A stretch of 62,947 bases of DNA, counting the filler, from an uncultured Clostridia bacterium (GTDB lineage: Bacteria; CAYTYR01; UBA6262): assembly GCA_964441745.1 (NCBI GenBank). It is 5 parts of 4 records of this genome, joined end to end, with 100 filler letters (N's around TTAATTAATTAA, not from the genome) between each part and the next. Parts side by side here need not be neighbours in the genome. Positions count along the whole stretch, not along the records: positions 1 to 22,511 come from CAYTYR010000003.1; 4 more parts are not named here. One strand, written 5' to 3'. Within the stretch, counting starts at the first letter, position 1. The number at the start of each line of letters is the position of its first letter. This document shows positions 1 to 62,947 of this stretch, piece after piece. Below the pieces are notes generated by a model. The model did no database searches. It worked only from the letters and a program-made list of their open reading frames with translations, and had not been told where the DNA came from. The translations under genes were made by a program, and so were the position numbers.

Positions 1-970
1 TTAAGGCTTCCAGCATACTGCCTGAATCAGCGACCCATTTACCAGCCAGGTCAAAAGCAGTGCCATGACAAGGTGAAGTACGGACAAAGGGCAAGCCCAG
101 CGTCATGTTCACGCCTCTCTTATAGGCCAGCAGTTTGATTGGGATCATGCCCTGGTCATGATACATGGCAATAGCCAGGTCATACCTGCCGCCGGCGGCA
201 TAATAAAAAGCCGAATCACTGGAAATCGGCCCATCTACATGATAGCCTTTCTTTTTCGCCTGAATCACGGCCGGGATGAGGATATCTTTTTCTTCAGCGC
301 CCAAGATGCCGCTTTCACCAATATGCGGATTTAAGCCGCAAACCACAATCCGGGGTGAATCAATGCCAAAAAATTTCAGGCCTTTATCCCCCAGCTCTAT
401 TGCTTCCATTATTTTTTCGGCGGTAATATTCTTGCTAACATCTTTCAAGGCCATATGCCTGGTTAATAATATAACTTTTAGCGTGCCGCCGGTTAAGAGC
501 ATGACGTATTTGCTGGTATTGGTCAGCTCAGCCAAAAGTTCGGTATGGCCATTATATTTGAATCCGGCCAAATGCAGGGCTTCTTTGCTGATCGGCGCGG
601 TTACTACCCCTTGGATCTCCCCGGCCAGAGCCAGGCGGACTGCTTCTTTGATATATCCTACCGCCGCTTCCCCGCACATTTTCTGGACCTGGCCGATCTT
701 CAATTCATCCATCTTGATATTATCAACACTGATGATATTAATGCGCCCGAATTCAAAGACCGCTTCACCGGGTTTAGTGATAGCCTTGACGGAAAAGCTT
801 TTAACCGGGAAGCGCTTGGGATCCTGAAAAATCTTAATATCCCCGATCAAGATGGGCCGGCAAAGATGATAAATCTCCGGCTCCAGGCAAGCTTTGGCGA
901 TAATTTCGGGGCCAATACCGGCAGCATCGCCAATCGTGATCCCTAAAACGGGTTTTTCCTGTTCAACCAT
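1..970 (-). CDS. pdxA: 4-hydroxythreonine-4-phosphate dehydrogenase (3' end runs off window)
   Basis: Not in the ORF track. Manual translation starts MVEQEKPVLGITIGDAAGIGPEII and ends MYHDQG...NMTLGLPFVRTSPCHGTAFDLAG. It lies downstream of a surA-like gene. Confidence 0.93.
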   Translation of the reverse strand, partial: MVEQEKPVLGITIGDAAGIGPEIIAKACLEPEIYHLCRPILIGDIKIFQDPKRFPVKSFSVKAITKPGEAVFEFGRINIISVDNIKMDELKIGQVQKMCGEAAVGYIKEAVRLALAGEIQGVVTAPISKEALHLAGFKYNGHTELLAELTNTSKYVMLLTGGTLKVILLTRHMALKDVSKNITAEKIMEAIELGDKGLKFFGIDSPRIVVCGLNPHIGESGILGAEEKDILIPAVIQAKKKGYHVDGPISSDSAFYYAAGGRYDLAIAMYHDQGMIPIKLLAYKRGVNMTLGLPFVRTSPCHGTAFDLAGKWVADSGSMLEAL

Positions 971-975
971 ATCAG

Positions 976-2004
976 TTATTCCAACTCATGGGTTTCGATT
1001 TTTGATTTACCCTTTAAATCCTTGAGCCATTCTTCAAATTTCTTTTCCATTGACTGTTGATAGAGCATATTTTGGACATACTCTTTGATTTTCACATTCT
1101 TGCCATTGCCAACTGGCACTTCATCATCCAGTGTCAGCTGTTTGGCTGGTTTAACTTCTTCTACCTTGATCAAATGATAGCCAAAGGAAGTCTTGACTGC
1201 ATCGGTTACCTGTCCTGGTTTTAGGGCAAACGCGGCCTTGCTGAATTCAGGAACCATCGTCTCCTTAGTGAAAAAGCCCAAGTCTCCGCCATTTTCCTTG
1301 GAACCCGGGTCTTCTGAATACTCTTTAGCTAAAGCGGCAAAATCTCCGCCTTTTTTGATCTTGGCCTGGACTTCCTGGATCTTTTTCAGGGCGGCTGACT
1401 GGGCTTTCAGGTCAGCTTTTTCTTCCACCCGGATCAGGATATGCCGCGCCCGTACCTGTTCATCTTGTTTTAGTTCTTTTTTATGTTCATCATAATATTT
1501 CTGGACTTCGGCTTCGGTAGGCAGAACCGCTTTGCTTTTAATCTCTTTATCGATCAACTGCATGACCATTAACTGTTCCTTAATATCATTTTCGAACGCT
1601 TTTTCCGTATATCCCTGACGCTTTAGTTCCTCTTTATATTCCTGGAAATTATTATCTGGCTTAAACCGCTTTTTAACCTCATCGACGCCTTTTTGGATAT
1701 CCTGTTTGGTCACGATAATATTTTGCTTTTTGGCTTCCTGCCGCAGCAGCTTTTCTTCGACCATTTGGTTCAGCATCTCTTTTTTCATTTCCTTAAGCTT
1801 TTCCTCGGCATCAGTCCCTTTGTAGGCCTGGCGGTATTGCTCGATCATCGGCCCGGTCTTTTTATTGAAATCTTCCAGGGTGATGATCTCGTTATTGACC
1901 ACAGCAACGGTCTTATTCACTACTTTCGCCAGTAAAGCGCCGCTGTTAAACAAAGTAATTAAAGCAGCCAGCCCCGCTAATGCAATTAATCCAGCCTTTT
2001 TCAT
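976..2004 (-). CDS. surA: SurA-like periplasmic chaperone / PpiC parvulin PPIase
   Basis: Signal peptide, VAVVNNEIIT SurA N-domain, RARHILI...FAALAKEYSEDPGS..GGDLG..MVPEF..GYHLIK; upstream of pdxA. Confidence 0.85.
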   Translation of the reverse strand: MKKAGLIALAGLAALITLFNSGALLAKVVNKTVAVVNNEIITLEDFNKKTGPMIEQYRQAYKGTDAEEKLKEMKKEMLNQMVEEKLLRQEAKKQNIIVTKQDIQKGVDEVKKRFKPDNNFQEYKEELKRQGYTEKAFENDIKEQLMVMQLIDKEIKSKAVLPTEAEVQKYYDEHKKELKQDEQVRARHILIRVEEKADLKAQSAALKKIQEVQAKIKKGGDFAALAKEYSEDPGSKENGGDLGFFTKETMVPEFSKAAFALKPGQVTDAVKTSFGYHLIKVEEVKPAKQLTLDDEVPVGNGKNVKIKEYVQNMLYQQSMEKKFEEWLKDLKGKSKIETHELE

Positions 2005-2879
2005 TATTTTACTCCTTCACTATTGACGGAGGTGGAACTACCGGCAATGTTAATTTCTTTCAATTTATCAGTATTGATCTTGACATGCCACTTTTTCTTC
2101 AAACCCTCGATCCATTGGTCAAATTTATTCTTTTCTACTACCCGTTCTATATCAGCCTTGGCTTCCTCAAAGCTCTTTTCCCCGGCCGCTTTTTTGTCAA
2201 TAAGTTTGATAATATGGAAACCAAACGCGGTTTTGACCGGTTCACTAAGCTGTCCCGGAGTAGTTAAAGCAAAGGCGCTTTTTTCAAATTCAGGCACCAT
2301 TTCGCCTTTACTGAAGTATCCCATTTCCCCGCCGGTTTTGCCGGAAGTGGTATCCAGGGAAACTTCTCTGGCCAGTTGGCCAAAATCAGCGCCTTTTTTC
2401 AACTGCGCTAAGATCTGTTCGGCTTGGGCTTGTTCTTTCACCAGGATATGCGCCACTTTTATTCTCTCCAGTCCGGTAAACTCGCTTTTATGCTGGTCAT
2501 AATAATTCTTGGCTTCAGCTTCGCCGGGTTTTAGCTGGGATTCCCTGATATTTTTTATCATCTCTTCTAATAAGATCTGATCTACGATTGTGTTTATTTT
2601 TGCCTGAACGGTTTTTTCCTTATCCAGGTTGCGCTCTTTGGCTTCTTGTACGATCAATTGCTCTTTGACCAGCGCGTCCAGCATGGTCTTTTTATCTTCA
2701 TCGGTCCGGATCAAAGCCTGATACTGCGGTGACAACTGCTTTAACCGATCAGTAAAATCACTGCTGGTTATAACTTTAGAGCCAATATTAGCCAAGACTG
2801 TTTGCTTGCGTGAACAGCCGGCCAGTACTACGAAAAGCAAGGCTGCAGTGGCCAAGATTACTTTCTTATTACTATTCAT
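2004..2879 (-). CDS. PrsA/PpiC-type peptidyl-prolyl isomerase lipoprotein
   Basis: Lipobox VLAGC; AHILV...GGEMGYF..MVPEFE..GFHIIK parvulin motifs. Confidence 0.88.
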   Translation of the reverse strand: MNSNKKVILATAALLFVVLAGCSRKQTVLANIGSKVITSSDFTDRLKQLSPQYQALIRTDEDKKTMLDALVKEQLIVQEAKERNLDKEKTVQAKINTIVDQILLEEMIKNIRESQLKPGEAEAKNYYDQHKSEFTGLERIKVAHILVKEQAQAEQILAQLKKGADFGQLAREVSLDTTSGKTGGEMGYFSKGEMVPEFEKSAFALTTPGQLSEPVKTAFGFHIIKLIDKKAAGEKSFEEAKADIERVVEKNKFDQWIEGLKKKWHVKINTDKLKEINIAGSSTSVNSEGVK

Positions 2880-2927
2880 CAATACCCCCTATTTTCCATG
2901 TAATTAAATTTTATTTATATCACACTT

Positions 2928-5900
2928 TTAGAGTCTCTGCAAGATATTTCTTAAAATTCCCCGGGATCCCTTTTTCACTACCAGCGTAAACGGCGGTCCG
3001 GCCAGGAAACTCACCTCTCCGGGAAACCGTTTGGCTAATTGCACTAAAGCGGTTCCCTCAACCTTTGTTTGGGGATGGAAAATGAATTCCCAATGGTCTT
3101 CCTGTTCGTTGATTTCCTCGATCAGCAATCCCTGGCACAAGACGCGCAACTCGATGATTTCGATCAGGTTCAGTACTTCCAGAGGCAACGGGCCATAACG
3201 ATCCTTGATCTCACCCTGGATTTCCTGCAGTTCAGCGAGATTGTTCACCTGTGAAAGCTTTTTATATATTTCCATCCGGGATAGTTCGTCACCAATATAG
3301 GGTACTGGCAAATAGGCTTTGATCCGCAGGTTTATACTAGGGGTAATGGCAATCTCTTTTTCCTGTCCTTTCAAGCGCTGGATATTCTCCTGCAAAAGCT
3401 TGCAATACAAGTCGAATCCCACCTTGGAAATATAGCCGCTTTGCTCCTTACCCAGTAAGTTCCCGGCGCCGCGCAATTCCAGATCCCGCATGGCTATTTT
3501 GAAACCAGAACCAAGCTGGGTAAATTCCTGAATGGCTTTGAGCCGTGCCGCCGCATCCTGGGTAAAGATAAAATTCCCGGGATAGAAGAAATAGCTATAA
3601 GCCCGGCGGCTAGACCGGCCCACTCTGCCCCGCAACTGGTACAGGTCAGCCAGTCCGAATCTCGTGGCATCATCCACGATCAAGGTGTTGACATTGGGCA
3701 TATCCAGGCCTGACTCAATGATGGTGGTAGCGACGATCACATCAAATTTCCTGGCCACAAAATCAAGCATGATCTTTTCCAGTTCGCGGGAATTCATCTG
3801 GCCATGAGCTACTTTGATCCTAGCTTCTGGCACCAATTCGGTTAATTTTTTAGCGCACCGGTCGATAGACTGGACCCGGTTATGCACATAAAACACCTGT
3901 CCGGAACGGGAGATTTCATGGAGAATAGCCTGGCGGAGAACTTCGTCATTATGTTCCATTACATATGTTGAGACCGGTAAACGTCCTTCTGGGGGATTAT
4001 TGATCAAACTGACATCCCGGATACCGCTCAAAGACATTTCCAGTGTCCGGGGAATAGGAGTCGCCGTCAGGGTCAAGACATGCACATTCCGGCAGAGCTG
4101 TTTTATCCTTTCCTTATGGCTTACCCCAAACCGCTGTTCTTCATCCACCACCAGCAGGCCCAGGTCCTTGAATTTAATATCTTTTTGCAGCAAGCGATGG
4201 GTCCCGATAATTATATCCACCAAGCCTTTCCCCAGGTCTTTGATCACCTGGTCATGTTCTGCTTTACTGCGGAACCGGGACAGCATTTCCACGCGCACCG
4301 GGTAATCAGCCAGCCGTTCCCGGAAGGTATTCAGGTGCTGTTCAGCCAAAATAGTAGTCGGGACCAGCACTGCTACCTGCTTATTATTGTTCACGGCTAC
4401 AAAAGCGGCCCGCATGGCCACTTCGGTCTTGCCATAGCCGACATCGCCACAGACTAAACGATCCATTGGTTTTTTCCCGGACATATCATTTTTCACAGCC
4501 TGGATAGCCTGCCTTTGATCCGGGGTTTCTTCATAAATAAAAGCGGCTTCAAATTCCTGCTGCCAGTGGGTATCAGTGTTAAAAGCCTGGCCCTCAATAA
4601 TGGACCGCTCACTGTATAAACCCAATAATTCTTTGGCCAGCTGCAAGGTCGATTCCTGGACCTGTTCCTTGACCCTCTGCCAGGTATTACCACCCAAACG
4701 GTACATTTTAAGCCTGGCGATACCGGGATGAGCTCCGGCGGAAACATATTTTTGTACCAAATTCATTTGTTCTACCGGTACATAGAGGCGGTCGCCTTCA
4801 GCATACTTTAGGGACAAAAAATCTTCTTCTTTGTTCCCGATCACCAGGCGCTGGATCCCTTCGTAGACACCAACACCATATGTTTCATGCACAATATAAT
4901 CATGCTCTTTCAGGTCAGCAAATGGATTTAAGGACAAGGTCGCCGGTTTTTTTATTTTGGCCAAATATTTGCGTTCCAGGTACCGGCCGAAGATCTCTTC
5001 ATCGCTGACTACCGCTAATTTTAAGGCGGTTGATTCAAATCCGCCGGAAATAACCCCGATTTGCATGCGGCAAAAATCAGCATCTGCCGTCAGCAGTTCT
5101 TGCAAGCGTTGTTGTTGCCCGGCATTATCAGCAATCAGGGTCACCGCATATCCCTGGCTGCGCCACTGTTTCAGCCTTTCCCTCAACCGGGGGATAGAAC
5201 CATGAAAGCTTTCCATCGGTTGAAAATCAAAAGACTGCGTTTGCGGCGAGCAGGTCAAAGTTAAGGATAATTCCTGGGCCAGGAAATCTGGCGGCAATCC
5301 TTCCAGGGGTTTCAATAATTCATTTTTGATCAGGATACTATCTGCTTGAAAAATCGACCACAGTGGAGAGTTCGTATTGTCTGAACGTAAAGGCAGGACC
5401 GCGATCTTTTCCAGGGTATTTACTGACCGCTGGGTAAAACTTTCAAATTGCCGCAGGCTTTCCAGCAGATCGCCGTTGAATTCGAGCCGGACAGGATGAT
5501 CGGTCAACGGTATAAAGATATCGATGATCCCGCCACGGACAGAAAACTCACCAGGCCTTTCCACAAAAGGAGTGCGCTGGTATCCGGCAGCTACCAAATT
5601 AGCGGTAAGTTTTTTTAAGTCAATGGTTTGCCCGGCAGTTAAAGAGAAGCGCAATTGTTCGTATTGCGGTAAAGGAATAATGGACTGGGACAGTGCTTCG
5701 CGGCTGATCACACAAAAAAAACTGGTCTTACTCCTGATGGCTTCCAGTAATTGCAGATAACCGTATTCATCATCCAAAAAAATATTCACTTCTTCAGGAC
5801 CGGCAAAAAGAAGCAGGTCTTCATAGAATTTCAGGCTGGGCTCTTCCTCCCCGGCAATGAGCAGGGGACGACCTAGCTGTCGCCCAAGGGCCTGGGCGAA

Positions 5901-6023
5901 AAGAGCTTTGCCCGCCCCGGCTAAACCGGTAACTTCAGGCTTCTGATGAGCCTGCACAGCAGCCAGGATAGCTGCAAAAGCCGGCTGGCTATTAAAAATA
6001 GTAGCGCTGGATAAATCTTTCAT
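2928..6023 (-). CDS. mfd: Transcription-repair coupling factor
   Basis: UvrB-homology RGGIIDIF, CarD/RID domain, GDVGYGKT, DEEQRFG, TATPIPRT, QLRGRVGR, TRCF C-terminus. Start placed at ATG 6023 (MKDLSS) because the longer ORF reads through a repeat. Confidence 0.96.
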   Translation of the reverse strand: MKDLSSATIFNSQPAFAAILAAVQAHQKPEVTGLAGAGKALFAQALGRQLGRPLLIAGEEEPSLKFYEDLLLFAGPEEVNIFLDDEYGYLQLLEAIRSKTSFFCVISREALSQSIIPLPQYEQLRFSLTAGQTIDLKKLTANLVAAGYQRTPFVERPGEFSVRGGIIDIFIPLTDHPVRLEFNGDLLESLRQFESFTQRSVNTLEKIAVLPLRSDNTNSPLWSIFQADSILIKNELLKPLEGLPPDFLAQELSLTLTCSPQTQSFDFQPMESFHGSIPRLRERLKQWRSQGYAVTLIADNAGQQQRLQELLTADADFCRMQIGVISGGFESTALKLAVVSDEEIFGRYLERKYLAKIKKPATLSLNPFADLKEHDYIVHETYGVGVYEGIQRLVIGNKEEDFLSLKYAEGDRLYVPVEQMNLVQKYVSAGAHPGIARLKMYRLGGNTWQRVKEQVQESTLQLAKELLGLYSERSIIEGQAFNTDTHWQQEFEAAFIYEETPDQRQAIQAVKNDMSGKKPMDRLVCGDVGYGKTEVAMRAAFVAVNNNKQVAVLVPTTILAEQHLNTFRERLADYPVRVEMLSRFRSKAEHDQVIKDLGKGLVDIIIGTHRLLQKDIKFKDLGLLVVDEEQRFGVSHKERIKQLCRNVHVLTLTATPIPRTLEMSLSGIRDVSLINNPPEGRLPVSTYVMEHNDEVLRQAILHEISRSGQVFYVHNRVQSIDRCAKKLTELVPEARIKVAHGQMNSRELEKIMLDFVARKFDVIVATTIIESGLDMPNVNTLIVDDATRFGLADLYQLRGRVGRSSRRAYSYFFYPGNFIFTQDAAARLKAIQEFTQLGSGFKIAMRDLELRGAGNLLGKEQSGYISKVGFDLYCKLLQENIQRLKGQEKEIAITPSINLRIKAYLPVPYIGDELSRMEIYKKLSQVNNLAELQEIQGEIKDRYGPLPLEVLNLIEIIELRVLCQGLLIEEINEQEDHWEFIFHPQTKVEGTALVQLAKRFPGEVSFLAGPPFTLVVKKGSRGILRNILQRL

Positions 6024-6055
6024 TAGACTATGGCTCTTAGCTCTTTCTTGGAAAT
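6023..6055. repeat. att-like direct repeat (displaced copy of the fadD 3' end)
   Basis: TTAGACTATGGCTCTTAGCTCTTTCTTGGAAAT, identical to 14087-14119; imperfect similarity continues ~18 bp. Confidence 0.92.
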
Positions 6056-6090
6056 CTTCCCGATGGCGGTTTTCAAGGCGCAAAAACATA

Positions 6091-6252
6091 GCCTCACTAG
6101 CTCGCTGCGCTGATTTCGAAAAACGCATTGTTTTCCTCGGCGAGGAAAATGTACTCAATTCTCGCTTGAGTTCCCCAAAGTACGGGATAAAGAGTCCCTG
6201 CCAACTCAAGCATCCGTAGGTTTTATATACGGCATCACCGGCCGCGCTCGGC
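6091..6252. repeat. ~160-bp structured dispersed repeat, copy 1
   Basis: Shares blocks ACTCAATTCTCGCTTGAGTTCCCC, GGGATAAAGAGTCC, TGCCAACTCAAGC and CGGCCGCGCTCGGC with 62295-62451. Confidence 0.88.
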
Positions 6253-6293
6253 CTTTCAGATTGCGGTGAAATGTCCTTTTATTCTTTAAAATA

Positions 6294-6734
6294 TTAGTTA
6301 CCTATCGAAAATCTAAGAGCCTTAGATATTTTATCTTTTCTTCCAGCATTAATAACCCCATCTCCAGAATGAATACAATTAGAAATTCCTATTAAATTTG
6401 CTGACGCTTCTTCAATATTATCCTTTTCTGGTACTATGTTAAGTAAAGCGAATAATCTATACCAATAAATTGCATTGCTCCTTGCGATCAGAGTACTCGC
6501 ATGTTCCCTTAAAATTAATTGTATTTTATCCAATTCATCCCTTGCGCCAGTCCCTGGATTAGTATATATATTTGCATAAAAGACTAGAGCATTGCTAACG
6601 TTTTCAATACATTTAGCTAGATTTTGTATTGGATCAATAAAAAACTTAGATACTAATTGACCAATAGTATATACTAAAACACTTCCGATAATTGTAAGAG
6701 AAGACATTAAAACTATTTTATAAAATTCATTCAT
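6294..6734 (-). CDS. Hypothetical protein with N-terminal transmembrane helix
   Basis: 146-aa ORF with GAGG RBS, co-oriented last gene of the island. Confidence 0.7.
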   Translation of the reverse strand: MNEFYKIVLMSSLTIIGSVLVYTIGQLVSKFFIDPIQNLAKCIENVSNALVFYANIYTNPGTGARDELDKIQLILREHASTLIARSNAIYWYRLFALLNIVPEKDNIEEASANLIGISNCIHSGDGVINAGRKDKISKALRFSIGN

Positions 6735-6810
6735 AAATCACCTCATCGATATAAACATTTACTTTGGGGACATTATTCTCATTACAAATTAAAGAAACCC
6801 GCCCTCATAT

Positions 6811-8346
6811 TTATTTGATTTGCCTTAATTTGCTTACTAACTCAGCTACTTCCTTGCCTTTTTGCTCAATTATATCTAGCAATTCCTCAGGCGTACGAGT
6901 ATCTATTACTGTTTTGATATTAGGATTAACAGCTTTAAGATCAAAGTTGTTTTCTTCAATTATAGCTCTGGTTACGGTCCAACTTCGTTCGCTATCTGCT
7001 CTTTTAGGTAATAGCCTAAAGAATTCTTCAAATTGAGCCAGAGTTAACGGCTTCTTTTTAGCTACTTTAATCCCTGATAAGTCGTAATACCAGATCTTCT
7101 CAGTAGATTTGCCTTTGGTGAAGAACACTATATTAGTTTTTACCCCTGCACCTGCTGATGTGAAAACTCCCGGAGGTAGACTTACTATGCACCAAACATC
7201 ACAATCATCCAATAATTTTCTTTTGGTTTGGACAAAAGCAGCCTCATTGTTCCTAAAAAGAATGCCCTCATCTAAGACAATTCCGCATCTGCCCCCAGAT
7301 TTCAGACTTGCTATGACATGCTGGAGGAAAAGGACCTGAGTTGAGCCTGTTTTATAGGCAAATCTGGTCTGTGCATCTTTACCTTCCTTCCCTCCAAACG
7401 GAGGATTCATAAGCATCACATCAAATAACGGCGGCGCTCCTTGAAATAAACCGCCATAGGTTTCAGCTCCGGTAAGTGTATTTCCATGCCATATATGAGG
7501 ATCGTCAATCCCGTGCAGGATTAAGTTCGCCAAAGCTATAGGATAAATTGCATTATCTTTCTCACGTCCAAAAAAAGTCTTTTCCTTTAAAGTTTCTAAT
7601 TGATCTGGCCCTTTAATCTTCTCGTTATTTTGCCCGGCCATATACTCAAACGATTGAGCAAGGAAACCACCTGTCCCGCAACCAGGGTCGTATATTGTCT
7701 CGCCGACTTTAGGATCAATGACTTTTACCATAGCACGGATTACTTCCCGCGGGGTAAAGAATTGCCCGCCATCATTACCTCTTTCACCCATTTTTAGGAG
7801 CAAGCCCTCATACACTTGGGAAAGTGGAAAGACATGAGTTGGATCAACATTGGCATGACTAATGTCATTAACCTTATCTAATATATCAAGAAAGTTCCGT
7901 TCCGTATCTATTCGGGTCCTCTCTACACCAGACATTATTTCGCTAATTACTTTCTGCCTAGTTGTAGCATTAGGCCTTTCCCGTAGTTTCTTAAGATATG
8001 GGATTAACTCGCTATTAATAAAACCGAAAAATGCTCCTAAAGCTGCGTTTTGCAATTCAAGCCGCTTTTTGCCATTAGGTTCGGCCCAATCTTGCCAGCG
8101 ATATGGGGCAGTAAGTGAAGGTGAATATTCATGGCCTACTGCTTTTGCTTCTTCTTGTTCACGTATTTCTTTCTCATCAAGTATACGAAGGAAAAGAATC
8201 CAAGTTAATTCTGGAACATATTGCAATGCCCCAGCGCAGTTTGATCTGCGCATAATATCGCAGATAGATTTAACTACAGTATTTACTGATTGCTGTGTAG
8301 ATAATTTTTTACCATTGCCCTTATTAACATGTATAACTTTTGTCAT
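6811..8346 (-). CDS. hsdM: Type I RM N6-adenine methyltransferase subunit
   Basis: GQFFTPR, DPGCGTGGFL, NPPF motifs; start ATG 8346 just after the hsdS stop. Confidence 0.95.
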   Translation of the reverse strand: MTKVIHVNKGNGKKLSTQQSVNTVVKSICDIMRRSNCAGALQYVPELTWILFLRILDEKEIREQEEAKAVGHEYSPSLTAPYRWQDWAEPNGKKRLELQNAALGAFFGFINSELIPYLKKLRERPNATTRQKVISEIMSGVERTRIDTERNFLDILDKVNDISHANVDPTHVFPLSQVYEGLLLKMGERGNDGGQFFTPREVIRAMVKVIDPKVGETIYDPGCGTGGFLAQSFEYMAGQNNEKIKGPDQLETLKEKTFFGREKDNAIYPIALANLILHGIDDPHIWHGNTLTGAETYGGLFQGAPPLFDVMLMNPPFGGKEGKDAQTRFAYKTGSTQVLFLQHVIASLKSGGRCGIVLDEGILFRNNEAAFVQTKRKLLDDCDVWCIVSLPPGVFTSAGAGVKTNIVFFTKGKSTEKIWYYDLSGIKVAKKKPLTLAQFEEFFRLLPKRADSERSWTVTRAIIEENNFDLKAVNPNIKTVIDTRTPEELLDIIEQKGKEVAELVSKLRQIK

Positions 8347-8347
8347 T

Positions 8348-9559
8348 TTATAATTCTCCATTAAATGCTCGTTGCAATACTGCCAAAGCAAGAGTCCCAA
8401 TTAAATTTGGTTGTTCTTCCATATTCTTTATTAGTTCTTTTGATTCTTCTAGCTTTTCTCTTAGTTTCATGCTTATTAATTGCTGTTCATCAAGAGATGG
8501 TATAGGAATTTGTTGCTCAAGAACCTGTTTATCAGTAACCGCCGGATAAAGTGCTCCTTTAACTAAACTGGATAATCGTTCTATAAAATCACTATTTTGG
8601 GTATATAGGAAAAGGTAGCGGCTGTCTAAATTTGCTTTAGGCCGGAGGACACAAAAACCCGTACTACAGATTTGATTACTAAATTCGTTAGATATCAATG
8701 CAACAGCATTAAGATTAGGACGCGTCGTAGAAAGAATCACATCGCCTGAATAAACAACCTGACGAGCTCTACTGGGAGCATTAATACCAAGCAATATTTG
8801 TGGAGTAGTGATTATTTTCCGTTTATTATCAATACTTGATATATCAATATAAATAAATTCTTTAGTTGGCTCAATTCGTGGGTCTCTTGTTGCTATGTTC
8901 TTTTCACATACTTCACCCAACTTCTTCTTTGGCCATTTTTGGGCTTTGGGGCTATTAAAAACCTGACGAAGATAGGCACTGGGTAAAGATTTGGCAGCTT
9001 CTATTTGTGTCTCGCAAGCAGCTTTGGCTTTTGCTACAGAGGACATTTGGGTTTGGAGAATAGAAGCAATGCGTTTTTGATCAGATAAGTGAGGGAGCAT
9101 AATTTCTAAATTCGCCAATTGTGAAAACCTTAGATTCTGTATGTTTGCACCGCGTGCCTGTGTATCTCGCCAAGCAAAGTAGTTTGGCGATTTAAACCAA
9201 AATCCCATATAATCTGCAAAGATGGTTTCTTTTGGCCGCACAATTCCACAAAATGCACCAACAGAACCTTCCCAATCTTCCTTTAATTGTGCAGTTTTAC
9301 CAACAACCAATGGGCTGCCAGATGACATACAGATTACTATATCTCCCTGCCTTAGATGTTGCTCATTTGCAACCTTATTTTCCATTACCCATATTAAATC
9401 ACTTTCCAAATCCAACTTGGATGCAATATTACCAGCTCGTAGAATAGGCAAGTACTTTGGTAAAGACGTTGTGCTAATTTCTGATTTGTCAAAACTCACA
9501 CCTCTAATAAACTTGCACAGTCCACCAAGTTTAACTTTCTTCCAATCTTGAGCTGTCAT
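8348..9559 (-). CDS. hsdS: Type I RM specificity subunit (two TRDs)
   Basis: W..VKLGGLC / WPKKKLGEVC repeats, PHLSDQKRI / PSLDEQQLI, C-terminal LQRAFNGEL. Confidence 0.93.
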   Translation of the reverse strand: MTAQDWKKVKLGGLCKFIRGVSFDKSEISTTSLPKYLPILRAGNIASKLDLESDLIWVMENKVANEQHLRQGDIVICMSSGSPLVVGKTAQLKEDWEGSVGAFCGIVRPKETIFADYMGFWFKSPNYFAWRDTQARGANIQNLRFSQLANLEIMLPHLSDQKRIASILQTQMSSVAKAKAACETQIEAAKSLPSAYLRQVFNSPKAQKWPKKKLGEVCEKNIATRDPRIEPTKEFIYIDISSIDNKRKIITTPQILLGINAPSRARQVVYSGDVILSTTRPNLNAVALISNEFSNQICSTGFCVLRPKANLDSRYLFLYTQNSDFIERLSSLVKGALYPAVTDKQVLEQQIPIPSLDEQQLISMKLREKLEESKELIKNMEEQPNLIGTLALAVLQRAFNGEL

Positions 9560-11928
9560 GCAGCAAATATCCTCTCTTTTGTTTCGGTGAGAACGCGTGA
9601 TGGGTCATCGTGTAGTCGCAAAGCTTCTAAACCACCAGCCCTGACTACTTCGGGTACCTGGAAGATATGTGGGTTTTCTAAGCTTTCGGTTCCGTTATTG
9701 GCAAATTGGCTTGCGAGCGCTTTTACAGTGTTTGAGGTTTGCGCTGGCATATTTTTCAACCATTCTTCATGCTTATAAGTAAATGCATCTACTCGATCAA
9801 TTCTTGTTTTTGGAATCGAGCCATAGCCTATTTCTGCCAAGACATCATATAAATCATAGCTTCCCATGTCTTCTAATGCACGAATAAGAATTGCTGATCG
9901 TCCCCCATCTGGTAGATGTTCTATAAGCTCCCCTCTTTCTTGAGGTATTATCCAGTGTTTCCTGAATTCATTTATTGTAGGAGCTTCTTCTACTAATTTG
10001 GCTGCCAGCTTCTCCTTGTATTCTTCTACGGTTACAGGCATGGCTCTACCATCTACCATTGTCAATATATACCGGCCTGCATCGGTAATTCTCACGTCAA
10101 AGCCTTTAACATTAATAATAGGTTCCGGCGGTAGAGGTTCAGTCCCTGGCCCAGCTGTAGTTCCTGGACCGTATTTTGTTTTGAAATCTTCGCCAAATAG
10201 TCTCGTAGCGTTGGTATAATCGTAAATTCTGAACATTAGTTTATTTGAAGGTGGATCAAGCCGTGTGCCACGGCCAACCATTTGGTAAAAAGCTATCGGA
10301 GAACGAACATACTTAAAGAATACAATATTGCGCACTACAGGAACATCGACTCCTGTTGATAATAAATCAACTGTGGTAGCAATAAAATGAGACCGGGAAG
10401 CTCCTCGTAAATCAGCTAGGTATTGATTACCATCTACACTGGCAGTGCATTTGAAAGCATATGGTTCAAGTCTTTGACAATTATTCTTATTACACCAGTC
10501 GGCATAGAGATTATTCAGAGTGACAGCTACTGCATCTGCATGCCTATCCCTAACGCAAAATATGATTGTTTTTTGCTCTGGGCCGCCAGTGTCTAATAAG
10601 AACTGAAAGAGGTCACTACACATTGCAAAAACCCTATCAGGTAATAGGATTTTATCTTCGAAGTCTGCCTTTCCATAAACAGGACGGATGTCTGTTTGAT
10701 GCACTGATTCTCCTGTATTAGCATCGGTTGGCTGACGCGATATTATATCGTCTATCTTAATGCCAGTTTCATCAAGATTTACCCTACCCTTTTGAATTTC
10801 GCAAGCAGCTAAATAGCCATCTTCGATACCTTGTGCCATGTCGTATTCGTATACAGGTTCCCCAAAGTGTCGTAAATTATCAGCGTTTATCTGTTCATCT
10901 ATTTGTGTTTCTTTGGTTTTTTCGGTGACCTTTAATTGTCTTGGGGTCGCAGTGAGGCCTATTTGAACTGCCTGTGGATTCCTTTTTAACACTTCTGACC
11001 ACTTACCCCAGGCAGAACGATGGCATTCGTCAATAATAATATGTGAAAAATAGTTCTCCGGATAAAATGTAGTTAGAAAATTAGCAGTCCCGTCATCATT
11101 ATCTACATCCAATGTTTGATATGTAGCTATGTGAATTCTGGCGTTCTTGGCATTATTAGTGCCATCAGGTTTCTTATATACTTCGGCAGCGTCAGTGCCA
11201 AATACATTCTGAAAAACGCCAAGACCTTGTGATCGTAGTTCATCTCTGTCGCATATAAAAAGTGCTCGTTTCAAGAGACCCGCTTCACCTATTTTCTTGA
11301 GCAGATGTACTGCGATGAAGGTTTTTCCAGCTCCTGTAGCCAAAGATAGCAAAGCTCTCTTTAGCTGACCGGACTGCTCGCTCTTGGCTATTTTCTCAAG
11401 GACAGCCCTAATGGCAGCATCTTGATAATAGCGCCTAGTAGCCTCTCCACCTGGATATGGAATTAGTAACGGCTTTGCTACTGGATCTGTGAGCTTGAAT
11501 CCATGATGTTTTTCGTATCTGCTTTGAAGTTCGTCAGGAGTTGGGAATTCAGTTAATTGCTTTGGAGAGCTCGTTTTCCCAGTTAAGCTGTCATATTCTA
11601 CAAAGAGATGACCATTCGTAGAGAATACAAATGGTACATTCAATCTTTTACAATCAGCATATAGTTTCGCTTGTTCAAGTCCATGTGCTGGTGGTAAATG
11701 CTCTGCTTTTGCTTCTATAATGGCTACAGATAATGCCTGAGTACCGATATTTATCTTGATTCTCAGCAAATAGTCTACTTTGCCTTTAGACCGCTTTTTA
11801 GGCTTACCTTCAATAATTTCTATGGCGCCAGCTGTTTCCTCGCGCTTGATAAGCTCTTCTGTCCAACCCCGTTTGTGGATAGTTGGATCAATTAGCTTTG
11901 CCCTAGTATCTGCCTCATTAAATGTCAT
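9556..11928 (-). CDS. hsdR: Type I RM restriction subunit (EcoAI/EcoEI-like)
   Basis: NEADTR, D..IIEAK nuclease, YYQ, LATGAGKT, DECHRS, GLTATP, QMVGRGTR. Confidence 0.94.
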   Translation of the reverse strand: MTFNEADTRAKLIDPTIHKRGWTEELIKREETAGAIEIIEGKPKKRSKGKVDYLLRIKINIGTQALSVAIIEAKAEHLPPAHGLEQAKLYADCKRLNVPFVFSTNGHLFVEYDSLTGKTSSPKQLTEFPTPDELQSRYEKHHGFKLTDPVAKPLLIPYPGGEATRRYYQDAAIRAVLEKIAKSEQSGQLKRALLSLATGAGKTFIAVHLLKKIGEAGLLKRALFICDRDELRSQGLGVFQNVFGTDAAEVYKKPDGTNNAKNARIHIATYQTLDVDNDDGTANFLTTFYPENYFSHIIIDECHRSAWGKWSEVLKRNPQAVQIGLTATPRQLKVTEKTKETQIDEQINADNLRHFGEPVYEYDMAQGIEDGYLAACEIQKGRVNLDETGIKIDDIISRQPTDANTGESVHQTDIRPVYGKADFEDKILLPDRVFAMCSDLFQFLLDTGGPEQKTIIFCVRDRHADAVAVTLNNLYADWCNKNNCQRLEPYAFKCTASVDGNQYLADLRGASRSHFIATTVDLLSTGVDVPVVRNIVFFKYVRSPIAFYQMVGRGTRLDPPSNKLMFRIYDYTNATRLFGEDFKTKYGPGTTAGPGTEPLPPEPIINVKGFDVRITDAGRYILTMVDGRAMPVTVEEYKEKLAAKLVEEAPTINEFRKHWIIPQERGELIEHLPDGGRSAILIRALEDMGSYDLYDVLAEIGYGSIPKTRIDRVDAFTYKHEEWLKNMPAQTSNTVKALASQFANNGTESLENPHIFQVPEVVRAGGLEALRLHDDPSRVLTETKERIFAA

Positions 11929-11931
11929 GTC

Positions 11932-12774
11932 TTATTCCTTTAATTGTGCTGCAATTATAATATTTGCTTCTCTAATAGCCCTATTTATAAACATCTCTTC
12001 CTCGTCTTTATCAACTGCCAATTTTTCTGTGCGTATATGTTCTCTATAAAGTTGAATCCCTGGAGAGTTCTTATCCCTATAATATTTCTGCAGTATATTT
12101 TTGGAGCGTTCCTTTAAATCCACATATGAGCCAAATTGTTCCCAAAACAACACAGAGAATCCTTTCTTTCCGATATTAGAATGAATAATGTTTATAATAT
12201 CCCCTGAGTGGATACTTGCTTTGTTAAGATCGTGCTTATATTCTTCCGGGCCTCTAATATTATTATATCTATCGTCCAAGGCGAAGAGCTTAAACATAAC
12301 TAATGCTTGCGGGAGAATTATGCGTATAGTTGCTTCTGCTGCCGTCCCATTCGGAAGAGTTCCTTTAATCACTTGGCAAAAAGATTCTTTTAAAGCAATT
12401 TCAGCTCCAAGGCAATCCCGTGCATGTAATCCTTCTTGGATTCTTACTCTTTTGTCTTTATTAATCCTGTCTTGCTCACTTCCCATAAATTCAATTCTCA
12501 TTATTTCTTTGCTATTTGGTAAGGTTTTTATAAATTGAAAGTTCTTGGCTTCTGGAACGACGCCATAACCCAATCTGGCTAGAATTTCTGCAACCTTTTG
12601 AGACTTTTCTCTTAATGAATAGACATCAAGAACAAAATCAAAATCTATAGTTGGCCGTACTTTTTCAACCATAAAATGAATGGCTTGCCCCCCGGCTAGT
12701 ACAAAATCACTGGCCAAATCCCCTAATTCAATTAATAATTCAAGCAAGTATGCTTTTTGTGGCTCTTTAATCAT
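11932..12774 (-). CDS. abiEii: AbiEii-type nucleotidyltransferase toxin (type IV TA)
   Basis: VLAGGQA..RPTIDFDF polbeta-like motif, FKLFAL..R...D; overlaps the upstream antitoxin stop. Confidence 0.75.
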   Translation of the reverse strand: MIKEPQKAYLLELLIELGDLASDFVLAGGQAIHFMVEKVRPTIDFDFVLDVYSLREKSQKVAEILARLGYGVVPEAKNFQFIKTLPNSKEIMRIEFMGSEQDRINKDKRVRIQEGLHARDCLGAEIALKESFCQVIKGTLPNGTAAEATIRIILPQALVMFKLFALDDRYNNIRGPEEYKHDLNKASIHSGDIINIIHSNIGKKGFSVLFWEQFGSYVDLKERSKNILQKYYRDKNSPGIQLYREHIRTEKLAVDKDEEEMFINRAIREANIIIAAQLKE

Positions 12775-13912
12775 TTCCCGACCATCTCTTTTTAATGACA
12801 TTCTCTAAAACATATTCAGCTTGTTTTAGCTCTCTGCCTCCTTTGGAGTAGCAATCTAAATATATTTGAATATCCGAAGCAATACGCATTCCGTCCATTT
12901 CCTTGGAATACATAAATACACCTTCATCAGAGGGATAATAGAGCTCAAACCCTGGCCCTATACTCTGTCTTAAGGGATCTATTATTTCAGGTATCTCCCA
13001 ATTGTTTTTATTAATAACATAAAGCATAATTTTATCTATTTCTAAATACGGGGCAACTATATTAGCAGCTGTTGACCCCATTAAAATAGAGTTCGCAAAA
13101 TCAGGAAGCTCAGTTATTAATTGTTTAACAGCATTCGTTACATTTGTTCCATATGGATTATTACTAAAGGAGAACTTCTTACTTACTCTTTTATTCATCT
13201 CTTTATATTTGTCTGCCCATTTAAAAAGCAACAGTTTGGGATCGGCAACTATTATTTCTCTTTGATCTCGCCTAATAAGTAATTCCTCTTCTAATGACTT
13301 TGTGGTCTTAGAAATAGAGGCAAGGCTTAGTTTAAAATCCACCTTTTGAATATCTGATTCCATATTAAGTTCTTTCTCTATTTCTGAAATACTCCATTTT
13401 CTTTTAGGATCTTGCAAAAGAACACGTAAAACCCTAGACGAAGCGCCCCAGAATGGATTTCTTAAAATCTGCTTCGTTGGGAATTTATTTTGCTGTCCTA
13501 TTCGTTGAATCATGATTTTACCAGGCACACTGATAAATATGTTTCCAGATAAATCTATGAAGTTAATCCCGTTTTTGAGACAGTAATTTTGGCTATTAGT
13601 TGTTAGATAGGGAGTTATAAGCACATAGATTTCTTTAGGGCTGGATTTCTTTTGGCGTACAAACATTGGGGTAATCTGATCCAGAAGCTTTGGAGTAACC
13701 TGATTCTTTATTTCTCCGTAAAGAGTAATTGGTATACCTGAAAAATCCATCTTAAGTTCAATATCAGATTGCATTGACGGAATATTAGTACAATACAGGT
13801 TATTATTAATGCTATTATAAGATTCAGCAAATATATTAGAGAGTCTAATACCCCCTAGGCCTTCAAATAGATTTTTTTGTTTAAGCTGTTCAATTATCTC
13901 TTGTTCCTTCAT
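12767..13912 (-). CDS. abiEi: AbiEi-family antitoxin / transcriptional regulator
   Basis: NFIDLSGN, wHTH (SRVLRVLL..SLASISKTTKSLEEE), C-terminal ASDIQIYLD...GR...QAE. Confidence 0.75.
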   Translation of the reverse strand: MKEQEIIEQLKQKNLFEGLGGIRLSNIFAESYNSINNNLYCTNIPSMQSDIELKMDFSGIPITLYGEIKNQVTPKLLDQITPMFVRQKKSSPKEIYVLITPYLTTNSQNYCLKNGINFIDLSGNIFISVPGKIMIQRIGQQNKFPTKQILRNPFWGASSRVLRVLLQDPKRKWSISEIEKELNMESDIQKVDFKLSLASISKTTKSLEEELLIRRDQREIIVADPKLLLFKWADKYKEMNKRVSKKFSFSNNPYGTNVTNAVKQLITELPDFANSILMGSTAANIVAPYLEIDKIMLYVINKNNWEIPEIIDPLRQSIGPGFELYYPSDEGVFMYSKEMDGMRIASDIQIYLDCYSKGGRELKQAEYVLENVIKKRWSGND

Positions 13913-13933
13913 AGGTTACCTCAAATATACTTG

Positions 13934-14046
13934 TATTTTCCTCTACAGCATTAATATATCATGTAATAAAACATCTGTCAAGAGGAAATATTTCTTTATA
14001 ACTACTATTTTACTAAATAGTAAATAATACAATTAGAGGAAATATT
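13934..14046 (-). promoter_or_regulatory. sigma70-type promoter of the island operon with AGAGGAAA operator-like boxes
   Basis: Minus strand TTGACA(13981-13976)-17-TATATT(13958-13953). AGAGGAAATATT occurs at 13981 and 14035, with inverted TTTCCTCT at 13937. Confidence 0.6.
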
Positions 14047-14086
14047 ACATCTGGTAATTAGAGAACATAGTGGATTTTCATATATT

Positions 14087-14119
14087 TTAGACTATGGCTC
14101 TTAGCTCTTTCTTGGAAAT
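14087..14119. repeat. att-like direct repeat (functional fadD 3' end)
   Basis: Identical to 6023-6055; encodes ISKKELRAIV-stop. Confidence 0.92.
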
Positions 14120-15625
14120 TTTGCCGGTGGCGGTCTTGGGCAGGGCTGCCGAAAAACGGATCAGGCGGGGAACTTTATAATTAGCCAAATGGGCCCGGCA
14201 GTAATGGGTAAGTTCTTTGGCCGACAATACTTGATTTTCCTTCAGTACGACAAAAGCTACCGGTATTTCACCATGATGTTCATCTTTCTTACCGATCACG
14301 GCAGTTTCCAATACCTGGGGATGGGAGAGGATAACATCCTCTACCTCCCGCGAGTACACATTCATACCATGCACCAGGATCATATCTTTCTTGCGGTCAC
14401 AGATATAGAGATAGCCATCCTGGTTCACCCGTCCCATATCTCCGGTAAAAAGCCAGCCGCCCCTAAAGGTTTGGGCGGTCAGTTCCGGGGCATTATAATA
14501 TCCCTGCATGATATTGGGGCCGCGTACCGTGATCTCCCCTACTTCATTAGTTCCTAATTCTTTCCCGTTTTCATCGACTATCGCTACCTTAATACCCGGT
14601 AATGGCTTGCCGATGGAACCAGGCCGGCGGACATCAGACACAGGGCTAATACTAACCACGGGCGAAGCTTCTGATAAACCATATCCCTCAATTAAAGGTA
14701 TTTTAAATCTTCTTTCAAATCCTGCCTGGACCTCTGGCGGTAGTGGCGCCCCGCCGGAGACACATAAACGCAGCGGTAACATCCAAAAAAAGAAAAAGGA
14801 CGGTATTTTGGCTCTTAATAACAGTTTATAGACTAAAGGGATAGAGACAAAAATGGTAATGCGATCCAGCGCCAGGCTCTTAATCACCCGGTGAAAGGGC
14901 ATCACTGATTCCAAAATAACAGTTTTTGCTCCCAGGGAAAGAGGCAAAAGAACGCAAACGGTAAAACTAAAAGCATGAAACATCGGCAGGAATAAGATAA
15001 AGCAATCGTTTTCTTTAAGCTCGATCGCTTTAGCACAGCTATGGATATTGGACAACAGGTTATCATGAGTAAGCATGGCTCCTTTAGGATATCCTGTGGT
15101 CCCCGAGGTATAGAGAATCACCGCCAGGTCGTCTTTTTGTCCAGACAGCACCGGCCAATTGATAGCTTGAGGCTTGACCAGCTCTGGCCAGGAAAGCAGG
15201 CCCGGTTCTTTTTTGCCGATACAGATAAGATCAAGAGTTGCCGTATAAAGAGACCTGATCTTTTTTACAGTCGGCAAGAATTTTTCCGCGGTGATCAACA
15301 GTTTAATCTGGCAATCTTGACAAATATAGACTAATTCTTCTGCCGTCAGGAAAGTATTGAGCGGCACTACTACGGCGCCGGATTCCAGGCAGGCAAAATA
15401 AGCAATAACATATTCTGGGCAATTTTTCAGTAAAATGCCAACTCGCTCGCCTTTGGCCAAATGGGCCTGTTGCTGCAAGTTAACAGCCAGCGTATTTACC
15501 TGCCGATATAATTGCTGATAGGTAATATTCTTACCTTGGTATTTAAGAGCGACCCTATTCGGGATCCTCAGGCTTGCTGACCTGACGATCCCTGGCAAGG
15601 TAGTCATGCAGTCCATCCTTTTCAT
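14087..15625 (-). CDS. fadD: Long-chain-fatty-acid--CoA ligase
   Basis: YTSGTTGYPKG AMP-binding motif, EGYGLSE, TGDMG, RKKDMI, LPKTATGKI. Confidence 0.92.
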   Translation of the reverse strand: MKRMDCMTTLPGIVRSASLRIPNRVALKYQGKNITYQQLYRQVNTLAVNLQQQAHLAKGERVGILLKNCPEYVIAYFACLESGAVVVPLNTFLTAEELVYICQDCQIKLLITAEKFLPTVKKIRSLYTATLDLICIGKKEPGLLSWPELVKPQAINWPVLSGQKDDLAVILYTSGTTGYPKGAMLTHDNLLSNIHSCAKAIELKENDCFILFLPMFHAFSFTVCVLLPLSLGAKTVILESVMPFHRVIKSLALDRITIFVSIPLVYKLLLRAKIPSFFFFWMLPLRLCVSGGAPLPPEVQAGFERRFKIPLIEGYGLSEASPVVSISPVSDVRRPGSIGKPLPGIKVAIVDENGKELGTNEVGEITVRGPNIMQGYYNAPELTAQTFRGGWLFTGDMGRVNQDGYLYICDRKKDMILVHGMNVYSREVEDVILSHPQVLETAVIGKKDEHHGEIPVAFVVLKENQVLSAKELTHYCRAHLANYKVPRLIRFSAALPKTATGKISKKELRAIV

Positions 15626-16760
15626 CCTGGCTGAGATCCTTTTCAGGATTGAAAGCCGTAATTTTCCCCTGGTAATCTTTATATGGATTACTTTCTCCGG
15701 TTAACAAATAAAGCGCTTTGGCGATCTGACGACGAACATTAGCCCGAAATTCAGAATCAAGCATTTCTGTTAGCAGCGCTATGGCTTCGGGATCCCGGCT
15801 TTTTCCCAGGGCTTCTACGGCTATTTGCCGGATTGTCTCCCGAGGATCTTTTAATTTTTTCACGATCAGCTTCCGGGCTTGTATATCTTCAATATTGGCC
15901 AAAGCCTTGAGCGCCCAGGCGCTAATATTTTCTTCTTGTTTAACGAGCAGTAATGGCGCTAAATAGGGAATAGCCTTGGTACTTTTGGTCAGCCCCAACG
16001 CAAAGATTATTTCCGGCCAACGGCTTTGGTCTAGATTAGTTAACAGCGAAGACAAAGCCGGTATGGCTGCTTCTCCGATTAGGCCCAGAGACTTGATCGC
16101 TTCAGTATTATTAGGATTTGTTTCCTGCAGGGCAATGACCCGCAGGAACGCCACAGCCCTGGATTCCTGGTGTAAACTCAATATCTGCATGGCTGCCAAT
16201 TGCTGCTGGACATCGTCACCCTGCCGTAATTGGCTTAAATACCCATCTAGCGCCTCTGCCGGCAATGGTTCTATTTCCACCTCTATCGGCTTGCTGATTA
16301 TTTCTCCTGTCCATAATTGTTGCTCGTTATCCCGGTCATATTGTCTATTATGATATAGGCCGACGATAGTATAAGTACCGGGACCCAGCCGGCCATGCGT
16401 CTCTTCAACGGCCAAATAGTGTTCAAATACTTCACCGGGATTGACCACGGTAATCTCTTCCGCCGTGGGTTGTTTGCGGAAGACATATTGTCCCACCGGC
16501 AGGATCCGGTTATTTTTCTCATCATATATTCTTAACGCGTATAGCCACCGTGAGCCATTCGCCCAGGAAAGATTATTCAAGTTAACCGGTTGTTTACCGT
16601 TATTCTTAATCATAAACTGGAGCTGCACCTGCTCCAGCACAGCATAGCGTGTTTTAACTGGCTTGATCGTCAGTTTTAATGTTTCCGCCGCGCCAAAAAC
16701 AGCCGCGGGTAAAAGCCAGGCCAGGAAGAAAAAAATGGACAACAAAAGTTTCTTTTTCAC
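15555..16760 (-). CDS. Exported HEAT-repeat protein with N-terminal Ig-like domain
   Basis: Signal peptide; repeated A..ALG...AIP.L helical units. Confidence 0.75.
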   Translation of the reverse strand: MKKKLLLSIFFFLAWLLPAAVFGAAETLKLTIKPVKTRYAVLEQVQLQFMIKNNGKQPVNLNNLSWANGSRWLYALRIYDEKNNRILPVGQYVFRKQPTAEEITVVNPGEVFEHYLAVEETHGRLGPGTYTIVGLYHNRQYDRDNEQQLWTGEIISKPIEVEIEPLPAEALDGYLSQLRQGDDVQQQLAAMQILSLHQESRAVAFLRVIALQETNPNNTEAIKSLGLIGEAAIPALSSLLTNLDQSRWPEIIFALGLTKSTKAIPYLAPLLLVKQEENISAWALKALANIEDIQARKLIVKKLKDPRETIRQIAVEALGKSRDPEAIALLTEMLDSEFRANVRRQIAKALYLLTGESNPYKDYQGKITAFNPEKDLSQDEKDGLHDYLARDRQVSKPEDPE

Positions 16761-16792
16761 TTGCTATCCTCTCTTTAATACTTGTTTATTAA

Positions 16793-18241
16793 TTAACCCT
16801 TCGCATAAAAATATTCAGTAACATCTATATTATAAGTTTGCGGCGCTAAAGCTTCGACAATAGAATATTTAAATGTTTTAGCGCCGCTGGCAATTTCTTC
16901 CAGGTTCACAATGACCGGATCCTGGCCTGCGGCCTGCTGTTTGACCAGGATTACTTTCGGGCGCAGGATATTACTTAAATTATTCGCATAGACTACGGCT
17001 AATTCGTTATTATCAAGCCTGACCAGGCTCCCGACTGGATACACACCCATCAATTGCACAAAGGCTTTAGCCAGGACCGGATCAAAAAAACTGCCCTTCT
17101 TGCTAATAATCAAGCCGATAATACTGGCGGGGAGAGCCGGGGCATGATACACCCGCAGGCTGGTGGCGGCATCATAGACATCACAAATAGTAACCAGGCG
17201 GGCCAGCAGATTAGTTTCCTTAAGTTTTCTCACTTGGGGATAACCGCTTAGGTCATAACGCAGATGATGCTCAAAAGCTACCACCAGGCTCAGTTCGCTA
17301 ATACCCGGGGTCTGACTAAGCACTTCTGCCCCTTCGACACTATGGCTTTCCATTATTTTCCACTCGGCTGGAGTCAGTTTGCCCTGTTTATTGAGTATTT
17401 CCTTGGGGATACGTACTTTGCCGACATCATGCAGCATGGCCGCTTCTCCCAGCAAATGCAATTGCTCCAGGTCCAATCCCAGCAGTTTGCCGAGATACAG
17501 TGATAAAATTGCCACATTCACTGAATGGTTAAAAGTATACTCGTCAAAATTCTTCATCGTGGTTAAGCCTAAAAGATATTTGTCATTATTATTAATAGCG
17601 CTGGTAATATCAGTAACCACCTGGCGCACATTATTCAAAGCAAATCCCTGTCTATTTTCCACGTTATGCATTACTTGCTTGATCACATCAATACTGCCAA
17701 AAAAAGTACCTTGGGCTTTATTCCTGGCGGCGGCATCAAACTTCATCTCTTCGCGGCTGCCAGATTCTTGACTCTCTGCGTTTTCTACCTTGATCAAAGC
17801 GCCAAGCTGGATGTTGCTGATGTTTTTCTCTTTCATTTTACCGGCCACCAAGGCTGAATCACAACCATCACCAGACTCCCGGCCCAGGAGCTGGATAAAA
17901 GCGGCTAATTCCTCTCTGGTCACCGCGGCCAAAAAGGTTAAACTGTTAATCTTCCTTTTTTCAAATTCTGACATAAACTGGCGCAGGCTCAGCGTATCTT
18001 CGACCAAAGCCATCTGACCGAGGTATAATTCATTTTCCACTATACTAAATGTGGCTTCCGGCCGATATTTAAATAGTTCCGCCAGGGTTTCCTGGACCAA
18101 TTCCAGGGAATGGACAAAATAAGGATGCTCCGGCGGATAGAGCTGCGCACTCTTAATGGCGGCCGGAATTTGTTTTAACAGCCGGTGCGCGATAGAACGC
18201 AGGTTCTGGCTGGTAAAAAAAGAAATGTTTTTATCGATCAT
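16793..18241 (-). CDS. HD-GYP cyclic-dinucleotide phosphodiesterase
   Basis: HSVNV, LHDVGK, HHLRYDLSGYP, ICDVYDA. Confidence 0.92.
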   Translation of the reverse strand: MIDKNISFFTSQNLRSIAHRLLKQIPAAIKSAQLYPPEHPYFVHSLELVQETLAELFKYRPEATFSIVENELYLGQMALVEDTLSLRQFMSEFEKRKINSLTFLAAVTREELAAFIQLLGRESGDGCDSALVAGKMKEKNISNIQLGALIKVENAESQESGSREEMKFDAAARNKAQGTFFGSIDVIKQVMHNVENRQGFALNNVRQVVTDITSAINNNDKYLLGLTTMKNFDEYTFNHSVNVAILSLYLGKLLGLDLEQLHLLGEAAMLHDVGKVRIPKEILNKQGKLTPAEWKIMESHSVEGAEVLSQTPGISELSLVVAFEHHLRYDLSGYPQVRKLKETNLLARLVTICDVYDAATSLRVYHAPALPASIIGLIISKKGSFFDPVLAKAFVQLMGVYPVGSLVRLDNNELAVVYANNLSNILRPKVILVKQQAAGQDPVIVNLEEIASGAKTFKYSIVEALAPQTYNIDVTEYFYAKG

Positions 18242-20382
18242 ATATTTTTCTTACCTTTGATCTGCTCCAGAGCCTTGCCCGCTTCCGAGAGCAGTGTTTT
18301 TCTGGGTCCGATAAATCCGACCCATTTCCCCTGGACCAGTTTTGCCAAAAAAGGTTCCGCTTCCTGGGCTTTTAACAAACCCAATGATTCTATGGCTTCC
18401 CGTTTCAGGCTTAAGTTCCAGCCGAAGGGGTCGAATTTTTTCACGATCTGCAAAAGGACCGGGATCGCCCGCTGGTTCTGCATATTGCCCAACCACTCAA
18501 TAGCCACAATCTTCACTTGCTCATCTTTATCATTGAGTCCTTGCACCAAGTAATCAAAAATCCTGGGATTACCGCTTAATCCCAGGCTTTTAATCACTTC
18601 CACCCGGACCCGGGCATTATCGTGTTTTAACAGATCGCCAAGCCGACTGAGGCTGCGGTCGTTATTAATCAGTCCTAAAATAAGTACAATATTACGAACC
18701 AGATGCCAGTTAGGATCAGCTAATTTATCCCATAAATATTCCAGATTGTCTTTACTAACTTCACTGATTACCTGGCACAATAATCTTCTGATCGTCAGCG
18801 TTTCTTCTTCTCCCAATAATTCTATCAGGAAGGGCGTACTATCACCCGGCAAGCTGGTCAGATACTCCTGTATCAGGACATGCTTGACATCATCCTTTTC
18901 AATATTTCTGACAGTGTCAACCAGTTTTTGGGCTATTTCCCTGGTGCCCAGGTTAATTAATAGTTGCTGGGCGGACTTCCGGCTCTCAGCATGAACAGAA
19001 GGGTCTCCGGCTATATCTCTGACGGCTTTAAAATACTTTAGGGCCCAATCAATAATGCTATTATCCAGATAGATCCTGACCCTGTTTTCATACGTTTGAG
19101 CCAAGACCTTATTTTTCTCCGGGGTATGTTCGATCATCAGTAATTCCGTCATCACCTGCAGGAAGGCCTCTTCCTTTTGAGACGGGGTATTGATCTGGGA
19201 AAGTTTAACAATTTCGTTAAGTTCCTGTTCTGTATAATAACTTAAGTCTGCCAATATATTATTAATGTCCGGCGGTACTTGATACTGTATTTCCGTAATT
19301 TCAGCCGGACTAAGAGCTACCTGTTGCTGTGGTTTTTGCAATGCTGATTTTTCGTCAACAGCCAAGTGATCCGCAATTTTTAATTCTTTAAAAAGTGAGC
19401 TTTTGCTTTGATTGCTCATCGGCAACCCGTTAACCAGCGCGGTGATCTCTGCCTGGCTGGCGCCTGAATTCATTTGTCCCTGCAGCAGCTGGGTCAGGTC
19501 ATTGGTTGGCATCTCTCCCAGTAACTGACTATAGGCAGGATCATTTTTGGCAGAGGCAGATATATGTTCAAGCAGGGCTTGTTTGATCTCCGGCGCAAAA
19601 GCCCCGAGACCTTTGGCTAATTGCTGATAAAGATTTTTTTGCTGGTCGATAGGCTGCTGCTGCGCCAAGGATACCAGTTTGCCAAAAGCCTTGATGATAT
19701 AATCCTTTTCTGCTGCTCCTCCCGGCTCGCTGCCTTCGGCACGAGCTAAGGCTGACAGCATCTCACCCAGGCGGGCTGGCTTAGACATTAACGTTCCTAA
19801 TAACTGGAAGGCGGCGCAGGATGGGGTCTTCTCCTGACCGCCTAAAAAATCAGCCAGCAGGATTACCGCGCCCAAATTTTCGCCGGGCTCAGATTCCTGC
19901 TCCGTGGTTTTTTCAAACCCCTGAATACGAAAGATCTCCCGCCGCAAGGTTTCATTGATCTTGATCGAGGTAAACTGCGCCGCTTCCCAAAACGTTTCTC
20001 CGCCTTCTTTTTCCACGATTTGGGCAGGATCGGTACTAAGAAATTGCAGGAATTTGACCAGCTCATCATCAGCTAAGCCCTTATTGAATGTCAGCTCCCT
20101 GATGCCCAGGCGGTAGATTTGCATGGATAGATTCTCTAATACTTCGTCACCCTTATTCAGCGGCTGACCGCCGACAAAAATATACTGCCTTTTCAGGCGA
20201 AAACGCAGAGTGTCAACAGTAGTAAAAAACTGGTTGATGGCTTGTTTAAGCTTATCGACAGAACTCATCAGGAGGGGATGTTGCAGGGGATACAAACGAA
20301 ATGATTTTAGCGCGGTTTGCAGGTTCATTAACAGGTCACTGATCAGCTCAATAGATATCGGAGGCTTATTTGGTTGGCTCAT
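18238..20382 (-). CDS. HEAT-repeat protein coupled to HD-GYP
   Basis: LYPLQHP N-terminus shared in style with the HD-GYP N-terminus; WHLVRNIV.ILG and VRVEVIKSLG repeats; 4-bp overlap. Confidence 0.8.
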   Translation of the reverse strand: MSQPNKPPISIELISDLLMNLQTALKSFRLYPLQHPLLMSSVDKLKQAINQFFTTVDTLRFRLKRQYIFVGGQPLNKGDEVLENLSMQIYRLGIRELTFNKGLADDELVKFLQFLSTDPAQIVEKEGGETFWEAAQFTSIKINETLRREIFRIQGFEKTTEQESEPGENLGAVILLADFLGGQEKTPSCAAFQLLGTLMSKPARLGEMLSALARAEGSEPGGAAEKDYIIKAFGKLVSLAQQQPIDQQKNLYQQLAKGLGAFAPEIKQALLEHISASAKNDPAYSQLLGEMPTNDLTQLLQGQMNSGASQAEITALVNGLPMSNQSKSSLFKELKIADHLAVDEKSALQKPQQQVALSPAEITEIQYQVPPDINNILADLSYYTEQELNEIVKLSQINTPSQKEEAFLQVMTELLMIEHTPEKNKVLAQTYENRVRIYLDNSIIDWALKYFKAVRDIAGDPSVHAESRKSAQQLLINLGTREIAQKLVDTVRNIEKDDVKHVLIQEYLTSLPGDSTPFLIELLGEEETLTIRRLLCQVISEVSKDNLEYLWDKLADPNWHLVRNIVLILGLINNDRSLSRLGDLLKHDNARVRVEVIKSLGLSGNPRIFDYLVQGLNDKDEQVKIVAIEWLGNMQNQRAIPVLLQIVKKFDPFGWNLSLKREAIESLGLLKAQEAEPFLAKLVQGKWVGFIGPRKTLLSEAGKALEQIKGKKNI

Positions 20383-20416
20383 AATTGATTGTCAATCCTT
20401 CTGCACTGCCAGCTAT

Positions 20417-22234
20417 TTATTTATACAATAACATATCCAGGGAGGAATGCAGTTTTGGCGGGAATGTTTTATATAGCTGCTTATACATTTCCGTATAGAC
20501 ATACTCTTTTTCCGGCAGGTCCTTGTGCGTATGTTTGATATTATTCAGACACAGGCAAACATCTTTGCAGCATTCGCAAAGATGGACTACCAGCTCCTGG
20601 ACATTTTTACCGGAGCGGTTAAGGTTTTGGGCATTTCTCAGGGCAAATGAGGCTTTGTCTTTCCAGATCGCGGCCCCGCTTAAATAGGTATAAGCCAGAG
20701 GATAGGAGACCATCTTAGTTTGTTCCATTTTTTTAATATTCGATTGTAACAGTAAGATCCTCTGCCCCAGCAGAATATCCAAGGTAGCATCCAAACCGGT
20801 TAAGGTTTCATCAGAAATACGCTGGAACCTGGCCGGGTCAAGATGCGCCACCGACATGCGCCGTAAAACATAATACGCGTGCAGGAAAACTTCCCGCAGT
20901 GAATCTTCTTCCAGTGAAGAGACCCAGTTACTGGCTCTTTTGATCATCCGTAAATGCAAGGCATATTGTTCTTCCAGATCCACTTGCATTAAATTCTGCT
21001 GCAGCATTTCCCTGACTTTGAGCTTGGAAGTGGCTTTATGGCCGTATGAATTATATAAAGAATGAATGATCGTGGTTAATTGCCGGCCTGGTTCCCAGAA
21101 GATAAAAGGCCATCTTTTCCAAAGTTTCTCTCCCACCTTATAGCCATTGTATTCGGCTATGCCCAACGGCGGATACTGCCCGTCAATATTGACGATCACC
21201 CGGTTCTCCGGGAACCAGCTGATCTCATCAAACTTGATCCGGGGAAAGGAAGATTTGGGCTTTTCATCTAAAATCGTATCCGGGGTGACAAACCGGATCT
21301 GGGCGACATTATCAGCCATGACATTCATCCAGGCGGCGCCGATAATACCCAAAGCCCATTCACCAAAATTCAGCATATCCAGCTTCTGCATGGAAAAGAT
21401 CACGCCATTATCCGGTACATCTGTAATTACTTGCCGCAATATATTCGTATATTCGTCAATCGCTTCCTGCAGGCTGAGTGGGAATTTAAGATACTGGCCG
21501 GTAGTGTATTCTTCAGTGAAAACCGGGTATTCGCCCAGCAGATATCCCTGCTGGGCTGCCCATTTCGGTTTTAACCTGGTCAATACTTGCCATAATCCCT
21601 CTGAAGCCTTATGGTTCCGGGGAAAAACTACTACGCCGTTTTCAAATTGCAGCGGTGTAAATTCAACCTTACCCGGCGGCGTCACCGTAAAATTAAAGAA
21701 CTGGTCTTCCAAATGCGGGGCCAGAACATATTCCAGGCCAGCCTGGGCAAACGCATCGGTTTTTTTACCGTCTATAGAACACTCCGGCGGGAAGACCCCT
21801 TTATGCTTGATATAACGAGCCAGGGTAATTTCCAATACATCCTCAATAAATTCAGTATTCATGCGTACTTCGTCGGCGACCTCTTCCGGACTGGTCAGGA
21901 GGATATGCGCTTCATAAGCAAAATTCAGGATAGGATAAATAGACCGCTCCTGGTAAGCTTCGCGTAATTTGGTAAACGTTTCCGGGGCGATATTGCGCAG
22001 TTGGCTCAGGATTTCATTAGAGGCAGCCAGACAGATGGGAATATTGAGGTTTTTAGAAAGTTGGATCAAGGCCAGGAAGGTGTCCCGCACCAGCGGGGCA
22101 TTTTTTGCTAAGACATTATCAAAAGGGAGCAGTTTTTTAATATCAGGATCTACTGCTTCCTGCAAGATTTGGTTCCCTATTTCCTTGCTGGCTTCGTGGG
22201 CATGAAATCCCAGCACAACATAAACATTTTTCAT
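20417..22234 (-). CDS. Glycoside hydrolase family 57-like protein
   Basis: N-terminal LGFHAHE (cf. GH57 HxHQP) and GVFPPE catalytic-loop-like motif; divergent. Confidence 0.55.
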   Translation of the reverse strand: MKNVYVVLGFHAHEASKEIGNQILQEAVDPDIKKLLPFDNVLAKNAPLVRDTFLALIQLSKNLNIPICLAASNEILSQLRNIAPETFTKLREAYQERSIYPILNFAYEAHILLTSPEEVADEVRMNTEFIEDVLEITLARYIKHKGVFPPECSIDGKKTDAFAQAGLEYVLAPHLEDQFFNFTVTPPGKVEFTPLQFENGVVVFPRNHKASEGLWQVLTRLKPKWAAQQGYLLGEYPVFTEEYTTGQYLKFPLSLQEAIDEYTNILRQVITDVPDNGVIFSMQKLDMLNFGEWALGIIGAAWMNVMADNVAQIRFVTPDTILDEKPKSSFPRIKFDEISWFPENRVIVNIDGQYPPLGIAEYNGYKVGEKLWKRWPFIFWEPGRQLTTIIHSLYNSYGHKATSKLKVREMLQQNLMQVDLEEQYALHLRMIKRASNWVSSLEEDSLREVFLHAYYVLRRMSVAHLDPARFQRISDETLTGLDATLDILLGQRILLLQSNIKKMEQTKMVSYPLAYTYLSGAAIWKDKASFALRNAQNLNRSGKNVQELVVHLCECCKDVCLCLNNIKHTHKDLPEKEYVYTEMYKQLYKTFPPKLHSSLDMLLYK

Positions 22235-22298
22235 AATGTAGTCATTTTACAACGATCTGAAATTATTTGCAAGAGTTTTATAGGTAGCAGGACCCTAA

Positions 22299-22385
22299 TA
22301 AAAAAATCTGCTCCCTAAAGGAGGAAAGCCACGGAGAGACCTCCCGGGAGCAGATAAATAGGCATATTCGGTTTTCATTTTCACA
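22299..22385 (-). ncRNA. Candidate small RNA / leader (promoter-hairpin-U-tract unit)
   Basis: TTGACA-17-TAATGT at 22419-22391; ATCTGCTCCC/GGGAGCAGAT stem followed by a T tract on the minus strand. Confidence 0.4.
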
Positions 22386-22511
22386 ATGTAACATTATCAT
22401 ACAAACTGTATTTTGTCAAGCTAAATTTAAGGCCGCTAATGTCTCCCCGCTTTAATTCCGTCTTCATCGTCCTTCATCGTTTTAATACGCAGGTTTTCTT
22501 GATTTTTATCT

Positions 22512-22611
22512 NNNNNNNNNNNNNNNNNNNNNNNNNNNNNNNNNNNNNNNNNNNNTTAATTAATTAANNNNNNNNNNNNNNNNNNNNNNNNNNNNNNNNN
22601 NNNNNNNNNNN
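22512..22611. other. Artificial contig linker
   Basis: N44-TTAATTAATTAA-N44, six-frame stop spacer. Confidence 0.98.
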
Positions 22612-23037
22612 CGAATCGTCCTTGACGCCAATATTATTATATCGGCAGCTTTTGGCGGGGTACCACTGGAAGCGGTAACTCATGCTTGCCGGCATACGAT
22701 TTACATAAATGATGAGATAGAAAAAGAACTGCTGGGAGTAATTGAAAGGTTGAATGACAGGTTATCTCCAGTTTACCTGAAAGAAGCGAGAAAACAGGTA
22801 AAAATGATAATCCGGGGAGCAAAGAAAGCGAAGTGCGGGCATTCGATCAAGATTTGCCGAGACCCAAAGGACAACGCTTATTTGGAACTGGCAAAATCGG
22901 CCAGGATTGATATTCTGGTGACTGGAGATGATGATCTTCTTTCTTTATCAGCAGAAGCCTTAAGAAAAGAAGGATTACATCGGCTTAAGATAATTACTCC
23001 GCGTGATTTTGTGGATGAATCCATAAGGTCATTATAG
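22612..23037 (+). CDS. PIN-domain toxin (5' truncated by contig edge)
   Basis: In frame from the contig start: RIVLDANIIISA...CRDPKDNAYLELA...LVTGDDDLL. Confidence 0.88.
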   Translation, partial: RIVLDANIIISAAFGGVPLEAVTHACRHTIYINDEIEKELLGVIERLNDRLSPVYLKEARKQVKMIIRGAKKAKCGHSIKICRDPKDNAYLELAKSARIDILVTGDDDLLSLSAEALRKEGLHRLKIITPRDFVDESIRSL

Positions 23038-23040
23038 AAT

Positions 23041-23196
23041 TTGGAATTATATACTTTGCAAAGCATAAGAGTAAAAAGGGATATAAAAATAGAAACAGGC
23101 GAAAGCCTTAATCCTACTGTGAACACATTAGAAAAACTATCCAAAGCCCTCTGTGGGCCGGTGGCGGAATTGATTAAACAAAAATATGGGAACTAA
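23041..23196 (+). pseudogene. Truncated XRE/Cro HTH (RM controller C-protein-like) remnant
   Basis: IKIETGESLNPTVNTLEKLSKALCGPVAELI is the C-terminal half of an XRE HTH; the N-terminal helices are absent; overlaps the MTase start. Confidence 0.55.
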
Positions 23197-24190
23197 ACAA
23201 TCATTATTAAAAGCAAATAAGATTAAGGATGATGAGTTTTATACTCTTTACGAGGATATCGCCAGTGAAGTTTCTCTTTATAATAAACAATTAAAAGGGA
23301 AAAGAATATTATGCCCTTGTGACTGGGATGAAAGTTATAATGAGGAAATGGTTTATAAAGAAGAAGATTTTATTAGTTCTTCTGATTTATATAATGCTGG
23401 TGGCGCAATCAAAAAGATAAATATAAAGGCATCCAAGGGGAAAATAGAAAAAGAGCTATCTTTGATTAGGTGTAATTTTGTAAAATATTTAGTTGCCCAT
23501 GCCGAAGCCTATAATATAAAATCAATTTCGGTTAGCGGGTATAATCCTGCCACCGGCAAAGGCGTGAAATTTCAAGATGTTGATTATTCAAAATACGATC
23601 TGGTTATAACAAACCCGCCATTTAGTCAGTTTAGAGAATTTATTGATACGATGTTTAATAATAAAATGAAGTTTTTAGTTATCGGACCACTCACAGCTAT
23701 AACTTATAGAGACATTTTTAATCATATAAAAGACAATAAGATGTGGCTTGGCTATGCTACGCAGTTATCTGGATTTCGATTATTAGATGACACATTAGTT
23801 CTTTCAAAAAATCCTGAAGGCTCAGTACCCAGGGCTTGTAAATGGTATACTAATTTAGATGTCGCTTATAGACATGATAGAATGATTTTAACCGAAAATT
23901 ATAGTCCCGATAAATATCCAAATTATTATAATTACAGCGGCATAAATGTGGAGAAAACTAATAAAATACCATATGATTATGCCGGTGTAATGGGAGTCCC
24001 GATCACATTTTTAACAAAGTATAATCCGGAACAGTTTAAAATTATAGGAAAAGGTGTTCAGGTCGAAAAAACAGTAAGATTTAAAGGTGATAAAGCGACT
24101 CTTTGGATTGAGAAGGACGGAAAGCCTTTTAAAGCTCCCTTTGAAAGAATATTAATAAAAAATAAGCAAGCGCTTAAAAAAGGTAAATAA
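23186..24190 (+). CDS. Adenine-specific methyltransferase, EcoRI family
   Basis: KDDEFYT, ILCPCD, VITNPPFSQFREF, GVMGVPITFL.KYNPEQF. Confidence 0.9.
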   Translation: MGTKQSLLKANKIKDDEFYTLYEDIASEVSLYNKQLKGKRILCPCDWDESYNEEMVYKEEDFISSSDLYNAGGAIKKINIKASKGKIEKELSLIRCNFVKYLVAHAEAYNIKSISVSGYNPATGKGVKFQDVDYSKYDLVITNPPFSQFREFIDTMFNNKMKFLVIGPLTAITYRDIFNHIKDNKMWLGYATQLSGFRLLDDTLVLSKNPEGSVPRACKWYTNLDVAYRHDRMILTENYSPDKYPNYYNYSGINVEKTNKIPYDYAGVMGVPITFLTKYNPEQFKIIGKGVQVEKTVRFKGDKATLWIEKDGKPFKAPFERILIKNKQALKKGK

Positions 24191-24191
24191 T

Positions 24192-25265
24192 ATGAACATC
24201 AAATATTTATATGAACAACTTAGAGATGGGAAGATTATTAGCGACATAGAACTTCAAAGAGAAATAGTTTATGACATTGATAAACAAATGTTGGTTATAG
24301 ACAGTATTGTTAACGGAATTCCGTTGCCAGCTTTCTATTTTTGGAAAAATAAAGAAAATATCTTGGAAGTATTAGACGGGAAACAAAGAATAGAAGCCAT
24401 TAAGAAATTCATTGAAAATGATATTCAATATAAAGATAAATTATGGAGACAAACAGACAGGGAAACTCAAGACATAATAAATAAGACTGAACTTTCAATT
24501 ATTATATGCGAAGGTCAAGACCAGTTGAAAAGAGAAATATTTAGGAGAATTAACACTCTTGGAGTACCGCTTTCGCCTTATGAAGTATTAAATGGTCTTT
24601 TTCACGGTGAATATTTAAGAGGTTTAACCATTTATGTTGGGCAAGACAGAGACGCATTAAGAGTTTTAGGCTCGAATAGCCGTGGTAAAAATCAATACAA
24701 GATTTTACAACTATTAATGGATTTGAAGAATTCATCAAGAGACCCTCAAACCATAAATGATTATGTGAGTAAAAATCAAAAGAAAACCTTCGCTGATGAC
24801 CAAAAAGAGATTGGCAAATATATCAAATTCGTTAGTGAGATATTTGAAGGATACGGGCAAATAGATATTTATTTTAGCTTGGCGAGAAAATATTTAAAGG
24901 ATGCGGTTATTTGGAAACAAAATAAAGATGAAATCAATTCTCGTATTAAAAGATATTTAAAGAGCGATGACGCTAAATTGACTAATAAAGCGAAAGAGAT
25001 AGAAGATATTATCCAAGCAATTGTCAATGATATTAGTGTTGATGAGAAGCGATTATTCTCAAGTGATGACAAAAAGGAATATCTAAAAAAGCAAAAAACA
25101 AATAAAGACGGTAAATATCTGTGTACCATTTGTAAGAAATCTTTTTATAAGGAAGAATTGACTATGGATCATATAGACCCATGGAGCAAAGGTGGCAGAA
25201 CTGTAATCTCAAACGCTCAATTATTGTGTAGCCCGTGTAATATTAAAAAGGGAAATAGAAGTTAG
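24192..25265 (+). CDS. DUF262 (GmrSD-like) + HNH endonuclease
   Basis: QRE, IDSI..GIPLP, DGKQR, IFRRINT; C-terminal CxxC..DHIDPWSKGG.T..N...LCxxCN. Confidence 0.9.
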   Translation: MNIKYLYEQLRDGKIISDIELQREIVYDIDKQMLVIDSIVNGIPLPAFYFWKNKENILEVLDGKQRIEAIKKFIENDIQYKDKLWRQTDRETQDIINKTELSIIICEGQDQLKREIFRRINTLGVPLSPYEVLNGLFHGEYLRGLTIYVGQDRDALRVLGSNSRGKNQYKILQLLMDLKNSSRDPQTINDYVSKNQKKTFADDQKEIGKYIKFVSEIFEGYGQIDIYFSLARKYLKDAVIWKQNKDEINSRIKRYLKSDDAKLTNKAKEIEDIIQAIVNDISVDEKRLFSSDDKKEYLKKQKTNKDGKYLCTICKKSFYKEELTMDHIDPWSKGGRTVISNAQLLCSPCNIKKGNRS

Positions 25266-25369
25266 ACCGTACATATTTACATCTATCTTTGCGTAAAACG
25301 AAACAAAGCGCATAGTTCCGATAGAATTTACAACTGAATAAGCATTTATCAAAAAATGCCTTTTTCTTA

Positions 25370-25515
25370 GAGAGGACTTAGGGCCTCTAACCATCAAGTA
25401 AGATAAAGGCTGTGTATTCTCTGGCTTCGGCCAGGGAAGGGGCGCAGTCTTTTGCCGGATTAACTTGATGGTTGCCGGTAACTGTATTGTTAGCCCCTTT
25501 TTTATTTGCAGGGGC
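25370..25515 (+). ncRNA. Candidate structured leader RNA upstream of the primase-ATPase
   Basis: 11-bp helix AACCATCAAGT/ACTTGATGGTT enclosing G-U-containing stems capped by a cUUCGg tetraloop. Confidence 0.5.
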
Positions 25516-25531
25516 AGAAAGCAGAAATAAG

Positions 25532-25687
25532 ATGTTTCACAATCTTGGAGAAATAATCGTTAAACTATTTGGATACCTGTTTTTGATCATATGCATTTCC
25601 TTTGTAGTGGCAATAATCGAAGCAACCATAGAAGATAAACAAAAAGACAAGAAACTGCGGGAAAGGTGGAAAAATGATCATAAATAG
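25532..25687 (+). CDS. Small single-TM protein (51 aa)
   Basis: MFHNLGEIIVKLFGYLFLIICISFVVAII.. with a basic tail; overlaps the start of the next gene. Confidence 0.45.
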   Translation: MFHNLGEIIVKLFGYLFLIICISFVVAIIEATIEDKQKDKKLRERWKNDHK

Positions 25688-27965
25688 CAATGAGCTTTTG
25701 AACAATGTGCTTAGATTTTATCAGGAGACCTTCAGAAAACACAAACAGGGTGGGGAATACCTGCAATCAGTAGGGATTTACGATGAGCAGCTTTCCGAAA
25801 GGTTTAAAATCGGATTTTCTAACGGTTCACTCCTAAAGACAATCCCCAGCAAGGGCGAAGTGCGGGAGAAATTGGCAGAGCTTGGCATATTAACCAAAGA
25901 CGGGATAGAATATTTCCAGGATTGCATAATCTTTCCGATAATCAACCAAGATGACGACATTGTAGACATGCTGGGGATTAGAATCACCAGCGGAGAAATA
26001 CTAATTTTGAACAATCCCGTATCTGGCATCTTCAACTGGCAGGCGTTCAAGAGTAAGGAGATCATCTTTACCGCTGGGATAATCGAAGCCCTGCGGATTA
26101 TCCAGCTTGGCTTTGACAACGTGATCCCGCTATTACAAGGATTAAACGATCATCACATAGATTTTCTTAAAAGATACCGGTCAGAAAAGATTTATTTAGC
26201 TTTAGAAGATGAAAACGTGAAAAACCAGCTTAGTAAACTTGATTTTGCCTGTCATAGTGTCCAGTTTCCGGCAAAGCCGACCAAACCGGAAATTGAGCAA
26301 TCCTTAAAACAAGCGGAGCCGATAGCTGTAAGAATCGGCGAGGGGATTGCCAAGATAACCGATGAAAAAGTCCTTTTTGAATTTGGCCAGCGCAAGTATG
26401 ACGTTAGACAATTAGACGACATTAACAAAGACAGATTGAGAGTATCCATTAAAGCCCAAGCCGAGCCGCTCTTTCACATAGACACTATAGACTTGTATTC
26501 TTCCCGAAGCCGGACCAGTTTTATCCGGTGCGTCTCCAAACTCTACGACGTGGCTGATACGGTTATAGAAAGTGACCTTTGCTCAGTTATCACCAAAATG
26601 GAAAAGATCAGAGAAAACAGGGAAATCAAAAGCAGGCAAGATCAGGAAAAGGGCTACCAGATGACTATAGATGAAGAGACCGAAGCATTGGAATTTCTCA
26701 AATACCCCGATATTCTGAATCAAGTGGCCCAGCACTTGGAAATAATGGGTTACGTGGGCGAAGAAACCAATAAAAAACTTGGGTATCTTATCACTATTAG
26801 CCGGAAATTAGATGATCCATTATCAGGAGTGATCATTTCTCGAAGCGGAGCCGGAAAATCAAAACTGATGGACTATTTGGCCGATTTTGTGCCGGAAGAA
26901 GACATGATCAAATACACCCGTTTGACGCCCCAAGCCCTGTATTATCAAGGAGCAAGAAGCTTAAAGCATAAACTGTTGATAGCTGGCGAAGAAGAAGGAC
27001 TAACCGGCACAGATTATCCGATCAGGGAACTAATCTCTTCCAAAAAGCTAAAACTTGGTTCACCGGTTAAGGATCCAATATCCGGCAAGATGAAAACGGT
27101 TGAATATGAAGTTGAAGGGCCAATTTCCTTGCTCTTTTCTACTACCAAGGCGGCCATTAACTATGAGAATGCTTCCAGATGTTTCACCCTGTCCTTAGAC
27201 GAAAGCGACGGACAGACCGAAAAAATACAGGCAGCACAGAGAGAAAAACGAATGCTCTTAGGGACAAAGAATAAACTGGAAGGAAGAGAGGTAAAGAATC
27301 TTCATAAGAATTGCCAGAGATTACTAAAGAAATTGGAAGTGGTTAATCCTTACGCTGATCGTTTAACCTTTCCGAGCTCTTGGATTGAGACCAGAAGGGA
27401 GCATGACAAATACCTATCCCTTATAGACGCAATCGCCTTTCTTCATCAATACCAGCGGGAAATCAAGAAATTCAATCATCATGGCAGAGAGATTGAATAT
27501 ATCGAAGTGGAACCGCAGGATATAGCGGAAGCGAATAAGCTAATCTCTGAAATCCTGGGAACCAGTCTTGACGAACTTTCCCGCCCTTCAAAGGAATTGC
27601 TGAAAATGATCAAGCAAATGGTAGATGAGAAATGCAAAGAATTGGAGATCAACCAGAAAGACTTCCGCTTTAACCGCAGAGACATCAGGGAATACACTGG
27701 CTGGAGCGATAGCCAGATCAAAGCGCATATCAAGAAACTGGAAGATTTGCAATATCTCATCTTAGCCAAAGGAGACCGTGGCCGAATGTACCGCTACGAA
27801 CTCCAATATGAAGGCAACAGGCATAAAAGGCACTTCTTCGGCCTGACCGATCCGCTGAAGCTTGAACACCTGCCCCCCGAAGTTTTAACAAATGGGGGAA
27901 AGTCTGTAAAGTCTGGTATGGTCTGGTCAAAACAAAAAGCAATGGGGTCAGGCACTGAATCGTGA
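25674..27965 (+). CDS. Mobile-element primase-like (degenerate Toprim) / P-loop ATPase fusion
   Basis: DnaG-core-like YL..GI...FKIGF...EYF..CIIFP, Walker A SRSGAGKS, LTPQALYY, VEGP, SRCF..DES, C-terminal wHTH; ends inside the transposase inverted repeat. Confidence 0.8.
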   Translation: MIINSNELLNNVLRFYQETFRKHKQGGEYLQSVGIYDEQLSERFKIGFSNGSLLKTIPSKGEVREKLAELGILTKDGIEYFQDCIIFPIINQDDDIVDMLGIRITSGEILILNNPVSGIFNWQAFKSKEIIFTAGIIEALRIIQLGFDNVIPLLQGLNDHHIDFLKRYRSEKIYLALEDENVKNQLSKLDFACHSVQFPAKPTKPEIEQSLKQAEPIAVRIGEGIAKITDEKVLFEFGQRKYDVRQLDDINKDRLRVSIKAQAEPLFHIDTIDLYSSRSRTSFIRCVSKLYDVADTVIESDLCSVITKMEKIRENREIKSRQDQEKGYQMTIDEETEALEFLKYPDILNQVAQHLEIMGYVGEETNKKLGYLITISRKLDDPLSGVIISRSGAGKSKLMDYLADFVPEEDMIKYTRLTPQALYYQGARSLKHKLLIAGEEEGLTGTDYPIRELISSKKLKLGSPVKDPISGKMKTVEYEVEGPISLLFSTTKAAINYENASRCFTLSLDESDGQTEKIQAAQREKRMLLGTKNKLEGREVKNLHKNCQRLLKKLEVVNPYADRLTFPSSWIETRREHDKYLSLIDAIAFLHQYQREIKKFNHHGREIEYIEVEPQDIAEANKLISEILGTSLDELSRPSKELLKMIKQMVDEKCKELEINQKDFRFNRRDIREYTGWSDSQIKAHIKKLEDLQYLILAKGDRGRMYRYELQYEGNRHKRHFFGLTDPLKLEHLPPEVLTNGGKSVKSGMVWSKQKAMGSGTES

Positions 27966-28006
27966 AACAGATTGACAATAAACTGATTATTGGATAGGAT
28001 TAACGC

Positions 28007-28954
28007 ATGGCTAGGCCCTATCGACTGCAAGGCGAAAACTATTTTTATCATATCACCAGCCGGGGAGATGACCGGAAGAAGATCTTTATCAGTGATTATG
28101 ATTACCGTAAATTCTTGGATTATCTGCATAAAGCCAAGAAGAAACATAACTTTTACCTCTATGCCTATGTATTAATGAGCAACCATTATCACCTGCTAAT
28201 AGAAACTACTAAGCCAAATATCTCTAAAATAATGCAAAATGTGAATTCTGCCTATACCACCTATTACAATATCAAACGGCATAAATACGGGCATGTCTTT
28301 CAAGGCAGGTATAAATCTATTCTAGTGGATAAGGACAGTTATCTTTTGGAGTTGACCAGATATATTCATCTGAACCCGGTAAGAGCCGGGATGGTTAAAA
28401 AGCCAGAGGAATACCAGTGGTCTAGCTATAAAGGATATCTCACCAAAGAAGGAGACGGATATATCGACAAGGCGCAGATCAGCCAGGTAATCTCTCTAGA
28501 CGCAATGAGTTATCGTGAATTTATAAAAGAAGGAATAAATCATAAGGCAGATCCATTCAAGGAAGTCTATGGCGGGTTTATCTTAGGCCGGACCAAGTTT
28601 ATCAAAGAAAAGCTGAAGGAGCTGAAAGAGCAGGTCGCCAGCGGCAATTATGCTGATCAGGGGAGAATTGTCGGACACATAGGGAGAGAAGAAATAGCTG
28701 GGGTAATAGCCCGGGAATATGGCAAAGAGCTGGAAGAATTGAGGCACCTGAAAAACAGGCCGGCCAAAGAGAGAAACTTAGCTATCTATTTGATGAAAAG
28801 GGTGTCAGCGCTCAGCAATATTGAAATAAGTAAATATTTTAATTTATCAAGCACGGCGGTGAGTAAAGTGGTGGGAAAGGTGGAACGGGAAATGGTGGAG
28901 AAGAAGCACTTGAGAACTGAAGTTGAGCAACTTCTTTCACGTTTCAGTGCCTGA
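28007..28954 (+). CDS. REP-associated tyrosine transposase (IS200-like Y1) with C-terminal DnaA_C/TrpR-like HTH
   Basis: YHITSRG, MSNHYHLL (HUH), GHVFQGRYKS, YIHLNPVRAG, WSSY; C-terminal RNLAIYL...EISKYFNLSSTAVS. Confidence 0.92.
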   Translation: MARPYRLQGENYFYHITSRGDDRKKIFISDYDYRKFLDYLHKAKKKHNFYLYAYVLMSNHYHLLIETTKPNISKIMQNVNSAYTTYYNIKRHKYGHVFQGRYKSILVDKDSYLLELTRYIHLNPVRAGMVKKPEEYQWSSYKGYLTKEGDGYIDKAQISQVISLDAMSYREFIKEGINHKADPFKEVYGGFILGRTKFIKEKLKELKEQVASGNYADQGRIVGHIGREEIAGVIAREYGKELEELRHLKNRPAKERNLAIYLMKRVSALSNIEISKYFNLSSTAVSKVVGKVEREMVEKKHLRTEVEQLLSRFSA

Positions 28955-29046
28955 CCCCATTGTTTACGTTTTGACCCCATTGTTTACGTTTCAGTGCCTG
29001 ACCCCATTGTTTATGTGACCCCATTGTTTATGACCCCATTGTTTTA
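28952..29046 (+). repeat. Five tandem TGACCCCATTGTTT(A) copies of the element end
   Basis: Copies start at 28952, 28972, 28999, 29016 and 29031. Confidence 0.92.
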
Positions 29047-29353
29047 TTTTTTATTATTAATTAATAACCATTTTCCACCTACGCGGTGGAAAGTTGGGTT
29101 AAGGACAAAAAAGCGCTTGACAGAAGGGTCTTTATCAGGCATATTTTATTCATACAGAATTACATATATAAAGCCACGTAATTTCTGGTTGTGCCCTCCA
29201 CCAAGCTTGGCGGTTAGAGCTGGATGTTAGGTTGCCATAAGTAAGAGAATACTGGCAGCCTTTTTTGGTATAAAGACGATTACCCGCCAAAAAGATCGGC
29301 GGGCACGGCACAAATTATAAACCAGATTACACAGATTAGAGAAGAGGAAGTAG

Positions 29354-30295
29354 ATGAAAAAGATATTAATGATGATAGCGATGCTGATGCTGGTAAGCGT
29401 AAACGCTTATGCAGGGCAGAAGCTGATCAATATTACAGAGGATACTATTCCAGAAGATTCGTACAGGCCAGTGGCTGGAAAAGAGTTTATGGTAGCTGTG
29501 AAGCTGGTAGATGTGGATACTGAAAAACCCATATCCAGTCAGCCGATCATATTCCAAACGAGTATAGGTACTCTTTCTGAGACTGAAGTAACCACCAATA
29601 TCTATGGAGAAGCGATTACCTGGCTAACTACAGGTACTATGCCGGATATGACTCATAGTATTACTGCTAGCGTAAAAGACAATGCCGATATCGCTCCGAT
29701 AACCATTGAAGTTAGGAATATAGCACTACCGCTAGGAGCGCCTACTGCGGAGACGCTGCAAAATCAAGTTAAAATAGAAGCGAAGAAGATACAAGATATA
29801 ATAGCAGAAGTAGATATAATAACTAATGAACCATGGAGTGCCCCCGCAAAAAAACTTAAGGTATGGGAAAAAGGAGATTTATTAAAAGTACAAGAAATAT
29901 CGCCTAATCCAAATGTATATATTAGACCTCTTCCTGCTCCGATTACCACTCCTCCTACTATTAATATTGATATTATCGGTTATAATTCATTAGGTAATAC
30001 ATATATCATATATTCAAAAGATTTAGTTCAGGAATCGCGTTATCCGTATTATACTGATTATATAGACAATAACAGAAAACTAGTTGTTAAAAAACGCTCA
30101 TATCTGAATGAAGGACAAAGCATCAATAAAATGGAAATTTGCTATGATGTCTATTCACAAATTGATAGTATTTGGGTAGTAAAGGAAACAAGACAGATAT
30201 TCTACAAAGGTGTTGTGATGAATAAATATGAGCGCAAATCAGTTAATACTAATATATTAGTTAATAGCGGAATCCCTGATACTGATTTTGAATAG
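29354..30295 (+). CDS. Secreted protein with Ig-like (Big_1/invasin-type) domain
   Basis: Signal peptide; I.F.TSIGTLS..EVTTN.YGEA...LT pattern. Confidence 0.65.
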   Translation: MKKILMMIAMLMLVSVNAYAGQKLINITEDTIPEDSYRPVAGKEFMVAVKLVDVDTEKPISSQPIIFQTSIGTLSETEVTTNIYGEAITWLTTGTMPDMTHSITASVKDNADIAPITIEVRNIALPLGAPTAETLQNQVKIEAKKIQDIIAEVDIITNEPWSAPAKKLKVWEKGDLLKVQEISPNPNVYIRPLPAPITTPPTINIDIIGYNSLGNTYIIYSKDLVQESRYPYYTDYIDNNRKLVVKKRSYLNEGQSINKMEICYDVYSQIDSIWVVKETRQIFYKGVVMNKYERKSVNTNILVNSGIPDTDFE

Positions 30296-30312
30296 ACCGG
30301 AAAGGATCAAAT

Positions 30313-31542
30313 ATGTGGATTAGCATTAGCATTGTCTTTATAATTAGTTTTATCGTTGATTTATTTTGTTACCAAAAGGAAGAGGAGTTAGAAAGTGTAT
30401 TTAGATCAATATGTCGGCGTTCTGTTACAGTTAGTTTGACAGCGATATTACTATTAATTTATCTATTTGATAAAATAAATGGAAATTATGTTTGGTTTGC
30501 TTTTGTAGCTGGGGTTATTCTTTTTATAGTATTAGAAATAACTATTCCTAGAAAAGGATATATATGTATTCTGCAAAGCGTAGCTATTATAGTATTAGGT
30601 GGCTATTTAGTAATAATGACCTTACTCTTTCGCTACGAATTACAAACGAAGTTCTTTAAGCCCTGTTGGTCTCCGGATGGTAAGCATATAGCATTTTTTA
30701 TGCAAAATAGTTTAATTCAGTATAAACTGGGTATTCCCTTTAGCCTTTGGAGCCCAGATCCACTATGGCACAAGTACTATCTCTGCACTATGAATTATGA
30801 TGGGAAGAATTTCAGGCAGATAAAACAAAACGAGCAAGCCACAGATGAGATTTCTTGGTCAGGTAGTGGGAATATAGTATATATACAACATTTTATGCAA
30901 GATGTAGATAATGTATTACAAAGCAAAATAATGTATACCAGCCCAGATGGCAAAAAAACAGGTACACTATATGAGACGGCTAAAATCCCAACGAAAAGCC
31001 CAATAAAAGAAAATGAGATAATATTGGATCCTTGGTTGTCAATGGATAAGAGATACCTAGGATTCGTCCTAAACTACCGGGAATCCAGGCCTGAGGAAGA
31101 GAAAGCAAAGCATGGGTACTATTACGATAATTACAGATTGCTAGTTAAGGATTTAAAAACTCAGCAAAACAAGGTTGATATTTTACAAAGGGATGTGAAG
31201 TATGGAGAATATAATAAGTTTTATGGTTCTTTTATGGAAAATAAGATTGCTTATAAAGAAAATCAGCAATTAATTATTGTTAATCTTGACTCAAATAAAA
31301 ATCAGCAGATGATAATTAAAACTCTTAGTTCCAATAAGGATGAAAGAATTTATCCAAGAGATATAATAGCTGTATTGCCAATAGAGTATAATTTAAATTC
31401 AGTATATAGTGATACTGTTATTTCTCCGGAACGAAAAATGATAGCGAGGGCAGGAGGAGTATGGACAATAGACAATAAAGTAGTGTCAAATATCTATATT
31501 AAGCCAAAGCGCAGTTATTTATTTAATATCTTTAGTAAATAG
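30313..31542 (+). CDS. Membrane protein (4 TM) with TolB-like beta-propeller
   Basis: Hydrophobic N-terminus; PCWSPDGKHIAF, MNYDG, SPDGK repeats. Confidence 0.65.
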   Translation: MWISISIVFIISFIVDLFCYQKEEELESVFRSICRRSVTVSLTAILLLIYLFDKINGNYVWFAFVAGVILFIVLEITIPRKGYICILQSVAIIVLGGYLVIMTLLFRYELQTKFFKPCWSPDGKHIAFFMQNSLIQYKLGIPFSLWSPDPLWHKYYLCTMNYDGKNFRQIKQNEQATDEISWSGSGNIVYIQHFMQDVDNVLQSKIMYTSPDGKKTGTLYETAKIPTKSPIKENEIILDPWLSMDKRYLGFVLNYRESRPEEEKAKHGYYYDNYRLLVKDLKTQQNKVDILQRDVKYGEYNKFYGSFMENKIAYKENQQLIIVNLDSNKNQQMIIKTLSSNKDERIYPRDIIAVLPIEYNLNSVYSDTVISPERKMIARAGGVWTIDNKVVSNIYIKPKRSYLFNIFSK

Positions 31543-31556
31543 GAGAAAAGGCCACG

Positions 31557-34500
31557 GTGAGACAAATAGTTCGTCTTTTAGTAATATCCTTAATAGCACT
31601 ATTAATTAGCATTCCATTAATAGCCGGAGGGCACGATTATGTGCCTTATCCGGTTATTTTTATTCATGGATTTAATGCTGATATAGGATCATGGAGTACT
31701 ACAAAACAGAACTTAGGGTATTTATATAATAGTAAATATGACTTTTCTTCCGCAGCACAATATTTTCCTGATATGAATTATGGTGCTCAAAAGTTGGGAG
31801 ATTTCAGCAAGAATGGAGACTGTACTTATATTGCAGATAAGGGAAACAGTAGTCTCAAAGCAGTTATTGATGCGGTTTTAGAAAATAGTCAAATGATTAA
31901 TCTTCCGCCAGAAGAAAAGAAAGTCATTATCGTTGCTCACAGCTTTGGTGGACTAGTGACTAGGGCTCTTCTGAAACAAGATCCAAGCATGCAAGATAAG
32001 ATAGCCAAGGTAGTATTTGTGGGTGTGCCACATCAAGGGTCGTCACTGGCCAGTGCCTTATGGATATTCAAAGAAGTGGACGCAAAACTTGATGTGCTAA
32101 TAAATAAATACGCTAACTCGACAAATATTTTATCCACTCCGCTTATTAATAATACTACAGTTAATAACACACATCTAAGTATATTGGGTAGATTAATAGC
32201 CTTTAAAGAAGATATTCAGAATACAATACAAGAATCAGATTCGCTATGGAATGTTCTTGATATTGATCCTTATGGCAAGGCAATAGAACAATGTCGTTTA
32301 AATGAGTATGTTTATTTTAAAAAAGTATTTAATGACTACGGTATAATAGAAGTTTTAGAAAAATATCATACCGGTGGTGAGACTTTTCTTGGAAATTCTG
32401 CTAATTTAGGAACTCCGTCTATATTTAGTACAATATATGCAGAGACTGGATCTCCAAGTAAAGCCGGCGAATTTATGAAGTTTTGGTTTAATTTGAGGAG
32501 TTATGCTAAATATTTTGCATTTCCTGCCGGAGAATCCTTTGATGAAATCGGTGACAAAGGTGATGTAGTAGTTTCTAGTGAAAGTCAACGATTAGTGGGA
32601 GCCACTCATCAATACAAACTTCCAGATGTAGCGCATTTTGGAGGATTGACTCCTGGCGAGTGTGAGCAATATGAAACTATCCGCGAAGTGCTTTGCGAAG
32701 AAAAGCCAATAATAAAGGTAAAGAATCCTTCAATAGATAGGATTTATACCACATATATCCCCTTACAGGTAAAATTAAAAGATTACCTGCCTTTGGACTG
32801 TCAATTGACAGGATTATTATATAAGCAAGGGTATGCTAATGCTATTAACTCATTTGTTCTTAAGTATGTACCAAATCAAGTAATGAGCGCAATCCACTTA
32901 AATAAGAATTATGAGGAAGGGTCAGATAATTACCAGGCTATTGTAAGTAAGATAGTCGAACATAATCAGCCATATGATATGAACATGGCATTAGTATTGT
33001 CTCCTACAAATGCTGCTGGAATAGAAGGGTCCCCGCAAACTATTCAACTAAAATACGAATGTTTAGTATCCACCAACACGCCTGCTAATAATGAACAAAA
33101 TATTTCTGTAAATACCCCAATACAAATAACTTTTAAGCAAAAGATAAGGCAAGCCACAGTACAGAACGTTTATAATAATATCGTTATTACTCCATATCCA
33201 GGTCCTTATACTCCAAAGTGGATTGATGAATATACCGTAATCCTTACGCTGCCAAAACTTGAAGAAGATACTGATTATACGGTAACTCTTAAAGGTGATG
33301 ATCCGGGCGATGGTGATGATTTTAGTACTCAGGATTTTATTGAAAATCTTACAGGGATAGAATATTATCTCACAGATCCTAATGCTGCTTTAGATAGGTA
33401 TGGTTTTGACCCGGATTATAGTTTTAGTTTTCATACAGAAGGTGGTAGTAGCAGTGGGGGGATAGTAGGGATCGCTGATGCATTCACTCAATGGATTCAA
33501 TTTAAAGGTCCCGATGAATCCTTTGATGTGAACAAAGGTAATTATGACTTTGTTAGTACCATTAATTCTCTCCCTGGACAATATGACCATATTTTGGTGC
33601 TTAAAACCGGATATTACAAATTTGCGACCAATATATTAAATACCTGCGGACGTTATATAACATATGTGAATCCTGATTTTAAAGCAGAAGATATTAAGCA
33701 GTATCCAGTTTTATTAATTCCTTCCAGTGGCTTGTATGGTTTGGAAACAGTGGAGAGTTTCAAGCAGAACCTGGCTGTGTACGCAGCCAATGGCGGGACC
33801 GTGATCTGCATGACTCAGCCCTATGGGGCTAATTTTATTGCTCTACCAGGCAATAAAGTATCTGGTATCGGCTATGCCGAAGACCAATCCTGCCATACCA
33901 TGTCCTCCTACATTAAACAGTATCACCCGATTTTCAGCAGTCAGGAAACAGCCAATGAAATGGATTTTGATATTGATGGCTACTTTCTTAGTTATCCAAC
34001 CGATGCCAAGACACTGCTCATCCGCTCCAAAAACAATAATCCTTGCCTGATCAATTATGCTTACGGTCAGGGACAGGTGTACGCTACTACCTTATACACT
34101 GACTGGGGGCTGCCTAACGGCCAATCCTCTACGGCTGAGCTTAATCTTTTCCGGGATCTATTGAATTACAGTGAAAACAAGAATGCCAGTATTACTGAAT
34201 TTACTCCGGGTCAAATAGTGGATACAACCTTTAAGGTACAGAACTTAAGTACTGATTCCGCGCAACAGGTATATATCAAGATATACGGCCCTGACGGGAC
34301 AACCATTGCCAGCGAAATCCTGCCTTTGACCGCAGACCTTCAGCCTGGGCAGGAAACATTAGTTGAATACAAAGGCACTGAAATTAGTAACTGGCCGCTA
34401 GGAATTTTTAGGATATATTACAAGTTGCTGAATAACCAGGGGACGCTGATAGAAGGGGATAAGTATGCCGGGAAATTCAGCGTGACCAACAAACTGGTGG

Positions 34501-37500
34501 GCAACCCGCCCGCTTACGGCGATTTTATCTTCAATGTGAGCTGTCAGGATGAATTATTCTTAAACGGTAGTGTGGTAAGTTTCGTTTACACGATAACCAA
34601 TTTGACAGACCAGAACAGAATTATTCACTATGCTAGTCTCGGATCAGGATTGTGGTGTGATGTTTTTGTACCTGCCCATAAATCTGTTAGTGTGAATGAC
34701 TATTTTCTGGCCTTGGTTGGCAGCTCTTGGGGAGGATCTGATTTTCAACGGATATTGAATATCATTTTTTATAATGGTCCATTTACTGGTTCTGCCGGAC
34801 AAGTAGTTGGTCAAGTATCTAAGCTCATTGATATATATAATTTTAAATATAACTTGGTATCAATCACTAATCCTAAATATATATATGAACCAGGTGAGAT
34901 ACCTTCAATCAAAGTAAACATGTCAAATAATAAAGAATCTGCCGATGAGTATAGCTTGGAATTGAAAATAACTAATAAGAGTAATGAGGTTGTCTGTACT
35001 AAGACCGATATCTTTAATTTAGCGGCTAAGGAAAGCTTGATCAAGGAATATATACTAGAAGGTAACTATTCCACAGGCAACTTTATTATTAGAGCAAAAT
35101 ACTACTGTCATGGTCAAATCGTTGGTGACACCTCTTCAATATTTGAGATACCAGCTGAAAAAATAACGGTAGAGCCAATCTTGCCAGAAGTGTTTGATCT
35201 AAATAGCACGGTTAACTTTAAGATTAACAATATCGGTATAGGGGATATTTATGCTGGTAAGATAATTTATGAATTACGAAACAGTATTTCCGGTATCATT
35301 TACTCTGGGGCAAAAGAGTTTGGAAGTATAAAATCCCAAGCTGCCCTGACATTTACAATTGATGCACCCGTAGAAACACCTAATTATGGACAATACAAAA
35401 TCACTTATAAAATTTATTATAATGCTAAAGAACTTCAGGGTGCAATTGATATCCCTAATAATATAATCATAGAGAACATCTTTGAAAAGAGTATATATAG
35501 TATCGGGGAAACTGTCACTGGCAAGTTCAGGATTGTGAATAATGGCAAGATACAACATAATGATATTCCTATATATGTGAAATGGTGGACTACTAATTGG
35601 TATGATAAAAATCTTGTTACGGAAACTCATCTTAAGCTGGGGCCAGGCGAAGAAAGCCAGATAGACTATAAACAATCATTAAATCTTGATATGTATATTG
35701 GTGCATATAAAGTTGAAGTAGGTAATACTGGCGTAAACAATACGTATACATTCACTATCCCACCAGCCAAACTGAACGCAAATTTGGAAAAACTGACAAT
35801 TCCGACTGGCGAATTAGTACATATAAAGATAACCAATACAGGAGGGGTTCCGAAAAATATTGTTGGTGAATACCTTTTATATAATAAGAATAATATTTGC
35901 TTTAGCGGTGGGTTAATAGACCTGCCAAATACCATTGATCCAGTCAGTGAAGTTGACGGGACATTGTTCGTTTGGAATGGTGTAGATACTGGGGACTATG
36001 TACTAAGAATACTCCTAAGAGAAGCCAAAGCTTATTATTATCCTGCCATAATGGATAAAAGTTTTAGTGTGAATATACTCAAGACAGATGTTGGCATATC
36101 ATTGGAACCTATTGAAAAATTAACAATAGGCGAGAATATGGTTAGTTTTGCCATAAATAATAGCGGCGATGCTAATATTGATAACATCAAGTTACAGCTA
36201 ACTTTGTCAGATCCTTCTGGTCAAGTGGTATTCAGTAATGAACAACCTTGCGCAGATGTCTTGGCACATAGTTCCTCCACAATTAATATGCTTGTCCAGT
36301 TAACAGATGTAACCTCAGGAAATTACAGTTTAGATTATAAATTAGCATATGGTTACAATCAAGCTGTGGCTAATAGTTACCAAATACCGAGTAGTATAAA
36401 GGTTTCCAGTATATATGGCATAAGTAGTGACAGTTATAAAGCTACTGAGCCGTTGGATTTCAATGTAGAGTTGATTAATGGCGGAGTTATCGACCGTCCC
36501 TCTTGTCTGTTGCGGGCGACTCTATTACCGTGCGGCGTTTCCGAGAAACAAGCTACTCCTGTAGAAAAATCAGTTGATATTAATGTCTTGGAAAAAGCTC
36601 TGCTTAATTTTAATATTCCCATACCGGAAGATGTCGTTCCTGGAAAGCATGATATTAAGATAGAACTGATTGAAAATGGCCAGCCAGTTTGGACTACATA
36701 TTCCTACTATAATATTGGCAAACCACTTCTTTCTATTGAGGCGCAAAGATCGGTTTGCAGGCCTGGAGACCCAGTATCACTGGAGATACTTAATAGTGGC
36801 GGCGCTGGCATAAACTTCATTACTTATATTAAGCTTTTTAATAATTCATATACCTGGCAAATTGAAAAAGAATCTCAATATCTTGCGGTAAATGGAATTA
36901 AAACAATTACTTTTAATATACCCTCTGAGTGCCCGGAAGGACCTTTTAAGCTGGCAGTAGTTTGCAGAGATGCTATAGATCCAGAAACAGGTTATTATAA
37001 ATACTATAGTTCTTTGAATAAGGACATAGAAATATTGAACACGACCGCGGAGTTAATATTAACTCCGGTATTGTCAAATATACTTACTACTGATATGGAT
37101 CTTAATTGCAGTGTCAGGAATGTAGGGGTCGTTGAAATTTCATCTGCTACAGTAACTGCCGAAATTATCGATCCTAACAGCCAACTGGTTTATGCAAAGG
37201 AAGAAGCCATTAATAATATCCAGCCAGAGCAAATAATTACTCTGACAGAACCGGTTCAATTGGATAATATCCTTTTTGGTGAGTATAAAATCAAGTATAC
37301 CTTGAGCTATCTTGGTAAGAATACCGTTGTTGAGAACAAAGCTGTTTCAGCAATAACTTTAAAGGGAATATCCCTTTCAAATAATTCATATAATGTAAAC
37401 GAAGTAGTAAACGCCACAGCTATATTTACAAATACTGGCGCTTTCCGGCAAGAATTGAATGTTGTCAGCAAAATACCAGCTCTAAATTTAGAAAGGACAG

Positions 37501-40500
37501 ATCCCCTCACCCTGGATCCGGGACAATCTGTGAGCCTGCCATTGTCCTTTACTTTGCCTGCAGATTCCTTAGCTGGTCCTTATAATTTGGAAGTTTCCTG
37601 CCAGACTAGTACTGGCACGGTTAGTGAAGACCAGATTGTAAAAGGAACAGCTGATTTTGGCATAAATCCAGGTATCCTCAGTATGAGTATGGCTAAAACA
37701 AATTATAATGCTGGAGAAAAATGCGCGGTAGACATCAGCAATATCGGTGGCGCTAATATTAGTTATCAATCTACCTTAAAACTACTAACCCAAAGCAATG
37801 TGATTATAACCCAGTGTGTTGAGTCAGCGTTAATAATGCCAGACGCTGCAAAGACAATGGCCATAGCAATACCGGAAAATATTGCTGCTGGAACTTATTA
37901 TCTTAACTTTGAATATTTAGTAGCAGGTAATCTCCAGCAATGGAACAGGAGTATCAGTATTAATGGTATTACTGCTGATCTGACCATAGATACGACCAAG
38001 GATATCTATCGCTTGAATGAAGACGCAACGACAATAGGCAATCTATCTGCCAATAATGTAGCTCAAGACCCGCTCAATCTGAATATCAAGGTCTATCGCG
38101 CGAGTGAGGCCTGGACGAACTATGTAAACACAAACACGATACTGGATATCCTGGTGGACGGCGATTATGTCTGGTTCATGACCAGTAAGGGTTTGAAGAG
38201 GTATGACCAGATCAATGATTCCTGGAAAGATTGGGGTGTGGCAGAGGGTATTGTCTCTTATTACTTTAGCGGCTGTTTCTATGATTTAGGAACGGTTAAA
38301 ATGTTGTTCAGCGATACTGAAAGCATCTATTTTATAGGTTCAGATGACTATTCTTGTAATAATAATATTGTTTATCAAGTAAATAAGACCACAGGTCAGG
38401 TGGTGGCTTGCAATTTCCCAGCTAATTGTTATGGCAGTGCTGCTATACTGGGATTCCGCAATAATAAGCTGCTTATTGAAACAGGAAGTTCTCATAAATT
38501 ACTACAATTTGACATAGAAAAAAAGTCACTAGCGATACTGGACTATGCGACAATATTGCAACAGAGCGGCAGTCAGTATTACAGCGCAATATTAGGGTTT
38601 ACTTTTGACGGACAATCCATATGGATCATGACTCTGCAAGAAATATACAAACTCAATGCTGATGATAGTGTGGAATTAATTGTAGATAAAATGAACATCT
38701 TTGACAGCACCTATTATTGGAATAGTTCTATACGCTTTAAAGCTGATGCCGAAAGTCTGTGGATACAAAAAGACACGTCTGATTATCAAACTTTTACAGC
38801 TAAAATAGAACTATGCCGGATAGATAAAACAAGTAAAACTATGGCGTCATTCAGTTTGGATATTCCTTTCTATTCTTCGAGGCCGGATTTCGTAGTGGGA
38901 GACAAAGAGTTATGGTTCCTGACTCCAGGAGTAATCAAATTTGATAAAGCCAGCAATACTTTTGAACAATATAGCCATCAGATTGTTACACTAAACACCA
39001 GAGTTATTTCATTTGCCAATGATGATGTTTGGATCGGGAATAATAGATACAACCGACTGAATGATTCCTGGACAACTTATACCCAGGCTGACGGATTGAT
39101 CAGTACCAATATCAATGCGGTTGTCGCCAATGGTAATAATGTCTGGTTTGGCACCAATGAGGGCATTAGTCGTTACGACCTTACTGCAAACTGGCAGGAT
39201 TTTAAGGACGAAATCCTGCTGGATCGGACTAAACAAGCCTATCCGGATAATGAGTATGTCTGGTTCACTACCGAAAATGGTTTAGTAAAATATTCAAAAG
39301 ATAACGACCAGTTTACCAAACTTGATGTAAATGCCACGGTTTTCTGTGTAGGCGATGATTACAATTGGCTGGTTGCCGATAAGTTATACCAGATAGATAA
39401 AACCAGTAACCAGTTGACTGAACTGCCTCTGGGAACCATTAATCCCTATACCATTGGCTATATTTGTCAGGAAGGTAATTATTTATGGCTGTTATGCGGT
39501 AATTCATTGGGAACAGAAGGGCTGGTTAAATACGATCTTAATACTAAAACAGCGGAGGAGTATCCTGCATGGTACCAAGATTATTATAATAATAGCTATA
39601 AAATTATTCCTTATGGAGACCAAATTTGGATTATTGCCAAAGACCAACTCAGAAAATTCTCCAAGATCGATCAGACTATCTCAGCTATGACCTGGCCGCA
39701 ATCACTGCAAGTTAATGGCTGTACCTATGACAATGGTTTACTCTGGTTGCTAACATCGAATAGTTTAGTTAAATATGACATGGTCACAGAAGAGATAGCA
39801 AAAACCATCGCTTACCCCGGAGCGGCATACAATATGGCGGGAACAGCCATAAATTTATTAAATGGGAATATATGGATAACCATAAATTCGTACGACTATA
39901 GTAAGGTAGCCAAATATAATGTAAGTTTGGATAAATGGACAGTATATACCTCCAATAATGGGTTGATCAATGGAGTAGTCAGTTATATAGCTTCAGACAT
40001 TAGTTATATCTGGTTTGTTGCTGATTGCGGAGTCAGCCGGTTGAAAGAAAAAGGCACCATCCTTTGGCAGAAAGACTTGGCGCTAAACGGTTCTGGGACC
40101 ATTAACTTTAATGAACTGGTTGGCCAATTAGGCGAAACTGGCAAATTCTATGTAGAAGGGACAGCAACTAATTCTATCGGCCAGCAGTTGGCTAAGGCCG
40201 AGAACAGCTTTTATGTGACTACCAGTAATGTAGCTATGACCATGAATGCGGATAAAAAGCTCTACAAGACCGGGGAAACGATCAATATCACCGGAGAAGT
40301 GGTCAATAGCGGTATTTTGGATGAAAACAGCATTCAGATGAGTTTGGAAAGGGTAACTGGCAATATCTCGGCTGGCAGTTATGCGCTGGCGGCAGGCGCC
40401 AAGCAATCATTTACCGCTTCAACCATAGCTGACAAGTCCTTCTTGCTCACTGGCAAGACTGTTTGCGGCACTGAAGAGAATGTAGTTGAAGAATATATAT

Positions 40501-41311
40501 CAGTGGTAGACCCAGCTCTGGAAATGACTGTCACCGGGCCAGACACAGCAGGGCAGGATAGTTTTGACCTGGGGATACTGGTGAAGAACTCTGGACAGGT
40601 CGAAGCAAGCGGTAGTGGTAAATTGGTAGAGTGGTATAGTGGTACAGCAGAAGGAGAAAAGGACATTGGACAATTTACTTTAAAACCCGGTGAGACAAAA
40701 TATATCAGCCAAAGCTGTCAGATCAGCAAAGATACAAATTTTGAGATAAAGTTAACCGGAGATGCAGCCCAGAACATTACCAAAGCAGTGAAGTTCGGTT
40801 GTGCCGCAGTTGTGACTATTACTCCAGACCCAGTCTATCCAGCTTCAACAGCTACCAATAAGCAGATCTTCGAGATCCCGGTAACTATTACTAATACCGG
40901 CACAGTGGATATGCTTTTAAATGCCAAATACCAGATAAGTGATAGTAGTGGTAAAGTGGTAGAGTGGTATAGTGAAAAAACTAAAGAATACTATGTGCCG
41001 GGAGAAGGCGGAGTCTACGACAATCTGGTGCTGGAAGGAGCCCCAGCTGGCGATTATATCCTAAATTATGTTTCAGATTTTGTCAGTGGCTCAGCATTAG
41101 TCAGAGTAGCTGAATTCAATACCGTAGTATGCACAGACCTGCAATATACAGTAAGCGGCTCTACTATCACCGTGAATGCTAAAGTAAAGAATACTGGAGC
41201 TAATGAATTTGTCGGCAACTTCGCCGGAAATTTGAAACAGGGAGAAGCTAAAGCATTTGAAACTGAACAGGAACTCAATCTAGCCATTAATGAAGAAAAA
41301 ATAGTAACATT
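31557..41311 (+). CDS. Giant secreted protein (>3250 aa, truncated): PGAP1-like alpha/beta hydrolase + Ig/CARDB-like repeats + beta-propeller
   Basis: Signal peptide, PVIFIHG, AHSFGG nucleophile elbow, GVPHQGS, GDVVV; Big_5-like domain; repeated (I/V).N.G beta-sandwich units; VWFGT..G propeller blades. Confidence 0.85.
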
Positions 41312-41411
41312 NNNNNNNNNNNNNNNNNNNNNNNNNNNNNNNNNNNNNNNNNNNNTTAATTAATTAANNNNNNNNNNNNNNNNNNNNNNNNNNNNNNNNN
41401 NNNNNNNNNNN
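41312..41411. other. Artificial contig linker
   Basis: N-TTAATTAATTAA-N. Confidence 0.98.
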
Positions 41412-41413
41412 AC

Positions 41414-43033
41414 TTGCGCTGGGGCGCTGCCCGCAAAACTTCCGGGGCTTTACCGCCGCGCCAACAAAAGAAATACGATAAACAGCAGGCCAATGAAGAA
41501 AAAGCCGGATTGACGGACAAGATATTCGTCGCTTTAAAAGATAAGATCGCGTCTGAATCAAAAGCCTTGCCCATTGTGCAGGATATCCAGAATATCAGCG
41601 ATACGATCAAGAACTTTGACGCCAAGCAAATGGTCAGCGCGGAAAACCTGCAATCGCGCGCGGCAGTGGAAAGCCTCTACAATAACTCGGTCGCAAAATA
41701 TGAGCAGTATAAGACTGATGTCACCACTTTGAATGTCGAACAAAAGGTAGCCGACACTAAGCAGGTGATACAGGATGTTCAGGGTCTGAAAGTGAGCACA
41801 ATTGCTGATATCCCTAAAGTACAAGAAGCTATCACTAAGCTGAACAACCAGAAAAAGGTCATTGAAGAGACCTACAGCAAAGTGACTACCCTGAAAAGCG
41901 ATATTACGACACAATTTGCCGATTCCAAAGCCCTGGCCCTGCAGGTAGATGACCTGGTCAAAGCCGACTACCAGAATATACTGGCCAAAGTGAAGATCCC
42001 GGGCTTGGGAGAAAAAGGCGGCCTGGCTAAGGCGATTTTTGGCCAGATGTGGTTTGACCGGGTAAATTCAGTAATGGAATATATCCGCCTGGCACGCAAG
42101 TATATGCCGGCGAAAAAGAAAACTGAGCAGGTGAATGTGAAACCACGCGCGAAGGGTCTGGACATTGAGTTCCGTAAAGATGAAACCCTGCCGAAATTAT
42201 CCGTGCGCAAAATAGCGCTCTCCGGCACTACTGGAGGAGAGGGCAAGAATGTGGCAAGCCCGATCACCGTAGCCGGCGTTGTCAACAATGTCTCGTCAGA
42301 CCAGAAAGTGTGGGGCCAGCCAACTTCTTTTGACGCTAAGGGCGAGGCTTCCGGACGGGTTTATCTTGTAGATGGGCTGTTTGACCATACTGCTGAAATA
42401 GCGACTGACCTGGTAAATATCAAGGCCAGTAATTTCCCCATCGGCGAAATGAGCCTGGATAGCAAAGGATTCCTGCCAAAATTCAAGAAGGGGATGTTTG
42501 ATATAGCTTCACATTTTAAGCTCACCGGAGATGACCTGGATTGCCGGTTGACGCTAAAGATGTATGGTATTGCTTTTGAAATTGAGCCGAGTACCAATGA
42601 CTTAAAGCAGATATTAAATGAGGTTTTTGCCAGTATCCAGGAAATTGACCTAAAGGCGCATATGTACAGCCAAGCGGGTAATTTCCAGACGACAATAGAA
42701 TCCAACCTGGACAATTTGATCGCGGAGAAGATCAAGGCGATCTATGGCCGTAAAATGGAGGAACTCAAAGCCAAAGTCAAGGCCGAACTGGAAGCCAGGA
42801 TCCAAGTGGAAAAAGATAAATTGCTGAAGTTAGCCAATGAAAAGAAAGCTGAACTACTGGAGCAGGTGAATGCCAAGCTTGCTGCCGTGCAGGGCCAGAA
42901 AGACAACCTGACCAAACAGGTAGAGGACTATACCAAACAAATAGCAGGCAGCCAGACAGCGCCGGTCAAGGAAGCGGAAGAGAACATCAAGAACAAAGCC
43001 TCCGACAGCCTGAAAAAGTTATTCGGCAAGTAA
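41414..43033 (+). CDS. TIGR03545-like (AsmA-like) protein, 5' truncated
   Basis: Coiled-coil plus beta-strand region, PRAKGLDIEF, SNLDNLI, C-terminal LKKLFGK. Confidence 0.55.
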   Translation: MRWGAARKTSGALPPRQQKKYDKQQANEEKAGLTDKIFVALKDKIASESKALPIVQDIQNISDTIKNFDAKQMVSAENLQSRAAVESLYNNSVAKYEQYKTDVTTLNVEQKVADTKQVIQDVQGLKVSTIADIPKVQEAITKLNNQKKVIEETYSKVTTLKSDITTQFADSKALALQVDDLVKADYQNILAKVKIPGLGEKGGLAKAIFGQMWFDRVNSVMEYIRLARKYMPAKKKTEQVNVKPRAKGLDIEFRKDETLPKLSVRKIALSGTTGGEGKNVASPITVAGVVNNVSSDQKVWGQPTSFDAKGEASGRVYLVDGLFDHTAEIATDLVNIKASNFPIGEMSLDSKGFLPKFKKGMFDIASHFKLTGDDLDCRLTLKMYGIAFEIEPSTNDLKQILNEVFASIQEIDLKAHMYSQAGNFQTTIESNLDNLIAEKIKAIYGRKMEELKAKVKAELEARIQVEKDKLLKLANEKKAELLEQVNAKLAAVQGQKDNLTKQVEDYTKQIAGSQTAPVKEAEENIKNKASDSLKKLFGK

Positions 43034-43052
43034 CTGTTTTGCAGGGGAGATC

Positions 43053-44063
43053 ATGACCGTGACGACATTAAAAAGAGCTTTGGTTACCGGAGGCGCAGGA
43101 TTTATCGGCTCACACTTATGTGAAGAGCTGTTGGACCGCGGTTTTAAAGTGACGGTAATAGACGATCTTTCCACCGGCCGTAAAGAAAACATCGCTCACC
43201 TCCTGAAAAATAGACATTTTAAATTTTATAAAAATACGATCATGAATGAGCCGTTAATGGCGCGCCTAATCAAGGACTGTGATATTGTTTATCACCTGGC
43301 CGCGGCAGTCGGAGTAAAGTATATACTGGATAATCCGATCCAGGCGATCATTACGAATGTAACTGGCACTGAGAAAGTGATCCGGCTGGCTGATAAGTAC
43401 CATAAAAAAATGATCCTCGCTTCTACCTCAGAAATCTATGGCAAAACTGTCGATTCAGCCAGCAGGGAGACAGATGACAGTTTGGTCGGGCCCACATGTG
43501 TCAACCGCTGGAGTTACTCTAATAACAAAGCGCTGGATGAATTCCTGGCCCTGGCTTATTACAAAGAGAGAAAATTGCCGATCGTGATTGTCCGGCTATT
43601 CAATTGCGTCGGTCCGCGGCAGTTGGGCCGCTACGGCATGGTTTTACCCCGGTTTATCCAAAGCGCCTTGGACAACCGGCCGATCACGGTTTACGGGGAT
43701 GGCTCCCAGAGCCGGACTTTTACCTATGTCAAAGATGTCGTCTGGGCCATAGTAACCTTGAGCCTTTCCAAAAAAGCAGAGGGCCATATTTACAATGTCG
43801 GCAATGATCACGCGATCACGATCAATGACCTGGCGCACAGAATAAAAAAACAAACCGCTTCCCGTTCGAAGATAGTGCATATATCCTATGCCAAGGCTTT
43901 TGGCAAAAGCGCGGCAGACTTTGAAGATATGGATTGCCGGATACCGGATATCACCAAAATTAAAAAAGCGATCAAATATCATCCTTGCTACAATATCGAC
44001 AAGATCATCGAAAATACCATCAACCACTTTAATGACCAAAGGAAGAGTCATGAAAATATCTAG
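43053..44063 (+). CDS. NAD-dependent nucleotide-sugar epimerase/dehydratase
   Basis: TGGAGFIGSH, HLAAAVGV, STSEIYG, YxxxK (YSNNK), RLFN.VGPRQ. Confidence 0.92.
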   Translation: MTVTTLKRALVTGGAGFIGSHLCEELLDRGFKVTVIDDLSTGRKENIAHLLKNRHFKFYKNTIMNEPLMARLIKDCDIVYHLAAAVGVKYILDNPIQAIITNVTGTEKVIRLADKYHKKMILASTSEIYGKTVDSASRETDDSLVGPTCVNRWSYSNNKALDEFLALAYYKERKLPIVIVRLFNCVGPRQLGRYGMVLPRFIQSALDNRPITVYGDGSQSRTFTYVKDVVWAIVTLSLSKKAEGHIYNVGNDHAITINDLAHRIKKQTASRSKIVHISYAKAFGKSAADFEDMDCRIPDITKIKKAIKYHPCYNIDKIIENTINHFNDQRKSHENI

Positions 44064-44883
44064 CGGTTTATTAGCCGGGCTATTGCTGCTGGCCGCTGTA
44101 CGGGCATTATGGGCGGAAGAACAGCCGGTACCTGAATGGCAAGAACAGGTATTGGAATGGCAGATGAAAGAAAAGAACCTGCAGGTAGGAGGATATTCAG
44201 CCAGTATCTATAACGAGATCGGAAAAGTCACGATCGGTGAAAGGAGCGGCCTTTGGCGAACCACCACCGGTGACCTGTCCTTCACGATCAACCAGCATTG
44301 GACGCCATACCTGGAAGCTACGGCTTACAGACGGTTCGGGGAGCCGGATTATACCTGGGCCCTGGGAACCTACGGCAAGCTCAGCCCGTCTGATTATATC
44401 CAGCTAGAAGCCGGATTTGGCACAAACCGCGACTATATCTATAAATGGCAGGCACATGGGGAGTACCAGCACAAACTGGTCCAGAATATTTTCGGGGCTC
44501 TGGGTTACCGTTACAAGGACTACAATACCGCCAAAGTAAATATTATTTCTCCCGGGGTGATCTATTATTTCGGGGATCATTACGCCAGCGCTTATGTTAA
44601 CCTGGCTCATACCAGTGAAAGAGGAACAGCCAACTCAGTGGCGCTGAGGAGTTCTTTTCTCATCCGGCAGATCTTTCATCTTTGGCTGGGCACATCATTT
44701 GGGGAACGCGTTTATGATATCTACGGCCTGTCTGCCTCGGAACAAAAAGGGTATGTAATTTTTTACGGAGTGGATGTCAATATCACTAAATACTTAAATC
44801 TACGACTGGGCTCTTCTTACGGCCGGGAAAAACCTGATTTCCGGATCCGCAGTCTGGATCTGGGACTGGCAGTGAGGTTTTAA
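44050..44883 (+). CDS. YaiO-family outer-membrane beta-barrel
   Basis: Signal peptide from ATG 44050; alternating aromatic strands; terminal Phe; RRFG motif. Confidence 0.7.
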   Translation: MKISSGLLAGLLLLAAVRALWAEEQPVPEWQEQVLEWQMKEKNLQVGGYSASIYNEIGKVTIGERSGLWRTTTGDLSFTINQHWTPYLEATAYRRFGEPDYTWALGTYGKLSPSDYIQLEAGFGTNRDYIYKWQAHGEYQHKLVQNIFGALGYRYKDYNTAKVNIISPGVIYYFGDHYASAYVNLAHTSERGTANSVALRSSFLIRQIFHLWLGTSFGERVYDIYGLSASEQKGYVIFYGVDVNITKYLNLRLGSSYGREKPDFRIRSLDLGLAVRF

Positions 44884-46169
44884 TGTTTAATGTTACCTAC
44901 TTAACCGACTTAGTTATTAAGATTAATCTAATATTACTGGCAGCGGCTTTAATCCTATCGGTCATGATCATTATTTACGCGGTGGCCAGGGAAGCCAGGC
45001 TTAAACAGCGGCAGCAGCGCTTGCAGGAGATACAGAAGCATTTGCAGGATATGACCAGCAGTGACCGGGAAACTAAAACAGTATCCATGCCGGAAATTGT
45101 CAACGGATATACGGCGCAGGATTTCATTAACCTGTCCCGGGATAAGGAACTGGAAGTACCCCCGGAATTGGCGCAAAAAATCAGGAATCATTTCACCTCC
45201 AGCAGTAACATCGCCCAGATCGAAGCAACGGCCAGAAAAAAGGGAAATAAATGGCAGCGCATCGAAGCGATCATCAGCCTGGGCTATATCAACTACCCCA
45301 ATGCAGTGGAAATCCTGAAAGAGTCGCTCTACTCGGAAGATGATGACCTTTCCTACTATTCATTGCGCAGTTTGGGGCAGATCAAAAGTAACGCCGCCGC
45401 CAGGATCCTCCTGGACTTCCTGGGAACGCATAGCGAGACGGGCAATAATATTGCTTTAACCCTGCAAACTTTCCCGCCGGAAGTATCAGCAGAACTATTC
45501 CAAGCCCTGGATAGCCAGTACCAGCCGGTACGATTCTGGGCCGTGAAAGTAATCAATAAATTAAAATTCATGATCACCAGTAATCAGATAGACCGGATCA
45601 TCAAGCTTTCCCAGGATGAAGACTCTGATGTGCGGGCGGCAGCCTGCGAGTGCCTCGGCGGATTATTTTCAACAGGGATCAGGGCCGCTTTAATTGCCCG
45701 TTTGGATGATAGTTTCTGGTTTGTCCGGATGCACGCGGTGCGCGCGCTGGATAATATTTTAGGACCGCTGAGCCTGCCGATAGTAGCCAAAATGATCAAA
45801 GACCCGTCCTGGAAGGTAAAAGAAGCCGTCAAAAATGTGATGGCCCGGAACATTACCGAGGCCTTGCCTTATATTGAAGATAGTTTAGCCGGGGTCTCCC
45901 GTAGTGATGAACCTACCTGCCGGGCATGCGCAGACGCATTAATTGATTCTGGTTATATCCTGACCGTTTTAAAAAATCTCTTAAGCGGGCAACAGGAGCA
46001 GGGAGAGAAAGCCAGGTGCCTGCTGACCGGATTGATCAGGTCTAAAGTATATTTCGGGTTGAAAAAAGCCCTGGAGAATTTCCAGCCGGGAGAACAAAAC
46101 CGGTTGCTCCAGATCATCACTGCTGTGGACAAAGACACGGCCAGGCGTATAGCCGGAGAAAACTTATGA
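44883..46169 (+). CDS. Membrane-anchored HEAT-repeat protein
   Basis: N-terminal TM helix; VRAAACECLG, WFVRMHAVRAL, WKVKEAV repeats. Confidence 0.8.
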   Translation: MFNVTYLTDLVIKINLILLAAALILSVMIIIYAVAREARLKQRQQRLQEIQKHLQDMTSSDRETKTVSMPEIVNGYTAQDFINLSRDKELEVPPELAQKIRNHFTSSSNIAQIEATARKKGNKWQRIEAIISLGYINYPNAVEILKESLYSEDDDLSYYSLRSLGQIKSNAAARILLDFLGTHSETGNNIALTLQTFPPEVSAELFQALDSQYQPVRFWAVKVINKLKFMITSNQIDRIIKLSQDEDSDVRAAACECLGGLFSTGIRAALIARLDDSFWFVRMHAVRALDNILGPLSLPIVAKMIKDPSWKVKEAVKNVMARNITEALPYIEDSLAGVSRSDEPTCRACADALIDSGYILTVLKNLLSGQQEQGEKARCLLTGLIRSKVYFGLKKALENFQPGEQNRLLQIITAVDKDTARRIAGENL

Positions 46170-47581
46170 ACTTTCTCATTCGGCATATTCATATTTTATT
46201 TATTATTTACCTGGTTTATTTTTTGCTCCTGGTAATCTACCAGGTGATACTGGGTGTGATCGGGTTCTTTGAGAACCGCCGGCGGAACAAACAGGATGAA
46301 GCCGAAGATTACACCAGTTTCGCCGAGTCTACCTTCAGCCTGCCAGTCAGCTTTATCGTCCCGGCACGGAATGAACAGGAATGGATCAGCGATAGCATCC
46401 AGTCGATACTGAACCTGAATTATCCAGAGTATGAAATAATCGTGGTCAATGACGATTCCACCGACCGGACCATGGAAGCGCTGGATGAACTGCTGGGACT
46501 GCAGGAACTGACCAATCCTTATAATGACCGTTTCGATGCCGGCAAGATCATCAGTATACACCGCTCCAGGAAACATCCTAACATTACAGTATTGACCAAG
46601 ATCAGCGGCAAAAAGAAAGCCGGCGCGCTTAATGCCGGGTTGAATTTCGCCAAATATAAATATGTCTGCATCCTGGATGCTGATACTATTCTTGAGCCGA
46701 ATGCTTTGCTCAAAATAATGTCGCAGGTGCAGAAAGAACCGGATAACATCATCGGTATTGGCAGTTCTTTTGGCCTGGTGAACGGGTTTAAGGTCAAAAG
46801 CGGAAAAATAGTGGATAAAAGTTTTTCCTATAATCCTCTGCTGGTCTACCAGAACATTGAATATATCCGGTCATTCATCGGCAACCGCATTGCCTGGAGC
46901 CGTTTCAATGCTTCACCGATAGTAAGCGGTGGATTCGGGATCTGGCGCCGGGATATTTTACTGGAATTAGGCGGCTATAGCCATGATTTTACCTGTGAAG
47001 ATATAGAAATGACATTCCGGGCACAGGACTATATTATCAGGAAAGAAAAAGAAAAATATAAGATCTTGATGCTGCCTTATTATGTGGGCTGGACAGAGGG
47101 GCCAAGCAAAATCAGCGGTTTGATCCTGCAGCGGGCCCGCTGGCAAAGAGTCACCCATGAAACAGTAGCTTATTACCTGCATATGCTTTTGAATCCTAAA
47201 TATAAATATTTTGCTTTTATCATTTTCCCTTATTTCATATTTTATGAGGTTTTAGGAGTATTCTTCGAAGTTACCAGTATTGGCCTGGTACTGTTCGGCT
47301 GGTTGGCCGGCTGGCTGGATGTCCGGATGTTCCTGGCCTTATTCTTTTTTATGCTCCTGACCCAAACACTGGTTTCCCTAATCTCCATCGGCGCTTTTAT
47401 CCGGGAAGAAAAAATACTGAAATTAAAAGACACCGTGTATTTCGTGGTCCTGAGCTTTTTTGAATCGTTCTGGTACCGCTGGATAATTTCCCTGGCCAAG
47501 TTATCGGGGACATTCGGCTTTTTGCTCGGGCAAAGGGATTTTGACCAGTACGCGCGTTCTAAAGTAAAGATTGATTCTTAA
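46166..47581 (+). CDS. Processive GT2 glycosyltransferase (PgaC/IcaA-like synthase)
   Basis: PARNE, DDSTD, KAGALN, DAD, CED, QRARW; flanking TM helices. Confidence 0.9.
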   Translation: MNFLIRHIHILFIIYLVYFLLLVIYQVILGVIGFFENRRRNKQDEAEDYTSFAESTFSLPVSFIVPARNEQEWISDSIQSILNLNYPEYEIIVVNDDSTDRTMEALDELLGLQELTNPYNDRFDAGKIISIHRSRKHPNITVLTKISGKKKAGALNAGLNFAKYKYVCILDADTILEPNALLKIMSQVQKEPDNIIGIGSSFGLVNGFKVKSGKIVDKSFSYNPLLVYQNIEYIRSFIGNRIAWSRFNASPIVSGGFGIWRRDILLELGGYSHDFTCEDIEMTFRAQDYIIRKEKEKYKILMLPYYVGWTEGPSKISGLILQRARWQRVTHETVAYYLHMLLNPKYKYFAFIIFPYFIFYEVLGVFFEVTSIGLVLFGWLAGWLDVRMFLALFFFMLLTQTLVSLISIGAFIREEKILKLKDTVYFVVLSFFESFWYRWIISLAKLSGTFGFLLGQRDFDQYARSKVKIDS

Positions 47582-47796
47582 CAGATTTTTTGCTTGACTT
47601 TATCACCAGGATGCATTAGAAGTATTACAATGTATAAAGGGTTCGGGGATCTTCTTCTCCGAAGGTAACAAAATATAGGTGGTCGGGCCGCCATCTGGGA
47701 AATTATCCAGAGGCGATTTATTTTGCCGGTATTGGATAGATTCCATTTACCGGCATTTACTATTAGAAACAACAAAAAATAAAAGGAGGCAGTATC

Positions 47797-48306
47797 ATGA
47801 AGCAAGCTTTAGCAGTAAGGAAATTTTATACATTGTGCCTAATCGTTTTAGGGTTAGCGCTTTTTGCGTGCAGTAAAAAGGCGATCAAGCCAGGAACTGC
47901 TGGCACCACACCTGGGGCGGCAGAAACACCCAAGGTTGAATTGCAGATCAAAGGCCAGACCTTCAATCAAATAATTGACCTGGGTAATGTGCCTTTTGAT
48001 TTTGACCAGTATGAAATAACCCCGGCCGCCAGGGAAGTGTTGATCAAGAATGGCGAATGGCTGATGGCAAATCCAGACAAGGAAATTCTTATTGCCGGTC
48101 ATTGCGACGAACGGGGCACGGTTGAATATAACTTGGCATTGGGCGACAAGAGAGCCAAAGCCGTCCGGGATTATTATTACCGTTTGGGCATAAAATATGA
48201 ACGGATGGCGACGATCTCCTATGGCAAGGAAAAACCATTGGATCCAGGACAGAACGAAGAAGCCTGGGCCAAAAACAGGCGCACTGAAACATTACTTAAG
48301 AAATAA
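47797..48306 (+). CDS. pal: Peptidoglycan-associated lipoprotein
   Basis: Lipobox LFAC; FDFD, GHCDERGTVEYNLALGDKRA, SYGKEKP, NRR. Confidence 0.93.
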   Translation: MKQALAVRKFYTLCLIVLGLALFACSKKAIKPGTAGTTPGAAETPKVELQIKGQTFNQIIDLGNVPFDFDQYEITPAAREVLIKNGEWLMANPDKEILIAGHCDERGTVEYNLALGDKRAKAVRDYYYRLGIKYERMATISYGKEKPLDPGQNEEAWAKNRRTETLLKK

Positions 48307-48353
48307 GGCCACTGGGCACAGGAGAGACAGCCATAAAAATTAAAATATTATGC

Positions 48354-50309
48354 ATGGTAATATTTTTGAGTTTGGGGACTAACTCCCTCTGTTCACAGGA
48401 AAAGACTGCCCTCAAAGACACTCTACTGGCAGAAGGATTATCTTTCCAGGAACAGGCGAAATATCAGGAAGCTATCGGCAGGTATAAGCGCTTGTTGGCC
48501 CTTGACCCGGCTAATAAGGATGGATTGCGTTTGCTGGGGCTTTGCTATTATAATAGCAATAAGCTGCCGGAAGCGCTGAAATACCTGACCCTGGCCGGTA
48601 ACAATGATGCGGGGAACTATGAGATCTTCTTTGCGCTTGGGAGAGCCTACCTGGAAACAGGGAACCTAACCCTGGCCGAAACAAACTTCCGGAAAAGTAT
48701 TGAGCTGAACACGCATTTTAACCTGGCCTATTACTGCCTGGCGCAAACCCTGGAAAGGAACAACGACGACCAAGCTGCTTTATCCTCTTACCTGCAAGCC
48801 TGGAAAAAGGATACCAGTTTTGCCGAGATACGACTGGACCTGGCCAGGTTATATGAAAAATTACAGCGCTATAATGAGGCCTGGGAACAGTATGCCAGGA
48901 TCCAGATGTTAAACCCGGCTCATCAGCTGGCGGGCGCCAAAAAAACTGAATTATTACCACGGCTGACCAAAAAACCTGAAGAAATAATTCCTCCAAAAAG
49001 AATAGCCAAAGCCACATTGATACAACCCATTACCTCTGCTGCGGCTATCCCAAAGATCAGGGTAGGTATCGGGACAGCAGGCAAGGGACTCCCTGTCGCC
49101 AAAGACAGCATCGAGTTACGCTGTTCCGCGCCGTTCACGGTATATAGCAGTATCGATAATATGGTCATTGGGCGCGGCCTGAAAGAACAGCCTTATCGAA
49201 TCACCATTAGAGATAGTAAGACTATGATCTTCTCTGATCCGCAGGAAAAGGTGATCTTAGAATCGCGGGATACGATACTGATCAAGCCGGAAAACACCAG
49301 CTATAATTCCCTGATCATCTCGCAGATTGAATTTGCCGGAGGATTTTCCTGGGGCGGGAAAGAGGACCGGGAATACCGGGGAGAGCTGGAAATCTCTATC
49401 CAGGAAACCAAAGGGCTGAATATAGTCAATTTGGTGAATTTGGAGGAGTACCTATACAGCGTCTTGCCCAGCGAAATGATCTCTTCCTGGCCCATGGAAG
49501 CCCTGAAAGCCCAGGCCGTGATAGCCAGGGGAGAAGCCTGGTACAAGAAAAATTACTACCAACCGCATCAGGCCTCAGGATATGACGTTTGCGATAGCCA
49601 GCATTGCCAGGTCTACAGCGGGGTTAAAAGCGAAAATAAGCGGGCCAGGGAGGCGGTAGAAGGCACCAGGGGCGAATTGCCGGTGTACCGCGGCAAGATA
49701 GCTCATACTTTGTATTCTTCAAATTGCGGCGGCCATACTCAATCATCCAGCGAACTAAAAGGCTGGGGGGATGAACCTTACCTTAAAAGTGTTCCAGACA
49801 GTGCTCGGGGAAGCTTCCCGGTAACAAATATAGAACTGGATAACTGGCTCAAGCACGAACCTGATGTTTATTGCCACTTGCCTAAATACTGCTATCCGGC
49901 GGAGTTCCGCTGGGCCAGGATATTCAAGCGGGAGGACCTGGAAGCACGCCTGAATAAAGATTATGCCTGCGGCAAGATCAAAGCCCTCATCCCTAAAAAA
50001 AGAAGCAAATCCGGGCATATTAATGCCCTCCTGATCAAAGGGACAAAGCGGGAGGCGCTGATCGAAAAAGAACATCTGATACGGCAGGCTATGGGATTGG
50101 GATCCCTGCGCAGTACCCTGTTCCTGGTGGAAGCTAAAATGGGCGCAGGCGGTTTGCCGGAAAGCTTTACCTTCTATGGCGGCGGGTGGGGCCATGGGGT
50201 AGGAATGTGCCAGACCGGTGCGGCTGGCATGGCGGAACAGGGAAATGATTATCAGGCAATCTTAAAACATTATTATCAAAGAATAGAAATAGAAAAGAAA
50301 AAATACTAA
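48354..50309 (+). CDS. TPR + SpoIID/LytB peptidoglycan lytic transglycosylase
   Basis: N-terminal TPRs; LEEYLYSVLPSEM, ALKAQAV.AR, CQVY, GWGHGVGMCQ. Confidence 0.9.
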   Translation: MVIFLSLGTNSLCSQEKTALKDTLLAEGLSFQEQAKYQEAIGRYKRLLALDPANKDGLRLLGLCYYNSNKLPEALKYLTLAGNNDAGNYEIFFALGRAYLETGNLTLAETNFRKSIELNTHFNLAYYCLAQTLERNNDDQAALSSYLQAWKKDTSFAEIRLDLARLYEKLQRYNEAWEQYARIQMLNPAHQLAGAKKTELLPRLTKKPEEIIPPKRIAKATLIQPITSAAAIPKIRVGIGTAGKGLPVAKDSIELRCSAPFTVYSSIDNMVIGRGLKEQPYRITIRDSKTMIFSDPQEKVILESRDTILIKPENTSYNSLIISQIEFAGGFSWGGKEDREYRGELEISIQETKGLNIVNLVNLEEYLYSVLPSEMISSWPMEALKAQAVIARGEAWYKKNYYQPHQASGYDVCDSQHCQVYSGVKSENKRAREAVEGTRGELPVYRGKIAHTLYSSNCGGHTQSSSELKGWGDEPYLKSVPDSARGSFPVTNIELDNWLKHEPDVYCHLPKYCYPAEFRWARIFKREDLEARLNKDYACGKIKALIPKKRSKSGHINALLIKGTKREALIEKEHLIRQAMGLGSLRSTLFLVEAKMGAGGLPESFTFYGGGWGHGVGMCQTGAAGMAEQGNDYQAILKHYYQRIEIEKKKY

Positions 50310-50327
50310 CCAAAAAGGGGAAAAGGG

Positions 50328-51395
50328 ATGAGCGCGCAAATTAATTACTACCTGGATTTTGTTATTTTTGGCAACACCTTATTCCGGTATTTGCTCACAG
50401 CCATTATATTGATCACCGGCCTTCTGGTGATCAAGCTGGTCATCCGCCGGATCATCAGGCAAATCAAGCTGTTTTCCGAAAAAACCGCTACGACGATTGA
50501 CGACTTCCTCGCCAGCATATTAGAAACCATTGTTCTGCCTTTGCTTTATTTTGTCGTCGGGTACCTGGCGCTCAAAAGTCTGGTTTTTCCTGAAGCGTTG
50601 GAAAAGACCCTGAATTACTGCATCCTCGGAGTGCTCGTATTTTTTGTCGTGCAAGCAATCCTGGCTGCTATTAATTATGGTTTTAGGACTTACCTGGCCA
50701 AGAAAACCAATGACGCTTCATTGGAAAAAAGCTTGCAGGGAACAATGGTGTTGGTGAAACTGGTGGTCTGGGCCGGCGCCATCATTTTTTTTCTGGACAA
50801 CCTGGGCTTTAAGATCTCGGCGGTGATCGCCGGCTTAGGCATAGGGGGCATAGCCGTAGCCCTGGCGGCGCAAGCTGTCCTGAAGGATCTTTTTAGCTAT
50901 TTTTGTATTCTTTTTGATCATCCCTTCAAAGTAGGCGACTTTATCATTGTCGGCGATTTTATGGGCGCTATTGAGCACATCGGCATCAAGACTACCCGTA
51001 TTCGCAGTTTAGGCGGGGAGATGCTGATCCTCTCCAATTCCGACCTTACAGATTCGCGCCTGCGTAACTATCAGCTGATGGAGAAGCGGCGTGTCGTATT
51101 CAAGATAGGCGTGATATACCAGACCGGGCTTGATCAATTGCAGGAAATACCGAAAATAATCAAAAACATTATTACCAAGGTCAAAGATGCAAACTATGAC
51201 CGGGCTCATTTTTATGCCTTCGGCGATTTCAGCCTGGTTTTTGAGATCGTGTATTATGTTGTCGGCGGTGATTATAATAAATATATGGACATCCAGCAGC
51301 AAATCAATTTTAGTATAATGGAAGAGTTTAAGAAGCGCGGCATTGAGTTTGCCTATCCGACCCAGACCATCTACCATGCGCCGATAGCTTCTTAG
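50328..51395 (+). CDS. mscS: Small-conductance mechanosensitive channel
   Basis: AGLGIGGIAVALAAQ, PFKVGDFI, IGIKTTRIR, GIEFAYP. Confidence 0.92.
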   Translation: MSAQINYYLDFVIFGNTLFRYLLTAIILITGLLVIKLVIRRIIRQIKLFSEKTATTIDDFLASILETIVLPLLYFVVGYLALKSLVFPEALEKTLNYCILGVLVFFVVQAILAAINYGFRTYLAKKTNDASLEKSLQGTMVLVKLVVWAGAIIFFLDNLGFKISAVIAGLGIGGIAVALAAQAVLKDLFSYFCILFDHPFKVGDFIIVGDFMGAIEHIGIKTTRIRSLGGEMLILSNSDLTDSRLRNYQLMEKRRVVFKIGVIYQTGLDQLQEIPKIIKNIITKVKDANYDRAHFYAFGDFSLVFEIVYYVVGGDYNKYMDIQQQINFSIMEEFKKRGIEFAYPTQTIYHAPIAS

Positions 51396-51406
51396 GGGAT
51401 ACCTGT

Positions 51407-51679
51407 ATGGGTACCAGATCAGGCCCGCATTATGTGTATATCGTACAATGTAGGGATGGTACATTGTATACTGGCTATACCAATGACCTGGGACAACGGC
51501 TGACGCGGCACAATGCTGGACAGGGGGCTAAATATACCCGGGGCCGGGGACCGGTGAAAGTGGTGTACCAGAGAAGGTTCAGGAGCTATAGCCGGGCCTT
51601 AAAAGCTGAATGGGAAATAAAGAAGCTAAGCAAAAAAGAAAAAAAAGTATTGGTTAAGAGAAATGCCAGAAGCCGGTAA
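51407..51679 (+). CDS. GIY-YIG nuclease (UPF0213)
   Basis: YVYIV.C.DGTLYTGYTNDL..R...HN.G.GAKYTR. Confidence 0.9.
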   Translation: MGTRSGPHYVYIVQCRDGTLYTGYTNDLGQRLTRHNAGQGAKYTRGRGPVKVVYQRRFRSYSRALKAEWEIKKLSKKEKKVLVKRNARSR

Positions 51680-51739
51680 AACCTGCTTGATAATGAACAA
51701 TTATTAGCCTTAACTCTCGACGGAGAATAACAAAAGCGC

Positions 51740-51768
51740 TTGACAAGATCTATTTCTTATGCTATATG
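51740..51768 (+). promoter_or_regulatory. sigma70-type promoter of the first pilin-like gene
   Basis: TTGACA-17-TATATG with TG extension. Confidence 0.55.
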
Positions 51769-51911
51769 TATAGCACACAGCAGTACAGCAAGTTAAGACC
51801 TAAACACCGTTTTAGGCAATACTATAAAACATAATAGGCAGGAGGTGAGGAGAGCGCCTTTCGGCAAGTAAGTAATCTTATAAGTACCTAACTTAAAAAA
51901 GGAGAGATAAT

Positions 51912-52481
51912 ATGAAAAAGATCTTAGTAGCAATGTTAGCAGTTCTCGTAATGGCAAGTGCAGCTTTGGCCGCTGATACCAAGACCGTCAATCTGTCAGC
52001 CACTATCCCGTCACAGAGCTCCCTGAATGTCACCATCAGCAAAGTGGTAGGCACAGTCTTCACTACCGCTACATCAGTAGCGTTCGGTTCCTTGGTTTTG
52101 GATCCTACTTACAACATTTTTAAGACCTCAGATGGCAGTTACTATGCGGTTGATTGTGGTATTAACTCTAATGCTACTGCTTGGACCGTCACCCATGCCA
52201 TCACTTCAATGACTAACGGCACAGCTAATTTGAACAACATGATCAACGTAACTTTCATGAATCAGCAGACCGCTGCCGCTGCGACCCAGATTTCTAAAGT
52301 TTCCTATGCAGCCAGCAACGGCACAGTTATCAGCAAATCCCAGATCACTGCTGGCGGTTGGTTGAGAATCTATTACGGTTTAGCTACTGGTTCAGGCGAC
52401 GCTGCTGGCGTAGTCGTAATTCCAGCTACACAAGCTAGCGGTTCATATGCCGGCACAGTAACCTTGACTCTCGCTCCGTAA
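51912..52481 (+). CDS. Major pilin-like / WxL-like secreted subunit A
   Basis: Strong RBS, signal peptide, N-terminal alternating strand DTKTVNLSATIP, C-terminal GSYAGTVTLTL. Confidence 0.65.
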   Translation: MKKILVAMLAVLVMASAALAADTKTVNLSATIPSQSSLNVTISKVVGTVFTTATSVAFGSLVLDPTYNIFKTSDGSYYAVDCGINSNATAWTVTHAITSMTNGTANLNNMINVTFMNQQTAAAATQISKVSYAASNGTVISKSQITAGGWLRIYYGLATGSGDAAGVVVIPATQASGSYAGTVTLTLAP

Positions 52482-52511
52482 TTAACTGGCAATCAAGCAA
52501 CAAGTACCTTC

Positions 52512-52544
52512 AGGCAGCCTATGCAAATAGGCTGCCTTTTTTTT
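52512..52544 (+). terminator. Rho-independent terminator
   Basis: AGGCAGCCTAT-GCAA-ATAGGCTGCCT followed by a T tract. Confidence 0.9.
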
Positions 52545-52655
52545 GCGTAAATAGGACAGCTATTGTCTCCTGGCAGGGAATAAGTTTATTACTTGACAAA
52601 TACTGTTTTCATGCTATTATCTTAAGTGTAGCAACGCCCAAGGAGAGAGACCGTT

Positions 52656-53237
52656 GTGAAAAAAATCAGAGCAATATTGGTACCGGCAATAATAATGGGA
52701 ATATTCCTTGTTTCGGCTGCTTGGTGCGCTGATACGGAAACTTTCCAATTACAAGCGACCATCCCGCCACAAAGTTCAGTGAATGTGAGCATTAGCCGGG
52801 TTGTAGGGACCACCTTCACCCCGGCGGCAGATGTCAACTTTGGGTCCCTGGTCATGGACAATGCTAATAATATCTTTAAAACTTCAGATGACGGGTACTA
52901 TTGCCTGGATGTCGGCGTGACCTCCAATGCTGCTTCCTGGACCTTAACCCATGCAGTCACATCAATTACTAATGGGATAGATAACTTAAATAACAAAATC
53001 AATGTAACTTTCATGAATCAGCAGACCGCTGCCGCTGCGACACAGCTTTCTAAAGTGTCCTATTCAGCCAGCAATGGCGTAGCTATCACTAAATCACAGA
53101 TCAGCAGTGGTGGTTGGTTGAGGATCTATTACGGATTAGCTACTGGCTCGGGGGATGGAGCCGGAATATCAGTGATCCCGCTGACCCAGGCCGGAGGCGC
53201 CTATGGCGGCAATATCCTCCTGACGCTCGCACAGTAA
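52656..53237 (+). CDS. Pilin-like subunit B (paralog of A)
   Basis: Colinear with subunit A (NIFKTSD..YY, INVTFMNQQTAAAATQ, GGWLRIYYGLATGSGD); own TTGACA-16-TATTAT promoter at 52593-52620. Confidence 0.65.
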   Translation: MKKIRAILVPAIIMGIFLVSAAWCADTETFQLQATIPPQSSVNVSISRVVGTTFTPAADVNFGSLVMDNANNIFKTSDDGYYCLDVGVTSNAASWTLTHAVTSITNGIDNLNNKINVTFMNQQTAAAATQLSKVSYSASNGVAITKSQISSGGWLRIYYGLATGSGDGAGISVIPLTQAGGAYGGNILLTLAQ

Positions 53238-53356
53238 TAAACTTGATAATTAAGAATTTAGCCAGCCAATAGAACCATTATTTTACCGCAGCCTAGGAAT
53301 CAAGAGGCGGCCTTTTTTTTATTGACAATAGTGTAAAGAACGGGTACTATTATAGT

Positions 53357-54733
53357 ATGAAGATAAAGTCATGTTTAGTATTGCTAATTCTTTTTATTGG
53401 TTTGCTCCCGTTGTCGGCCATTGCCGGTATTAGTGTGCGTATCCAACCGGTCGAGGGCGGCAATGAGGTGCGTTTTGGCAAAGTAGGAGCGTCTTCACCC
53501 TTCACGAGCAAAGCGGTAGCCATAGCCATAACCTCTGATGTCAACCAGCAATACCAGCTGGTGCAAACACTGGCCAAGCCCTTAGCCAACAGCCAGGGTG
53601 CAGCCTTGGCCGAACGCAGTCTGAGCGCCTACGCCATCAAAGACGGCAATACAGCCGGCACCTTAAATGCAGAACATGAATTTCCTGTAACCATGGACCG
53701 GACCGTGATCTATACCTCAGATCAATCTGGTACATCCGCTTCCTTTAACCTGGTTTATGTCTTAAAAAATTCTGAGGCTATCGTGCCGGGAGCTTACCAG
53801 GGCACGCTGGTTTTCACCGTAGAATCCCTGGCCGGGGCCCAATCGGCGACCAGGTCTGTCCTGACTATTACCGCGGATATTGAATCTCCTGGCAATCTGA
53901 TCAATATAACCACGGCTACCGGCGCCAAACTAATACAACTAAATTCGAATAAAGGTGAAACAACGACTTTTGACCTGATCGTGGAAGTAAATGAATCTCT
54001 CAATGAACAATATGAAATTTCACAATATATCACCGGCCTGCCGGAATCGGCAGAAGGCCGGAAATTATCCTCTGAAGCTCTCGCTGTCGATGTGCACAGC
54101 AATAAAAAAGGCCGCGGGACAGTCGGCAGTCTGCCGCTGGCCAATGGCGAACAGACACTTTATGTTTCCAGCGCGGGAGGAGAGGCAGATCGCTTTGTCA
54201 TCACGTACAGTTTGACTGACCGGGAAAAACAAAATGCCGGAAATTACAAAGCGGCATTACAATATTTCCTTAAAACCAAGACCGGTAAAAAACTGTTAGG
54301 CGCTTTTCCTATCGGGATAAGTATCGGCCGGATTTTCGACCTGATCGTCACCACAGGTGAGAGCAGTGGAATACGTTTTAAGGATGTTCAGCTGGATAAA
54401 AGGCCCCAGCATTCGGAAATATTAGTAGAAATACAAAGCAATCTGGGACGGCAATATCAAGTCAGCCAGCAATTGCCGCTAAATTTGACGAATGCGGCGG
54501 GAGCCAGTATACCTCCAAGATATTTTACCTTGCGCCTGGAAGGAGAGAATACCAAAGGAAAAGTGCGGTTCTCCCAGCCGACTGAAGTCAAAACCGGAGA
54601 AATGGTCTTGTTCCTTTCTGATCCAGAAGGTTCACCGGATAAATTTAAGATTATTTATGAATTCACTGCTGATGCCAGCCTCCCGGCCGGCAGTTATACC
54701 GGCAGTATCATGTATACGATCTCAGAGCTTTGA
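53357..54733 (+). CDS. Secreted protein with three tandem pilin-like domains
   Basis: Three repeats each with QY(Q/E)..Q and a terminal G.Y strand (PGAYQGTL, AGNYKAAL, AGSYTGSI). Confidence 0.6.
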   Translation: MKIKSCLVLLILFIGLLPLSAIAGISVRIQPVEGGNEVRFGKVGASSPFTSKAVAIAITSDVNQQYQLVQTLAKPLANSQGAALAERSLSAYAIKDGNTAGTLNAEHEFPVTMDRTVIYTSDQSGTSASFNLVYVLKNSEAIVPGAYQGTLVFTVESLAGAQSATRSVLTITADIESPGNLINITTATGAKLIQLNSNKGETTTFDLIVEVNESLNEQYEISQYITGLPESAEGRKLSSEALAVDVHSNKKGRGTVGSLPLANGEQTLYVSSAGGEADRFVITYSLTDREKQNAGNYKAALQYFLKTKTGKKLLGAFPIGISIGRIFDLIVTTGESSGIRFKDVQLDKRPQHSEILVEIQSNLGRQYQVSQQLPLNLTNAAGASIPPRYFTLRLEGENTKGKVRFSQPTEVKTGEMVLFLSDPEGSPDKFKIIYEFTADASLPAGSYTGSIMYTISEL

Positions 54734-54765
54734 TCAGTAAAATAAATTTAGACGGTGGTGGTATA

Positions 54766-55632
54766 GTGAAAAAAATACAATCTATCTTTGGCTGGATGTT
54801 TGTTTTTTTTATGCTCACCTTATCCTTTAGTGAAGCGGCAATCATCCAGGTTGATCCCCCCAAAGTGTTCCTGAAAGTCCCGGCCGGCAGATCCGGCAGC
54901 GGCAAGCTGACAGTCAGGAATCCCTCGGAAGAAGCGATCAAGATCAAGATCTACGCCCAGGACTGGAAATACAACGATTTACATGACGGCACAAAGGTAT
55001 TTTTCCCGCTAGGCACGCTCCCTTTGTCCTGCGCTAACTGGATCAGTTTTTCACTTTCCGAAATAGAAATACCAGCGGACGGACAGCAGGATGTCTATTA
55101 TACGGTAAAAGTACCCCAGGATGCGGCGGGCGGACATTATGCGGTCTTGTTTTTTGAAAGCATGGTGGCTAAACCCGTACCGGCCGGCAAAGTTACCCTG
55201 GGCCTGATCGTACGGCTGGGAGCAATATTTTATGTCGAAACTGCCGGCAATTCCACCCGCACCGCGGAAATCTCTAATTTTTCCTTAAAGAAACCAGAGA
55301 AAAGCAAGCCATTGGAAATAGGCTTGGACCTAAAAAATACCGGCAATACTGATATCATTGCTAAGGGCACTTTGCATCTTATTAATAAGAAGGGCGTGAT
55401 TTTTGTGCGCTCAACACTTAATAAATCATATACCCTCCCTGAGGAAACTGCCAGAATGACCGGGTCATGGAAGGAGCCATTGCCGAAAGGCATTTATGAC
55501 GCTATCCTGACCATCGACATAGGGAAAGCCAGTCAAGAGGAAGAGTGGAATGCTGATTTTGTCATTACCAAAGAGACTGAAGTGGAAATAGGCTCCTCCG
55601 GTGAAGTGTTAAAAGTAGGCGAATTGAGGTAA
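54766..55632 (+). CDS. PapD/DUF916-like periplasmic chaperone
   Basis: Signal peptide; V.PPKV...LTVRN, NWISF, GGHYAVLFFE, LKNTGN two-Ig-domain pattern. Confidence 0.65.
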   Translation: MKKIQSIFGWMFVFFMLTLSFSEAAIIQVDPPKVFLKVPAGRSGSGKLTVRNPSEEAIKIKIYAQDWKYNDLHDGTKVFFPLGTLPLSCANWISFSLSEIEIPADGQQDVYYTVKVPQDAAGGHYAVLFFESMVAKPVPAGKVTLGLIVRLGAIFYVETAGNSTRTAEISNFSLKKPEKSKPLEIGLDLKNTGNTDIIAKGTLHLINKKGVIFVRSTLNKSYTLPEETARMTGSWKEPLPKGIYDAILTIDIGKASQEEEWNADFVITKETEVEIGSSGEVLKVGELR

Positions 55633-55641
55633 TACCTGAGG

Positions 55642-58096
55642 ATGCATTGGCTCTGTTATTTATGGTGTTTAGTGGTAATTTTTTGGTCGTTTCCGGCTGC
55701 TGCCGCTAACGGCGATGCCCGTTTTTACCGTCCGGAAAATGAAGGTTATTTTGAGCCAGCTGATTCTGAGGGATTAAGCCCGATCATCCTGGACCTGGCC
55801 ATCTCCCTCTATAAGAGCGAACGTTATGAGCAGGCCCTGCGTCAATTCAATATTGTTTTGGCGCTGCGGCCAGGTGACAAGACAGCCTTAAAATACGCTA
55901 AATTGATCAGCAAGAGATTGGGTGAACCGGAAGCAGAGTCGCTCGCCAAGCAAGAAGCAATGTTAATTAGAGAGATTTTGGATGAAGAGGAAGAAGAAGA
56001 GCCCACCGCCGAAGAAGAGAAGCCGGCAAAAGACTTACCTTTAAGCTCAGAAAAAGCCGGACTATATAAAGAAGAATTTATCAGCAAGCAGATCGACGGC
56101 ATGATGGAGTACGATGAACCCGCCAGGCAACCAGCCAAGGAAAAGCCGCCAGTCAAGGAAAAGCCAGTAACCAAGAAGAAAGTAACCGCCAAAGCTAAAA
56201 CCAAAGCCAGGAAAAAAACTACCGCCAAAACTAAAGAAACAGTTAAGCCAAAAGAAACGGCCAAAGGAAAAGTCACTACACCTCCCCGGATCCCCAAAGT
56301 ATTGATCCTCAATCCAAAAACAAAAAAGCAGTCCTTTACCCTCGAAATCGAACAAAACGAGATCATTACCATTAAAGGCAATAAGATCAAGCGGTTCCTG
56401 CTGACCCAGCCGGATATAATCGGCCTGGAGAAAAATGTTGATGTGCTCTATATCACGGGCAAGAATATCGGCAAAACATACCTGCATATCTGGGATTCCC
56501 AGCAGCGGTGGACAGTAGAATTTAAAACTATCCCTAAAAAACAAAAGGGCTTTGGCGCGGAAGACGAGGAGAAATATGCGGAAGAAAGAGCCAAGGAATT
56601 AAAGATCCGCTACGCCCTGATCACCAATTATATCAAGACGGTAGACCATTCCTTAACCATGCCTAATTACCGCTATCGCTCTTTTCAGCATATCCTGGAA
56701 TCGGCAACACCATTGGAGACGCCAAACGGGGATTTTGGTTTTTCCGTCTCGGTTAATTCACTGTCGGATAAAACAGAAGTAAATTACGCCAACGTGCGCT
56801 GGCTGAACGGAAAAGTAGGGACCTTGGACCAGATCAGCCTGCAGGCTATCGATTTCCGGCCGGATCGGACCGACCTCGCTTTCAGCAAAGCGGACCTGCG
56901 CGGCCTGCAAATATCCGCGCCACTGGCAGACGATAAACTGCGCTCCAACGTCTTCTGGGGGAAAGAACTAGGACTCAGGTTTGGCGGATTCATGCCGCCA
57001 GGCATAGAATATAAGAAACAGGAAATATATTATAGCGGCGTCAACCTGGATTACCTGGCCGGGAAAGAGCAGGTTTATAGTTTGTCTGCTTACCAAAGCT
57101 GGGGGCAGGACAGGGCCGCCGATCAAAATGATAAGGCTTACGATTTCAAGGCTCTTTACGGGTTAGACAAATTAAAACTGACGCCGGAGATAGCTTTTGA
57201 TACTGAAAACTACGCCGCCAATTTAAGAATAGACTATAACCTGCCGGCCTTTAGAATGACCACTGAATTAAGGAATATCTCCAAGGACTTCCAGGCGATC
57301 AGCGGCAAGGACTACCGGGCCGGACAAAAGGGTATGCTCGTTGATGTTTATTACCGTCCTTCAGAACATCTCTCTGTTTCCAATAAAGTTGACTTTTTCA
57401 AGGACAGCCTTTACCCGAATCCCGACCTGCCCGACCGCTGGAACAAGGAAATCAGTCTTGGTTCTTTATGGTCGCCAATGCGGCTGATCGAGTTACAGGG
57501 AGACTACAGTTACAAAAATTATATGGGTAAGAATTTTCCCACTACTACCCGGGGTACCGGATTAGGAATACGCTGCCAGCTGCCCATTGAGCGCAGGTTC
57601 AACCTGTACCTGAATTATAACCGCAACCGCAATCTTTATATCCGGACCCCAATTCTGGATTACCTGAGCAATAAAATCACGGCAGGATCTCTGCTCTACC
57701 TGATACCGACCTTAAATTGTTTCGTGGAAAAGGAGATAAACCATATCACCTCATTGGCCAACTCTGAATCCGCTGTACCTAAAGCCTTGCAGACAGGACT
57801 GGAGTGGAATACCCAGATCTACGATACCGCCGTATACCAGCTTTTACGCTTTACCTATCGTGACGAGGAAGATACTGCTTCGCCGTTCAGTTTCCTGGTA
57901 GGAGAAGATTATCTTGAAGGGTATGGAGAAATAGGCTATGCTCCGGCTAAGAATTTTAATTTTGGACTGACCGCCAGGTTCAGGGATGTCCGCACTGAAA
58001 CCGAACCTTCAACCAAGCGGTCAGAGATCGAAGTATTAGTCGGCCTTAATTACCTGTTTAACACCCATCTCCGTTTTGATCCGGTCGGCGCTATTG
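55642..58096 (+). CDS. Usher-like outer-membrane protein: TPR + charged linker + pilus-formation N-domain + beta-barrel (truncated)
   Basis: Signal peptide, TPR helix pair, K/E-rich linker, LYITGKNIGKTYLHIWD motif, long amphipathic beta-strand region. Confidence 0.6.
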
Positions 58097-58196
58097 NNNN
58101 NNNNNNNNNNNNNNNNNNNNNNNNNNNNNNNNNNNNNNNNTTAATTAATTAANNNNNNNNNNNNNNNNNNNNNNNNNNNNNNNNNNNNNNNNNNNN
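58097..58196. other. Artificial contig linker
   Basis: N-TTAATTAATTAA-N. Confidence 0.98.
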
Positions 58197-59781
58197 TTGA
58201 AGGTATAGAAGCAGCGAATTCCACCAGTTTATGATCGAGAAAAGGCACACGCAGCTCCACCGAAGTAGCCATGCTCATTTTGTCAGCCTTAATCAATAGA
58301 TCATCAGGCAACCAGGTCTTAGTATCTACATATAACATCTTGCTAAGACCGTCCTGGTCTTTAACTTGATTATAATACTTACCTATAATATCGCTTGCCT
58401 CTACTTTCCCTTTATTTAAGAATTCCTTATTAAATAATCTCTCTTTAAATCCTCTATTTAATTCAGCTGGTACGGTTAAATATCTCTTTTCCAGAGGTAA
58501 ATTGATCCATTCACCATACTTATCCCTTTTCTTCTTTGATCTTATCAGCCCCTTAATAATCCAATCCCCGATACTTTTTCTCAGGAGCTCAGGCAGTGCC
58601 CGATATTTATCTATTGACTGCATATAGGAGTAGATAGAATAGCCAGCCAGTAATTCATCCGCGCCTTCACCGGAAAGTAAGACGGTCACGTGTTCCCTGG
58701 CCAGTTTAGAGATAAAGTACAACGGGATAGCCGCTGATTCTACCACCGGTTCGTCAAAATACCAGATAAGCTTGGGGATGAAATCGTAAAAATCTGTTGG
58801 TTCTAAAATATATTCGTGATGATCAGTATTGAATTTTTTAGCTACTATTCTCGCATATTCAAACTCGCTGGATTCCCTTTCCTTGTAACCGACACAGAAG
58901 GTTTTCACCCGTTCCTTGGTCATAGCACTCATTAGCCCCACAACAGTACTGGAATCTATGCCACCGCTCAGGAAAACACCCAGAGGTACATCGCTGACTA
59001 GACGCATCCGTATACAATCATTTAGCATTGTCCGGAATTGCTCGATATATTCTTCCTCGCGCAACTCCTCATCCTTTACAATTCCGCATATATCCCAATA
59101 CTCCTCAACCTGAAGTCTCCCTTCGGATATAGTCAAAGAGTACCCTGGCAGAAGCTTATTAATGTTCTTAAACATGGTATTGGGGGCAGGAGTATAGCCC
59201 AGGGTTAAGTGCATTTCAAGAACACCTGTATTAACTTCCGGAGTCACCAGCCCAGAGCGTAAGATACTCTTAATTTCTGAAGCAAAAATAAAGTTATCCT
59301 TATCACTATAATAGTAAAAAGGCTTTACGCCTAATCTATCCCTGGCAGCAAAAAGGATCCTCTTCTTTTCATCCCAGATGGCAAAAGCAAACATTCCTCT
59401 CAGCTTCTTGACGCAGTCTTTGCCCTCTTCCTCATATAAGTGAATAATGACTTCTGTATCAGTATGAGATTTGAATTTATGTCCCTTACCAATAAGTTCT
59501 TGCTTTATTTCAGCGAAATTATAAATTTCCCCGTTATAGGTTATCCAAATTGAATTATCTTCATTGCTCATAGGCTGATGCCCCAAAGGTGACAAGTCAA
59601 TAATACTTAACCTTCTATGTCCAAACCCCAACCGGTATTTACCCTGAGCATCTTTCCATGCCAGATGTACACCTTCGTCATCCGGACCGCGATGTTCTAT
59701 TACCCGGCACATCTTTACCAGAGTTTCCCGTTCCACACCGCTATTACCACCATAATTAATGATGCCGCATATACCGCACAT
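58197..59781 (-). CDS. asnB: Asparagine synthase (glutamine-hydrolysing) family amidotransferase, 3' truncated
   Basis: MCGICG, HRGPD, RLSIIDL, NGEIYN, LSGGIDSS, SGEGADE, RVPFLD. Confidence 0.93.
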
Positions 59782-59783
59782 AG

Positions 59784-60914
59784 TTATTCCTTTATCCGTT
59801 CTAAACAACGTTTGTAAACTTGTTCGTAGTTCTTAACCATAAACTGCAAGCTGAATTCATTCTCTGTACTTTTTCTGGCATTAGCCCCTAACCCAGCGAT
59901 TTTCAACGGATTTTCAATAAGATCGGTTAATATCCCAGCCAGCGTTTCTACATCACCCACAGGGGAAAGCAGGCCTGTTTCCTTATCCCGGATTATTTCC
60001 GAATTCCCGCCAACCCTGGTGGCTACAACCGCCTTGCCCACGGCCATAGCTTCCAATATAGTATTTGATAGTCCTTCATCAAGCGAACTTAAAACAAATA
60101 TATCCATAGCATTCAGCCAGGATGGGACATCATCCTTTTCTCCAAGAAAATGCACTTTATCTTCAATATTTAATGCTTTTGCAGTATTCTCAAGTTCTTT
60201 TCTGCATGAGCCGTCCCCAATAAGGACTAAAGAGATTTTATCCCTTCCCTTTTCTCCCATAATCTGTGCCGCTGCTTTAATCAATGTTTGATAATCCTTG
60301 ACTGGGACCAACCTACCAACAGTTCCAATCAATATTTCATCTTTCAGACCCAATTCAATTCTTTTTTGAGTTCTTAAGCTTTCATCAGGTCTGAATTTGA
60401 CAGTATCAACCCCATTAATAATCGTTTGTATCTTTTTTTGATTAATCCCCATTTTATTAATCAAATCTTGCTTAAGATCATCTGAGACAGTTATTATAAC
60501 ATCTATAAACCAGCTTAGGAATTTTTGGGCTATTCTTCTAATTTTTGTTTGGTCAAATAATGTCCCATGCTCACCATTAATAATTATCGGTGTTCCTGAT
60601 AGCTTGGCAGAGATAATCCCATAAAGAGCGCCACCACCCCATCCGTGCGTATGGACTATATCAGCTTTTTCTTGTCTAATAATTTTTGTTAGCTTTAAAA
60701 ATGTGAATAAACTAATGCCTTTTTGCTTATTTAGGCAATGCACAGCAATGTCTTTCTTTAATCTCCCTTTTAAAGACCCTTCTTTTTTTAGGCAACAAAT
60801 CGAGAAAGAGAATAACAAAGGATCTAAATTATTAACAAGATTAACCACTCCATTTTCCATCCCGCCGGTTTCCAATGATGGCACTATATGAATTATTTTG
60901 CATTTACTTTTCAT
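59784..60914 (-). CDS. GT4 glycosyltransferase
   Basis: GGMENG, NGVD, VGRL..VK, EGLSNTILEAMA (EX7E). Confidence 0.92.
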   Translation of the reverse strand: MKSKCKIIHIVPSLETGGMENGVVNLVNNLDPLLFSFSICCLKKEGSLKGRLKKDIAVHCLNKQKGISLFTFLKLTKIIRQEKADIVHTHGWGGGALYGIISAKLSGTPIIINGEHGTLFDQTKIRRIAQKFLSWFIDVIITVSDDLKQDLINKMGINQKKIQTIINGVDTVKFRPDESLRTQKRIELGLKDEILIGTVGRLVPVKDYQTLIKAAAQIMGEKGRDKISLVLIGDGSCRKELENTAKALNIEDKVHFLGEKDDVPSWLNAMDIFVLSSLDEGLSNTILEAMAVGKAVVATRVGGNSEIIRDKETGLLSPVGDVETLAGILTDLIENPLKIAGLGANARKSTENEFSLQFMVKNYEQVYKRCLERIKE

Positions 60915-60949
60915 TTTTCCCTGTAATTAGTTCCTTAATAGTTATAGCT

Positions 60950-61049
60950 NNNNNNNNNNNNNNNNNNNNNNNNNNNNNNNNNNNNNNNNNNNNTTAATTA
61001 ATTAANNNNNNNNNNNNNNNNNNNNNNNNNNNNNNNNNNNNNNNNNNNN
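60950..61049. other. Artificial contig linker
   Basis: N-TTAATTAATTAA-N. Confidence 0.98.
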
Positions 61050-61811
61050 GGGATAGTGAAGAAAAGGGAAGAAGAGTTAGCCCATAGCAATAATGAAAAT
61101 GTGAAGTTATACCAGAATGTCCTGGACCTGAACCGTAACCTGGAACAAAGGATCGCTTTGGCGACCAAAGAGATCGCTGAACGTAGTAAGGAAAATGAGC
61201 AGTTATACATACAGCACAGCCGTTTATTTATTGATGTAACCAAGCTCCTGTCACTGGCGGTGGAAGCCAGGGATCCCTTTATCCGGGGTCATGCCGAGCG
61301 GATGACCAAATACGCCCAGGCTGTCTGGGAAGAAATGGTGATCAATTTCGGGCTCAAAGACTCACCGGAAACACAAAGGGTTTTATTCATGGCTTGCATG
61401 ATGCAGAATATCGGCCGGATCGCCGTGCCTGATACTATTTTGAAAAAGAACGGGCCGCTGACGCCTGCAGAATGGGCTGAAGTAAAAAAACATCCCGTGA
61501 TCGGCGCTCATATTATTAAGCAGATAGATGAGCTGAAGGAAGTAGCTGAAGCCGTACTGCATCATCGGGAGCAATTTGACGGTACAGGGTATCCCCAGGC
61601 TTTGCGGGGAGAACAAATTCCCCTGGTTGCCCGCATTATTGCCGTGGTTGACGCTTTTGATGCCATGATCCATGACCGGCCATTCCGTCCGCGCAAAGAG
61701 AATATTGAAGCGATATCCGAGATCAAACGAGGATCTAATACCCAATTTGATCCCACGATAGTACAGGCTTTTATCAATGCCTATGAAAAAGAAAAAATAG
61801 TGGATCTTTAA
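61050..61811 (+). CDS. HD-GYP domain protein with degenerate HD motif (5' truncated)
   Basis: GHAERM, MQNIGRI in place of LHDIGK, HHREQFDGTGYP, VDAFDAM, RPFR. Confidence 0.85.
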   Translation, partial: GIVKKREEELAHSNNENVKLYQNVLDLNRNLEQRIALATKEIAERSKENEQLYIQHSRLFIDVTKLLSLAVEARDPFIRGHAERMTKYAQAVWEEMVINFGLKDSPETQRVLFMACMMQNIGRIAVPDTILKKNGPLTPAEWAEVKKHPVIGAHIIKQIDELKEVAEAVLHHREQFDGTGYPQALRGEQIPLVARIIAVVDAFDAMIHDRPFRPRKENIEAISEIKRGSNTQFDPTIVQAFINAYEKEKIVDL

Positions 61812-61821
61812 AGGATCGCCG

Positions 61822-62217
61822 ATGTTTAAAAAATTTGTCGTGGCTACCAGCCTGAATACTGAAATGATCGATATAACTTCCCGGGTCCAGGAGATCGTTG
61901 CCGGGATAAAAATAGACACCGGCCTGTGCTGTGTTTTTATTCCCCATACTACCGCCGGCATTACTATTAATGAAAATGCGGATCCCGCGGTGCGCCGGGA
62001 TATGCTGGTGGAGTTGAATAAAATTGTGCCTGAACGCGAGTATTTTACCCACATCGAAGGGAATTCAGCCGCGCATATTAAGGCCAGCCTGATCGGTTCT
62101 TCAGTAACTGTCCCTGTAGAGGCCGGGAAACTGGCACTGGGGACCTGGCAGGGGATCTATTTCTGTGAATTTGACGGTCCGCGGGCAAGAGAAGTTTGGG
62201 TGCAAGTAACCGGTTGA
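61822..62217 (+). CDS. yjbQ: UPF0047 / YjbQ family protein
   Basis: PHTTAGITINENADP, H.EGNS.AHIK, LGTWQGIYFCEFDGPR. Confidence 0.93.
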   Translation: MFKKFVVATSLNTEMIDITSRVQEIVAGIKIDTGLCCVFIPHTTAGITINENADPAVRRDMLVELNKIVPEREYFTHIEGNSAAHIKASLIGSSVTVPVEAGKLALGTWQGIYFCEFDGPRAREVWVQVTG

Positions 62218-62294
62218 TGGTTGATTGTCCGCTCCGATCTGTGATCGGAGCTCGTAGTTGATCGAAAAAGCTTTTTCTATCATCCATTAATTAC

Positions 62295-62451
62295 GCCTCG
62301 CTGTCACGCTGCGTCGTTCCGAAAAGCGTGTCGTTTTCCCCTGCGAGGAAAACGCACTCAATTCTCGCTTGAGTTCCCCTACGGGGATAAAGAGTCCATG
62401 CCAACTCAAGCTCCGAACGTTTTCTACACGACATCAGCGGCCGCGCTCGGC
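62295..62451. repeat. ~160-bp structured dispersed repeat, copy 2
   Basis: Colinear homology to 6091-6252. Confidence 0.88.
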
Positions 62452-62473
62452 TAATGAATAGAGTGAGGGATTA

Positions 62474-62947
62474 ATGTCCTTTATATATGAGTTAGTAGCA
62501 GGAAGACATGCCGAATATAATGAAGATAGATTGACTCAAATATTTGCTGCTTTATTCAATAAATCTTCCGGTTTTAAGCAGATTGCTTGTGAGTTTTTGG
62601 AAATCAATTATGATAAAGGTTTGGAAGCAGGAACCCAATGTTACTGCAAAACAGGAAAAGATGCTGGAAGATTAGATCTTAGAATAAAAAGAAATAACAG
62701 AATTATCATTATAATTGAAAATAAAATTGATGCCTTGTTAACAAAAAAACAATTAGATAAATATGATAGTATTAAGGGAATAAGAACTTGCTCAAGGGCT
62801 GTTATAACAAAGTGGTCCCCTGATATATACTGTAGAAAATGGAAACCTTATCGCTGGAGTGAGTTTTATGAATTCTGTAATGCAAAAAAGGATAATCTGT
62901 CGAAAACTGATAAATTTTTAATAGATGAATTCCTAGAATATTTGGAG
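62474..62947 (+). CDS. PD-(D/E)XK nuclease superfamily protein (runs off window)
   Basis: Not in the ORF track. Manual translation: MSFIYEL..NEDRLTQIFA...GRLDLRI....IIIENKIDA...QLDKY...RWSE; AT-rich. Confidence 0.75.
   Translation, partial: MSFIYELVAGRHAEYNEDRLTQIFAALFNKSSGFKQIACEFLEINYDKGLEAGTQCYCKTGKDAGRLDLRIKRNNRIIIIIENKIDALLTKKQLDKYDSIKGIRTCSRAVITKWSPDIYCRKWKPYRWSEFYEFCNAKKDNLSKTDKFLIDEFLEYLE

Follow-up and report, generated by a model that had tools for sequence, protein, structure and literature searches.

Module A, a dispersed structured repeat behind stop codons of housekeeping genes in a narrow clade of uncultured bacteria

The repeat described here, termed module A, belongs to a family that is dispersed in a narrow clade of uncultured bacteria. 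Orthologous sites have gained and lost it, and it usually begins 0-31 nt past the stop codon of a housekeeping gene on the same strand, also in operon interiors. Its two ends are predicted to pair into a long stem around two hairpins, and comparison of the copies shows this arrangement to be maintained by compensatory changes. The simplest account is that module A is an intergenic repeat family new to Rfam, of the REP/BOX/ERIC kind. We see about an even chance that it is a ~160-nt module among lineage-specific mobile structured intergenic repeats that acts in 3'-UTRs, and not an attC-like capture site.

Two copies of module A in the window

The window, i.e. the whole stretch of 62,947 nt that was analysed from an uncultured Clostridia bacterium (GCA_964441745.1), consists of five contigs joined by runs of N (22512-22611, 41312-41411, 58097-58196 and 60950-61049). 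A preliminary description had pointed to two look-alike repeats on different contigs, and BLASTN together with the map of the N runs confirms them. The copies, W1 and W2 (Table 1), are 82% identical over 162 nt (E 1e-39), and a BLASTN search of the window with either copy returns just its partner and no third copy. The exact blocks of 24, 14, 13 and 14 nt that had been listed are indeed common to both, as are the hairpins TTTTCC..GGAAAA and GCTTGAGTT/AACTCAAGC, and AATGTCCTTT follows on the 3' side of each, at 6270-6279 (17 nt past W1) and at 62473-62482 (21 nt past W2). The similarity includes about 30 nt past module A, up to an ATG; in W1, the ATG at 6271 opens an 8-codon stub ORF that matches the start of the nuclease gene behind W2. 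The spacer that follows W2 appears to resemble the outer end of R2, the terminal repeat of the small element MITE-B that is described below. W1 is decayed and lies antisense relative to both neighbour genes.

Table 1. Coordinates of module A copies and associated features in the window
Feature	Position	Strand	Basis
Acyl-CoA ligase gene, final 51 nt, displaced copy	6023..6073	-	repeat D9, 92%
8.0-kb low-GC insertion missing from sister genomes	6074..14086	.	
Module A copy W1	6091..6252	+	covariance model R1, 149 bits, 8 non-canonical pairs; BLAST
3' extension common to W1 and W2	6253..6297	+	sequence, flank comparison
Second 51-nt copy, the genuine 3' end of the ligase gene	14087..14137	-	
Separate short hairpin repeat between UPF0047 stop codon and junction 62273/62274	62219..62265	+	
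Module A copy W2, intact	62295..62451	+	covariance model R1, 188 bits, every pair standard
Helices of W2	P1 62295-62317 with 62428-62451; P2 62326-62357; P3 62367-62411	+	
Spacer apparently resembling the outer end of MITE-B terminal repeat R2	62452..62473	+	by-eye flank comparison
PDDEXK_4 nuclease gene, cut by contig end	62474..62947	+	Pfam 4.9e-11

For this window, the described order of core gene on the left and cargo on the right holds true, with mfd and the UPF0047 gene on one side and, on the other, a low-GC type I restriction-modification system (GC 0.33) and the PDDEXK_4 gene (GC 0.30). It is also correct that the first copy lies beside an att-like duplication, as W1 is 17 nt away from a 51-nt direct duplication whose copies are 92% identical. 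Both copies moreover lie just inside DNA that is missing from sister genomes, 17-21 nt from its border.

In the sister genomes, the stop codon of the ligase gene and the start codon of mfd overlap and the 51-nt segment occurs once, and therefore the DNA between the two window copies of this segment is an insertion with a 51-nt flanking duplication. In the window, it is the stop codon of the displaced ligase segment that overlaps the mfd start codon, at 6021-6023. The insertion contains W1, which starts 17 nt inside it, a 146-aa ORF, hsdM, hsdS, hsdR and two further ORFs, and searches with Pfam, NCBIfam and PADLOC found no integrase in this island. For the island ORFs at 11932-13912 (289 and 381 aa), neither Pfam nor NCBIfam gives a match; the first bears a weak resemblance to AbiEii (PADLOC E 9e-4), and together they may form a diverged AbiE module.

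At the second site, the UPF0047 gene is directly followed by nadC in four sister genomes, one of which is 98% identical to the window up to 62273. Because nadC stands at this position in the sister genomes, W2 starts 21 nt inside an insertion with its junction at 62273/62274. This junction is spanned by a contig that the same study obtained from a second sample, and the far end of the insertion lies beyond the contig end. The PDDEXK_4 gene, which is similar to the PADLOC candidate PDC-S26 (7.7e-10), is strain-specific, with homologues in 0/60 relatives and none beside other module A copies in the loci searched.

Some further features of the window are recorded here. The short hairpin repeat in front of the W2 junction (CCGCTCCGATC..GATCGGAGC; query 62220-62262) has matches elsewhere in all five sister genomes searched, and a similar hairpin, CCGCCACTAAAGCGTTGGCGG, sits inside some module A copies. 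The last contig (61050-62273) is 98% identical to genome G002 and the mfd region (5300-6073) is 76% identical to G002 and 83% identical to G005; the draft is possibly a mixture of strains or species. At 47639-47696 lies an nhaA-I RNA motif (Rfam RF03057; 43.4 bits, gathering score 37), and a 300-nt direct repeat (51960-52259 and 52716-53015) has 68% identity between its copies, which are 756 nt apart.

Fold of module A

RNAalifold, applied to a MAFFT alignment, predicts a closing stem P1 that is formed by the two ends of the module (18 pairs, with bulges), a hairpin P2, and P3, which is a long hairpin with an internal loop. In this alignment, 97.9% of the cells are standard pairs and 13 of the 42 pairs are compensatory, versus 5.9±1.2 in shuffles (0/500), and slid controls with the partners moved by 1-3 columns leave 33-43% paired. 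The alignment of 28 copies (A3), which was fitted to the model and leans towards structure, is 98.1% paired with 20/42 compensatory pairs versus 7.2±1.1 in shuffles (0/500), where the compensatory cells count sequences and not independent events. The folding energy of individual copies is unremarkable (z -0.45 to -2.6), and it is the covariation across 28 copies, not the folding energy, that establishes the structure and bears out the conserved hairpin fold that had been proposed from W1 and W2. The diverged copies of G006 (145 bits) and G007 (57 bits) rebuild P1 and P3 with other sequence and at the same time keep the P2 sequence as well as the loop motifs. The motifs CGAAAA and GTTTTC are present in 27/28 copies and TTTCC/GGAAA in all 28. 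An all-against-all covariation scan was noisy and yielded a single extra candidate pair (columns 100/181).

Which strand folds is indicated by the non-Watson-Crick pairs. One U·G pair is fixed in 27/27 copies and another pair is U·G in 9 copies; counted as cells, there are 43 G·U versus 13 A·C, but counted as sites just 9 versus 7. These pairs moderately favour the + strand as the folding strand.

An RNA switch had been considered possible, and an ACTCAA/TTGAGT pairing had been seen to compete with the second hairpin. This competing pairing is limited to 13/28 copies, and the switch is therefore unsupported. A CRISPR lead, which came from a P3 tip that we take to resemble the hairpin of type I-E CRISPR repeats, was dropped, as Cas1 is found in 0/5 genomes and the P3-tip motif is lost in G006 and G007.

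Census and variants of the family

A pattern scan of contigs, with one genome per species, gave 17 loci, with 16 true copies distributed over 15 of them, and a pattern scan of metagenomes gave nine loci, four of them with true copies, which adds five more. A covariance model built from 22 copies was searched in 60 genomes related to G001 and matched six of them, with 9, 6, 5, 5, 1 and 1 copies; under strict filters, no module A was found in the remaining 54, which are draft genomes. The single copies are those of the more distant G006 and G007. Genomes of the clade are drafts of about 1.7-1.9 Mb. The survey by covariance model and BLASTN that the preliminary description had called for thus reveals a real and dispersed family with 1-9 copies per genome in 6/60 relatives.

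Rfam contains no counterpart, in agreement with the suggestion that the repeat is undescribed there: at the gathering threshold, module A has no match in the whole window; around W1 and W2, nothing but a chance snoRNA hit (E 8.6) appears up to E 10; and three loci searched up to E 1 give no match. BLAST searches of phage and plasmid records likewise did not match module A.

The ends of the module are sharp, with G(G/C)CTC(G/A)CTG ... GCG(C/T)T(C/T)G(C/G)C in every copy that was aligned, and between them the module varies. A 28-nt hairpin can be inserted near the 5' side, P3 can be swapped for an unrelated hairpin, and short forms lack the inner helices. There are genome-specific subfamilies, and one site carries differing subfamilies (L001 versus L002). 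The copies are single and dispersed over the contigs, and the sole pair in direct orientation flanks trpE. In DNA sequencing runs, depth on module A is about ten-fold, and contigs break at its borders.

Placement relative to genes

ORFs were mapped around every copy and the neighbours were named with Pfam, which made the upstream side classifiable for 28 copies (six more, at contig ends or with ambiguous ORFs, were not). Module A is sense to the upstream gene in 22/28 copies and antisense in 6/28, W1 included; when orthologous sites are merged, 20/24 are co-oriented (binomial p 0.0008). Eighteen copies start within 31 nt of the upstream stop codon and 13 of them within 15 nt, and 0-19 nt separate the stop codon from the first paired base. 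Between trpE and trpG, module A even begins on the last base of the stop codon. The sequence immediately upstream of the copies is often TAR-GGTATAT.

The upstream genes include fusA, folD, trpE, hisI, cmk, priA, comEC, pgpA, suhB and nth as well as glycosyltransferase genes and a sigma factor gene. The genes on the downstream side, too, are for the most part housekeeping genes (trpG, xseA, xseB, polA), and others encode LemA, a LigD phosphoesterase and P-II; low-GC DNA follows in just 4-6 of 32 copies. A special tie to defence genes, as suggested by the two window copies, is not seen, since of the 26 copies that are not in the window, the majority have housekeeping genes on either side. The outcome comes close to the random scatter that had been named as the counter-evidence to such a tie, insofar as the sites are not defence-specific, yet the placement is stereotyped and not random.

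Gain and loss at orthologous sites

Comparisons of filled and empty sites demonstrate gain and loss of module A. Between trpE and trpG, it is present in G001 and missing in G002 and G005. Behind comEC, the empty site in G002 and G003 has AAATAATACTTGA once, and the filled site in G001 has about 250 nt there, consisting of module A, a solo repeat end and a tail, flanked by a target duplication of 7-9 nt that includes the stop codon; the target site is AT-rich. An AbiE module lies beside comEC in all three of these genomes, in G002 and G003 without module A. The site downstream of pgpA (L115-L120) is an integration hot spot across five sister genomes. It holds a different insert in each of the five: module A with 2.2 kb of low-GC DNA in G002, 116 nt in G001, and toxin-antitoxin-like cassettes without module A in G005, G003 and G006. 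The folD-xseA and suhB-polA sites are similar patchworks, and at the latter a block of module A plus its neighbour is inverted between two genomes. In all five comparisons of filled with empty sites, module A comes first in the inserted DNA, 0-24 nt from the left junction, with inserts of about 0.2 to 8 kb. The duplications vary in length, from 7-9 nt at comEC to an imperfect ~15 nt at trpE-trpG and 51 nt at the 8-kb insert. No second module A or shared right-end motif was found to bound the inserts.

Could module A simply be an ordinary miniature transposon that is moved in trans by a DDE transposase and has no RNA role, with post-stop sites reflecting an AT-rich target preference plus purifying selection? 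The short duplication at the AT-rich comEC site, the presence and absence at orthologous sites, the genome-specific subfamilies with different ones at the same site, and the nesting with another small repeat would all agree with this. However, such an element needs its ends only, yet covariation extends to the internal helices P2 and P3, which G006 and G007 have rebuilt. The two ends of module A pair imperfectly and make a weak terminal inverted repeat, the duplication length is inconstant, and an autonomous element with the same ends was not found by BLAST and covariance model in six incomplete draft genomes, which gave short elements and variants only. The internal covariation disfavours a plain DDE-type miniature transposon, which we consider unlikely.

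The other small repeat, MITE-B, is about 220 nt long with inverted ends GTATCAGTGAAC... (L023:1673-1899; related pieces in L021, L012 and L001). Each of four sister genomes contains at least 9-17 matches to it, and many of these lie apart from module A. In 10/27 copies, the distance between MITE-B and the 3' end of module A is exactly 10 nt, and the MITE-B terminal repeat alone, in either orientation, occurs within about 25 nt in 6-8 further copies (in total 16-18/27). This offset and these proximity counts indicate that the 3' flank of module A is a preferred landing site of MITE-B. Some insertion sequences land specifically in REPs, and the docking of MITE-B at a fixed 10 nt is a modest but clear example of a mobile element that targets another.

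Is module A a capture site?

The preliminary description proposed a folded-DNA recombination or capture site. In such a model, module A would recombine as folded single-stranded DNA in the manner of attC, REPIN or IS200, capture or mobilise cargo such as defence genes, and form the leading end of a cassette. This would account for the position next to the left junction in all five comparisons, for the low-GC cargo that, where present, is always 3' of module A (W1, W2, L028, L027), for the similarity of W1 and W2 that continues past the module into the start of a gene, and for the conserved fold with its paired ends. For an attC-like site in particular, however, the AAC/GTT core sites are missing. 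The absence of RYYYAAC/GTTRRRY ends, which the preliminary description had itself remarked upon, is confirmed, the module does not form arrays, and an integron integrase (TIGR02249) is above the cut-off in 0/5 genomes (best 77 bits versus 265). Membership among attC-like sites is thus not supported. Module A does lie directly 3' of an ORF, and its imperfectly pairing ends with bulged bases and its variable centre recall attC, but paired ends with extrahelical bases, here the 18 pairs of P1, are not attC-specific, and upstream of module A stand core genes in conserved synteny.

A REPIN/RAYT link fares no better. The sister genomes have 2-5 Y1_Tnp genes each, and RAYT-like genes do exist, but within ±1.5 kb of six of them there is no similarity to module A or to R2. 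The window itself has a RAYT-like Y1 transposase gene at ~28007-28807, which is 35% identical to one of a sister genome (region 27937-29051) and is flanked by 30-38-nt inverted repeats and five tandem TGACCCCATTGTTTACGTTT, unrelated to module A.

The remaining arguments against capture come from the sites themselves: inserts lack a second module A or a common right-end motif, the AbiE module beside comEC is present without module A in two genomes, the pgpA hot spot accepts cassettes without it in three genomes, and most copies have housekeeping genes on both sides. Altogether, a capture function of this kind seems quite improbable.

Alternatively, the copies could be a multi-copy family of stand-alone small RNA genes, trans-acting or protein-binding, for which the conserved loops, the covarying stems and the retention of one copy in the distant G006 and G007 might be cited. 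The locus is not conserved, however, as the sites in G006 (after fusA) and in G007 are unlike any in G001-G005. Truncated and module-swapped variants occur, no promoter or terminator signal was found, and with the first paired base so close past the stop codon there is no room for a promoter of its own. The probability of this interpretation is low.

Even lower is the probability that module A is the leading end of an integrase-less cassette system, in which an enzyme would recognise the fold and place DNA 3' of it. If this was true, the 3' cargo would range from MITE-B to kilobase toxin-antitoxin and restriction islands, and module A would provide a portable place for DNA to dock or be captured, from which defence islands would be seeded behind core genes.

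Comparison with known repeat families

Module A has the features of the REP/BOX/ERIC kind, as it is dispersed and intergenic, has a stable conserved fold and modular variants, and to judge from its gene context would lie within transcription units. Like REP and BIME elements, it is a structured repeat of probably transcribed intergenic regions that often lies just behind stop codons, as these elements do (PMC12306157). REPs are, in contrast, ~35-nt palindromes in hundreds of copies that are tied to RAYT, whereas module A is a 160-nt three-helix junction with at most 10 copies per genome (at most 9 found) and has no RAYT link.

BOX of Streptococcus pneumoniae and ERIC/IRU are modular hairpin-forming intergenic repeats within transcription units. 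With its swapped, inserted and deleted modules, module A is a modular mosaic of a similar type, but there is no sequence relation, and module A has one defined fold, conserved loops and a sense, stop-proximal placement.

Correia elements (CREE) and miniature transposons resemble module A in their length of 100-250 nt, the AT-rich target, the target duplication (one clean case for module A) and the co-transcription with neighbouring genes, which for module A is presumed; the 3' end of module A also has a possible outward promoter-like match, as in Correia elements. The differences are the weak inverted repeat, the variable duplication, the internal covariation and a partner transposase that was not found.

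A structured repeat that may act in 3'-UTRs

How might a mobile structured repeat of this kind act? Module A would be co-transcribed as a 3'-UTR or as intercistronic RNA, and may then serve as a stable 3' structure that shields the upstream mRNA, as REP elements do. REPs in 3'-UTRs are reported to influence the half-life of mRNAs, and those that lie within 15 nt of a stop codon to stall ribosomes (PMC12306157). As a stem base within 15 nt of the stop codon falls into the footprint of the terminating ribosome, module A may also couple to termination, translation or decay of the upstream gene. The position at two island borders would in this case be a by-product, because AT-rich post-stop sites act as hot spots for insertion and other mobile DNA is drawn to the 3' flank of module A.

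Several observations weigh against an action in 3'-UTRs. Six of the 28 copies are antisense to their neighbours, G·U is barely above A·C when counted by sites, and no terminator-like site is predicted at module A. In the one RNA run that was found (X11, available as contigs), parts of the neighbouring genes are represented but module A is not covered. The orientation bias could stem from a single-stranded-DNA mechanism that is tied to the direction of replication, and the internal covariation could serve mobility rather than a host function. The first position of module A in all five inserts and the ~30 nt that W1 and W2 share beyond it would also be predicted by a mobile unit led by module A, and an autonomous partner element was not found. 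The fold may thus instead serve mobility, as single-stranded DNA or as RNA.

The 20 covarying pairs make module A a well-supported addition to the structured repeat families, and it comes from a barely studied uncultured lineage. It also cautions against taking a repeat for a recombination site because it occurs at two island borders. With its sense, stop-proximal placement, module A is a testable candidate for a REP-like control of mRNA decay or translation outside enterobacteria.
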